Source of the DNA: Hemiscyllium ocellatum
Lineage: Eukaryota
NCBI RefSeq assembly: GCF_020745735.1
Contig: NC_083409.1
Coordinates: 17,752,341-17,816,340 of the forward strand
Direction of reading: 5' to 3'
DNA: 64,000 bases
Shown: positions 1 to 64,000 of the stretch, piece after piece
How the letters are laid out: each line of letters begins with the position of its first letter
How positions within the stretch are numbered: position 1 is the first letter of the stretch
Notes under the pieces: model-generated
Told to the model about the DNA's origin: nothing
Seen by the model: the letters and a program-made list of their open reading frames with translations, nothing else
The model's database searches: none
Made by a program: the position numbers and the translations under genes

Positions 1-589
1 AGATTTACATAGGCCTCCTTCTGTATCTCTCCACCGAAACCCATCAACATATTTTTTTTTTGATCACTTGTATTCCCAGCTTCTTCTTGAATTCATCTGT
101 TGTTTGCTTCAATTATTCCTGGTGGTTTAATTTTGACCTCAAACCTCTTTCTGGGTAAAGACCTTCCCCACCAGCCCCCACCTCCTCCCCAGCAAATTCC
201 CTGTTGGATGTAATAGTGACTACAATTGTATCCACAGCTCCAGTGGATAGTGTCATTCACAAGCAGAAATATCTTTTCTATGTCAACCCTATCAAACCCC
301 GACATAACTTTAATGGCCTCGACCATGATACTCTTTTTCAACAAGACAAGACTGTCCAATCTTGCTTGATGGATTCAAATTCAGTTTTGATATAATTCCA
401 GTAAATATTTTTAATATATTCCCTACTGCCTCTACATCCATATTACAATGGATCAGAACTGTTTGCAGTGCTCCAAGGGTGATCTGTTCATGGTTCTACA
501 CATATCTAACACATCTCCATTCTGTAGCCCCAGAAATAAACCCATGCTCAACTTTTCTTTGTAACCTGATGAACCGGTATCATTTACTG

Positions 590-1230
590 CTAGTGACTCA
601 TTTTTATCACCAAATTCCTCACCATCAACATTCTGGGGGGTTACTATTGACTAGAAATTGAACTGGACTTGCCATCTGACTACTGTGGCTACAAGAGAAG
701 GTCAGAGGCAATGAATCCTGCAAAAATAAACCACCTCCCGAATCCCTGAAGCCTGTCCACCATCTACAATCCTCAAGTCAGAAGTGCAATAGACTATTCG
801 CCACTTGGCTTGGTTTGGGTGCAGCTCCAAGAACACTCAAGAAGCTTGACGTCAGCTGGAAAAAGCAGACTGCATTCACTCCCTCCACCACTAATGCCCA
901 GGGCAGCAGTGTGTACTATCAACAAGATACACTGCAGAAATTCATAACACTTCAATATGGATCTTACAAACCCATGACAGTACCATCTCGAAGTCAAGGG
1001 AAGCAGATTCATGGGAACACCGCCACCTACAGGTTCCCTTCCAAGCTACTACCATCTTGAGTTGTAAATCTTTCAGCTGTCCTTAAGTGTCATTGGGCCA
1101 AAATTCTGGAACTCCCTCCCAACAGCACGACCAGTCGGCCTACATGGACTGCAGTGATTCAAAAAGGGAGCTCACAGCCACCTTCTCAAGGGCATTAGAA
1201 TTAGACAATAAATGTTCGCACAGCCAGTGA
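590..1230 (+). mobile_element. Decayed LINE RT C-terminal fragment (CR1/L2-related shark LINE)
   Basis: Broken frames read like ...STFWGLLLTRN.., YNPQVRSAIDYSPL and MGAAPRTLKKLD (ORF 815-1060), typical of the 3' end of shark LINE ORF2. Boundaries approximate. Confidence 0.6.
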
Positions 1231-1948
1231 CATCCACATTCCATAAATTAATTCATTAATTAACGTTGACTCCTTCCTTCCACAGCACCCCCATCCATAT
1301 ATCCCTGCGCTTCTCAAACACAAGGCCTTGAGTAGCATGTGGTAACCCACAAGGAGGCCGAAGCCACATTTAGGAATCTCTTGAGGCCCTGAGCCATGCT
1401 CAGCAAGGGGTGGTCCTGAATGAACAATAATCCCCAGCGATTCACTCACCGCAGGCAACAGTGAAACCATCAGTTGCCAACTTTTTCACAAAGAGGTTGA
1501 GTCGGACATAGAATGAACGGCCAGCGGAAGTGGGAGATGCAAGTACAGTTACAATATTCAAAAGGCATTTGGAGAGGGACACGAATAGGAAAGGTTGAGG
1601 AATATGGGTCAAATGCAGGCTAATTGGACTAGTTTAGTTTGGGAAATTTGGTTGGCATGGACGAGTTGGACCGAAGGGTCCGTTTCCATGTCGTATGACT
1701 CTGATTCCATTCCTTTCAGCCACAGTGGCATTTTGCAATTTCCCCAACGTATGGTGTAATTGAACAAGTCAATGGAGGTTTTTGGCACCAGGACCACAGT
1801 ACTCTGTTGGGAAGGTGTTGAGTCGGAGTTGCAATTTAGTGGGCATTTAATAAACAAAATACAGAAGAAATATATAAGGAAATTACTGCAGATGATGGAA
1901 TCTGTACTGAAAACAACAAATGCTGGAGCTCACAGCAGATGAGGCAGC

Positions 1949-2052
1949 ATCCATGGAGACTGAGCAAGCTAACATTGAGTCGAGATGACTCTATCAGAGC
2001 TCTGATGAGGAGTCATCTCGACTCCAAATGTGAGCTTGCTCTCTCCATGGAT
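1949..2052. mobile_element. Palindromic non-autonomous Penelope-derived element (long hairpin, degenerate hammerhead core)
   Basis: GAGTCGAGATGACTC (1977-1991) and its exact reverse complement (2010-2024) flank the palindrome TCAGAGCTCTGA; outer arms atccatggaga..agcaagct / agcttgct..tctccatggat; CTGATGA core with GAAA mutated to CAAA. Confidence 0.6.
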
Positions 2053-2074
2053 TTTTAAAAATAATATGTTTATG

Positions 2075-2380
2075 GGATGAGGGTGTCACTGACTAGGCAG
2101 CATTTATTGCCCATCCCTAACTGCCCACAGGGCAGTTCAGAGTCAACCTCATTGCTGTGTGTCTGGAGTAGGCCAAACTAGGCAAGGATGGTAGTTTCCT
2201 ACCTAAATGATTTTAGTGAACCAGATGGGTTTTTCCCAACAATCGACCAAGGATTCATAGTCATTTGATTCTTAATTCCAGATATTTATTGAATTCAAAT
2301 CGGACCCAGTTCTCCGGGATGTTATCTGGATCTCTGGATTAACAGTCCAGCAATAATACCACTGGGCCATCACCTCCCCA
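2075..2380 (-). mobile_element. DeuSINE (SacSINE1-like) shark SINE
   Basis: Minus strand has a tRNA-like head ggggaggtgatggcccagtggtattattgctggactgttaatccagag, a Deu-like core and tail gggcaataaatgctgcctag. Confidence 0.6.
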
Positions 2381-2480
2381 CTGTGATCTCCAGTATTTGT
2401 TGTTTTCAGTACTCAAGAGATATGTTTTGGATTAATATTGTACTATGTAAAAGCATCCACAGCGAACATAAATAGCCCAC

Positions 2481-2603
2481 CTCCGATCATGATATTTGAG
2501 TCTGGATGACTCAGTCAGACTGTCTAATAAAGTGGAGTTACGCATTTTAGTGTCTGGCAGTTTCTCTGCAGATCCACCTGGTGTTGGGCTGCACTCGTTC
2601 TTT
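2481..2603 (-). CDS. CEP350: CEP350-like coding exon (123 nt, human exon ~21 equivalent)
   Basis: Acceptor tttgtttcatcgtag, donor AG|gtgggc; reads (R)KNECSPTPGGSAEKLPDTKMRNSTLLDSLTESSRLKYHDR(R); phase 2 to phase 2. Confidence 0.8.
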
Positions 2604-3890
2604 CTACGATGAAACAAAGAAAGAAACAACGATCAGCTACTTCTAGCTAAGTCTCTGGATTCAATTCCACCACAGCCAAAGCAGTTTCTTTTTTAATTGA
2701 AACAATTGTTTCAGTGATGGACATCTCAGCAAGCTCATCATCTCCTGTCTCAGTTCAATGGAAAATGGGATCAATACTGCAACACCTACTGTCCCTTGAA
2801 CAGACTATCAGCTAATCTGACTTTACAATCTTGTTCTTTGACAGGTTGCAACAGGTTTTGCACAAGGGAGCGTGCAGACAGGACAAACTTCAATTATATT
2901 CAACACAAGCAAAGGCAATTCAGTTCAAATGAGATGGGTTAATTGAGATCAGGCCTCAGGTCAGGATACAAAATAGTCAAGTTTGGAATTTCCAGAGACC
3001 ATCAAGATTGTACATTCAATTACTGAAGTTTGTCTCATGTTTCTTTCCGAATCAACACTTCTGGAGCCGGTAGGATTTATCCAGGCCTCTGGCTCAAAGT
3101 TGGAGACATGACCACAGCATCACAAGAGCACTTTGTTTTAGACTGAGTAACTTGTGGGATAATTTGCCCAATTATCTTACTAATCTGGAAGATACTGTTA
3201 CCATCCCAAAGGTGGGAAAAAAGCAAGGTATATAATGGGAGGTAAGATGTTATAACAGTCTCTATCACAAGGGACAAAGTATCTTCCAGCAGTTTTTTGC
3301 TCATCCTTCGATAGTTTGAAATTCTCAAATTTTCTGGCCTACCACCACCTTTGCAGTTTTGTATATCTTTTCTTTCAATTTGATGTCACCCACAATTCCT
3401 TTAGCTATGCCCCGCTGTTGGCACCTTTTCATTGTACATTTCTTTTATAAATAAATGTACATTGTTGAGAATTATGAAATAACTGAATAGGTTCTTCTGC
3501 TTTAACATTCTAACCTCTCGTCCCATTCCCATTTAGCTCACTATTACTTTATACCCTTGTGACTGCCTTTAACTTTAGACACTAGTTCAAGAACCAAATT
3601 CCTTCACCTAAAGCTAAATTCTATTATGCTGCATTGAATCTTACCAAAAGGGTCTTTAATTTTGAACTCATTAATCAATCATATTACCAAGTCCCTGACT
3701 GGTTCAAGAACAAAATGTTTGAAGAAACTGTACAGAGCAGTCTACCTCAAATTGCTGCAGAAGGTAAGAGTGCACAATACTATTTTAACTAACAGAGTGC
3801 CTTCTGAATAACAGGATTCTGTTAGACCCCCAAAATTACTCTGACCATAGAATAGAATAGAATTCCTACAGTGTGGAAACAGGCCCTTCG

Positions 3891-5280
3891 AAGTCTGGTT
3901 GAAGATTTGTAGCTCAGGTGTCCGTTGTTGTGGTTCTGTTCGCCGAGCTGGAAGTTTTTGCTGCAAACGTTTCGTTCCCTTGCTAGGGAACATCATCAGT
4001 GCTATTGGAGCCTCCTGTGAAGCGCTGCTTTGATGTTTCTTCCGGTATTTATAGTGGTTTGTTCTTGCCGCTTCCGGGTGTCAGTTTCAGCTGTAGTAGT
4101 TTGTATGTGGGGCGTTCTCTCTACTAACACGTCTAGGAATGGGAGTTGGCTATCCTTTTCCTCTTTTCTCGTGAATCGTATTCCTGTGAGTGTGGCATTG
4201 ATGATTCGGTGTGTTTTTTCTATTTCTGTGTTTTTGATGATTACAAATGTGTCATTGACGTATCTGATCCAGAGTTTGGGTTGGATTTGTGGTAGGGATG
4301 TACGTTCTAACCTTTGCATAACCAACGGAGAATTCACCACAAGGGTACACAGGAAACCAACACACACAGACCAAGTCCTAAACTATGAAAGTAACCACCC
4401 CAACACACACAAACGAAGCTGCACCAGGACACTATTCAAAAGAGCCACAACACACTGCAGTACACCAGAACTGCGAAAAGAGGAAGAGGAACACCTATAC
4501 AAGGTATTCGCCAAAAACGGATACCCACGCAACTTTATCACCAGATGCCTAAGAGATAGACCACGGAATGAGGACATGCCACAATCAAAAGGACTAGCCA
4601 CACTACCATACGTCAGGAGCGTCTCAGAACTGACAGCCAGACTACTGCGACCCTTAGGACTCATAACAGCACACAAGCCAACTTCCACACTCAGACAACA
4701 ACTCACTAGAACGAAGGACCCAATAGCCAGCATGAGCCAAACTAACGTAGTTTACAAAATACCATGCAAGGACTGCACAAAAGACTATATAGGACAAACA
4801 GGAAGACAGCTAACAATCCGCATCCATGAACATCAGCTAGCCACAAAACGACACGACCAGCTATCCCTAGTAGCCATACACTCAGACAACCAGGAACATG
4901 AATTTGACTGGGAAAACACTACCATCATAGGACAAGCCAGACAGAGAACAGCCAGGGAATTCCTAGAGGCATGGCATTCATCCACAAACTCCATTAACAG
5001 ACACATAGACTTGGACCCCATATACAAACCACTACAGCTGAAACTGACACCCGGAAACGGCAAAAAGATCCATCAACAGACACATCAACCACGACCCCAC
5101 ATACAAACTACTACAGCTGAAACTGACACCCGGAAGCGGCAAGAACAAACCACTATAAATACCGGAAGAAACATCAAAGCAGCGCTTCACAGGAGGCTCC
5201 AATAGCACTGATGATGTTCCCTAGCCAGGGAACGAAACGTTTGCAGCAAAAACTTCCAGTTCGGCGAACAGAACCACAAC
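3891..5280 (+). mobile_element. Penelope-like element (Penelope/Poseidon type), 5'-truncated with inversion and inverted pseudo-LTRs
   Basis: Plus ORF encodes RT thumb (RKPTHTDQVLNYESNHP) and GIY-YIG (VVYKIPCKDCTKDYIGQTGRQLTIRIHEH); minus 4113-4320 encodes the RT palm (WIRYVNDTF..LPFLDVLV); 189-bp inverted repeats 3924-4112 / 5095-5283; flanking direct repeat aacaggcccttcg at 3878-3890 and 5281-5293. Confidence 0.9.
5205..5243 (+). ncRNA. Minimal hammerhead ribozyme motif in Penelope pseudo-LTR (second copy on minus strand at 3962-4002)
   Basis: gca CTGATGA t gttccct-agcc-agggaac GAAAC GTT tgc: conserved core, 7-bp stem II, 3-bp stem I, palindromic stem III as in dimer-type PLE hammerheads. 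Confidence 0.7.
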
Positions 5281-5760
5281 AACAGGCCCTTCGGCCCAAC
5301 AAATCCACATCAACCCTCTGAAGAGTATCCCAACCAAGCCTATCCCTTAACACTATTACTCAACATTTACCCCTGACTAATGCACCAAACCTGCACATCC
5401 CTGAACACTATTGGCAATTTAGCACGGCCAATTCACCTCACCTGCACATCTTTGGATTGTGGGAGAAAATCGGAGCACTCAGAGGAAACCCATGCAGATC
5501 CGGGAGAATGTGCAAACTCCACACGGACAGTCATCTGAGGCTGGAGTCACCTGGGTGCATGGCGCTGTGAGGCAGCAGTGTTAAACACTGAGCCACCTCC
5601 TTTTTCCTAAAAGACTGAGTGCATTGATCCTGCCTCTCCTGATCACAGATAATAGCGAAAACATCAAAAACAGTGCATCGCATCAAGCAACAAGCCTTAG
5701 GTTATTAAGCCAAGAAGCTTAATATTATTGATCAGGTTTGGGACAGTGTAAAAATCTTAC

Positions 5761-5921
5761 CTGTCAGGTTCAGTTCTGGTTCGAAGTTGGTTCATGAAGT
5801 CTGAATGTTGCTGCCTCTGTTGGTCCAGCAGCACTGTCACTGGCACAGGAGCTGTTCCATGAGGTGGGTTTGTGGCAGTCAGAGATCCTGCTGCAACCTG
5901 CGCACATGCCAACTCAGTCAT
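5761..5921 (-). CDS. CEP350: CEP350-like coding exon (161 nt, exon ~20 equivalent)
   Basis: Acceptor ttcttgctggtttag, donor AG|gtaaga; MTELACAQVAAGSLTATNPPHGTAPVPVTVLLDQQRQQHSDFMNQLRTRTEPD(R); phase 0 to 2. Confidence 0.85.
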
Positions 5922-6189
5922 CTAAACCAGCAAGAATTAGCACAGCACAGGTTAGAAGACAACTTGGATCACATCTTGCTTTTGAAATCAGAGGCCCCTA
6001 CTCAACCCATCGCATGTGTGCCGCCTCTTTGGAATAGCTATTTGGCTAGACCCCTGCTCTCACAATATTGCAAGTAATTTATTTTTGCAAGTATTCAAAT
6101 TAATTCTGGAACTAATCCTGAATCAGCTGCCACCTCCTTTCCAGATGCTCCCAGCTCTTCTGTGAAACAGCAAAAACCAATGAGAACAT

Positions 6190-7480
6190 CATTAAAATTG
6201 AAGCATCCAGTGTTAAAAAATTCACATGCTCCGTCATTGGGATATGATGGGCTTTTTTCATAATGCTGAGCAAAATCTTATTTGAGGCAAAAAGGAGAAC
6301 TCTAAGAGAAAGGTGAACCACCCGTGGGTAACAAAGGCAGTCAAGGACAGTACCCACAAGGAAAAGAACGACACAGCAGCGGCGGACGAAAAAGGAAAAA
6401 AAAATTGATCATGAAATTAAACTGACAAGATACAAAAATGAATGGCAAAAGTTTCTCCAGGTATGTAAAAAGTGAGTAGCTAATGTGAGCATCGAACCCT
6501 TGGAGGTTCTGATTCGGGAATTGATAATGTATACAGGGAAAACAGCAGATAATTTAAACCAATATTTTACATTGCTCTTCATGGAGGAGAATACCGTTAT
6601 CATCCCAAAGATAGCAAAAAGCAAGGTATTCGTGGGAGGACAAATGCTACAACAGTCTTTGTCACAAAGGACAAAGTAATAACAAACTAATAGGATTAAA
6701 GGCAGACAGGACCTAATGGCCTGTATCAAACATTTTGTTAAGGCAACTGGCTGCAGAGATATTCAAGGCATCAATTGAATTATTCCCGAATCAGTGGATA
6801 CAGGGAGCTTCCAGTGGATTGATGCGCCTGTTCAAGAAAGGAGGGAGACAGAAATCAGGAAAGTTAGTTTAATATCTGTTTTGGCAGAACAGCAGAGTTG
6901 ATTATTAAAGGAAGAAATAGCAGGACATTTGGAAAAGCTTATCATTAAACATGGTAGACTGGATTTTGTGAAAGGGAACTATATTTGACAAATTTGCTAG
7001 AGTTCATTAAGGAGATAAGAAGTAGGGCTGATAAAGGAGAATCTGATGATGTTCTGTATTTGGATTTTAAAAATGCATTTGATAAGGTGCTACATAAAAG
7101 TTAATTGCACAAGATAGGAGCTCACGACATCGGGGGTCATGTATTAGCATGGACTGAGGATTGGTTAACCACAATGGCTGTTGCTGAGACCTCACTTGGA
7201 GTACTGTATACAATGTTTGCTTTCACATTTAAGAAAGGATAAACTAGCATTGGAGGCCACTCAAAAAAAGATTCATTTAGTTGCTTCGTGGATGAAAAGG
7301 TTGGTCTGTCAAGAATAGGTTAGGTCATTATTCAATAGAGTCTGGACAAATAATGGGTGATCTTATGGAAACAATGTTCTGAGGAGCTTGACAGGGGTTG
7401 GTGTTGACTAGATGTTCGAGTACCAGTGAAGTCTCAACCCAGGGGACATTACAGAAGGGAACATTCGTTTTTTAAAAAAT
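6190..7480 (+). mobile_element. Decayed CR1 LINE RT fragment
   Basis: Broken CR1 motifs (plfkkggr, y.df..afdkv.h, dlih.eyc.q). Boundaries approximate. Confidence 0.65.
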
Positions 7481-8700
7481 AAAGATTTTTTTCTCTTTCA
7501 GTGAATGGCTGGGATTCTCTTGCCCAAAAAATTGTGACAGCTAAATGGGGTAGGGGAATGGGTCTGGTGGGTTACTCTTCGGAGGGTGGGTGTGGAATTG
7601 CTCAGCTGAAGCAATGATGCTATGATGCTATATCAAATTATTTTAAAAGAGGGTAGATAGAATTTTGAAATATTAACCAGTTGAGGGCTATGAGGATCAA
7701 GCATAAAAGACAAGTTGAGGCCTGGTTTGGCCCAGCCATGATCTGATAGAATGGGGGAGCAAGCTCAAGGGAACGAATACCCTACTCATGCTCCGATTCC
7801 TTGAGGCTCCATTTCATGCTTTCTTTTCTCCAAAGGGGAGCATGAGACAATGTGTTAAAAGATCTCAGACGTTGTGAAAAGGAGTGAAAATGGGGTGTTT
7901 ATGTGTTGATTCCGATGGCATTAACCAATCAATCACAGCTATGCAGTCATGAATACGAAGGCAATTCCCTCCATGAATAAAGGAAACCTACTACAGAGCT
8001 CATCTAACGGGAATTCTTACCTTCAGTAAACTCTTCCATCACATGACCCAAAATTGCACCCTCAGCTGTTTACTTATTTGTTCACTTCCAGACATGACTA
8101 TTCCAATGTTCTCTTGACTGAACTTTCATCAACTTCAACATATTCAAAAGCTCCACTTACTGCACCCTCTTTCCAAGCCCCTTTTACCCACGATCCTTGT
8201 ACTTGCTGATTCATGACTTGCCAACAGCTTCAGTATAAGAAGTCCTGTCCTTCCGGACATATTTTTCCTTTCTATCTCTGCAATTTCCTTCAATCCTCGA
8301 AACTTTTGAAGTGTCTATGTTCTCCATTTTAGCATTTTCATTTTCACCACCCCAGCTCAGCACTGAAGCTTTCAGCTGCATGGTCATCAGCTATGCAACT
8401 CTGTCCTAACGCAGCTCAAATAGTAACATTTTCTTCCTTTCCAACATTCTATCTCACCTATTTCTTTGACCAAGCATTTGGTCATCTTTCTTAATATCAT
8501 ATGGTATGCTGTTAAGCTTTGCCCTGCTCTTCCTTGACAGTTTACTACATTCGAGGAATGAAATAATTTCAAACTGCAGTGACAATTAACTCAATGCAGC
8601 AATTGTATGAGAGAAATTCCTTCAAAACTCCAGAAAGTACTGGCTCTTCAGCATGACTGGGGGAAAGGGCCATCTTGCCAAGTACACTAGAAGAAAGTAC

Positions 8701-8832
8701 CTCTGTGACCTGACGTGCTGTATCAGCCATCAGCCTTGCAAGTTCCACCTGCTGAGTGATCAATTTAGTTGTGGACTCTTGCAGCATCTCTTGGCGAACC
8801 TGTACAAACTGCTGCAGACTTTCTGCACATGC
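8701..8832 (-). CDS. CEP350: CEP350-like coding exon (132 nt, exon ~19 equivalent)
   Basis: Acceptor ctctttgtgttctcag, donor GAG|gtactt; ACAESLQQFVQVRQEMLQESTTKLITQQVELARLMADTARQVTE; phase 0 to 0. Confidence 0.85.
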
Positions 8833-9384
8833 CTGAGAACACAAAGAGAGGTTTTCACGTCCAGCAATTGATAATTCAGATACTTTAATCAAGAGACAAA
8901 GCACTATTAAAATGCAATGTGAAATTGACTTATGATCCAGTAAGCACACTGCTCACATGTTTCATCATGCAACTTTAGCTCACTGACACGGCTTCTGTTT
9001 TACAATCAAGCTTTTAAGCCTTTCCCTCTCCTCCAACGTCACATATAAGCACAGTAACCTAGTCATAGTGTGATTTTGTTTTTTTGATTTCCAGTATTTG
9101 CAGTTCTTTGGTTTTTTTTTTAATTTAACCTGGTCATGGTATTGCGAGATTGTTTCCATGATGGGGAGATGTATTCAACCTTAAAACTAAAAACCAGACC
9201 ATGCAGAACTGAAAAATCAGGAATTAATTATTTAATTCATTCTCAGGATGTAGATATCCCTGACACTGACTGTCCAACCATAACTGGCATTAAAAGGTGA
9301 AAGTTAGTGATCTTCTTAAACCACGGCAACCCATGTGGCTGCAAGATACTCCCAATGTATGTCAGACCATTGTAGGCAGCAAAG

Positions 9385-9880
9385 GAAGAGCAACATAATT
9401 TAATGTCATAACTATATGCGGCATTCCCAGGCACTGGAATGGAGGCCTTGCTTTATGAAGAAAGCTTGAATAAGCTTGTATGCTTCTCTCTGGAGAGAAG
9501 GACGAAGAGAGAATACCTGATCGAGGCATAAAGAGAGGAGTAGATAGAGTCAATAGCCAGAGACTTTTCCCCAGGGCAGGATTGACTGGTGCGAGAAGCC
9601 ATAGTTTGAAGATATTAGGAGGAAAGTACAAAGGAAATGTCAGAGGTAGGTTCTTTACGCAGAGAGTTTTAAATGCATGGAATGCTTGCCAGCTGTGGTG
9701 GTGGAAGCAGAGTCATTGGGGATACTTAAGCGACTGCTGGCCATGCACATGGATAGCAGTGAGTTGAGGGGGTGCGCAGGTTAAGTTACTGTATTTTACA
9801 TTAGGATTCAATCTCTGCACAACATCTTGGGCAAAAGGGCCTGTTCTCTGCTGTACTTTTCTATGTTCTATGTTCTATAT
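9385..9880 (+). mobile_element. CR1 LINE 3' end
   Basis: ORF 9480-9767 (RGVDRVNSQRLFP...RGRFFTQRVLNAWN); ends aagggcctgttctctgctgtac with (tatgttc)n tail. Confidence 0.8.
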
Positions 9881-10769
9881 TTGCTGCCCTGTTCTTCCAG
9901 ACAGAATAGGTCATGAGTCCAGATCTGTCAAAGGAGCCTTCAATGAGGTATTGCAGAGCATCTTGTAGATGGTGCACCTTGTTGCTACCGCATACTGATG
10001 ACAGAGGGAATAGGCACTTAAGGGGGTGGACATGATTCAAATCATGCTGATGTTTTGTAATGGATGATGTTGAGCTTCCTGAGTATCGCGAGAACTGCAC
10101 TCCTCCAGGTAAGTGGGGAGTATTCCATCATAATGCTTTCCTAGACCTGTTCATCTCTCAGCTCCATTTCCTCCTTTAAACACTCCTTAAAATCCAACTT
10201 CACCAAAATTTTGAATATCTTGCATGACATAAACTTTTCCATTTGATGCTTTTTTGAAATATTTTGAGATACTTTATTATTTTAAATGCTTTTTTCCAGC
10301 AAATTGCTGTGATGAGATGATACTTTTATTTTGCATGTGTTTTGAGGGATAAGGCTGATGAAAAGCGAAAGGGCTTTTCGGCAAAAACAAATTTAAACTC
10401 AGTTGGATAAGAGAATGAAGAGGCTGATTGTTCTACTCTTGTTCCTATATCCCAATGACAAGTTGTGAATATGCATTCCACAATTCTGGTGATCTCGTGG
10501 TAGGCCATTGCTTGCTAGCATGGTCCTCAACTGAGGAACAATTCAAAAAAAGCTGCAGTCTATTTTTATTGCCATGATCTTTATTGGTCAAGTGGATACT
10601 CCTTACCCTCATGGTTCTACTCTCTCTGTGTGGGTTCTATCAAAGAAATCGCAAATATGGCATCAGAGGCAGTTCTGCGCTGTGTTCCTCAGATGGGGAC
10701 AATCTGAAGCAAAAACTGCCGTTTAAAGAAGCTAACGTTTTCACGGTGTCATTGACATCTTCAGGTCAT

Positions 10770-11130
10770 TGCAAAGTCCTTCTCAGCCAATGGAGTTCTT
10801 TCAAAATATCGTCACGCTGTCCAAGAAGGGCCTTTTGACAAGCTCCTAAAAAGACAGCATCTACAATGGTGAGGAATTCATATTGAGCAGGATAACAGGA
10901 GAGCTCTCTTAGACTTCTTCAAGTATTAAAATGGATCTTCTCTATCCACTGGAATAGAAGATGGGAACTTGCTTTAACGTCTTGCCTGAAAGTGTCATCT
11001 CTAAGAATGCAGCAGTCCTGCTCTAGATTGAGTGCGTATGGTCGGCTTCCATTCAAGTCGAAGCATGGGGCTTGAAACAAAAACGTTTTCATTCAGAGGC
11101 AGTTGCATTCACAATGAGATGAACTGACAT
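10770..11130 (-). mobile_element. DeuSINE-like (AmnSINE/SacSINE related) fragment
   Basis: Pattern cattgcaaagtccttctcagccaatggagttct...ctttaacgtc..tgaaag....tct..gaatgcagca, similar to 57540-57800 and 58540-58690. Confidence 0.45.
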
Positions 11131-12108
11131 TTGTATCACACCTTTATACTATAACATCCCATGGACGTTGACAGGAACATGATTACAAAATATGACAAGT
11201 AGCCACATAAGAAGTGCTCAGATAAAACATAGTTTTTAAGGAGCTTCTTGAAGAAAGACAGAGACACATTCAGGTTCAGTAAACAAATGTCAGTGCCTGG
11301 ATGGTCAATAGTTGAAGGAGCCACTGTCAATCAGACACTAAAATAGACTGCAGCCTTTTTTTGAATTGTTCTTGGGTTGAGGGCTATGCCAGCAAGCAGG
11401 CCTTTATGGCCCACCTCGAGATCACCAGAATTACAGAATGCAAATTCACGACTTGTCATTAAGGCATTAAAACACAGGAGCAAGCTTGCACAAGTAACTA
11501 AGAACAATAGCAAGGATTATTTTGATTAAGATTTCTGACTCTTAAGATACAGAATTCCAAGAGGTAAAAACACAGGAACCTGCAACCTTCCAAACTTACT
11601 CACCCAAATCAAAGTCAGCATGACCTCCCTTTGTCCCACTCCTGTAACCTGCTCCAGCCCTATAACCTCCCTCATCATCTACATTCCTGATGTCATCTTG
11701 TTCAACCCCACTCCATCAAGTTGTGTGTCTCAGTCTTTAGAATTCACTCCTTAAGGTCTTACAATCTGTCCAGGTTTTCTAAAGAATCTCTGAAATGTTA
11801 ACTCTTCTTTCTTCCCACAGATGCTGTTGAGTGTCACCAGCAAACTATGTTTTTGCTTCTAAAACTGTACCTTCTCCTGTCCCCATGGTCTGGGCCTGTC
11901 ATTGATTTTCATGATGACATCTTCATAATGTGCTTTTGTTGAGTGGGGCAGTTTACCGGTGGAACAGAACAGGGCAGGGGTGGGAAGAGGTTTGGCTTCA
12001 ATGTTAAAGGCACTTTATAATTATAATTTGTTTATTCTTATTGCACGGTGAGAAGCAGTCAACACTGAATTATTTGCATTTCCAGACACCTGTTACATGT
12101 TCAAGTAC

Positions 12109-12219
12109 CTGTACAGCTTTCTGTCTGGCCTCCTCTAGCTGCCTCTGACTTGCAGCAGCTTCCTGCTCGGCCTTCAGCTTCAGCAGGGCTATGTCGTGCT
12201 CATGGCTCAGCTGTTGGGC
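12109..12219 (-). CDS. CEP350: CEP350-like coding exon (111 nt, exon ~18 equivalent)
   Basis: Acceptor ctttgtttgtgtccag, donor CAG|gtactt; AQQLSHEHDIALLKLKAEQEAAASQRQLEEARQKAVQ; phase 0 to 0. Confidence 0.9.
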
Positions 12220-12760
12220 CTGGACACAAACAAAGATTAAATAGGAACCATCACTCTACATTCCACTGCTCTGCTCTGTGAAAAACTGGTATTTAAATTT
12301 GCAGTGTCCAGAGAGAGAGAGAGTAACAATTGAAATGCAAAGGCATCAAAATCTTAAGAGTAACAAATGACAAGATTTTAATCAATTAATTTTAATATTG
12401 CAACTTTATAAATAAAAAAAATTTTCTCATAAATCTCATCATAATGGCTCAAATTTTAGAAAGCTGAAATTTCTTGAAAACTTGGCAAGTTTGCCCTGCT
12501 TCTATCAGTCAACTTGGAAAGTGCAGTCATGCGCAGGTTCGATGCTAATATCTGCACATTTAAGATTAGGCATTGTCCTAAATCACAACCCAAGGGTAAG
12601 TAAATTTAATCTCTAGTTTTGGAATAATCTTTGTTTTGCCTGATTTAACTGAAGAACGTTGCTCAGAATGTTGCCTGGTTTGGAAAACGAGCGCAGCCAT
12701 TATCACTTAAGACAATTTCACAAAACCATTTCTGAAAGAGCACAAGGCATAGACCTGTAC

Positions 12761-12924
12761 CTTTAGGATCTGAGCCAATGACACAGTCTCTTGTTGAGCA
12801 AAGGCTATTCCCCGGGTCATGTCTATCTCCGATAGCTGACGGATGGACTCTTCCATAGCATCCAAGTAAGTGTGTTGAGCAGTCATGTGGTGTTGGATAC
12901 TTGGTGGGGAGCTGAGCATCGAGG
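12761..12924 (-). CDS. CEP350: CEP350-like coding exon (164 nt, exon ~17 equivalent)
   Basis: Acceptor ctttggttattgcag, donor AAG|gtacag; (A)SMLSSPPSIQHHMTAQHTYLDAMEESIRQLSEIDMTRGIAFAQQETVSLAQILK; phase 1 to 0. Confidence 0.9.
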
Positions 12925-13189
12925 CTGCAATAACCAAAGTGAAAAGTGTAATTCCAACTTTTACAATTAGTTCAATAATGCATTGGGATCATAGGGTTAA
13001 CTGCACGCCTCTCCAGGATTCAAAACAAGTTCGGGAACTGCGTAAAAAAATGACAAGGGGCAAGACATTGAAATTTTCATGAGATTCACAGGATAAAACA
13101 AATAGCAAAGCGTGCGGAAAATCCAAACCCAATCATTGTATTTGGGTCCTGGTGAATGATCAGGAATGCAACAAAGGTTCACCAGACTT

Positions 13190-13610
13190 GTTTCTAGGAC
13201 ATTCTCATGGAGAGAGATTGGGAAAACTGGACCTGCATTCTCCAGCATTTTGAATTGATTTCATTGAAATCTACAAAATACTTAAAGGGTAGATGTAGGT
13301 AATGTTTCCCCCGTTGGGGAGTCTAGGACTGGTGGGACAACTTATAAGTGAGACCATGTCATAAGTCTGAGCTGATGATAATTCTGTTGTTACTTCAGGG
13401 TCATGAATCTTTTGGAGTTCACTGCCACAGAGAGTTGTGAAAGCATAGTCATCAATTATGTTTTATGTAAAAATTGACGGATTTGATTTCCAACAGTGTA
13501 TGGGGTGATGGGAACAGGGTGGCTAAAACGATACAGAAGCACTGATCAGCCATGATTGTACTGAATGACAGGGGATGGCTCAACAGGCCGAATAGCCTAC
13601 TTCTGCTTAA
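13190..13610 (+). mobile_element. CR1 LINE 3' fragment
   Basis: gaaatctacaaaatacttaaaggg..gatcagccatgattgtactgaatgacaggggatggctcaacaggccgaatagcctacttctgct tail. Confidence 0.65.
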
Positions 13611-13824
13611 TGTTCCTCAGACAGGATCCGACCACTTGAATGGAAAAGCACCTGCTTCCACGTCACGTGGCACCTCACCATTTCATCCAGTCATCACTAT
13701 GCCTGTCACTTCAACTTGGTTGTCTACTTACTCAGGGTTTTATTTTTTTTTTAAACTACTCCAATGGAGACGGTTGGGACAAACCAATGACAGTTACAGA
13801 AAACATGATTCCAAGAGTTCCAAC

Positions 13825-14033
13825 CTGCAGCAGAGGATGTGGAGGGCCAGGCTGCAGTAACACTGATGTCGGCTAGAGAAGGTGAAGGTGTGGAGGTAGT
13901 AGCACGCAGCTGCCTTGTCCCCTCTCTGGATGTTATCACTGCGTCATTCTGAAAAGGGCTCTGAGACATGGAACTCACAGTGGAATGGAACAATGAAGAG
14001 CTTGTGCTTTTCTTTGATGACTTCCCGTGAGCA
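13825..14033 (-). CDS. CEP350: CEP350-like coding exon (209 nt, exon ~16 equivalent, Ser/Thr-rich)
   Basis: Acceptor ttttgtgctttcag, donor CAG|gttgga; (S)AHGKSSKKSTSSSLFHSTVSSMSQSPFQNDAVITSREG...PSTSSAA; phases (2 to 1) fit both neighbours; similarity weaker because of low complexity. Confidence 0.7.
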
Positions 14034-14800
14034 CTGAAAGCACAAAATTTACACAATCACAAATGTTGACAACTGCCAAAATGAGACATCACTTAAACCA
14101 TTTAACACTGCAGATTTCATGCCATCAAGTATCTGTTTGCTGAAGCTCTGCTTTAAACAATCTGTTGGACTCGGTCGGCATTAGGGATAAACAGAGTCAA
14201 AAAGTGTGGCACTGGAAAAGCACAGCATGTCAGGCAGCATCCAAAGAGGAGACTCCATGATTCCGGCACAAGCCCTTCATGAGGATAAACAGTCATCCTT
14301 ACTGGATGGGCCCATGTTCCCTCTACTATTCCCAAAAGCCAATCTTCTACAATACCATTCCCACTCTTAAATTTAAACAACAATGTACTGACTGGACACA
14401 GCAGCCTAAAGGCTGATTAACCTGCCAAACCTGACAACCCAGACAACAGCTTCGCAACATACTTGCCAAGGCCTAAAAGGCCCTTTGGGTTTACCAATCC
14501 ATTTGAGTCATCAAGAGGATTCATCAGTGACTACCATCACACTAGCCACCGTATGGTTGGTAGCTCTCTGGGATACCAGAGGAAAAATAAAGGACAACGA
14601 CATCACATGCACATCAGCAGACAGCACACAATTATACAAGATATGAAGAGTTTCCAAAATCACATACACTAAATAAAGCAAATGCTCACTGATGACAATT
14701 TCCCCTTGATGAAGTCCAAGAAATGCCAAGAACCCAACTTCTATGAGCAGCAAGGAGAATTCACCCCAGCTCAACATATGTTGGACTATCCCGTGCAGGA

Positions 14801-14973
14801 GAAAGTGAGGACTGCAGATGCTGGAGATCAGAGCTGCAAAATGTGTTGCTGGAAAAGTGCAGCAGGTCAGGCAGCATCAAAGGAGCAGGAGAATCGACGT
14901 TTCGGGCATAAGCCTGAAGAAGTGCTAATGCTCGAAACGTCAATTCTCCTGCTCCTTTGATGCTGCCTGACCT
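14801..14973. mobile_element. Palindromic non-autonomous Penelope-derived element
   Basis: Arms aggtcaggcagcatcaaaggagcaggagaat (from 14864) / attctcctgctcctttgatgctgcctgacct (to 14973) around gtttcgggcataagc-CTGAAGA-...-GAAAC-gtc. Confidence 0.7.
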
Positions 14974-15968
14974 ATCCAGTGTAGGCTTACTAAAATATAC
15001 TGAGTATCTGGATTATTTACGTGGCACTAATACCACTCGGCCATCGCCTCCCCTTGAAATGAAACTGTAACTTTATTAATTTGGTGACTTCCATAACTTC
15101 ACTTTGTATTTTCCATCTACTTACTGTCTCTTCCACCAGTAGAAGCAGTTCTTCCAACATCCTGACCAGGTTTGAGGTCTCCTCTGAACCACTATTCAAT
15201 CAAAATGATCAGCAATTTATCGAATCTCTCTTGATTACTATAATCAGCGAATGTCAAGTTAACACTTTCTGGTTCCTGTGCACAGCCTTGAAGTCCTTCC
15301 TGAATTAGTGTTCCCAATACTGGGGACAACATTCTAACTGTAGCTTAACCAGTAATTTGTGATGGTTTAACATCATTCATTTTTGTACTCCAGTCCCAAT
15401 TTATAAAAGCTTAATGGCTCTGATGAACTGATGATGATCTAAATACTGCACAAGGCTGAGCTTCACTAACATATCTCCATTAATAGTTGGTTTCACAGAG
15501 CAGTGAGCATTGAATAAAAAACAAATAGAATCAACTAAGGTGGGCTACACGGCAAAGGATTCTTGTAACCACGTTTTATTATTATTATTCCATATTTGAA
15601 ATTGTGCCCATGTTTCAGGTTACTGGCAGACCCCAGTTTACAAATGGTTTCTGTTCTAGAGTGCATCTGCAAGTCAATTGGTGCACAAGTTGTAACACAC
15701 TGTAAAAAGTCATAAGCACAGAAAATGTTTGTGTGCAAGATCTTTAAAATTACACCCTCGGATGAGATTACGTGTGAAAGAACAAGCATTCTGAAGCCTG
15801 GGATCCTCTATGTATCTATCCTGCCACTGTTGACTCTGTTGTGATTTGAGTGTCAGAAGAGTGCAACTATAAGCTGTCAAGCAGGTATTGGTTGTTTCTA
15901 ATATATGCACAGCTTCAGGAATTGATAACAGAAAGTGACCGACAGAAGGTACATACGCCTGGTCATAC

Positions 15969-16140
15969 CTATATGCAGTTAATGGATCTCTGAATTCATC
16001 TCGATTGCTCTTCATAATGTTACTTTCCAGGGTGGTAGATCGCAAGGGACTGCGGGAGGTGTTGACCTTCCGTGATTTGCTGCGACTACTGGATTTGACA
16101 GGTGTAGCACTGGCTACAGAATCCTCCAGATACCTTCCAT
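15969..16140 (-). CDS. CEP350: CEP350-like coding exon (172 nt, exon ~5 equivalent)
   Basis: Acceptor gtttctgtttctatcag, donor AG|gtatga; (D)GRYLEDSVASATPVKSSSRSKSRKVNTSRSPLRSTTLESNIMKSNRDEFRDPLTAY; phase 1 to 2. Confidence 0.85.
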
Positions 16141-16667
16141 CTGATAGAAACAGAAACAAAGTTTAAGAAGTCAAAAAGGAGCATGCATTCCATTATCACA
16201 ATCAATGGGATTGGTTAGTAAGCACAAGTTTCTCTTAAACTGTTGCTGTCAGAATATAGAAGAGATAGATGCTAAGTTAATTCTTCTTGTCCACCTCCTC
16301 AAATTCTGTGGACCAGCACAAAGTGATAAACCAGACATTTGGGGGGAATCTGCAAAGGGCAACAGGTGTTGACACAGATGGAAGCGGGAGATGACCACTT
16401 CAGGAAGGGAATGGAGGGTTGACTTTGCCTGCTAAGCCTTACCAATGAAGCTCCATAAATTAGTGAGAAGGAAAAGATTCCATAGCCTCAGTCTCTGTTG
16501 CAAATGCTTTCAAAACACTGCAAAATGTCAGTGCATGACCCTCGACCACTTAACTTAATTTCACCAGGGTTATTACTTTTATCTGATTAACAATGGCCAG
16601 CATGAGGTCAAGAGTAACTGTTGATCTAATTACCATGAACAATTCATTTTGTATTCCTTCCACTTAC

Positions 16668-16782
16668 CCAGTCCGCTAATTTTTCGAGTAGCACTGCTCA
16701 AAGCTTTCTTAGTATCCATCACTGTGTCTGTCACTGCAGTAGTGGTGGGTACAGCTTCAAGCCTGTTTTCTATGTGCCGCAA
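16668..16782 (-). CDS. CEP350: CEP350-like coding exon (115 nt, exon ~4 equivalent)
   Basis: Acceptor ttctttcatcccaag, donor TGG|gtaagt; LRHIENRLEAVPTTTAVTDTVMDTKKALSSATRKISGL; phase 0 to 1. Confidence 0.9.
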
Positions 16783-18443
16783 CTTGGGATGAAAGAAAAA
16801 TAATGAATCAAACACAATGCAAGTTAAAATAGTATGTTTCCTGCAGTAAAAACTCTTAGGATAGAGCCAGGCAGGAATCAAAGGGGAACTAGAAAACATG
16901 CAGGGTGTCAAACATATATTTTGAGGGAAACTGGAAGCTAAGAAGCAGGAAATGTCAGGGTGAGACTGGGAAGTATGGAGCTAAAATGTTCAGCAGACAG
17001 AATGACCTGAGATATGGAGGGGGGCAGGGCAGAAAAGAGTTGGAAAAGTAAACGGGAGCCACAAACAAATCTGTACATAGGAACTTTGAAACTGAAGGAC
17101 TGGGTTAAGGCAGAGAATGAAATTAAGTAACAAGAGGGTGATAAGCGAGCAGGGCGATGATGCAGAAGATAGAATGTGTAGAAATGTACAGCATGGAATT
17201 AAAGTTTTGGAATGGTTTTGGTAGGTGCCACCCTGTCAGTCTTAGAGAGCTTCTGTAAGTGTATTAAGCAAATGGTACAGATTGGTGCTGAGTGTTGAAG
17301 GTGGAGGAAGTGCAGGTTTGTGCATGTGGTGTTAGCCCTCAGCTGTTCTGTCCCAAATAGTGTCAAGCTTCTTCAGTATTACCAGATCTGCACTCATCCA
17401 GGCAAGTTGAAAGTATTCCATCACACTACTGAATTGTGCAATGTAGATGGTGAACTGCAATATGTGCTAGTAATTCAACCAGGCAGCCAAAAACAATCAT
17501 GGGACAGCAAATGTTATTTTAACTGGCACTTTATGAACTGTTGCTCTTAATAAACCAACAAAAATTATACACCTGAAATACTCGAAGGTCACCGCATTTT
17601 CATGGTGTCAGAGTAGTCAGTTGAGGCTGCAAGTGAGAAGGCACTCTGCCATTAAGTTTTATTTAAGGCAAATGTGCATGCTTGTTTCAGTGAGTTATAC
17701 GACAAATAAAGTGATGTGTATACCCCTGCATTAGGTTTCTATTACTAAGCATTGATTATGTCAGTCTGTTTGACACTGGAATATTTGATCAACCAGCACT
17801 CCTGGTCCCATTGGTGACAGTTAATAAAACATTTACTGTATCTTCAAACAGACATGGCGGGAAAGGCTTAGTAGGTCTGGCAGCATCTGTAGAGAGAAAT
17901 CAGTTAACATTTCAGGTGCAGTGACTCTTCCTCACAACATGTAGAGAAATAAGAGTTATTGTTGCAGTGTTCAGAGGAAGGATCGCTGAACCAGAAATGA
18001 TTACGGATTTCTCTCCACAGATGCTGCCAGACCTTCTGACCCTTTCCAGCAATTTTTTTTTGTTTCAGATTTCCAGCAGTTCTTATGGTTTTTGTGCTGT
18101 ATATTCAATCAAGGTTTTGCTGGGGATCTGATTATCCAGTACTAACATCAACTGGTTATTATGTCATAACAATCGGAGCCCGACATCATAATATCTTCCT
18201 TGTAACAATGACCAGAATTCAAAAAATACATCATTGGCAGAGAGCCATTTTGAGATGTCCCATAACCACAAAACTTCCGATTTAAATGTAAATATTTCTT
18301 TCTTTATGACAGTCCTTTGGCCATAGGATCAAATGATCTCTAATCTGCCACACAGTATTGATGACTGAACCCAATAGTCACCACAACAGTGATTGAAGGC
18401 ACTACAACTAACTGGAGTAGTTTGCAAATCAGCACCACTGTAC

Positions 18444-18529
18444 CTTGCCTCGTATTTTGAATCTTTATCAGTCTCTGATTTAGGAGGGCTGACTTGTTAG
18501 ATGTTTGACTCCACAACTTGTCAGCTCAC
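18444..18529 (-). pseudogene. CEP350: CEP350 exon-2-like segment, copy 1 (86 nt; start codon reads TTG)
   Basis: Acceptor ctttgcttttgttttag, donor AAG|gtacag; 13 nt leader + TTG TGG AGT... = (L)WSQTSNKSALLNQRLIKIQNTRQ + 1 nt; same length and register as recalled human MRSSKSKEVPLPNPRNSQSKDTVQ (S3,S6,L11,N13,R15,T22,Q24 shared). Confidence 0.65.
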
Positions 18530-19529
18530 CTAAAACAAAAGCAAAGCAAGGATAATCAACAACACAGATTTTCAGATTCAGATTAGATTTCATTACAAGC
18601 TTGCAATCAGAAACTCGAATACTTATTTTGGATTTGGATTTTCAATTTGGTCTAAAACAGCAATATTAAGTCGACATTATTTAATGATAATGAAATACAA
18701 CATTTTGTATAAACAATTGAAATCTGGTTTGTATACCAATGTTGAGCCTTACAGCACAATCAAATCCTTCACCAGTGTGGGACGTTCTCCAGTCCTGAGC
18801 GATAAATTAGCTTCAGTGAGGAATGTAAAAGAATTAAGTAGTAAGTTCAAACTAGAGCATCTGTGTGTATATACACCAGAACCACAATCAAATAATGTCA
18901 GTAAGCATCAACAGAAGCCCAAGCCCGTGTTCTCCTGGCTTTTATTACATAACAATTGGAGCCACAACACGCAACATCATAATACTCCTTTGGAACAATG
19001 ACCAGAATTCAAAAAATACCTCACTCGCAGAGATCCATTTTGAGATGTCCCATAATAACAAAGATCACTGAACCAGAAATGTTAAAGGATTTCTCTCCAC
19101 AGATGCTGCCAGACCTACTGAGCTTTCCAGCAATTTTTTTTTGTTTGTTTCAGATTTCCAGCAGTTTTTTTGGTTTTTGTGCTGTATATTCAATCAAGGT
19201 TTTGCTGGGGATCTGATTATCCAGTACTAACACCAACTGGTTATTATGTCATAACAATCGGAGCCACGACATCATAATACCTTCCTTGTAACAATGACCA
19301 GAATTCAAAAAATACTTCATTGGCAGAGAGCCATTTTGAGATGTCCCATAACCACAAAACTCCCGATTTAAATGTAAATATTTCTTTCTTTATAACGGTC
19401 CTTTGGCGATAGGATCAAATTATCTCTAATCTGCCACACAGTATTGATGACTGAACCCAATAGTCACCACAACAGTGATTGAAGGCACTACAACTAACTG
19501 GAGTAGTTTGCAAATCAGCACCACTGTAC

Positions 19530-19616
19530 CTTTGTCTCGTACTTCGACTCTTTTTCAGTCTCTGATTTAGTAGGGCTGACTTGTTAGATGTTCTACTCCA
19601 CAACTTGTCAGCTCAC
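19530..19616 (-). pseudogene. CEP350: CEP350 exon-2-like segment, copy 2 (87 nt; TTG start, extra nt before donor)
   Basis: Tandem duplicate of 18444-18529; (L)WSRTSNKSALLNQRLKKSRSTRQ; same acceptor and donor. Confidence 0.6.
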
Positions 19617-21564
19617 CTAAAACAAAAGCAAAGCAAAGATAATCAACAACACAGATTTTCAGATTCAGCTTAGATTACATTCCAAGCTTGCAATCAGAAA
19701 CTCAAATATTTATTTTGGATTTGGATTTTCAATGTTTATTTGCATTACGATATTTGGTCAAAAAAAGTAAAATTAAGTAGACATTATTTAATGATAATAA
19801 AATACAACATTTTGTATAAACAATTGAATTCTGCTTGGTATACCAACATCGAGCATCAAATCCTTCACCAGTGTGGGATGTTCTCCAGTCCTGAGAGATA
19901 ATGTAGCTTCAGTGAAGAATGTGCAAGTAGTAAGTAGTAGGTTCAAACTAGGAGCATCTGTGTGTGTACACCAGAACCAAAATCAAATAATGTCAGTAAC
20001 CATCAACAGAAGCCCAAGTCCTTGTTCCCCGGTTATTTTGCCATAACAATTTGAGCCATGGCATCATAATACCTACCTTGGAACAATGACCAGAATTCAA
20101 ACAATACCTCATTCACAGAGAGCCATTTTGAGATGTCCCATAACCACAAAGGTCACTGAATCAGAAATGTTCACGGATTTCTGTCCAAAGATGCTGCCAG
20201 ACCTGCTGGGCTTTTCTAGCAATTTCTGTTTTTGTTTCAGATTTCCAGCAGCTCTTTTGGTGTCTGTGCTGTATATTCAACCAAGTTTTTGCTGGGAATC
20301 TGATTATCCAGATTATCATGATCACCAAGTGGCTATTATGGCAGAACAATTGGAACTATGACATCACAATACCTCCCTTGAAACAATGACCAGAATTCAA
20401 AAAGTACTTCATTGGCAGAGAGCTATTTTGAGATGCCCCAGAACCACAAAACTCACTATTTAGATGTAAGTATTTCTTTCTTTATAACAGTCCTTTGGCC
20501 AAATATTTGCCCCTGCAAATATTTGGTTGTTTTTCTGAGACTCTACCATTCATTAAACAACTGCTAATCTGGCCAAGTCCCATTTCCTGGTCCCTACATT
20601 ATCTCATCTCTCTTCCTTCTCGCAATGTAAATGTTCCATTTCTGTAAATTAATGGTTAATAGTCATTTACTGACGTTAGTAGAATTAAACCATGACTGAC
20701 ATTTTTTTTCTTACATGACAGACCTCTTTTCACAACTCTATCAGTTCACCTCACGTTAAATGCATCTTCCCTTTCCACAAGACAAATTATTTATCAGAAA
20801 TGTGCAATAAATACATTGTAACATTTGTCATTCTGATTGAGACAGAGTCACAGAGAGTCACAGAGAGAAATAGATTGTCACAGAGTGTCACAAAGAGTCC
20901 AATAGTCACAGACAGCCACAGCATAGAAATCTTTTCCGAACATGAGATATACATAACCAAACAGGGAGTTTGATAAAGCAACTACAGCAGGTGGTAAAAG
21001 GTCACAATAGGGATATGTTACTGCAGCTGCAATCTGCAGAAAAAGTCCAACTTATGCTCAGACACAAATGCCCAATTTGTGTCTGGCAGGTCAACTTCCC
21101 TTATATGGTGAAAATAAAGAGAATTAGCCAAGGAAAGCCTCCACCACCCGCCCTTGGAAAATGGTGGATAAATGAGCTCTTCAAATATTATTGCCTGTTA
21201 CAGCAAATGCCTTTGATACAGAAACAAAGAATGGTTCGAACAAACATTTATTTGAAAGTGACTGTAAAGTTAGAGGTTGGCTTGTGTCATGGCAGAGATG
21301 TTTCTCATCAGGAACTGGAAAAGAGCTGACACACGGTTATATGCTGTGACTACTCTGAAGGTTAAATGATAGTTTCAATTTTTAAAAAATAACTGAGGGA
21401 GAAAGGTAAATCAATTTGATGACGATTAGTTTGGGACACTTGATGTTGTTGTGAACGTACTGTTCACTGCAAACAATTAAACACAATCCAGAACAGCCAT
21501 GTGCTTTTCAGGTAATAATGTAGATTTACAAGGAAGCACAACATTAAAACAATGGAACAATTTA

Positions 21565-21724
21565 CAGAGGAACCTCGATTACCCGAGCGACATGGGTAAG
21601 GAGTGTTTTGTTTGGATAATTGAATGCTGGGTAATACAGTTTAGCCAAGCATCGGGATCTTACGATCTACTTTGGATGATCCGAAATTCAGATAATCGAA
21701 TGCCAGATAATCGAGGCTCTTCTG
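21565..21724. mobile_element. Tc1/mariner (Tigger-like) MITE
   Basis: TIRs cagaggaacctcgatta / taatcgaggctcttctg; left flank TA. Confidence 0.75.
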
Positions 21725-22122
21725 CATGTAGATTAATCACATATCCTATAAATCAAAGAGATTTAATATTTTAAACAATAAAGTCTGATAATCTGCTTGG
21801 TCTTTCGCTGTTCTCTATCAATTGAGGCCTTCAGGGCAATGAATAAAAGTTATTGACATGAGAATATGTGGAAGGGTTGATAATTCAGGAAATTAGTTGG
21901 TTCTCTATTGATTTAGACAAATAAAGAGGATCAGAATGGGAGCAATATGATATAATGTGCACACCACACCCAAAGGGTATTTCATCACAACTGTGCCACT
22001 TATTTTAAGAGCAGGAAAGGTCCGTCACTGACCAGATAGCAGTTGTGTAGCCTGAGACAGCAGATTGTGGGTTCAAATCCCACCAGAGATTTGAGCAGAT
22101 CTCTCAGGCAGACATTTCACTC

Positions 22123-22342
22123 CAGGTAGTTCTTCTATAACATAATGGTTGCATTGCTGTCCAACCCCCATGATATCGGAAAGTCACATTTTAGAAACAG
22201 CACTTAAAGTCTTCGCGATGTAATCAGGTTACAGCCAACACACGTTTTCAGAGTTCGTGCTTTAGAAAGAGTGTCTCCAATTTGTCGATCGTGTTATAGC
22301 AAATTTGTGTTAACGAAATGCAAGTTATAGCAGAATGACCTG
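22123..22342. mobile_element. Tc1/mariner (Tigger-like) MITE inserted in a SINE
   Basis: TIRs caggtagttcttctataac / gttatagcagaatgacctg; right flank TA. Confidence 0.65.
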
Positions 22343-23490
22343 TACAGTACTGAGGGTGTACTGCACTATTTTATTGATGGTGTCTTTCTGATGTGACGGA
22401 TGCAGAAGACCTCAGCATTCTGGTCAATGTTTATTTCAACAGACTATCCTATTCAACAATTTGCTATTTTGATGAACCTAATATGCTCAAATTGTATTTT
22501 GTATTTGCTATTTCATAAACTACAAAGTGTTCACTGGTTGTAAGTCACATAAAGAAATTTCCATGATTGTAAACGGTGCCATTTAAAACAAGTTTTCTTT
22601 TCTTTTCTGAAGTTGCATAGATCAATACCAGACAACAGACACAGGCCCTGTTATACGATTACACACAACACTGTGATATTGTTACACACCACCGAGCTGA
22701 AGTGTTCTGCAACTGATCAATCTCCAAGCTGTAGGGAACGGCTTCAACTTTGGCAGAAAAGAGAAGAAAATCCATCCAGTGATTCCCCTTTGCCAAGTGC
22801 ACTCATGTGGGATGGATCAGCCCTCTGATTCCTTCTCTAATTTGCCCGGCAACACATGATAAAGGTTCAGAAAAAGAAAGTGATTACTTGGCCAAATTCT
22901 CAGTCAGAATAGGGAGAACAGGGAAGAAAATTGAGAAAATAAATTTCCATTCCAAGAAAAAGAAATTGAGGTCAGGGTCAACACCTTACAGGAATAATCA
23001 TCTTTCTACATTAAAAAGGTTATGATGGCACATTTCTTTTTCTAGATACTTCTGGGTTCAGATACAGTCTGACATTTTCAAACACGAACCCTGCCAACTT
23101 GAAAACTTCAAAGATACTTCTGACACTACAAATGAGTCAGCACCTTAGGCACATCACCTCCACACACGCTCTCTGACTTGCTCCTTCATCACTGGTAGCT
23201 CTATTTAATCTCAAATCACTTACCACCATTACAAGGCCCACTGCTGTTCAAAAAGGTGGCTCATGTTATCGGGATGACTGCCTGTTAAGTGAAACCGCGC
23301 CAAAACTGCACATGTCTGAGAACTCTAAATACTGCAACAGAATGAGGAAACCAGTAGACTGCTGAGACTGAAATTTACATCAGTTGACAGGCAGAAACTG
23401 AAGAAAACCAGAGGCGAAACACCATCAGTACACTACAACCAAAAGATACTCCTCTCCAAACATTGCTGAAATTCTAGAGTTAAAAAACAT

Positions 23491-23745
23491 ACAACACCAG
23501 GTTATAGTCCAAAAGGTTCATTTGGAAGCTCTAGTTTTCAGAGTGCTGCTCCTTCATCAGGTAGCTGTGGACCAGGATCATAAGATCCTTTGTTTTATGA
23601 TCCTGCTTGACAACCACCTGATGAAGGAGAAGCGCTCTGAAAGCTAGTACAGTACTTCCAAGTAAACCTGCTGGACTCCAACCTGGTGTTGTTTGATTTT
23701 TAACTTTGTCCACCCCAGTGCAACACCAGCACCTCCACTATCATA
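23491..23745. mobile_element. Inverted-repeat non-autonomous Penelope-derived element with hammerhead-like core
   Basis: Arms acaacaccagg...ccttcatcaggt / acctgatgaagg...cctggtgttgt (23491-23692); central hairpin aggatcataa..ttatgatcct; CTGATGA-aggag..ctct-GAAAG at 23618-23645. Confidence 0.7.
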
Positions 23746-26700
23746 AATTCTACTAGATGCTAGGACAAAAACCACAACCCTTACTCAAGTCTAGGAACAA
23801 AGATGACATCTTTGGAAACTTCCAGAAATATCTGAAATAAACATCGCTTAAAAGAATCTTGACCTAATTTACACAAGAGTGTTGATTCAATGCAAAGTTA
23901 ACAAATCTAGTTTGGGAAAATGAAAAATGTCATGGAGAATTTTAAATTTCTTTCATCTGCTATGATTCCATTTTTACAAATAGTTATTCCCATCTATTTG
24001 AATAAACATTCAAACACATGGATGAAGATTCTAAAAGCACGCTGCCAGGGAGCCTCAATAAATGCTGAAACCCTCCATGAGAGCCCATGTAAATACCAAA
24101 TACCAACACATTCTCAGGGACATTTTTAAAATGCTGACACCCCAGCAACACTGAAAACATTCCAGAAAACAGACAGGAAATAATAAACTTCCCAAAACGT
24201 GTCCCATGAATACTAAAAACACCCATATGCCCCTGGCAATACCAAACACTTTCCCAGGGTCACCACTTTGAAAACTCTGCCATCCCTTATGTAAGAACAC
24301 CTGTCTTCCCCACCCGTTCTGGTCTCCATATGTCTCCAAGCCCACAGCAACATGGTTGGCTCTTCAGTCTGAAGTAGCCAAGTAAGCCACCTAGTTCTTC
24401 CATAAACTGCTGGGGAAGGTAAATAATAAAACTAAACACAACATGTGATAACAATCAAGGAACCAGAAATAACAGCAATATATCCAGCCCTGATGACTCT
24501 GCAAAGTTCTCCTTACTCATAGTCAGGGATTGTGTCTAATTGCCCCACAGAACACTCACGTTTCAGCCTGACATAGTCACACCCAATTTGTAGCCAATGT
24601 TGCACACTCCTCCTTAGCAGGATAGACTCAGCAGAGGTAGTGGCAGTACCATACAATTGGGAGTGAGTTGCTCTGGGAGACTTCAATATTGACTTCAGAT
24701 TCCATAAGGTCTGAGGGCATCTGGTCAACCATGGACAACTTCCTGCTGATTCCCGCCACCCCCTAACTGGTGAATCAGTATTCCATGTTGAATGTCACTT
24801 TGAGGAAGTAGTGAGGGTGACAAGGGCTCAGAATGTGCTCTAAGTGCATGACTTCAATTTTCATCACCGACCGTACATTCATAGCAGCACTAATGGCCAG
24901 GTTGGTGAAATCCTAAAAGGTAAATTTGGTAGACTTGGCCTGCAGCAGGTAGGAACAAAACCAATGGGGAAAATAACCAACTTAACTCCACCCTCCTCTG
25001 ATACTTATGAAGGGATAAGAGGACACTGCAATTACAATAAGACTTGAAAACATATTTACTATACGATTGGTGGCTTGTGCTCCAGAACGAGTCATATCTC
25101 TTGACAATCTGTTTAAATGCAGCAACAACACTGACAACTACTAACAATGTGTAAATTTGCCCAGGTAAATCCTGCCCTCAAAATGGAGGAATGTCCAAAC
25201 TATTCAAATGTTGCTCCATCTGTCTCTGCTTAATCTTCAGCAAAATGGTTGATCATCATTAACAATGCAATGAAGAAATACATTCCTCAATAAAACGCTG
25301 ACTGTTGCCCAGTTTGGTTTCTGTCAGGACCATTCAATGCCAATCCTCATTACATCCAAGAATTGGGCTGACATTAAGGGAGCTTTTGATGAAGTATTGT
25401 ATCAAGGAGTGTTAGAAAAATTGAAGCCAATGGAATTAGGAAATAGTTGTGTCTGTTGCAGGTTCAAACACCTCAGTCCCAGGGCATTGTCCAAGATCCA
25501 ATCATCTTCAGGGTCCTTTTCTCCGTAAGGTCAGAAATGAGGATGCTTCATGACTCACACTGTTGAATCCCATTCATAATTCCTCAGCTGTATTCCGAGT
25601 CACTATCAGTAAAACCTGAACAACATTCAAGAAGTCTTGGGCTGATAGGTTGGAAATAACATTGGTGACAAACACTGCCAGACAATGACCAAAACATAGG
25701 ATCCAGTCATCTCCCCTCATCATTCACGACATTACCATAATTGAATCCCACTAACACTATCCTGGAGGATGTCACTATTTACCAGAAATGGAACTGGATT
25801 AGCCAAATAAACAAGGTTTACAGGATAACATCAGAGGCTGGAAACTCTGCGTGAAGTAATTTACCTCCTGACTCGGCGAAGTCTGATGCAAAAGGTACAA
25901 GTCAGGATGCTTCAGAAGGGATTAACTCTGCTTTCTCACCACAGATGCTGCCAGACCTGCTAGAGTTTAAGAAATTTCTGTTTTGTTTACACATCAGGAT
26001 GTCGGGATGAATGCAGCTTGGGGAAGAAGGCACTGAGTACAGTAAATCCCTCTGTCACACTGACAACTCAATACTCTTCCAATTACATAGCCCTTCTTTG
26101 AGGTTTTCCCCTGTTGGGTTGAAAACTGAAAAAAATATTTTTTCTATTAATACTTTCCTCTCACTGAGAAAGCTTCAGTCCAACCCACATCCTACAATCT
26201 GCTCTGAAAACTCTGCTCACATTTTGATAATGTGCAGTGCAGTTGCTGAAAACTTCCACAACAAAAGTAAAACACACAATATTCTTAAAAAACGAATCCA
26301 TTACAATTCCAGATACAAATTCAGATCATTGCCAAGAAGTCCAATCCTTCCTTGGACCAGAATATATTGTCTACTACATTTTGTTGAAACAAATGTGATT
26401 GTTCTTGAGATGTATTGCCTGCAGAAAAACAGGAATTATTACAAAAAACATTTCAAGAAGTTGAAATCAAGGACAATGTAGCCAGGGTGAATGGCACCCA
26501 ATATACAGCCTTTAATATTCCTCAGTCACTGTTGCACAATGCCGGCAGTTCAGGAACCTATCAAGGCTTGTGTCTCAACACTACCTAAACTCCTGACCTC
26601 CACCTATGAAAGCAAAGATAACAAGTATATTGGAGCTCCCCTCCAAACCGTATACCACCGAAACTTGGAATTATAAAGACATTCCTTCACTGTCACTGGG

Positions 26701-27330
26701 TCAAACATCTGCAAAGTTCACTCTGACTGCAATTGAAAACTCACCACATTATGAAACACTATCAATGAAGAGTAATACATGCTGCTACGCTTGTGATACT
26801 TGTGTCATGAATGACCAAAAGATAATAAGACATAGAATAAACAGAGCAGGGGTGGGGAACCTGCGGCCTTCCAGGCCATTGTGTGTGGCCTTTTGAATGA
26901 ATCCAAATTTTGCAGAACAAATCTTTTATTTTTTCTTAATTTTTTTTTCATCCTTTATTATTTTAATTTAATTTAAACATGAATGTATTTAAAATACCAG
27001 AGAGTAAAAGAAAATTCAGCAAAATAATCCTCACAAACTGAACGCCACAATTAAAAAATTGGTAAGTAATAAGGGCTATTTCGACTCCTGCTATGCTCAT
27101 GATTTAGTTATAATGCGACTCTAGAATGTACGTTATCTTCCCTGCCTGACTGGAGCCACTTCTGCCTGAGGCTGGTTGGCGAGAGCCTGGGTGTATCCAG
27201 TACACCAGTGTTTAGAAACTGATGACAACAGTGCACGTGGCTTTCCATTTGAAGTGAAATTTGAGAATAGTTACACAGTTTAACAGTATCACCATTTATA
27301 CAATGGAAGTCTCTTGGATGAGGCCTTATT

Positions 27331-30300
27331 TTTTTTTATTTCAAAAATATACTTTATTCATAAAATATGCATAGAATAATTTGATACACTGTACATTAGG
27401 TGATGCCATTCATATTTCCACATTTACATACACAGCTCCGGATTATCATTATTCCATAGAGATCTGTGCATCTCTCACTCATGTATTGAGCTGAGGCGTC
27501 AGCAGAGCCCAAATGACTGCATGGGCCCCCTGCTTTTCTTTAGACAGGCAGATGTTAAACGGTGGTCTTTCCCCACCGCGCCTTGGCGGCAGCTGCCCCA
27601 AGCTTCAGCGCGTCCCTCAACACGTAGTCCTGGACCTTGGAATGTGCCAGTCTGCAACACTCAGTCGGGGTCAACTCCTTCAGCTGGAAGATCAACAGGT
27701 TTCGGACCACCCAGAGAGCGTCCTTCACCGAGTTGAGGATCCTCCAGGCGCAGTTGATGTTCGTCTCGGTGTGCGTCCCGGGGAACAGGCCGTAGAGCAC
27801 GGAGTCCCGTGTCACGGCGCTGCTCGGGACGAACCTCGACAAATACCACTGCATTCCTCTCCAGACTTCCTCTGCATAGGCACATTCCAGAAGGAGGTGT
27901 GTGACAGTCTCGTCCCCCCCGCAGCCGCTTCGAGGGCAGCGTGCGGTGTAGCTGAGAGTCCGAGCGTGCATAAACGATCTCACAGGTAGAGCCCTTCTCA
28001 CCACCAGCCAAGCCATGTCTTGGTGCTTGTTGGAAAGTTCTGGCGATGAGGCATTCTGCCAAATTGCTTTGACAGTCTGCTCAGGGAACCACTCAACAGG
28101 ATCCGCCCTCTCCTTTTCCCGAAGGGTCTCGAGGACGCTACGTGCTGACCACTTCCTGATGGACTTGTGGTCAAAGGTGTTTTTCTTCAGAAATTTCTCC
28201 ACGAAGGACAGGTGGTACGGAACGGTCCAACTACTCGGAGCGTTCCGCGGCAGCGAGGCCAGGCCCATCCTTCGCAACACCGGGGACAGGTAGAACCTCA
28301 GTACGTAGTGACACTTGGTGTTTGCGTACCGGGGATCCACGCACAGCTTGATGCAGCCACACACAAAGGTGGCCATCAGGGTGAGGGTGGCATTGGGTGT
28401 ATTTTTTCCCCCGTTGCCCAGATCTTTGTATAGTGAGTCCCTTCGGACCCGGTCCATCTTTGAACTCCATATGAACTGGAAGATGGCCCGGGCGACTGCA
28501 GCGGCGCAGGTTCTGGGAATAGGCCAGACCTGTGCCACGTGCAACAGCAATGACAGTGCCTCACACCTGATGACCAGGTTTTTTCCCGTGATGGAGAGCG
28601 ACCGTAGCCTCCATCTGCCCAGTTTCTGCCTCACTTTACTGATACGCTCCTCCCAAGACTTGGCGCACGCCCCAGCCCCCCCGAACCAAATACCCAGCAC
28701 CTTCAGGTGGTCGGTCCTGACGGTGAAGGGGATCGAGGATTGGTCGGCCCAGTTCCCGAAGAGCATGGCCTCGCTCTTGCCTCGGTTTACCTTGGCCCCC
28801 AAGGCCCGTTCGAACTGGTCGCAGATGCACATGAGTCTGCGCACGGACAGCGGATCCGAGCAGAAAACAGCGACGTCATTCATGTACAGGGAGGCCTTAA
28901 CCTGCAGGCCCCCGCTGCCCGGAATAGTCACCCCTCTCAGGCTCGCATCCTTCCTGATGGACTCGGCAAATGGCTCTATGCAGCACACAAACAAGGCAGG
29001 AGAGAGAGGGCAGCCCTGCCTGACTCCAGATCTGACTGGGAAGCTATCTGATTCCCACCCATTGATTGAGACTGCACTGACGATGTTGGTGTAGAGCAGT
29101 CTGATCCAATTGCAGATTCCCTCCCCAAAGCCCATTTTGGAGAGAACATCTCTCATATACATGTGTGATATCCTGTCAAAGGCTTTCTCCTGGTCCAGGC
29201 TGATCAGGCAGGCGTCCAACCCTCTGTCCTGCACGTAGGCGATCGTATCCCTGAGGAGTGCGAGACTCTCAGCGATCTTCCTGCCTGGCACAGCACAGGT
29301 TTGGTCAGGGTGAATCACCGACCCCAGAGCAGACCTGACCCGGTTGGCAATTACCTTTGACAGGATTTTGTAATCTGCATTCAACAGTGTGATCGGTCTC
29401 CAATTTTTGAGTTCCTCCCTCTCCCCCTTCCGCTTATAGATGAGGGTGATGATGCCTTTCCTCATGGATTCGCTCATGGTACCTGCCCGAAGCATACTGA
29501 CATACACCTCCAGCAGGTCCTGGCCAATCAAGTCCCACAGAGCGGAATAGAGCTCGACCGGTAAGCCATCGCTTCCGGGAGTTTTATTCTTTTCGAAGGA
29601 CTCGAGGGCCTTGGTCAGCTCGTCCAGAGATAGCGGCTGGTCCAGCCTCTCGCGTGTTCTGTCGTCTAAGACCTCCGTGATAGACGACAGGAACGACTGG
29701 GAGGCCGCGCTGTCGGTCGGCTTCGCGTCATACAGACTGGCATAGAAGGATTTACTGATCCTCATGACGTCAGCCTGAGATGACGTTGTCGAGCCGTCTT
29801 CTTCCTTCAGGCTGCTGAGCACAGAGATCTCTTTGTGCACCTTCTGGAAGAAGAAACGTGAGCACGTCTCGTCCTGCTCCACCGAGCGGACCCTGGACCG
29901 GAAGATTATCTTGGAGGCCTATGAGGCAAAGAGCGAGGCTTGCTGGCCCTTCACCTCCTTGAGGTCCTCCGTGACATCGACCCCCATCGTCTGCAGCAGG
30001 AGCAGGTTCTGCATACTTTCCTGGAGCTGGGACAGTTTTCCCCGCCTCTCTCTCGCCTCCTGAACACCTTTGAGGATGAAGAACCTCTTGATGTTCCCTT
30101 TAACTGTTTCCCACCAGTCTGCTGGAGACTCAAAGAGGGGCATCACGGTTCTCCAACCTGCGTAGTCCCTCTTGAGCTCCTCAATGTTTCCCGGGGTCAA
30201 CAGCTTTGTGTTCAGCTTCCACGTTCCCTTACCCGCCCGCTGCTCGTCCTGTAGGTGACAGTCGGCCAGCAGGAGGCAGTGGTCAGAGAAGAACACCGGC

Positions 30301-32292
30301 TTGACGTCGGTGGATCTGACCGAGAGCGTTCGGGACACAAACAGGTAATCTATCCTTGAGCGGATAGACCCGTCTGCCCGTGACCAGGTGTATCTACGCT
30401 GCGCTCCGTCTGCAGGGGTGCTGAAGACGTCGTGCAGCTTGGCATCTTTTACCGCGTCCATCAGGGCTCTCGACGTGGCGTCCAGTTTACTGTCCCCCCC
30501 GCCGGATCGTCCATCTGCATCAATGATACAGTTGAAGTCTCCGGCCAGAATGACCGGCCTGGACGTAGCCAGCAACAGTGGAAGCTGCTGCAGGACGGCC
30601 AACCGTTCACTCTTACCCACTGGGGCGTACACATTGATCAGTCTCAGGGGAGCATTCCTGTACACAACGTCGGCGACGAGGAGGCGCCCGCCCACCACCT
30701 CCTTAACCTCGGAGATGGTGAAGTTGCTCCCTCGCAACAGGATACCCAGGCCGGAGGCGCGGCTATCGTTGCCTCCCGACCAAACTGACTGCCCATGGGC
30801 CCACAAGCTCGACCATCTCCTGTAGCTGCTGAGGTGCGGTATCCCACACTCCTGCAGAAACAGGAGGTCGGCTTTAACGCTGGCCAGGAAGGCCATCGTT
30901 GAAACACATCGCGTAGCCGATTTGATGCTACGCACATTGATGCTGGCAACTTTAAACCCCATTTTAACAATTTACAAGGTTAACAGTGTCCATTTGCTGC
31001 TGGTCTTGCTCCTCTGGGGTAGCTGCGTGCATCCCCGTGGTGATGGCAAACTGCTGGACCATCCCAGGGCTGAGGTAGCTGTCCGGCTCCACGTTGGAGC
31101 CATTTCCCCGCTCTGGTGTCTTTGTGTCAAGCCCAGGGTCCGCACCGTCCCGTTCTCCATCTGACAGCGGGGCTGTCACAGGACTGCTGCTCCCAGTTAC
31201 CTGGAGCTGTGGGCCGGTGGACACCTCTTGGTTCTCACCGGGTAGGGGGAGGCCTTTACCCATCCCCACAGAGGGATCGTCTTTCCCTTCTTGGGTGGTG
31301 CTGCCCTCCTTTCTCCCCATGGCGCTCTGTCTCTTCCTCTGGTGGCGACCCTTCTTGCGCCCGTCCTCACCATCAGAAGAGCTGCCTGTATCCTCGGCTT
31401 GGAGGTGTCGTTTCCCCCTTCTCTGGGTGGCTTTGGGGCCCGAGACAGGTTTCCTCTTCCTATTTCTGACTGTGATCCAGTCATCTGCCTCCTTTGATTC
31501 CTCCTCTTCCATTTCCTCCGCCTGCCTTGAAGGAGCTTGGATCGGCTGCTGTACCTCCCCGCTGTCTGCCGTCTGCTCCGCTACCGCCTGCTCTTCCTTC
31601 TGGGTGTCTCCAGGCACCGTTTCCGTGCTATCTTGTGGTGCCCTGCTGGGCTTTGGCGGTCCCCGGCTCGTGTTGCCACCTCTGGCCATCTGTGCGTAGG
31701 TGGCGGCTCCTCGTCTTGGGCAGGCCTTGTACATGTGGCCCGCCTCTCCGCACAGGTTACAGTTCTTGGCCTCCTTGCAATCCTTGGTCAGGTGGCCTTC
31801 CTGTTTGCAATTTCGGCATACAGTCACCTTACAGTCGGCCGCCATGTGGCCTGACCTCCCGCAGGTTCGGCACACCTTCGGCTGCCCTGCGTATGTCAGG
31901 TAACCTCTGCTTCCTCCGATGGCGAAGCTGGAGGGTGGGTGGAGGATGTTCCCGCTGCCATCGACCCTCAGGGTTACCTTGACCTGCCGCTTACTGGTCC
32001 AGATCCCGAAAGGATCGACCACATCAGTGCTTTCACCTTCCACCTGGACATACCTCTTCAAGAAGGTGAGAACATCTGCCGCTGGGATGTAAGGGTTGTA
32101 CATTTGGATTGTCACAACCCGACTCCTCTGCGCAGGAAGCACACACAACGGGACCGCCGACAAGATGGAGAACAGAGGTTCCCCTTCCTTCTCCTTGAAG
32201 ACCTTCAGGAGCTGCTCACAATGCTTCACGCTCCTGAAGGTCACGTTGAAGTAGCCTGCCCCAGGGAAATCCTGCAGGCAGTACACGTCCAC
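27331..32292 (-). mobile_element. Tx1/L1-clade non-LTR retrotransposon copy A (5'-truncated in ORF1, ORF2 disabled)
   Basis: ORF1 fragment 30964-32292 with three CCHC knuckles; ORF2 30962-27555 (3408 nt, no indel) with one in-frame TAG at 29919-29921 and YMND in place of YMDD; AATAAA (27353-27358) and short A tail. Confidence 0.95.
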
Positions 32293-32523
32293 TTTTTTTT
32301 TATTTCAAAATATACTTTATTCGTAAATATTCATAAATAATTTGATACACTGTACATTGGGTAATGCCATACATATGTTCACATTAACATACACAGTTTA
32401 GAATTTTCCTTTTTATATGCAAGTCTGTGCATTTCTCACTCCTATGCCCTTATATTGGGCTGAGGCGTCAGCAGAGCCCAAATGACTGCATGGGCCCCCT
32501 GATCTTCTTTAGACAGGCAGATG

Positions 32524-35500
32524 TTAAACGGTGGTCTTTCCCCACCGCGCCTTGGCGGCAGCTGCCCCAAGCTTCAGCGCGTCCCTCAACACGTAGTCTT
32601 GGACCTTGGAATGTGCCAGTCTGCAACACTCAGTCGGGGTCAACTCCTTCAGCTGGAAGATCAACAGGTTTCGGACCACCCAGAGAGCGTCCTTCACCGA
32701 GTTGATGATCCTCCAGGCGCAGTTGATATTCGTCTCGGTGTGCGTCCCGGGGAACAGGCCGTAGAGCACGGAGTCCCGTGTCACGGCGCTGCTCGGGACG
32801 AACCTCGACAAATACCACTGCATTCCTCTCCAGACTTCCTCTGCATAGGCACATTCCAGAAGGAGGTGTGTGACAGTCTCGTCCCCCCCGCAGCCACTTC
32901 GAGGGCAGCGTGCGGTGCGGCAGAGAGTCCGGGCGTGCATAAACGATCTCACGGGTAGAGCCCTTCTCACCACCAGCCAAGCCATGTCTTGGTGCTTGTT
33001 AGAAAGTTCTGGCGATGAGGCATTCTGCCAAATTGCTTTGACAGTCTGCTCAGGGAACCACTCAACAGGATCCGCCCTCTCCTTTTCCCGAAGGGTCTCA
33101 AGGACACTACGTGCTGACCACTTCCTGATGGACTTGTGGTCAAAGGTGTTTTTCTTCAGAAATTTCTCCACGAAGGACAGGTGGTATGGAACGGTCCAAC
33201 TACTCGGAGCGTTCCGCGGCAGCGAGGCCAGGCCCATCCTTCGCAACACCGGGGACAGGTAGAACCTCAGTACGTAGTGACACTTGGTGTTTGCGTACCG
33301 GGGATCCACGCACAGCTTGATGCAGCCACACACAAAGGTGGCCATCAGGGTGAGGGTGGCATTGGGAGTGTTTTTTCCCCCATTGCACCGGTCTTTGTAC
33401 ATGGTGTCTCTTCGGACCCGGTCCATCTTTGATCTCCACATGAAGTGGAAGATGGCCCGGGTGACTGCGGCAGCACTGGTTCTGGGGATAGGCCAGGCCT
33501 GTGCCACATACAACAATACTGAGAGTACCTCGCACCTGATGACCAGGTTTTTCCCCGCGATGGAGAGCGACCGTTGCTCCCATCTGCCTAGTTTCTGTCT
33601 CATCTTCCTGATCCGCTCCTCCCAGGTCTTGGCGCACGCCCCAGCACCCCCGAACCAAATACCCAGCACCTTCAGGTGGCCAGTCCTGACGGTGAAGGGG
33701 ATATAGGATTGGTCGGTCCAGTTCCCGAAGAGCATGGCCTCGCTCTTCCCTCGGTTTACCTTGGCCCCCGAGGCCCGCTCGAACTGGTCGCAGATGCACA
33801 GGAGTCTGTGCACGGACAGCGGATCCGAGCAGAAAACGGCGACGTCATCCATGTACAGGGAGGCCTTAACCTGTAGGCCCCCGCTGCCAGGAATAGTCAC
33901 CCCTCTCAGGCTCGCATCCTTCCTGATGGATTCGGCAAATGGCTCTATGCAACATACAAACAAGGCAGGAGAGAGTGGGCAGCCCTGCCTGACTCCAGAT
34001 CTTACAGGGAAGCTATCTGATTCCCACCCATTGATTGAGACTGCACTGACAATGTTGGTGTAGAGCAGTCTGATCCAATTGCAGATTCCCTCCCCAAAGC
34101 CCATTTTGGAGAGGACATCCCTCATATATGTATGCGATATCCTGTCAAAGGCTTTCTCCTGGTCCAGGCTGATGAGGCAGGTGTCCACCCCCCTGTCCTG
34201 CACGTAGGCGATCGTATCCCTGAGGAGTGCGAGGCTCTCAGAGATCTTCCTGCCCGGTACAGCACAGGTTTGGTCGGGGTGGATCACCGTTCCCAGAGCA
34301 GACCTGACCCGGTTTGCGATGACCTTTGACAAGATTTTGTAGTCTGTGTTTAGCAGTGAGATCGGTCTCCAATTTCTAATTTCATCCCTCTCCCCCTTCC
34401 GCTTATAGATGAGGGTGATGATGCCTTTCCTCATGGATTCACTCATGGTACCTGCCCGAAGCATACTGACATACACCTCCAGCAGGTCCCGGCCAATCAA
34501 GTCCCAAAGAGCGGAATAGATCTCGACCGGTAAGCCGTCGCTTCCGGGAGTTTTATTCTTTTCGAAGGACTCGAGGGCCCTGGTCAGCTCATCCAGAGAT
34601 AGCGGCTGGTCCAGCCTCTCTCGCGTTCCGTCCTCTAGGACCTCCGTGATAGAGGACAGGAACGACTGTGAGGCCGTGCTGTCGGTTGGCTTCGCGTCAT
34701 ACAGGCTGGCATAGAAGGATTTACTGATCCTCATGACGTCAGCCTGAGATGACGTTACCGAGCCATCTTCTTCCTTCAGGCTGCTGAGCACGGAGCTCTC
34801 TTTGTGCACCTTCTGGAAGAAGAAACGTGAGCACGTCTCGTCCTGCTCTACCGAGCGGACCCTGGACCGGAAGATTATCTTGGAGGCCTCCGAGGCAAAG
34901 AGCGAGGCTTGCTGGCCCTTCACCTCCTTGAGGTCCTCCGTGACATCGACCCCCAACGTCTGCAGCAGGAGCAGGTTCTGCATACTTTCCTGGAGCTGGG
35001 ACAGTTTTCCCCGCCTCTCTCTCGCCTCCTGAACACCTTTGAGGATGAAGAATCTCTTGATGTTCCCTTTTACTGTTTCCCACCAGTCTGCTGGAGACTC
35101 AAAGAGACACTTCGCGGTTCTCCAACCTGCGTAATCCCTCTTGAGCTCCTCGATGTTTCCCAGGGTCAACAGCTTAGTGTTCAGTTTCCACGTTCCCTTG
35201 CCCGTCCGCTGCTCGTCCTGTAGGTGACAGTCGGCCAGTAGGAGGCAGTGGTCAGAGAAGAACACCGGCTTGACGTCGGTGGTTCTGACCGAGAACGTTC
35301 GGGACACAAACAGGTAATCTATCCTTGAGCGGATAGACCCGTCTGCCCGTGACCATGTGTATCTACGCTGCGCTCCATCTGCAGGGGTGCTGAAGACGTC
35401 GTGCAGCTTGGCATCTTTGACCGTTTCCATCAGGGCTCTGGACGTAGCGTCCAGTTTACTGTCCCCCCCGCCGGATCGTCCATCTGCATCAATGATGCAG

Positions 35501-35931
35501 TTGAAGTCTCCGGCCAGAATGACCGGCCTGGACGTAGCCAGCAGCAGTGGAAGCTGTTGCAGGACGGCCAACCGTTCACTCTTATCCGCTGGGGCGTACA
35601 CGTTGATTAGTCTTACGGGAGCGTTTCTGTATTTAACATCCACGACGAGGAGGCGCCCGCCCACCACCTCCTTAACCTCGGAGATAGTGAAGTTACCTCC
35701 CCGCAAAAGGATCCCTAGGCCTGAGGAGCGGTTATCGTTGCCCCCCGACCACACTGACGGCCCATGGGCCCACAAGCTCGACCACCTCCTGTAACTGCTG
35801 AGGTGGGGTATCCCGCACTCCTGCAGAAACAGGACGTCGGCTTTGATGCTGGCCAGGGAGGCCAGTGTTGAAACGCATCGCGTAGCCGATTTGATGCTAC
35901 GCACGTTGATGCTAGCAATTTTCAACCCCAT
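32524..35931 (-). CDS. Tx1 ORF2p (1135 aa): APE endonuclease, reverse transcriptase, C-terminal Cys/His motif
   Basis: SINVRS, FLQEC, LAGDFN, RIDY, SDH endonuclease motifs; PGSDG, WRPISLLN, GVRQGCPLSP, YMDD RT motifs; CPRSGC..ETVTHLLLEC. Confidence 0.95.
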   Translation of the reverse strand: MGLKIASINVRSIKSATRCVSTLASLASIKADVLFLQECGIPHLSSYRRWSSLWAHGPSVWSGGNDNRSSGLGILLRGGNFTISEVKEVVGGRLLVVDVKYRNAPVRLINVYAPADKSERLAVLQQLPLLLATSRPVILAGDFNCIIDADGRSGGGDSKLDATSRALMETVKDAKLHDVFSTPADGAQRRYTWSRADGSIRSRIDYLFVSRTFSVRTTDVKPVFFSDHCLLLADCHLQDEQRTGKGTWKLNTKLLTLGNIEELKRDYAGWRTAKCLFESPADWWETVKGNIKRFFILKGVQEARERRGKLSQLQESMQNLLLLQTLGVDVTEDLKEVKGQQASLFASEASKIIFRSRVRSVEQDETCSRFFFQKVHKESSVLSSLKEEDGSVTSSQADVMRISKSFYASLYDAKPTDSTASQSFLSSITEVLEDGTRERLDQPLSLDELTRALESFEKNKTPGSDGLPVEIYSALWDLIGRDLLEVYVSMLRAGTMSESMRKGIITLIYKRKGERDEIRNWRPISLLNTDYKILSKVIANRVRSALGTVIHPDQTCAVPGRKISESLALLRDTIAYVQDRGVDTCLISLDQEKAFDRISHTYMRDVLSKMGFGEGICNWIRLLYTNIVSAVSINGWESDSFPVRSGVRQGCPLSPALFVCCIEPFAESIRKDASLRGVTIPGSGGLQVKASLYMDDVAVFCSDPLSVHRLLCICDQFERASGAKVNRGKSEAMLFGNWTDQSYIPFTVRTGHLKVLGIWFGGAGACAKTWEERIRKMRQKLGRWEQRSLSIAGKNLVIRCEVLSVLLYVAQAWPIPRTSAAAVTRAIFHFMWRSKMDRVRRDTMYKDRCNGGKNTPNATLTLMATFVCGCIKLCVDPRYANTKCHYVLRFYLSPVLRRMGLASLPRNAPSSWTVPYHLSFVEKFLKKNTFDHKSIRKWSARSVLETLREKERADPVEWFPEQTVKAIWQNASSPELSNKHQDMAWLVVRRALPVRSFMHARTLCRTARCPRSGCGGDETVTHLLLECAYAEEVWRGMQWYLSRFVPSSAVTRDSVLYGLFPGTHTETNINCAWRIINSVKDALWVVRNLLIFQLKELTPTECCRLAHSKVQDYVLRDALKLGAAAAKARWGKTTV

Positions 35932-35932
35932 T

Positions 35933-37411
35933 TTAACAGTTTACAGGTTTACCGGTGTCCGTTTGCTGCTGGTCCTGCCCTTCTGGGGTAGCTGCGTGCA
36001 TCCCTGTGGTGGCGGCAAACTGTTGGACCTTCGCAGGGCTGAGGTAACTGTCCAGCTCCGCGCTGGGGCCATTACCCCACTCTGTTGTCTTCGTGTCGGG
36101 CCCGTGGTCCGCACTGACCAGTTCTCCGTCTGACAGCAGGGCTGTCATAGGACCGCTGCTCCCAGATACCTGGAGCTGTGGGCCGGTGAGTACCTCCTGG
36201 TTCTCACCGGGTAGGGGGAGGCCATTACCCATCCCCTCAGAGGGATCGTCCTTTCCTTCCTGGGCGGTGCTGCCCTCCTTTCTCCTCACAACGCTCTGCC
36301 TCTTCCTCTGATGACGACCCTTCTTGCGCCCATCCTCACCATCGGAAGAGCTGCATGCGTCTTCGCCTTGTAGGTGTCGCTTTCCCCTTCGCTGGGTGGC
36401 TTTGGGGCCCCCAAGAGGTTTCCTCTTCCTGTTTTTTACTGTGATCCAGTCCTCTGCATCCTTTGATTCCTCCTCTTCCATTTCCTCTGACTGCATTGAC
36501 GGAGCTTGGATCGGCTGCTGCACCTCCCCGCTGTCTGCCGTCTGCTCCGCTACTGCCTGCTCTTCCTTCTGGGTGCCTCCAGGCACCGTTTCCACGCTAT
36601 TTTCATTTGCCTTCCTCGCCTTTGTTGGTCCGCGGCTCGTATTCGTGTTGCTACCTCCGGCCATCTGTGCGTAGGTAGCGGCTCCTCGTCTTGGGCAGGC
36701 CTTGTACATGTGGCCCGCCTCTCCGCACAGGTTACAGTTCTTGGCCTCCTTACAATCCTTGGTCAGGTGGCCTTCCTGCTTGCAATTTCGGCATACGGTC
36801 ACCTTGCAGTCGGCCGCCATGTGGCCTGACCTCCCGCAGGTTCGGCACACCTTCGGCTGCCCTGCGTACGTCAGGTAGCCTCTGCTCCCTCCAATTGCGA
36901 AGCTGGAGGGTGGGTGGAGGATGTTCCCGCTGCCATCGACCCTCAGGGTTACCTTGACCTGTCTTTTACTTGTCCAGATCCCGAAAGGATCAACGACATC
37001 AGTGCTTTCTCCTTCAACCTGGACATACCTCTTCAAGAAGGTGAGAACATCTGCCGCTGGGACGTAGGGGTTGTACATTTGGATTGTAACAACCCGACTC
37101 CTCTGCGCAGGAAGCACACACAACAGGACCGCCGACAAGATGGAGAACAGAGGTTCCCCTTCCTTCTCCTTGAAGACCTTCAGGAGCTGCTCACAATGCT
37201 TCACGCTCCTGAAGGTCACGTCGAAGTAGCCTGCCCCAGGGAAATCCTGCAGGCAGTACACATCCTCTGCTGCAAACCCACAGCACTCCAACAACACCTT
37301 CTTCACAAACACCGTCCGATCGACCGGTGTGTGCTCCTCCACCTTCTTCACAGTCACCCTGACTGTGTTGCGAATGCCCTGGCCAGGGCTGCGAACGGCT
37401 GCTGAGGCCAT
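35933..37411 (-). CDS. Tx1 ORF1p (492 aa; ZCCHC3-like N-terminus, three CCHC zinc knuckles)
   Basis: ATG at 37411 (MASAAVRSPGQG); CRTCGRSGHMAADC, CRNCKQEGHLTKDC, CNLCGEAGHMYKAC. Confidence 0.9.
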   Translation of the reverse strand: MASAAVRSPGQGIRNTVRVTVKKVEEHTPVDRTVFVKKVLLECCGFAAEDVYCLQDFPGAGYFDVTFRSVKHCEQLLKVFKEKEGEPLFSILSAVLLCVLPAQRSRVVTIQMYNPYVPAADVLTFLKRYVQVEGESTDVVDPFGIWTSKRQVKVTLRVDGSGNILHPPSSFAIGGSRGYLTYAGQPKVCRTCGRSGHMAADCKVTVCRNCKQEGHLTKDCKEAKNCNLCGEAGHMYKACPRRGAATYAQMAGGSNTNTSRGPTKARKANENSVETVPGGTQKEEQAVAEQTADSGEVQQPIQAPSMQSEEMEEEESKDAEDWITVKNRKRKPLGGPKATQRRGKRHLQGEDACSSSDGEDGRKKGRHQRKRQSVVRRKEGSTAQEGKDDPSEGMGNGLPLPGENQEVLTGPQLQVSGSSGPMTALLSDGELVSADHGPDTKTTEWGNGPSAELDSYLSPAKVQQFAATTGMHAATPEGQDQQQTDTGKPVNC

Positions 37412-38989
37412 AGCTCTGAGGTTGGCTGATACCTGAATTGGCGTTAGGCCGAAGCCAGCATAAAGATCCACCAAGAGCAGGTCAGCACAACCAAATGATC
37501 CTCCAGCGGCCAATCACGATCCAGCGATGGTCTCCAGCAGCTCCAACGACTCGCAACACGAACCCCTTGGTTTTTCTCCCGCCAGCGCACTTCCGCAGCG
37601 TCGAACCCGCAGCTCTCGAGCAGAATCTCTTCCTCTGGACCTCAGGAACTACACATATTCCAAGCCAAAAGGCCACGATGAGGCCTTATTAGATTACAAC
37701 TAACGTAATGTGGCCTTCCAACATGAAAAGGTTCCCCACCTCTGAAACAGACCATTCAGCCCAAGTTCACTTCACCTTTCAGTAAGCTTATGGGTTATCT
37801 GATAATCTGCAACTCCACTTTCCTGCCTGTTCACATAACCTTCTATTTTCTTACTGAACAAAAATTAATTTTAGCTTTGAATATGTTTAGCTTCCCAGCC
37901 CTGACAATCTTGTGATAAAGAATTCCACAGATTCACTGCCCTGAGAAGGAACTCCTCCAAACTGGTTTCAAATGAGCGACCCCTTACTCTGAGTTTATGC
38001 CCTCTGGCCCTAGACTTTATCACAAAGGTGAAACATTCTCTCAGCATCTACCCTGTCAAGTCTTCTAAAAATTCCTTATGTTTCAATGAGGGTCCCTCTC
38101 ATTCTTTTAAACTCCAATCAATACGAGTCTAACTTATTCAACCTGTCATTAGAAAATCCCTCCATCCACAGAACTAACAGTGAACTTTTACTGGATTATC
38201 TCAAATACCAGTATATTTTTCCTCAGATAAGGGGATCAAACTCTTCATGGTATTTTAGGTTTGATTTTAGGTATAATTTTAGCAAGACCTCTCTATTTTT
38301 ACACACTGCTCCCTTTGAAATAAAGACCAACAGCACTTTGCCTTCACTATTACCTGCTGAGCTCAGCCTCTCCATTTATATGAATTCATTTTAAATGAAT
38401 CAGCCACCAGAAGAATAATTCCATCTGAATAACAATAGAAATAGGTTAGCAAATGCAAAAACCATGAACTCATCACAAAGCAGGCATCAGAACAGCATCA
38501 AACATGAAACACCTTTCCATCGTAGATCTGTATGTTTCCTTCTTGTTGGGAAACAAAGAATTTGGGTTTTTTTGGGGGGGGGTGGGAATCTAGCAAATTA
38601 GATATTGCTGACAGAATCAAGGATGACCTATGTAGAAAGGAATCTGAAGCACTTTAAGACAGAGTAGGTGAGAATATCAGGTTTCCATCCATTAAAGACA
38701 TGAATAAACTAGTTGTTGCAACAATGCACATGCCGGCACAATCGTTTGTTTGGAGGAGCTCATAGATACTATAAATGCAGTGGTGCAAACTTCGGGCTGC
38801 TAGTCTAGGAAATAAAGTAACTAGTATGGAATATATGGAAGTTAATTTGGCAGTTATGTCATTAATTTAGTGGAGTAATGCATGCATAGGGTTATGTTAC
38901 AGGGCTCAGGTAACAGATAATGGTAGCACACTCTGATATAGGCCAGTTAAATCACACGATAGATGAGCTAATGCTAAAGACTATGGTGG

Positions 38990-39270
38990 TGTAATGTGAT
39001 AGGTTAAATGTAAGCGGTAGACCAGTGTGTCAGACGATGATTAGTTTAGAGAGACAAAGCAAGCTAGTATGATTGGTTATGCTAATGCTATCAGATTAGT
39101 GTAGAAACTAGGGCAGTATAAACTGGAGAGACTTCAGGAGGAGGGTGGGCAGACAGGACATACAGTTTTTGATTGCCACAGCTTGTATTTGCAAATAAAA
39201 GTTTAACTTCATCAAGGATTTTCTGCATCTCCTGGTAATTTTCTTAGAGTAGTGGATGTTCTTTCCACCA
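38990..39270 (+). mobile_element. Possible solo-LTR-like segment
   Basis: TATAAA at ~39117, AATAAA at ~39194, ends ..ccaccaCA; no TSD found and 5' boundary uncertain. Confidence 0.3.
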
Positions 39271-39717
39271 CACCCCTCACAATCTCAGTCTCTTGTTTGA
39301 AATCTAGAATGAATCATTAATCTCTGGGAGAATGTCCTCTTTGGCAACATTGAGTGTGAAGGTCAATGACACTCTCATTGTGACTTGATCTGGGTTGTCT
39401 CCAGTTAGTTTGTGCTTTGGTTCTGGGCCCAGACAGGACTGAAAATGGGAACAGGCAGGCCCCAGTATTTCACCTTTGAGACTGGCAACAAGACAGCAAA
39501 ATCCCCCAGGGACAAATGCCTGGCCCTTGCTTTAACTGTTGAAATGTGGCCAATGGGGAGTAATGTACATCTGTGCTGACGTTGGGAATAGACATGTTTT
39601 CATCCTATCTAAAGGAAAATCTACTAATATGCATTGATTCTTCATTGTGCTTTTAATATGATCCACGATTTTGGAGCCTTGTGGGAACATTGAAGACTTT
39701 TAACCTCAAGGGGGCAG

Positions 39718-40050
39718 TGTTATAGTAATGTTACTTTGTCCAATCAATCTGACAATTATCAATATGTTTGTCTCATGCTGAAGAAACTGATACTGTTTCT
39801 AAAGTAGGAGGCAAGTAGATGCAGCTGTCAACCAGGCAGCCTTACACCCCAAACTTCTGATCCCATTGGGTCCCTAGCAAAACCCGGTTAGACACAGTAT
39901 AAGGACGTGTGTGCCAGACCTGGGTAAGGTGCAGAAATCATGGAGGAATGAGACTGTCTGTTCAGTACCAATTCACAATGTAGAGGTTGATTTCTGTATT
40001 GCTTACTGACTGTCATCATACCAGTTTAGATTGGGTAAATAAGGTTAAAA
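39718..40050 (+). mobile_element. Possible LTR fragment preceded by polypurine tract
   Basis: aagggggcag|TGttatag junction; TATAAG at ~39898; 3' end not defined. Confidence 0.35.
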
Positions 40051-41364
40051 TGAAAATAGAAGCAAGGAGATCAAGTACAGAAGGGAAGAGAATGATGCAA
40101 AAAGAAGAATAAAGCAGCAGAGTACAGTTTTTAAAATGTCTTAGTCACTTGTTGCGTTCCCACCATGAATTAGAGATAATGATTATTTTATTTATTATTT
40201 TATAATAATATGTTATAATATTTATAATAATCAATTATATTAGCCCAAATCAAAATTATTTGATGGGGTCGCTTGTTTTTATCCCTTTACACATTGTCAG
40301 TGACCTGTCCCATTGCCTCATGGTTAATTTAAAACATGGCTGCATTAATTCATTGTTAATTAAAGAATGGAAAGCTACCTTCCTGGCTAGTTGAAGAAAT
40401 TCTGCATGTGATTGGGGTGTAGAGATATAGCAGATGGAACTCCCAATGTTTGGATTGTTTTCCATATTGTTTAGAAATTTGGGAGTAATTTGCAAATTTC
40501 CATTTCTGCAATAATTACAGGTACTTTATATTACAAGGTACTACTGACTGAATTATCAAGTGATTTAGTTTCATACGTAGACGCTAAGCCTAAATGTCTT
40601 TGCTTTGTGTATGGAGCTTATAAGAATGCACACTGGTTAATTTGATTTATCTTTGGATTGGGCTGTTAGATCGAAGAAAGTGTGTCTGCCTGAGCTATTA
40701 TCTTCACTTAAATATTTGATACTGAACAGTGATGGTTTATAATTTTAAGACCATACCAATGTCTAAATTCTAGGGTTAGTTCAATATTAGAAAATGTCAG
40801 TGTGGATTGAAAGCTTTGTGTCATGTTACCGTAATTTGGGGGCAGCATTGCCCTCCATGCAATATTCATCACCAACTTCTCTGCTCAAAATCCCCATCTG
40901 GTTTCTATACTGAATTCTAAATACTGTCAACTACAGCTGTAGCTCAGGCCATTTGATTGGGCTAAAGGTTAATGTTTGATTTTTTTTAGAGAATACAACA
41001 TATTGAAGTACTAATCTAAATTTTAGGTAATATTGATGTTTTTAGTAGTAAAACTTCAAGGAGAATTACATCTTAGCAAAGCTGAATTTATAAAAAATAG
41101 GTTTGCTTAATTCACCCATGCCTGGGCTCCTCCGTATAAAGTAAGAAAATAATGGGTAGGAAAGGAATCTCGAGTGCAGAGTTTAAAATGAATGAGCCTT
41201 TTGCCAGTGTGGGCAATATATTTACTCAAGTGGGCTATTTGAACTCGATTAATTTGAGAATTATTTATTTCAAAATTGCTCTTAGCCTGCTGAAGAGCAC
41301 AGATTACGGCCTCAAATAGGGTACTCCCTCAATACTCAAACCAGAATATGGGTGACTCTTACGA

Positions 41365-43202
41365 GATGAGTTTGTGTTCCTTCTTTGCTGCTGCCTATTT
41401 TAATTGATTATGTGTATATTGTATATACAAGGAGGAAATAGTTTATATTTTATTACAATGGACACTCCGCGGCCTCCTACCTTGCAAGGGGGAGATGATA
41501 AATATCGAACTTGACCTGCTGTGTGGACTTGCCATTGGCAGCATTGGTGCATAAGAAGGGACAGTTTACTTGTATGATCCTGAGCAAACAGAGACTGTGT
41601 ACCAACGACGCCAGGAAGATGTCCTTGTGTGCCGAGAAGCTGAATGTTACCAAGAATGACCATTGCAGTGATCAACTGCATCAAAAAGATTGAACAGTAA
41701 ATTTACAGAACAAGTCTAAATGGTCTTTACCCTGTAAAGATGTTGTGTGCCAGTTGATTACATTTGTACAATGGGCATCCCTGGTAAGCCTTGTCCCCTT
41801 TCAGATAGATCATGTTAAAATAGACAAAGGGGGGATGTTATCCTTCACTAGCAATATGTTTCTAACAACCCATAATAAAATATTTGGAGAGGATGAAGAA
41901 CTTTGTTATGCCCTTACTTCAGCAAGAGACTCCCTGACCCCTTTTATCCTTCCAACTCCTAACATGGGGGTATAGAATAGTTCTAAAGCATTTACAGGAT
42001 TATGGACTTCCTCCAATAAATCGGCAATATCCTGTCCAAATTGCTGCAATGGTAAGGGATGAGGAGAATGCACTTATGTAAAAGTGCCTAAAATTATCCC
42101 CTGTACTATGATTAAATGTATCAGTCATCACTGCTTCCTTGAAGGACCTTGCATCTCATGTGTATGCCTTAAGGAGAAAGGTGTCTCTATTACCACTGGT
42201 ATTCAAACCCTTTGTAAGGTGGGTAACAACACCCACCTTCGTTATGATACCCCTAATGGCACTAGTATTTTCCCAATTATTGGATGGGTAGACCTATTCT
42301 GGGATGTCGACCACGTCCCTTATCAAGAAACCCCCCTCATTCGACTAAATCATTTTCAGCCTTTACGTTCGGGGCCAAATGATGTAATCATGAATTACAC
42401 AGGTACTCCAGGAAGTTACAAAGATAGGCCCGATTCTTATTGGGAAGGTCCCTTCATTATCTATACTAAACCTGGATAGTATTTTTTCAGTTACAATAAG
42501 ACATATACCTACCTTGCCCTGAATAGAGCAGGTACACATCATGATGTAGCTGTAGGAACACTATTTCCAACTACTGTTCCCTGTCCAATTACCTGGCAAC
42601 AAGACTCAAATTCCCTGATTAAACATTCAGTTTCTCCTGACTTTTGTGCAGAATGGAAGAATGCAAGGGTTCTATCAAAAAATAAAACTCACTCATTGGC
42701 ATATGCAGCTCTTAGTGTTCTTTCTGTAGGAGGGTCTTCAGGAGTTATTAGTCATCAAAACTATAATTATCTCATTTGTGGACTCATGATTTCATGAAAT
42801 GAGACAACTGCTGCCCTAATAGAAATTAGGGACATGCTTTCAGAATTGTGCCTATTTACCCAACAAAACCACTGTGCTCTTGATTACATACTTGTGGAGG
42901 AAGGTGGAGTTTGCACCATAGTCAAAGGAAAGTGTATCATGGGGGTCACTAATTTCATCGAAAACATTACTAGACATATAGATAGCATCCGCACTTTTGT
43001 CAAACAAATGAATGAAGGTGCAGGATTGAGAGAATGGGGTTTTGGCTCATGGTACAACTGGCTAATCAATATGGCTATGTATGCTGCTATTGTTTTAGTT
43101 GGTCTTTTTGTTGGTATTGCTATTGTTAAGAGTATTATTGCTAAAATATTAATTTCTATTGACAACATTGGCTCCACCCAGAGAATGTTTCTTCTCCACT
43201 GA
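41365..43202 (+). pseudogene. env: Endogenous retrovirus env pseudogene (gamma/epsilon-type TM with ISD)
   Basis: One frame from ~42063 to 43202 with two internal stops (42477, 42795): heptad NETTAALIEIRDMLSEL, ISD QQNHCALDYILVEEGGVC, CX6C, TM helix WLINMAMYAAIVLVGLFVGIAIV. Upstream SU and signal part (from ~41365) is Cys-rich but more decayed and frameshifted. Confidence 0.85.
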
Positions 43203-43331
43203 GATGATGATGAGAAGCATCATCGCCTGCCCCTGATTCATCTTCGGAGGAAGAGAAAATACTGCAGTCTTTCACTGCCCTTGGATTGGATTAATTTGAT
43301 CCATCCCTTTATGGTGTGGTCATAGAATGAC

Positions 43332-44011
43332 AAAGAGGGGAATGAGGATCTAAAATTTGAATTTATGTTATTGTCAGAATCAACAAATATATGTAGATTT
43401 TTATTAACCACAAAATGAATTTTCAATTTAAAATAACACAACAACATGGCTGAAAGTAATGATTTGACTCTTGTGAACTTGTGCTGCTGCTTTGCTGTGT
43501 TAAGCTAAATACAAGTTAAGAGAATACAATGGATTTTTCAGAATAGGAATTATAAGACAGTGATTTGGTATTTGAACTAATCCTGAACTAGCAAACCCGG
43601 GGTGATTCTGTGCATATAACAATCTGTTTCCCAGGGAATATCATTGGACTGACCTGTTGGCAATCATATCACTTTATTATAGTTGATCGAACTTTTCTTG
43701 TAATTAAGAACCCTTTCCCAGGAAATATCATGCTGTAAATCATGTCAACTTATTATATGTGATTGGTCTTTTCTTGTAATTAAGGCTGTCCTATCTCTTA
43801 AAAAACCATATAAATAATGTGTAATTTTTGAATATAATTGTGCCATTTCTCCATGGAACGCAGAAGCTTTCAACCTCCGTGTCGCTGGACAAATCTGCGC
43901 CAGGCTGCCTTAATTTATTAAACTGGCAACATTGCTTTAACCAGACCGTACTCCTAGTGATTCTTTTGACCGATTATGAGACCGAGGGGTCCTGTAAAGG
44001 GGTCTACATCA
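43332..44011 (+). mobile_element. ERV polypurine tract and 3' LTR
   Basis: PPT aaagagggggaa (43332-43343) then TG; internal ~50-bp duplicated U3 block; TATAAAT 43809-43815; ATTAAA 43917-43922; probable end ..tctacatCA near 44011. Confidence 0.7.
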
Positions 44012-44999
44012 TCATTGGGATCTGAACAAGAAAAAACCCATGAAACTCAATGTCATGTTCATGAATGTTCTTTGGGCAAGGGAACCCAGTCATCATCCGG
44101 TCTGTGACTCCAGTCTCACACTGACCCAATCAATTCTTAACGGCTCCATGATCTGGTTCAGCAAAGAACGCAGTCCGAGCAGCTGGAGCTGGGCAATACA
44201 TTTGAGGCTTATCACTGGCATTCATGCCCTGAGAAGGAATAATGTCTGCCTTTTAGCCTCTGAGGCACCACACTCTCATTGTTCTGGGTCTCTAATCCTC
44301 TCACATTAATTCATTAAGTGATGGCAATATGCAAAGAGCTTTTATTTTGAACTCTAAGTTCTCTTTTCCCCGTGATTCTCTCCTCTTCACCCCCACCCAA
44401 AAAAGCTTTGCTGTGCAGAGTGAGAGCTCTCTGTGTTCTCTGAGGCCTCGCTCTGTCTCTGTCTGCCTCCCTTCCAACTGAAGACAAAACGTATGTTTCC
44501 AAAACCCTGTGGTGATAAGAAGACAGCTGAGAAAAATAATGTAACGAGAGTTGAGTTGCGTTTGTTAAAGAAAATAATGTTTGTTTTGAAATTATATTTC
44601 TGTCAGTGAGTGACAAAGGAAAGATGGGGGTCCAGGATTGCTGCAGCCACTGCCAGAACATAGGGCCCAGGAGCAGGAGCAGGCCTTTTGGGAGCTGCTG
44701 TGCCAATGAAGAAGATCACTGCTCATCTGGGTGTGGTCTCAGCTGCACTTTCTGCTTGTCCCAATTCCCCCATTATACTGAACTGCCATGTTCATCAAAA
44801 ATCTGTCTACCTCAACCTTGAGTAAACTCAATGACCCAACCTCCATTCCCATGTAGAGAAGAGAATCCCACAGACTGTCAATCCTCAGCCATCAAAACAA
44901 AACTTCCTGGTTTTAAACGGGAGACTGCTTTGTGTTAAATTGACCCTCTAGTTCTTGTCTGCACTACAACAGGAACCATCCTCTCAGTATCCAGCCTGT

Positions 45000-46010
45000 C
45001 ATGTCACCTTCAGACCTGAAACTGTTAATGAGAATAAACAGGTTGCATAAGTGAGGCTTTTCCTCTGGAAATGATTAACAATGTTGATGTAAACTGTTTT
45101 CTCCAGTGCCAGAGTTCAGAACAAGAGGGTTGTTTAAATTAAAATTAGGATGATTTCAGGAAAAACTCCTTCTGAAAAAGTGTGAAAATCCGGAACTCGC
45201 AATTGGAAAAGCTGTCAAGGCCAGGGTTCGATGTTCGTTCGCTCAGGACAGTAAGGTTTACAGAACTAAGGGGGAATGTATTCCAGGTTAGCCATGGCCT
45301 AACTGACTGGGGAATTTGGTCAAAACAGATGATAATTTATTTAAACTAAATGTTAACAACAAATCTATGTTAACCTGAGTGTACAAGGCATAATTTCAAA
45401 GTTTTCTGATGATATAAAACTTTGAAGTATTGTGGCTTATGAAGAAGATAGTGTCGAACTTCAAAAAGGATGTCGGTAAGATAATGGAATGAGCAGATGA
45501 TTGCAGATACAATTTAATGGGAAGAGATGTTAGTGATTCATTTTGGAAGGAAAATGTGGTGAGACAAATCAAACTAAAGGATCCAAATATGGATAGCTGT
45601 AGGGGCAGTAGGACCTGGATGCTTATGTGCATTAGTCACTGAAGGTGTCAGCACAGGCAGCTGTTTTCATGAGAGAGCAGCTGATAAAGCAAATGCCATA
45701 TCAACATTTGCATAGAATACAGTCTGGATGTGAAAAAAATGTTACGTTTTCGGGGGTAATACAAAACTAAAATAAGTTCCCTCATTTAAGAATGAGAAAA
45801 GCAGAATTCTTTGTCTTGCGTACAGTCATAGGTCTTTGAAACTCTTGTTCAAAAGGTCAACTGAAATCTCTGAATACGTGTAATGAAGAATTAGACAGCC
45901 TTTCAGCCCTTGCTTATCAGTAATCTATCAGAGTTAGGCAAGAATGTGGAATAATCAGATCCACCATGTGGAACAGGATCAAGAGGATGAATCTCCTTCA
46001 TCTGTCCATA
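45000..46010. mobile_element. Decayed CR1 fragments
   Basis: Residual CR1 motifs (aagttttctgatgatataaaac, caaatgccatatcaacatt, gaataatcagatccaccatg). Confidence 0.5.
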
Positions 46011-46196
46011 ATTCGTATAATTGTGTGTCTCTAAAAGCCAGGAAGATGTGCTCAGCTATATGACAAGTTGGTTTGGCCTCAACTGATGTATTAAGTCCAG
46101 TTCCACCGTTGAAAGAGCAGCCCCTTGAAAACATGTGGGTGCAAATGGAAGGGGACTTTACCCATAATCCTCAGCAGCAGGGCAAGCGCTGTTTCG

Positions 46197-46210
46197 CCAC
46201 TAGAGGGCAG
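46197..46210 (+). promoter_or_regulatory. Candidate CTCF binding site with adjacent kB-like and E-box motifs
   Basis: CCACTAGAGGGCAG matches CCASYAGRKGGCRS at all 14 positions; GGGGACTTTAC at 46151-46161; E-boxes CATGTG (~46132), CAAATG (46142) and CAGCTG (46208). Confidence 0.55.
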
Positions 46211-46551
46211 CTGCTTCACTGTCCTTGATCAGTAAAAAATAAAGTGGGACTCTGCTTGGAGCAAACAGGCTCAATCTGCAGAGACCCATAGAGAGACAGT
46301 GCAGCTTTAGAAGTAGGGTACTGAGGGCACCACAATGAAAATGTCCCCTGTGATAAGAAAAGTACTTTGGTGTAACTTGTTTGTTGTTTTGTTCATTCGG
46401 TGATACAAATGTACAATATCAGTATCGAGGGGCACAAAGTATATTTCCTCCTCAAACCCCTTTCCAACACACCCTCTCCATCTTGCTTTACTCCTTATTG
46501 ACTCTTCTACAATTGTCCCTGTTCCCTCACTCCGTCCCGGTCCCAGAGGGA

Positions 46552-47839
46552 CTAATGGCTGGAGTTCATGATCCCGCACTCTGTGAAGGTTGGTGTGAAG
46601 TGAGGCCAGTGTGTTGGAGCTTGGGCTCCTGCCTCAGGCCCAGGTGTAGGGACCTGTTCAACAATTTGCACATCATCCTTTTTCTCTTTCTGAATGTACT
46701 GGAGTTTTCAAGCTGCAGTAACTTGCTTTCAACAAATTGCCTTGTCTGAAGTGTTCCCAGCACTGGACAGATCTCTGCGGTTGACTGTTTTCTCTCAGAA
46801 CCAGCTCTGTACTAAATGCCTGTTATCATTAGTTTGTTAGAGCTTATCTGTCAGCTGCTGCTTTCTTGCTATGGTACTGAAAAACAACATCAATGCCTCT
46901 TGAGATTTAAAAAAATACTCTGTCTTCATGAAAGTGTTTGGCAGACTTTTAATATCACTGAACAAACTAATGATGGGAATGCATCAGTGTTGTTTATGGC
47001 TGGGAGCATTTAACATCATGATCTTAGTTTTTAATGGATCCTCACTCGTGGTAATACAGTTTGCAATCTTTCTCTCCCCTTTCGAGTTATTAAAAGGCTT
47101 TGAACCGTGTTATGCTGAGGACAGTGCAACTTCAACACCGTGTGACGGAGTGGGTGGCTGAATTTCCATCTCATTATTGTCCAGCTTTCAAAGAAAATGC
47201 TGTACTCTCTGAAATTAGATAGTACCCAAGTTTTATACATATTGTGTTTGGATTTCATTTTTGGAATGCCGATTTTCGTAAAAATATCCTCTTCAGTTTT
47301 GTAGCTCATAGTTGTGTTTGTTCCCTGAGATACTGAGTGTTTACACAACACTCCATTTTTTCTGTGATCTAGTTATTGGCTGAAGCCTCTGATTGTTCGG
47401 TGAGTCCAAGCCATTGTCTTGCTCTCTGCAGTTATACCATCAACTCGGTTTCTTAGTGTGAGCCAGGAGACCACTGCGTGTTGACTTCCTATTCCACTGT
47501 CAGTGTAAAGGCAAGTGGGAACTGTCGACGCTAATCCTATCATGAACATCAGAACATTCTGCTCAGCTCGAAATACATACACTGACTCATCTCTTTGGCC
47601 GCCATTGCAGTAAAAGCAAATCTCTCCCTTTGCCAGCACAAAGAGAAGGTGTCTGTCAGATTCCCTCGTGTGTGATGGTTTAGCCCAATAGGAGCAGCAC
47701 TGTAAACCATGCTGCATCAGCCTGGACAGAAACCTGGGCAAGCTCCAAATGAAAGGATGACCTTCAGTGGATCTGCTACGACAGGAAGTATGGAATTGGA
47801 ATCCTTGTTCCCGAATCACCTCATCAAACCTAAATACAA
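46552..47839 (-). pseudogene. Unidentified decayed coding-like exon
   Basis: Acceptor ggtttatattttctcag at 47840; 155 open codons (VFRFDEVIREQGFQFHTSC...RTIRGFSQ), a stop, then more protein-like text with stops and at least one frameshift; no family recognised. Confidence 0.4.
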
Positions 47840-48449
47840 CTGAGAAAATATAAACCAAACCAATTTCCCAAGGACATATGTCACAACAAGAAAGTAGGGA
47901 ACAGACAGTTTCTGTCCCCTGTCTTTCGGGAATGTCCCTTTTCCTGTCCCACCTCTGTCTGTGAGGTACCATTTCTATCATCCTTTCTATCTGAGAATAT
48001 TACTGTTCCTGTCCCCACTATCTTAGGGAGAGTTTGGGGGTGTCACATCCACCCATTTTGTTAGTTCCATTTACTCTCATGAAATGGGTAATCCCTGCTT
48101 CACTATGTGTGTGTAAGCCACGTGTGAAAGCCCAGCACAGCTCACCCTTCATCTCAATCAGAACACAGGGTTGGGGTCAGTCCTGTCTGGACTCAGAACA
48201 ATAACACTGACTAACTGGAGACAACTCAGATCAAGTCCCAATGATAGTGCTATTGACATTCACCCTCAAAGCCCACTGAGGAGGTGGTCATTAATCCCCG
48301 TGTTGTCACAGAGTAAGTTCGCCCAGAGATTCAGGATTCATTCTAGATTTTACACAAGTCTGAGATGTTGTTAGGAGACAGGTGGGAAGGCATAGAGATA
48401 AAATATAAAAGGAGAGAGAATCATATTTTTGTTATACTATCCTTGAACT

Positions 48450-48900
48450 TAGGATGTTCGAAAATATTTAACACTCAATGGAATCCTTCCAACAACCAGA
48501 CATTATTGTAATCTGGGAACTGTGACAGCCTGGGCAATGCAGATCTTTTGGTAGCACCACCCAGAGACTGGAGGCTGCTACTGCAGGCAGGCGACAAACC
48601 AGCTTCGCTGTGAGGGAAGGACATTGGAGCACACAAGGACATGGGAAATAGGAGTTGGAGGAAGACTCCAACGGCTGTCCATCCTTTCTTAAATACAGAG
48701 ACCAAAATTGCATACAATACCCCAGATGCAGCCTCACTAACACCCCGTACAGTTTTAACAAGACTTCTCTGCTTTTAAATTCCAAACCCCAGACAATAAA
48801 GGTGAAAGTTCAATTCGCCTTCTCAATTACTTGCTGCACCTGCACTAACTTTCAGTGTCCCATGCACAATACTACCCAGTTCACTTTGTACTGCACTTTG
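48450..48900 (-). mobile_element. CR1 LINE RT fragment
   Basis: EFKSREVLLKLYGVLVRLHLGYCMQFWSLYLRKD (ORF 48468-48785), with a non-CR1 insert in the middle. Confidence 0.7.
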
Positions 48901-49099
48901 TTGGAATCTCTCACTATTTAAATAATAGTCGGCCTTTAGATTATTTCGACCCAAGTTCATGGTCTCACACTTTCTGATATTAAATTCCATTCGCTGTGGA
49001 TTAGTGTTTCATTTCCAGTTTGGTCTTCTCTTTGTGATTGACTGTCTCAATGCACGTCCCATTCCCCATTTGTTTGTGAGCCTGACCCTTGATTGTCTG

Positions 49100-51960
49100 A
49101 CCCTTTCCTGCTGGTTCCATTCAATGACAGGCAGGAGGTTGGAAGAACACAGCAAGTCAGGCAGCATCAGGCAGTGGAGAAGCTGATGTTTCAGGTGGAA
49201 CCCTTCTTCAGGAATGGGGGTGGGTTTAGGGAGAGCTGCAGATAAAGAGGTGGCGGGGGACAGGATGATGAAGTGGGGATAGGTGATGACAGGTGGAGGG
49301 TGTGACCTGGTTGGTCAGTGGGAGGAATGAATCTGGTAGGTGTAAGGGAGTTGTGGAGGGGAGGGAGAGGTGCTGGGAAGGGGGTCAGAGGATGTGAAGG
49401 GAGGTTATTTGAAATTGGAGAACTCAATGTTGAGTCATCTGGGCTGTATGCTGCCAGAAGGAAGATGAGATGTTGTTCCTCCAATATGTGGTTTGGTTCA
49501 TTGTGGCAATGGAGGAGGCCAATGATGGTCATGTCAAAAATTGAGTGGGAAGGGGAATTAAAATGGGTGCTGACTGGTAGGACTGCTCGGCCCCTGGGGG
49601 TCCGGCTGAGATGTTCGGTGAAATGTTCCTCAGTTTACGTTTGTTCTTCCCGATGTAGAGAAGACCACATGGGGAACACCTGATGCAGTAAACTAGGTTG
49701 GAGGAGAAGCAGGTGAACCTTTGTCTCACCTGGAAGGAATGTTTGGGGCCCTGGATGGAGGTGTGGGATTGCTGTACCAGCAGGTTTTGCATGTTTTCAG
49801 GTTGCAGGTGAAGGTACCAAGGGGTTTGGGATGGTTGCAGTGCGAGTGGCACAGATCAAGAATTATCGAAGGGAATGGTCCTTGTGGAAGGCAGCCAGGG
49901 GTGGGGAGAGGAAGATGTATTAGGTGGTGTGGTCTAGTTAGAGTTGATGGAAGTGTTTAAGAATGATGCATTGGATTCTGAGATTGGTGGGGTGATAGGT
50001 GACGACAATAGGGATTTTGCCTTTATTGTATTTAGAGGGGGATGGGTTTAGAGCAGTGGAACAGGAAATAGACCTGGTGCAGTGGATGGCAGAAGGAGGA
50101 AAAGCACATTGTCCGTAACAGTTGGACATCTGTGATCAGTGGAATATCTCCTCATCTGAGTAGATGGGTTGGAGGCAGTAGAATTGGGAGAATGAGATGG
50201 AGTTCTTACAGAATACTGGGTGCGAGGAGGTGTAGTCCAGTTAGATATGGGAATCTGTGGGTTTGTAGTCAATGTCTGTCTGTAGATTATCACCAGAATT
50301 GGAAATGGAGAGGTCAAAAAAGGGGAGGGAGGTGTCCGAGATGGACCAAGGGAATTTGAGGACGGGGTGGAAGTTGTGACCAAAGTCGATGAACTGCTCC
50401 AGTTCAGCCTGGGTGAAGTTTACTGCACTGATGCAGTCATTGATGTAATGGCGGAAGAGTTGGGGCACAGTGCCTGTGTAGATACCGAGGAGGGACTGGA
50501 CAACATAGTCGATAAAGAAGCAGGCGTAGCTGGGGCCTATCTGGGTGCCCATGGCCACCCCCTGGATTTGGAGGAAATAGAAGGAGTTAAAGTAAATGTT
50601 GTTGAGGGTGAGGACTAGTTCAGCAAGGTGGAGGAGGGTATTGGTGGAGGGGGACTGGATAGGTCTGTTGCAGAGGAAAAGGTGGAGGGTCTGGAGGCCA
50701 TCCTTATCGGGTATGGATATATATAAGGTCTGCACATCCATAGTGGAGATAAAGCACTCAGGGCTGGGGATCTGGACGTTACTGAAGAGATGGAGGGTGT
50801 GGTTGGTGTAGCCGATGTAGGTGGGAAGTGCTTGAACCAAGGAGGAGAGTTGAGGTAGGATGAGAGGAGTTTGGTGGAGCAGGAGCATGCTGGGACAATG
50901 GGTCAGCCGGGGGAGTTGGACTTGTGGATCTTGAGGAGCAGATAGAACTGGGCCTTGTGGGGCTGGGGGACTATGAGATTGGAGGCAATGGAGGGGAGAT
51001 CACTGGAGGCAATGAGGGCACTGATAATGCAAGTGATTTTGGCCTGATGGGTCACCGCGGGGTCATGGGCAAGGGAGAAGTAGGGCATGGTGTTGGAGAA
51101 TTGGCGTTCGGTCTCTGTGACATTTAGGTCTGTTCTCCAGACTACCACCGCCCCACCTTTGTCAGTGGGTTTGATAGTGAACCAGGGGTTGGTGCAGAGA
51201 GAATGGAGTCCTCAATCAGAGGGGGGGGGGTGGTAGGAGAGGGTGATGGGGGTGGGGGGGGAGGTGGAGAAATTGAGGTGGCTGATGTCATGTCAGTTGT
51301 CAGCACTGAAGAGGTCGAGGATGTGTATACAACTGGTGGTGGGGGATGGGGGGCAGTGACCAAGTGGAGAAGGAAGGTTGGAGGTGGGAGGAGGGGTCCT
51401 CAGAGGGAGGTTGGGAGTTTTTGTTCAAGAAGAAGACACGGGGGTAGAGGCGGCGGAAGAAGAGCTCCATGTCCTGGTGGGTGCGGGATTTGTTGAGATG
51501 GAGTTGGGCAGGAATGACTGTGAGCCCTTTCCTGAAGATGGACCTTTTGGCCTCAGAGAGTTCGAGGTCGGGGGTGGGGGGGGATAGCAAAAGTGGGGCA
51601 AGGCTCAGGGGTGAGGTTTTTGGGGAGGGCCCAAGGTGGCTGAAGGAGGGGGGGGAAGGGTGATGGCATATGGTGGGTGAGGGTTGATTGTGATGTAGCA
51701 CAGGGAAATGGGTGTGGGAGAGAAAGGAGATTGGGGCGGAGGTGGGTTGCGGAGTGAGGTGGGGGAGTGGGAAGGTGGGGATGAGGTGAAGAGGGAGAAG
51801 TGGAGGGAGAGGGTGCAATGTGGGGGTGTGTGGGTGAGGAGGGAGAGCGAGTGAGCTGGCTGGCTGAAGGTAGGCAGTTAGACTCAGAGTGACTCTGGGA
51901 AATGTAGTCAGAGTCTTGGTTACAGAGTGGGTAGGGCCAGGGGTTTTTGCAAAAGCTGGA
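49100..51960 (-). mobile_element. Decayed Penelope-like element (Neptune type), near full length
   Basis: RT: MDVQTLYISIP, GVAMGTQIGPSYA, YINDC, LPFFDL, YKPTDSH (50241-50888); GIY-YIG: FTCFSSNLVYCIRCSPCGLLYIGK (49529-49852); C-rich 5' and 3' regions. Confidence 0.85.
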
Positions 51961-51989
51961 GCGAAGTCAAGGCAGGTCCGAATGTTTTG

Positions 51990-52290
51990 ACCCGGGTTCG
52001 ATTCCAGCCTCAGGCAACTGACTGTGTGGAGTTTCACATTCTCCCCATGTCTGTGTTGATTTCCTCTGGATGTTCTGGTTTCCTCCCACAATCTAAAGAC
52101 GTGCAGGTTAGGTGAATTGGCTGTGCTCAATTGCCCATAGTGGTCAGGGATGTGTAGGTTAGGTTCATTAGTCAGGGGAAAAGTAGAGTAATGGGATAGG
52201 GGATTGGGTCTTGGGTGGGTTACTCTTCCAAGGGTCAGTGTGGACTTGTTGGGCCAAATAACCTGTTTCCTCACAGGAGAGATTCTATGA
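51990..52290 (+). mobile_element. HE1-type V-SINE (head truncated)
   Basis: cccgggttcgattcc B-box, V-domain tgtgtggagttt.cacattctcccc, tail gtggacttgttgggcc. Confidence 0.8.
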
Positions 52291-52509
52291 CAGTCCATTC
52301 CAGATTCCCACCACCCGCTGAGTTAAAATGTTCTTCAACAAATTATGAAACCTTTCAAACCATTCATTTTGTCTAGTGCCATTTAGCTCTTATGATCCTT
52401 GTTCAATAAATGTTTTATTCTTTTATATATAATATGAGTTCCCTGACAGGGACAGTTAACCTTGTCCAATCAGAGAGTCCTGGCTGACAGATGAAAAGGG
52501 GACAGTCAA

Positions 52510-53590
52510 ACGGCAGTGCTCGGACCCAACGTAGTGCACCAGTTGGAGGATGCTCAGGTGTGCGGTAGGATCCCGTCCACGCTCACCCCAGCCTGGACGG
52601 AATTTCACATTGGCCCCAAGGTCCCATACTTCCCGTGGGAGCTTGTGTCCCACAACCAGAGCCGTCACTGGAATTTTAATTTTGTCCCTTTTTAGGATGT
52701 AAAAAGGCGGGCCCTGTATTGACTGCTGCTGCACACCGTCCACCTCTTCTCCCTCATCCACCGTCCTGACACGCCTTGGCATGCCCATGTGCCACACGGC
52801 GGTGGGGATCCCCAGTGGAAGGCTCTCTATGCAGGAGTCCTTTCCCTTTCTCTCGGGGATCTGGGGTGTTGCGCACAGCGGTCCCCTGCAACCGCAGATT
52901 GCGGTGGTTCACGGACTCCCAGCACAACTGCTTGTTCTGTGGTGCTGTGGAGTCCGTGGAACATACATATATTGGGTGTGGGCGTTTGCACTCCCTTTTT
53001 GATTTTCTTAAAAACCTCCTCCTCTGCTTTTGGTTGCACTTCAGTCCCACGCTCCTGATCTTTGGGCACCTGGTTAGGAGGAGGGAGAGCAAGTCTGAAG
53101 ACCTCCTCGTGGGTCTGCTCCTGGGCCTGGCCAAACTGGCCATAAACAGGTCCAGGCAGCAAGCCATGGAGCAGGTCGCTAAGGCCGCCTGCCTGCCCCT
53201 CTTCCGTGGTTATGTTAAAGCCCGGGTGTCCTTGGAGAAGGAGCATGCGGTCTCCACCAACACCCTGGAGTTGTTCAGGGAGAGAGGGGGCGCCGCAGGG
53301 AGTGGAGTGCATTATCTCCTTCTCCAACTCTATTTTGATTTAATCCCTGCCCTCCCCTTCACTGTTTGATCACACAGCATTGCCCTTTGATGCGAAGGGC
53401 ACTGCTTGTCACAGGCCACTCGGGTGTTTCCTTTCTTCCTGGTGGTGGAAACTGAATAAAGATTCAGACACCTTGTTCTCTCACTGTCTCTCACACCTGC
53501 ACACACACAACATGGGTGCTATGGAAAAAATAAGCACTACAGCAGTTAGGCCGTAGTGTGGGGGTAATAGAGAAATAAAATAAACAGGAG
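52510..53590 (+). mobile_element. 3' fragment of a second Tx1-clade family
   Basis: LLLHTVHLFSLIHRPDTPW, CLFCGAVESVEHTYIGC, LLVGLLLGLAKLAINRSR; 3' UTR with AATAAA and A-rich end. Confidence 0.8.
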
Positions 53591-54418
53591 TGTCAGAGGT
53601 TCTAAAAACAAGAAAATGGGACTGTCAGAAGGACTGATACTCTAGGACCTGATTCTGAATAACAACCTGCGAACCAACCCCCTCCTTCTGTCATCCTCAA
53701 TCTCCCCATGCTTACGCTTGATGCCCCTTCGATCCAGCTTGTGCTGCCTTTGGGAGAGGCTGACCTTCCCTCCCTACCTCACCCAGGAACATGGTCATCA
53801 TCCTAAAGGAGCACAGTCACGTTTTTAACCTGAGGGGCATCACAGCTGGGACAGGAGGAGAGAACTTGGCACCTTCATGGTGGTCATACCTGTCATTAAT
53901 CCACTGCAACCTCTCTTGGGGCTGCAAGAATTCAACCTCCCTCCCACCCTGGAATGTAATATTGCTGCTTCTAATTTTGGGCTAATTGACAACTGAAATA
54001 CAACTATGGTGAGCCAGCATTGGCTGGGCAGGCAGCCACTACTGCTCTGAGCCTGTATCCAGAAAATCCCCTTGTAATTGGGCAGCACATTAGGGAGCAC
54101 AGTGCCCACTGCCTCTGAAATCACTCCCTTACCGAGAATACACTCTCAGCTGCCATCTGAATTTACTATAAACTCTGTCCTGTGATCCTGCCCCTCCATC
54201 TACATGAGGAAGGAACAGCGCACCGAGTCCTTCTACTTCCAAATAAACCTGTTTGACTCAAACCTGGTATTGTGTGCTTTTTAACTTTGGCCATCTGAAT
54301 GAACTGCCTCTCAGACTGAATCAGCTGAGCTGATTCCTGATTTGAGAAGATTAAAGTCTAATCTTCAATCCCCAGCACAAAGCCCATTCTCAATCCATCG
54401 CTCGGAGACACAGACCTC

Positions 54419-54640
54419 AGAGACACCTACAGGCAGCACAGAGTAACACACTCGCACTGAGAGAAACACCTACAGGTTGCACTAAGTAACACACTCGCAC
54501 TGAGAGAGACACCTACAGGCTGCACTAAGTAACACACTCGCACTGACAGAGACACCTACAGGCAGCACTAAGTAACACACTCACACTGAGAGAGACACCT
54601 ACAGGCTGCATAAAGTTAAACACTCACATTGTGAGAGACA
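54419..54640. repeat. 43-bp minisatellite, ~5 copies
   Basis: Consensus agagacacctacagg(c/t)(a/t)gcactaagtaacacactcgcactgag starting at 54419, 54462, 54505, 54548 and 54591. Confidence 0.95.
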
Positions 54641-54987
54641 CAGCCGACAAAGTCTGTGAATGACTGAAGATTGTTTCAGGGGCTACCCAACATGCCACAG
54701 AGATTGCACAGTGCAATCCCATCAGCTGGGCCTGGAGGGAATGCGTCAGATTGTACTTATTGAGTCCTAACAACTTTCAGTTTCTGTTCTTTTTGGAATC
54801 TTGTAACCTGCATAAATTCCTGACCAAAGGAATTATGTGAAAATGATTAATGAATGATGATTGTAATTGATTGACAAGCCAAGCAACCAATTATGACAAT
54901 GACCTGCTGAAATGCAGCCAATCAACTGGGGGGCGGGAAAGGTCATCTATTTCCAAAGCACACAGAGACAGAGACTGAATCTTCATC

Positions 54988-54993
54988 TTTATT
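54988..54993 (-). promoter_or_regulatory. Candidate polyadenylation signal for the IgL C transcript
   Basis: First AATAAA seen on the minus strand downstream of the exon, ~520 nt after the native stop. Confidence 0.35.
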
Positions 54994-55514
54994 CCCTTTT
55001 TCAGAATCACATTGACAGAAAAAAAACTGCAATTAACAGCCCAGACAGAGAAAGCTGCTCAAAATCACAGCCACAATTGAGTTTAAGGAAAACACTGTGG
55101 AGATTTGCTCAATAACATGAGAATCCTGTCCCTTTAAACAGTGACAAAACCTTAAATTGGAACTGACAGCTCAGCAGGAAGGAGATCTGGTTTACTGAAG
55201 CAGAGAATTCTGAGGTTCACATTGTTTTGTACAGCTGACAGTCTTCAGCAACTTCAAGAGAATTTACTTGGCATACAGTCAACACTTCCGCATCAAACAC
55301 TCCCCGGACAAGGACAGCATGAACTTTGACATAGTGTAATGTCTCTCAAAACTGTCGCAGTGACCGACTTCAACATCCAAACCTCAGACGTATCTCTGAG
55401 CCAGTCCTGACAAGGAAGGGAGTTGAAATTCAGTGCTAACAATGACCTTTGTCCTGTCAGCTCAGCTCTATTCTAAGTAAAGTTGTGTCTCCTCTGTGGA
55501 CTGTCTCCAACACT

Positions 55515-55842
55515 TTACACACATTCTGATCTGCTGATGCTCTCTCTGAGGGAGACGGGAGGGTCACATGGGTGAGGGCACAGGACAAACGAGCGTCGGA
55601 CTCCCAGTCAGACCCAGAGAGGGTCAGCATGCTGCTGACACTGTAGGTGCTGTCCGAAGCTCGCAGGTAGTTGCTGATCTGAACCCCGTCCGAAATGACT
55701 GCACCATCCTTCTTCCACTGCACCTCCAGCTCATCGGGATAGAAGTGATTGGCAAGGCACACCAGGGTGGCAGTGCCCTTGGCATTGACCTGCTCCAGGG
55801 AGGGGGGCAGCAGGGTCAGCTTGGGCTGAGAGTTCTCACGGC
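55515..55842 (-). CDS. Immunoglobulin light-chain constant exon, shark type I (NS5/sigma-cart-like), with 1-nt deletion near 3' end
   Basis: Acceptor gtttctcttgtctttcag, phase-1 start; (G)RENSQPKLTLLPPSLEQVNAKGTATLVCLANHFYPDELEVQWKKDGAVISDGVQISNYLRASDSTYSVSSMLTLSGSDWESDARLSCALTHVTLPSP with the C1-set Cys-Trp-Cys intact. The native ending SISRSECV* lies in another frame (TAA 55517-55515); the shifted frame stops at 55457. Isotype assigned from recalled shark sequences. Confidence 0.9.
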
Positions 55843-56559
55843 CTGAAAGACAAGAGAAACAATTTTAATCCCTGCCAAACAAATGGATTTTGACTCTCAG
55901 TATATTCACTGGCAATACAATCTTATTGACCATTTATAGTCAATACAGAATAAACTCGACAAAAGAACAGGTATTGTTTAAATTGCTTCTTGGGATATGA
56001 GAGTCACTGCCAGGACCAGCATTTATTGCCCATCCCTAATTGCCCCGGAGAAGGTGATGGTGAAAGAGAAGGGACAGTTTTAGACCATTGTTTAGGGAAT
56101 AAATATGGGCAGCTGGAAGGACTATCAATGGGAGAGCATTTCAGTGACAGTGATCAGAACTCAGTGAGACTGAGAGTAGGGATGGAAATGGAGAACAATG
56201 GAGCAAGTGTAAAAGATTTCATTTGGGAATGTACTATTTTACTAAACTGTGCAGTGATTTAGCAAAAGTGGACTGAAACTGTGGATGGAATATCAGTGTC
56301 AGGGCAGTGCAAGGCCTCGAATGATGAGACAGAGATTGTTCAGAATCTGTTCCCACAATGAGTAAGGGTGAGACTCCCAAATATAGACTCTCAGCCTGGG
56401 ATGTCAAAAGGCAGCAGAGTAGGGAAGACCAAACAGTGATGGTGATGTTGGTTATCTGGAGATCAAACCTGCAGAAAGCTGAGAGGAGGATAGAAAATGC
56501 AGGGGTGACATTGAACAGGACCTGAGGAAAGCAAAGAGCTGACAGGATGAAGTATGTCC

Positions 56560-57240
56560 AACTGAATCAGGGAAATCCCAATGAACAAGAGGATTGGGGG
56601 TCATGTACTGACATGGATTGGGAACTGGTTGGCAGACAGGACAGAAACAACAAGTCTTTTCCTGAATGGCAGGTAGTTACCAATTGTCATACTACAGGGG
56701 TCAGTCCTTGGTAACCCAGTTATTCATAATATACAATCATAGAATCATAGAGACCCAAAAGGCCCATCAGCCCATTGTGTCCATACTGATCAAAAAATAA
56801 CAACCCAATAATTCTCATCCATTCTTCCAGCATGAGGGAATTAGATGTGGTATGTGTTCAAGAAGGAATTAGATATTGTTCTTAGGATTAAAGGGATCAA
56901 AGAATGTGGGGAGAAAGCAGGAACAGGGGATTGTGTTGGATGATCAGCCATGATCATATTGAATGGTGGAGCATTCGAGGTGTGTAAAATGATGAGGGCC
57001 CTGGACAGAGTGGGTAGGAAGGACTGATTTCCATCAGCAGAAAAGCAATAGCCATGGAGAGAGATTGAAATGAATTGGGGCAGGGTTTGAGGGGAGTTGA
57101 GGAGTAACTGTTTCCACCCAGAGGCTGGTGAGAACTGGGACTTACTGACTGAAAGGGTGGGAGAGGCCAAAACCATCATCACATTGAAAAAACACTTGGT
57201 CATTCACTTGAAACAGCGAAGCCTCCAGAGCTATGGAGCA
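56560..57240 (+). mobile_element. Decayed CR1 fragments
   Basis: ggattgggaactggttggcagacagg, gggtcagtccttgg, and CR1 3' tail pieces. Confidence 0.55.
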
Positions 57241-57814
57241 AAAGCTGGAAAGTGGGATGGAGCTCAATACATCTTTAACAAACCTGCTATCACCCACAGA
57301 TCAGGAGAACTTTATCCGAGAACATTGGAGCAGACTTGGATCCACACACTTCATTGGGTGTCCATGTGGAAGGTTCCAGATTACATTTCAAACCTTGCTG
57401 CACACGAATGGGCTGGAATCAAGGGTGAGGCTACAAAGAGTCTCACTGCCCCAGGGTCAGCCAAGGTCACTTCTCCTAATGACTCAATGACCCCTGGAAG
57501 GTGAGAGTACACGGACAATGGGTGATGGTCAGGATCAGGAAGCTCCAACCTTAAAGAAAGACTTGAATTTGTGTAGCACCTGTTCCCAACTCAGGATGCC
57601 CCAATGGCTCTTTCCAGCAGAGTGTGCACAGTAAGATCCCAAACACATTATGATAATTAGCAGGGAAATAGATTTTTATTGATTTTGATTGGGGTATAAG
57701 TATTGACCAGGGCACTGGGGGAACTGCCTGCTCTTCCTCCAATGGTGTCATGGAATGGCATCTTTCACAACTGAAGGATTCCCAGTTCATCCAAAAAAAA
57801 GTATAGTTCCTTCA

Positions 57815-58490
57815 AAGTGGAGTTGCAGGTCGATAGTGTGGTGAAGATGTTGTTTGGTGTACTTTCCTTTATTGGGCAGTGCATTGAGTATTGGAGTTGG
57901 GAGCTGTTGCGGCTGTACAGGACATTCGTTCGGGCACTTTGGGAATACTGTGTGCAATTCTGGTCTCCCTGCTACAGGAATAATGTTGTAAATCTTAAAA
58001 TGCTTCAGAAAAGATTTACAAAGATGTTGCCAGGGTCGGAGGGTTTGAGCTATCTGGAGAGGCTGAATAGGCTGAGGCTATTTTCCCTGCAACTTTGGAG
58101 GCTGAGGGGTGACAATATAATGGTTCATAAAATCTTGAGGGGCATAGATAGGGTGAATAGAGAAGATCTTTTCTCCAGAGTGGGGCAGTTGAAAACTAGA
58201 AGGCATAGGTTGAAGGTGACAGGGGAAAGATTTAAAAGGGACTTAAGGGCCAACCTTTTCATAAGGAGGGTGGTACATGTATGGAATGAGCTGCCAGAGG
58301 AAGTGGTGGAGGCTGGTAGAATTACAGCATTTACAAGGCATCTGGATGGGTATATGAACAGGAAGAGTTCAGAGGGATATGGGCTAAATGCTGGCAAAGG
58401 GGACTAGATTAATTTCGGATATCTGGTCAGCATTGATGAGTTGGATTGAAGGGTTGGTTTCCGTGCTGTACAAATCTCTGACTCCAACTG
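57815..58490 (+). mobile_element. CR1 LINE 3' end
   Basis: ORF 57817-58407 (EYCVQFWSPCY...QKRFTKMLPG...WNELPEEVVEAG) and tail. Confidence 0.9.
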
Positions 58491-58869
58491 AAGTTCACTT
58501 GAACCCTTAACACCTCAGGCTCTCCCAAAGACATTTATTGACAGTTTTGTTTGAAAACCAGTCACTGTTACAATGTCGGGAAAGTGGCAGCCAGTTTCTA
58601 CTCAGCAAGATCCCATAAAAAGCAATGAGATCAAAGACCACTGTTAATGATGATGGTTCAAAGATAAATATTGTCCTGAACTCAACCCAAAGACCCAACA
58701 ATTGGGTTCAGTTGGATGGGAAATGAGGAAATGGAGTGGAAAGGAGCAGGTAGGTTGGTGGTTAGTGATGGGATTGATTGTTACCAGAAAATAAAAGGAA
58801 GGGGCAGAATTTTTGAATATCAAAGGAACCTTGAAAGTGCAGGGAAAATCAATAATAGAACAAACTCAA

Positions 58870-59400
58870 AGAGTTTTTATCTAAATGTGTGAACCATTCC
58901 GAATAAGGGAGACAAAGTGATGCCACAAATTGAGGTAAATTGAGTTCCCAAGGGATTTAAACTAGTTAAAGTGGAGGAGGGCTCATGAGAAGTTATTCAG
59001 GTTTCTAGAAGATGTAATAGGACCGAGAATATGGAAAGGATCAGGAGTTGAACATCGAACACAAGAGTTAAGAGGACAATGATGAGAAGGAAGGCAATCA
59101 GTGCAGGACTGAGGGTGTTGGACTTAAATGCACACAGTATACACAATGGGCTTGTAGTACAGATTGAAACTGGCAGGTACGATGTTGTGGGTATCACAGG
59201 GACATGGCTGTAAGGGGATCCGGGCTGGGAACTAAATATCCAAGGTTACATGTCCTATCAAAAGGACAGGCAGATGGGCAGAGGGGCAAGAGTTGCCTTG
59301 TTAGTAAGAAATGAAATTAAATCAATAGCAAGAAGTGATATAGAGTCAGAAGGTGTAGAATCTGGGTGAGTAGAGTTGAGGAACCTCAAGAGATAAAGAA
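58870..59400 (+). mobile_element. CR1 endonuclease-domain fragment
   Basis: LNA.SI.N, YDVVGIT.TWL, LNIQGY, KDRQMGRG..VALLV motifs, broken. Confidence 0.7.
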
Positions 59401-59704
59401 TCTGATTAAAGTTATGTCCAGGTCTCCAAGCAGTAATCAGGATCATGATCAGGAGGGGACAATGGGGAACACAATAATCTGATGCAAATTCCCCATCAAC
59501 GCTCATCCATCCCTTAGGCACAGCAAGATCACAAGCCAAGAAATTCAAATCAACTGTTTGGGAGCCAGAGCCACTGGGAACCCTATATTGATGAATATGA
59601 CCAGCAGGACCTTGTTACTCAGAATAACAATTGCACAATAACAATTTGGGAAATAAATATTTCATAAATTAGACCTGGGTTTTCTTTACTCTTCAAATGA
59701 GATG

Positions 59705-60825
59705 GAATTGTCCCGTGTGTCCTTGGGGTCAGAATTGGCTGTGTTGGAGGAGACAGAGGATAGTGATGAGAGGATGGTTTTCAGAATGGAGGGCTGTGAC
59801 TCGTGGGGTTCCACAGGGAACTCTGCTGTATATGGTCTACATAAATGATTTGGAGGAAAGCGTAGCTGGTCTAATTAGTAAGTTTACAATTGATACAAAG
59901 ATTGGTAGAATTGGAGATAATGAGAAGGATTATCTAGGATATGGCAGGATAGAGATCAGTTGGATGCTTGGACAGAAAAATGGCAGGTGTAGTTTAATCC
60001 AGACAAATGTGAGGTGATGCATTTTGAAAGGTGATGTACAGGTGGGAATTATATAATGAATGGCAGAATCCTTTGAAGTTTTGATATACAGAGGGATCTG
60101 GGTGTGTATGTTCACAGATCACTGAAGGTGCCAGCACAGGGAGGTAAGGCAGTAAAAAAGGCTTAGGGCATGCTTGCCTTCATTGGAAGATGCATTGAGT
60201 GTAAGGATAGACAAGTTATGCTGCAGGTTTATAGAACTTTATTCCGGCCACGCTTGGAATATGGTATACTGTTCTGATTGCATATAACTGCATACAGTCC
60301 AAAAAGAAGGATGTGGATGTTTTGAAGATGGTGCAGAAAATGTTTACCAGAATATTGTCTGGTATGGGGGGATTATAGTTCTGAAGAAAGGTTGGAGAGA
60401 CTGAGTTTGTTTTCACTGGAATGCAGGGAAATGAGGTGCATCCTGATAGAAGTTTACAGAGTTGTGAATGGGATAGGCAGAGTGGAAAATATGAGGCCTT
60501 TTCCCAGGGTGGAGGGGTCAAATACTAGGGGACGCAGGTTCAAGGTGCAGGGGTTTGGGGGGAATTAATTGTAAAGAGATGTACAAACCAAGTATTTCAC
60601 ACAAAGGGAGTTGAGTACCTGGAACACACTGCCAGAGGAGGGAGTGGAAGCAGACACAATAGAAGTATTCAAGAAATACCTGCACTAATGTATGAATAGG
60701 AACGGAATAGAGGGATATGAATCCTGTTGATGAAGATAGTTTCAGTATAGAAGGGCAAAATGTATCAGCACAGGCTTGGAGGGCCGAAGGGCCTGTTCCT
60801 GTGCTGTATTGTTCCTTGTTCTTTG
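59705..60825 (+). mobile_element. Decayed CR1 RT 3' half
   Basis: VTRGVPQG, YINDL, KCEV.HF, RDLGV, RP.LEY motifs; tail gggccgaagggcctgttcctgtgctgtattgttccttgttc. Confidence 0.85.
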
Positions 60826-61209
60826 GTCCCTGCTGTTGAATTGGATTCTCGGGAGCCAGCTCCATATGAAGAGCCTGTTCTCATTCTTTTGTTGGAGTTC
60901 ATGGGGCAGCTGCTGCTTCCTTGCTACGTCACTGATCAAACCAACAATGGGGAAAGCCTCTTGATATTTTAAGTACACTGTCTGCAGGAAAATGTTTGGC
61001 TGAGGTTTTAATATTGTTTAATAAGATAATGATATCAATACACCAGTGTTTTTTACAGCTAGGAACATTTAACATCATAGTCCTTGTTTTAAATGGACTC
61101 TCACTCATGATAATTCTGTTTTCAATGTTTCTCTCCCTTTATGTGTTATGAAGAGATTTGCCAACATGTTTTGGTGAGGACAGTGCATCTTCATTGGAAG
61201 ATTGGAAGA

Positions 61210-62350
61210 TTATATCTTCAGGACACACGCACTAAACAACCCCACCACCCTGTGGCTGACCATTTCAACTCCCCCTCTCACTTGCTAAGGATATGCAAGT
61301 CCTTAGGCCTCCTCCGCTGCCAAATTGAAGCCATCTAACAACTGGAGGAAGAGCACCACATCTTCCACCTTGAGACCCTCCAATGACATGGAATCAATGT
61401 TATAGAGTCATAGAGTCATGGAGATGTACAGCATGGAAACAGACCCTTCGATCCAACCCGTCCATGCCAACCAGATATCCCAACCCAATCTAGTCCCACC
61501 TGCCAGCACCCGGCCCATATCCCTCCAAACCCTTCCTATTCATATACACATTCAAATGCCTCTTAAATGTTGCATTTGTACCAGCCTCCACCACATCCGC
61601 TGGTAGCTCATACACGTACCACACTCTGCGTGAAAAAAGTTGCCCCTTAGGTCTCTTTTATATCTTTCCCCTCTCACCCTAAACCTATGCCCTCTAGTTC
61701 TGGACTCCCCAACCACAAGGAAAAGACGTTGTCTATTTATCCTATCTATGCCCTTCATAATTTTGTAAACCTCTATCAGGTCACCCCTCAGCCTCTGACG
61801 CTCCAGGGAAAACAGCCCCAACCTGTTCAGCCTCTCCCTGTAGCTCAGATCCTCCAACCCTGGCAACATCCTTGTAAATCTTTTCTGAACCCTTTCAATT
61901 TTCACAACATCTTTCCGATAGGAAGGAGACCAGAATTGTATGCACTATTCCAACAGTAGCCTAACCAATGTCTGTACAGCCGCAACATGACCTCCCAACT
62001 CCTGTACTCAATACTCTGAATGTTGATGTTACTTGTTTCCTCATCTCCACTCCCCCAGCTTATCCCAGATCCAACCCTCCAACTTGGCACCACCCTCTTG
62101 AACCTGTCCATCTTCCTTCCCACCTATCCACTCCACCCTTCACTCTGACCTATCACTGTCACCCCCCACCTCCACGTACCTATTGCAATCTTCATTACCT
62201 TTTCCCCAGCCCCAATTCCCTCCCATTTATCTCACCGACTCCTCACTCCCTCCTCCCCATTCCCCTGATGAAGAGCTTATGCTCAAAACATCGACTCTCC
62301 TGCTCCAGGGATACTGCCTGACCGGCCGTGCTTTTCCAGCGCTACATGAT
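61210..62350 (+). mobile_element. Neptune-type Penelope 3' end interrupted by a CR1 insertion
   Basis: HPVADHFNSPSH, QLEEEH GIY-YIG tail, C-rich 3' region and degenerate CTGATGA core at 62265; CR1 inserted between two aatgtt copies. Confidence 0.65.
61402..62010 (-). mobile_element. CR1 LINE 3' end
   Basis: ORF 61552-61905 (KIERVQKRFTRMLPGLEDLSYRERL); tail (atagagtc)n. Confidence 0.9.
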
Positions 62351-62539
62351 TTCACTCTGTGCTGTGGTAACAGAGTGTTAAAGCCCAGCGCAGGTCATCC
62401 GTCATCTCAATCAGATCACAGGGTCTAAGGTTGGTCAGTAATGTCTGGCCCCAGGACAATAACACTGACTAACTGGAGACAACCCAGATCAAGTCCCAGC
62501 GAGAGTGTTCTTGACATTCACACTCAAAGCCCACCAAGA

Positions 62540-64000
62540 AGGGGACAAACTGGATGTATAAAAAGGAAGTTGAAGGGAAAGTTAGAACAAGAGAAGTCAA
62601 GAAGGACAACTGTAGCAATGAGGCAGAAAATTTGAAAAGGGATCATGCTGTAAGGTTGAGTGGAATAGGGGTTGATGGGAAGGGTGAGAGCAGTAACAAA
62701 TTAAAAATACTGTGTATGAATGCACGAAGCATTAGAAATAAGATGGATGAGCTTGAGGCTCCTTTGGAAATTGGCAGATACGATATTGTGGGGATAACTG
62801 AGACGTGGCTTCAAGTGGACAGGGCCTGGGAAATGAATATTCAAGGCTACACGTGCTATCGTAAGGACAGACTGACAGGCAGAGGGGGTGGAGTGGCCTT
62901 GTTGGTAAGGGAGGATATTCAGTCCCTTGCGCGGGGGGACCTAGAGTCAGGGGATGTAGAGTCAGTGTGGATAGAGCTGCGAAATACTAAAGGTAAAAAG
63001 ACCCTCTTGGGAGTCATCTACAGGCCCCCAAACAGTAGTCTGGATGTCGGATGAAAGTTAAATCAGGAGCTGAAATTGACCTGTGGTAAAGATGTTACTA
63101 CAGTTGTTATGGGGGATTTTAACATGCTGGTAGACTGGGAGAATCAGGATGGTATTGGACCTTATGAAAGAGACTTTGTGGAGTGCCTCAGAGATAGATT
63201 CTTAGAGCAGCTGGTGCTGGAGCCGACCAGGGAGAAGGCAATTCTGGATCTAATGTTGTGTAATGAACCAGAATTGGTCAGAGACCTCGAAGTGAAGGAG
63301 CCATTGGGAAGTAGTGACCATAATACAATAAGTTTCAATCTGCAATTTGAGAGGGAGAGGTACAGTCGGAAGTGACAGTACTTCTGTTGAATAAAGGGAA
63401 CTATGGAGCTATGAGGGAGGAGCTGGCCAAAGTTCAATGGTGCAATACCTTAGCAGGGATGACCGTGGTGGAACAATGGCGGGTATTTCTGTGTATAATG
63501 CAGAAGTTGCAGGATCAGTTCATTCCTAAAAGGAAGAAAGATCCCAGGAGGAGGCATGTGCGGCCGTGGCTAACGAGGGAAGTTAAGAACCATATAAAGT
63601 TAAAAGAGAAAAAGTATAACAGAGCAAAGATAAGTGGGAAAACAGAGGACTGGGAAGCTTTTAAAGAACAACAGAGGATTACTAAGAAGGAAATACGCAG
63701 AGGCAAAATGAGGTACGAAGGTAAACTGGCCAATAATATAAAGGAAGATAGTAAAAGCTTTTTCAAGTATGTGCAAGGCAAAAAAATGGTTATGACTAAA
63801 ATTGGGCCCTTGAAGACAGAAACAGTGGAATATATTACAGGGAACAAAGAAATGGCAGAAGAATTAAATGGGTACTTCAGATCTGTGTTCACTGGGGAAG
63901 ACACAAGCAATCTCCCTGAGGTAACAGTGACTGAAGGACCTGAACTTAAGGGAATCTGTATTTGCCAGGATTTGGTGTTGGAGAGACTGTTAGGTCTGAA
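62540..64000 (+). mobile_element. CR1 LINE (ORF1 end and endonuclease domain), runs off window end
   Basis: KILCMNARSIRNK, YDIVGITETWL, GRGGGVALLV, IYRPPNS, VMGDFN, GSSDHN; in-frame stops present. Confidence 0.9.

What the first reader, a model, noticed from the sequence alone, without database searches (positions are those of the whole stretch)
2481..16782. In-frame 'mini-CEP350': exon-5 equivalent splices directly to exon-16 equivalent
Seen: eight minus-strand exons with canonical splice sites join into a stop-free 1187-nt frame. The exon ending ...EFRDPLTAY (15969, phase 2) is followed only 1.9 kb later by a phase-2 exon leading into SPPSIQHHMTAQHTYLDAMEES. Established (recalled, verify): in human CEP350 these two points are ~1,110 codons apart (about exons 6-15), which cannot fit in a 1.9-kb intron. 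That region overlaps the N-terminal microtubule-binding part, while CAP-Gly and the FOP/CEP43-binding C-terminus lie further 3', beyond this window. Inference: a deleted duplicate that kept frame and every splice site could encode a truncated centriolar scaffold with altered microtubule binding, or be a young pseudogene.
Basis: partly seen in the sequence, partly recalled or inferred. Interest (0 to 1): 0.8.

Follow-up and report, generated by a model that had tools for sequence, protein, structure and literature searches.

The report
Shortened CEP350 copy beside shark antibody gene
This is a real, intron-containing, internally shortened extra copy of the centrosome gene CEP350 lying next to a decayed shark antibody light-chain exon; it is most likely a passenger of antibody-gene amplification rather than the working gene, though its frame is oddly well kept.

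Summary
Eight minus-strand exons (16782-2481), all with AG/GT borders, join into a stop-free 1187-nt frame. There is no N in the window.

I could not confirm with any tool that about 1,000-1,100 CEP350 codons are missing between 15969 and 12924. That rests on recalled human sequence. One database job was lost to my own frame slip, and the other searches were blocked by a length filter.

Context favours a degenerating duplicate:
- The start-codon exon is tandemly duplicated. Both copies read TTG where ATG is expected, with an in-frame TGA upstream.
- No CpG-island promoter lies upstream.
- A frameshifted orphan Ig kappa constant exon lies 36 kb upstream.
- LINEs and a retroviral env fragment fill the interval.

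The scan found this before on other DNA of the same genome. Earlier, unchecked notes report many mini-CEP350 copies over about 10 Mb beside Ig kappa clusters, with the same gap and the same TTG exons.

The first AUG of the spliced 5' end (16719) is in frame with good context. By my estimate the frame stays intact by chance only if neutral divergence is below about 1-2%.

Verdict: a passenger duplicate that is young or dead (about 0.55). A retained mini-gene is not excluded (about 0.25).

The parts
17978..20501 (-). About 2.3 tandem units of roughly 1086 bp that carry the start-codon exon equivalents
   Evidence: the repeat finder spacing of 1086. Self-blastn matches 17978-19407 to 19060-20499 at 88%. 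MAFFT of two whole units gives 92.2% identity, 83 substitutions and 12 gap events.
19530..19616 (-). Start-codon exon equivalent, distal copy A (87 nt). It reads TGA GCT GAC AAG TTG TGG AGT and contains no ATG.
   Evidence: It has a ttttag acceptor and a GT donor.
18444..18529 (-). Start-codon exon equivalent, proximal copy B (86 nt). It has the same TTG and TGA, a 1-nt deletion near its end, and 8 substitutions against copy A.
16668..16782 (-). Exon Ea (LRHIENRLEAVPTTT...). The first ATG of the spliced 5' end is at 16719-16717, in frame, in the context ACAGTGATGG.
15969..16140 (-). Exon Eb (DGRYLEDS...EFRDPLTAY), which ends in phase 2.
14034..15968 (-). It is contiguous and holds SINE-like repeats.
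13825..14033 (-). Exon Ec (209 nt, AHGKSSKKSTSSS...), required to keep the frame.
   Evidence: No Pfam family matched.
12761..12924 (-). Exon Ed (SMLSSPPSIQHHMTAQHTYLDAMEES...).
12109..12219 (-). Exon Ee (AQQLSHEHDIALLKLKAEQEA...).
8701..8832 (-). Exon Ef (ACAESLQQFVQVRQEML...).
5761..5921 (-). Exon Eg (MTELACAQVAAGS...QLRTRTEPDR).
2481..2603 (-). Exon Eh (KNECSPTPGG...RLKYHDR). No further exon was recognised in 1-2480.
55460..55864 (-). Context: an orphan Ig kappa light-chain constant exon (C1-set) with a shifted C-terminal tail. No V domain was found in the window.
   Evidence: Pfam C1-set, E = 2e-20. It is 94% identical to an 'immunoglobulin kappa light chain-like' protein of Hemiscyllium ocellatum. 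tblastn finds only the C part.
27329..37265 (-). Context: two tandem LINE copies (endonuclease, reverse transcriptase, and a ZCCHC3-like ORF1) between the Ig exon and the CEP350 copy. They hold the only CpG-rich DNA upstream.

Best explanation
This is a DNA-level partial duplicate of CEP350, with its introns kept, in an orectolobiform (bamboo/epaulette-type) shark. It was carried along as a passenger when a block holding an Ig kappa light-chain cluster was multiplied. Before or early in that amplification, a deletion that left the remaining exons intact removed the exons for roughly 1,000 residues of the N-terminal third. The frame survives because the exons left on each side have matching phases, which happens by chance about one time in three. 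The copy here has TTG at the ancestral start, a duplicated start exon, and no recognisable promoter island. It sits in decaying, transposon-filled DNA next to a broken Ig constant exon. It is therefore most likely a young or dying pseudogene, possibly still transcribed, and not the working centrosome gene. Shown: the exon structure, the open frame, the 5' lesions and the neighbours. Inferred: the CEP350 identity and the size of the gap (recalled human sequence), the multi-copy status (earlier unchecked notes) and the lack of function.
For: - Exons, phases and the open frame were rebuilt.
- Both start-exon copies read TTG with an in-frame TGA four codons upstream and contain no ATG. Copy B has a 1-nt deletion.
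- Between the two tandem copies the exon has diverged more (8 substitutions and 1 indel in 87 nt) than its flanking intron (2 substitutions in about 120 nt), so nothing is protecting it.
- No exon was recognised by eye that would link the start exon to 16782 in frame (no reference sequence).
- There is no CpG island between 19.6 and 27.3 kb; only the LINE bodies are CpG-rich.
- Exon CpG observed/expected (0.34) is about the same as in the introns (0.31).
- The neighbour is an orphan Ig kappa C exon with a shifted tail and no V segment. LINEs and a retroviral env fragment lie between them.
- Only one CEP350-like copy is present in the window.
- Earlier scan notes, which I did not check, report many sister copies over about 10 Mb with the same gap, the same TTG duplicated exon, a second in-frame loss that includes CAP-Gly, and some wrecked copies.
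Against: - All 8 exons and all 16 splice dinucleotides are intact. My estimate gives a chance of about 12% at 1% neutral divergence and about 1.5% at 2%. The tandem start-exon units, which a note says are shared with a copy 4.7 Mb away, differ by 7.8%. If that much time had passed without constraint, the frame should be broken.
- The first AUG of the spliced 5' end (16719) is in frame and in good context, so loss of the old start need not prevent translation.
- A follow-up on a sister copy judged its frame better kept than a dead gene's (unchecked).
- No tool result here confirms the CEP350 identity or the size of the gap.
Confidence: 0.55

Rival explanations
1. A retained mini-CEP350 gene family. 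The copies are transcribed and translated from the in-frame ATG at 16719. They give a much shorter CEP350-like protein that lacks most of the N-terminal microtubule-binding domain, and, according to earlier notes, also the CAP-Gly block, but keeps the central coiled coil and perhaps the C-terminus. Selection keeps the frame open.
For: The frame and all splice sites are intact. The first AUG is in frame with G at -3 and G at +4, and there are no upstream ATGs in either start-exon copy. The neutral survival estimate is low unless the copy is very young, while in-window duplicates have diverged by 7.8%. Notes report several copies with fully open frames, and one follow-up reports unexpected frame preservation (unchecked).
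Against: No promoter island is present. The start exon is decaying freely. The surroundings are decayed. Notes also list broken and wrecked copies. The two searches of 70-262-aa database proteins with these exons found nothing, which is weak evidence given the filters. There are no expression data. An in-frame exon-block deletion is expected by chance one time in three.
Confidence: 0.25
2. This is the ordinary CEP350 orthologue, and sharks simply have a short linker here. On this reading nothing was deleted.
For: I could not fetch any shark or other CEP350 to show the missing exons exist in this lineage. All copies noted so far are said to share the gap.
Against: The locus has no ATG at the expected start and no promoter island, and it lies in Ig and transposon DNA. 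Notes describe many copies, some of them broken. The N-terminal domain (human residues 1-900) binds microtubules directly in the human protein (PMC4357431).
Confidence: 0.07
3. An assembly collapse or misjoin removed the exons between 15969 and 12924.
For: None was found. This is only the general possibility in a repeat-rich, multi-copy region.
Against: The window has no N and the introns read as ordinary unique and SINE-like sequence. The splice sites on both sides are intact and the phases match. Notes report the same structure at many separate places, which a random collapse would not reproduce.
Confidence: 0.03

Closest known systems
CEP350 / CAP350 (human, 3117 aa; centriolar and microtubule-anchoring scaffold)
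   Same: By recollection, the translated exons match the human N-terminus (about residues 40-134) and the coiled-coil stretch from about residue 1285 onward. Exon phases and introns are kept, so this is a genomic copy and not a retrocopy.
   Different: It lacks roughly 1,000 residues. By the published map these would include most of the N-terminal microtubule-binding domain (1-900; two independent regions, constructs 1-560 and 555-900) and the start of the alpha-catenin-binding middle fragment (976-1931) (PMC4357431). It has no ATG at the expected start. The CAP-Gly domain and C-terminus lie outside the window.
Partial gene copies carried inside segmental duplications (passenger pseudogenes or truncated paralogues)
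   Same: It is an intron-containing fragment of a housekeeping gene that was copied together with a neighbouring multigene family, here the shark Ig light-chain clusters. It has a 5' lesion and transposon infill.
   Different: The frame and all splice sites are unusually clean, and earlier notes say the same in-frame gaps recur in many copies.
Shark Ig light-chain 'cluster' organisation (many separate V-J-C clusters)
   Same: The neighbour is a kappa-type C exon, 94% identical to an annotated Hemiscyllium ocellatum kappa-like chain and 76% identical to a Heterodontus francisci kappa chain.
   Different: Here only a frameshifted C exon remains. No V domain was found within the 8 kb upstream that the window covers.

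Membership tests
CEP350 (orthologue or paralogue) | Significant sequence similarity to CEP350 proteins | tested here: inconclusive
   Two searches with exon-bearing open frames returned nothing, because only proteins of 0.55-1.75 times the query length are candidates. The one unfiltered search was wasted on the wrong frame. The Atlas, PDB and Pfam gave nothing. The identity therefore rests on recalled human sequence and on an unchecked sister report.
CEP350 (orthologue or paralogue) | CAP-Gly domain | not testable with these tools
   It would lie 3' of 2481, outside the window. Earlier notes say sister copies lack it (unchecked).
CEP350 (orthologue or paralogue) | N-terminal microtubule-binding domain (human residues 1-900, PMC4357431) | tested here: inconclusive
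   Only about 165 residues of coding sequence lie before the SPPSIQHH exon. The 3.0 kb between 15968 and 12925 cannot hold about 3 kb of further exons. The mapping to human residues is recalled and was not aligned by a tool.
CEP350 (orthologue or paralogue) | C-terminal FOP (CEP43)-binding region | not testable with these tools
   It lies outside the window.
Working orthologue of CEP350 | Start codon, in-frame 5' exons and a promoter | tested here: not met
   TTG stands at the expected ATG in both exon copies, with an in-frame TGA upstream. There is no in-frame link to the exon at 16782. There is no CpG island upstream.
Processed pseudogene (retrocopy) | Absence of introns | tested here: not met
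   Seven introns of 0.5-3.3 kb with AG/GT borders are present.
Ig kappa light-chain cluster (neighbour) | C1-set constant exon with kappa-type similarity, plus V and J segments | tested here: inconclusive
   The C1-set exon is present and kappa-like. Its tail is shifted, and no V domain was found in the window.

The most novel reading that the evidence does not exclude
The mini-CEP350 copies form a selectively retained, translated gene family that was amplified with the shark Ig kappa clusters. Each would start at the in-frame AUG equivalent to 16719 and would encode a compact CEP350-like coiled-coil protein without the two microtubule-binding modules. That would be a new centrosome- or cytoskeleton-related factor, or a competitor of full-length CEP350.
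Probability: 0.2. Interest if true: 0.65.

Novelty: new member of a known kind. Interest (0 to 1): 0.35.

Why it matters
If it is only a passenger, its value is as a marker. A recognisable CEP350 fragment with fixed lesions (the TTG start, the duplicated exon, the in-frame gaps) repeated beside Ig kappa clusters would let one reconstruct how shark light-chain clusters multiplied. It would also show where the first cluster lay.

If the frame is kept by selection, sharks would have a multi-copy, much shortened CEP350 relative that lacks the parts that bind microtubules. That would be unexpected for a gene I recall as single-copy in other vertebrates (not checked here).

A full-text search for CEP350 together with shark found no relevant paper.

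Tried and rejected
- **Unfiltered protein search (my slip).** I sent search of protein representatives the reference 12756-12920, which is out of frame by two bases. The six hits are repetitive, unrelated proteins.
- **The search for homologous proteins.** I queried the 150-aa open frame around exon Eb and the 127-aa frame around exon Ef. Both returned nothing. Candidates are limited to 1.75 times the query length, so full CEP350 proteins could not appear.
- **Other libraries.** The ESM Atlas with exon Ed gave only weak bacterial look-alikes. PDB searches with exons Ed and Eb gave none. Pfam on all eight exons gave nothing meaningful.
- **The look-up of encoding contigs.** The intact LINE ORF2 is not on record. 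For the Hemiscyllium and Scyliorhinus Ig proteins the files were too large for DNA. Two Chiloscyllium punctatum Ig kappa loci were fetched (L001, L002), but they hold no CEP350 exon within 10 kb.
- **Exon searches in the window.** I looked by eye for an exon linking the start exon to 16782 and found none convincing. No further exon was seen in 1-2480.
- **Rejected readings.** It is not a retrocopy, because introns are present. There is no second CEP350 copy in the window.
Full report
**Observation**

On the minus strand, eight exons each begin after an AG preceded by a pyrimidine tract and end before a GT:

| Exon | Coordinates | Length (nt) |
|---|---|---|
| Ea | 16782-16668 | 115 |
| Eb | 16140-15969 | 172 |
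| Ec | 14033-13825 | 209 |
| Ed | 12924-12761 | 164 |
| Ee | 12219-12109 | 111 |
| Ef | 8832-8701 | 132 |
| Eg | 5921-5761 | 161 |
| Eh | 2603-2481 | 123 |

Joined, they give 1187 nt with one stop-free frame, while the other two frames are full of stops. The window contains no N, and the 1935-nt intron 15968-14034 reads as ordinary contiguous DNA with SINE-like elements. The 209-nt exon 14033-13825 is needed for the frame, because going straight from 15969 to 12924 would shift it.

**Identity and size of the gap**

This is the weak point of my check. The peptides (LRHIENRLE..., DGRYLEDS...EFRDPLTAY, SPPSIQHHMTAQHTYLDAMEES..., ALLKLKAEQEA..., QLRTRTEPDR) match my recollection of human CEP350. 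No tool confirmed this.

- The single unfiltered database search was lost because I gave a reference two bases out of frame.
- The word-indexed search accepts only proteins up to 1.75 times the query length. Exon-sized open frames therefore could not reach a protein of 2,000-3,000 residues.
- The Atlas, PDB and Pfam have nothing for these segments.

What the sequence shows directly is limited. Only about 165 codons lie between the first exon and the SPPSIQHH exon, and the 3.0 kb between 15968 and 12925 cannot hold another 3 kb of exons.

From recollection, exon 14033-13825 begins like the human segment that follows exon 5. If so, the gap lies in the 900-nt intron 13824-12925 rather than in the 1.9-kb intron. 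This is an untested lead.

The published map of human CAP350 gives 3117 residues. It places a microtubule-binding N-terminal domain at 1-900, with two independent binding regions, and a middle fragment at 976-1931 (PMC4357431). If the recalled alignment is right, most of that N-terminal domain is gone.

**The 5' end**

- *Duplicated start exon.* Upstream of 16782 lies a tandem array of about 2.3 units of 1086 bp (17978-20501). Two units each carry an exon with a strong acceptor and a GT donor: 19616-19530 (87 nt) and 18529-18444 (86 nt).
- *Lost start codon.* Both exons read TGA GCT GAC AAG TTG TGG AGT. TTG stands where the ATG of CEP350 is expected, an in-frame stop lies four codons upstream, and neither exon contains any ATG. 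The proximal copy also has a 1-nt deletion.
- *No in-frame link.* Neither copy splices in frame to 16782, and I could not recognise a linking exon in 16783-18440.
- *No protection of the exon.* Between the two units the exon has 8 substitutions and 1 indel in 87 nt. The 120 nt flanking it have 2 substitutions, so the exon is not being protected.
- *No promoter island.* There is no CpG island between the start exon and 27.3 kb. The only CpG-rich DNA upstream is two LINE bodies.
- *A usable downstream AUG.* On the other hand, the first AUG of start exon plus next exon is at 16719. It is in frame and has G at -3 and G at +4.

**Neighbours**

- At 55864-55460, on the same strand, is an Ig C1-set exon (Pfam E = 2e-20).
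- It is 94% identical to an 'immunoglobulin kappa light chain-like' protein of Hemiscyllium ocellatum, 91% identical to a Chiloscyllium punctatum protein and 76% identical to a Heterodontus francisci kappa chain.
- Its end is shifted relative to those chains, and no V domain is detectable in the 8 kb upstream that the window covers. It is an orphan, broken constant exon.
- Between it and the CEP350 copy lie two tandem LINEs, one with an uninterrupted 1138-residue ORF2.
- A retroviral env fragment and other reverse-transcriptase debris also lie in that interval.
- The window holds only one CEP350-like copy.

**Other copies**

Earlier notes of this scan, which I could not check, report the following:

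- Dozens of CEP350 observations in this genome, spread over about 10 Mb of the same piece and on other pieces.
- Several 'mini-CEP350' copies with the same gap of about 1,100 codons.
- A second in-frame loss of about 900 residues that includes CAP-Gly.
- A copy 4.7 Mb away with the same duplicated TTG start exon.
- Copies interleaved with Ig kappa segments and broken RNase L.
- Some wrecked copies.
- One follow-up that called a sister copy a truncated duplicate whose frame is better kept than expected for a dead gene.

I tried to obtain sister or related loci myself. The Hemiscyllium and Scyliorhinus files were too large to return DNA. Two Chiloscyllium Ig kappa loci held no CEP350 exon within 10 kb.

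**Dead or alive**

An in-frame result from an exon-block deletion is expected one time in three, so the kept frame at the junction is not in itself evidence of selection. The intactness of 395 codons and 16 splice dinucleotides is more telling.

I used this frame's own stop-mutability (3.4% of point changes give a stop) and the indel-to-substitution ratio seen in the tandem units (12 to 83). The chance that everything stays intact is about 35% at 0.5% neutral divergence, 12% at 1%, 1.5% at 2% and below 0.1% at 4%. The indel ratio from repeat DNA may be too high, so these figures are pessimistic.

The tandem units themselves differ by 7.8%. If, as a note says, that duplication is shared by distant copies, and if the copies were never constrained, the frame should have broken. 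The duplication could, however, predate the copying event in a then-functional parent, so the argument is not closed.

Exon CpG observed/expected (0.34) is no higher than in the introns (0.31), which gives no sign of protection.

**Conclusion**

The structure is real. The best reading is an intron-containing, internally deleted CEP350 duplicate that travelled with an Ig kappa cluster block. It has lost its original start and its obvious promoter, and it now sits in decaying DNA. I put this passenger-pseudogene reading (young or dead) at about 0.55, a retained and translated mini-gene at about 0.25, the ordinary orthologue at about 0.07 and an assembly artefact at about 0.03. The rest is unassigned.

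It is a new member of a known kind, namely partial gene copies inside segmental duplications. Its main interest is as a marker of Ig cluster amplification, unless the tests listed under next steps show constraint or expression.

Noticed in passing
window 27329-37265 (minus strand): Two tandem LINE copies, 92.6% identical to each other. The distal copy has an uninterrupted 1138-residue ORF2 (endonuclease, reverse transcriptase, zf-RVT). Upstream of it is a stop-free 526-codon stretch that looks like ORF1. The ZCCHC3-like RNA-binding and zinc-knuckle domains were shown only on the proximal copy's 446-aa ORF1. The distal copy looks potentially active. These LINEs hold the only CpG-rich DNA in this part of the window.
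   Followed up: partly
window 55460-55864 (minus strand): An orphan Ig kappa constant exon whose C-terminal tail is shifted relative to annotated shark kappa chains. No V domain was found within the 8 kb upstream that the window covers.
   Followed up: partly
database hits P0009 and P0013: Proteins filed under Aeromonas veronii and Salmonella enterica are 73-82% identical to this shark Ig light-chain constant domain. They sit on contigs of 507 and 990 bases. This looks like fish or shark DNA contaminating bacterial assemblies.
   Followed up: no
window 42063-43199 (plus strand): Open frames that resemble a retroviral envelope protein (weak Pfam TLV_coat match, E = 3e-4). This is an endogenous retrovirus fragment.
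   Followed up: no
window 18444-18529 versus 19530-19616: Between the two tandem units the start-exon equivalent has diverged about three times more than its immediate intron flanks. Part of the excess comes from CpG decay.
   Followed up: partly
window 50001-52000: A strong GC skew (+0.53) coincides with proline-rich open frames and a weak reverse-transcriptase match. It is probably a degraded retroelement.
   Followed up: no
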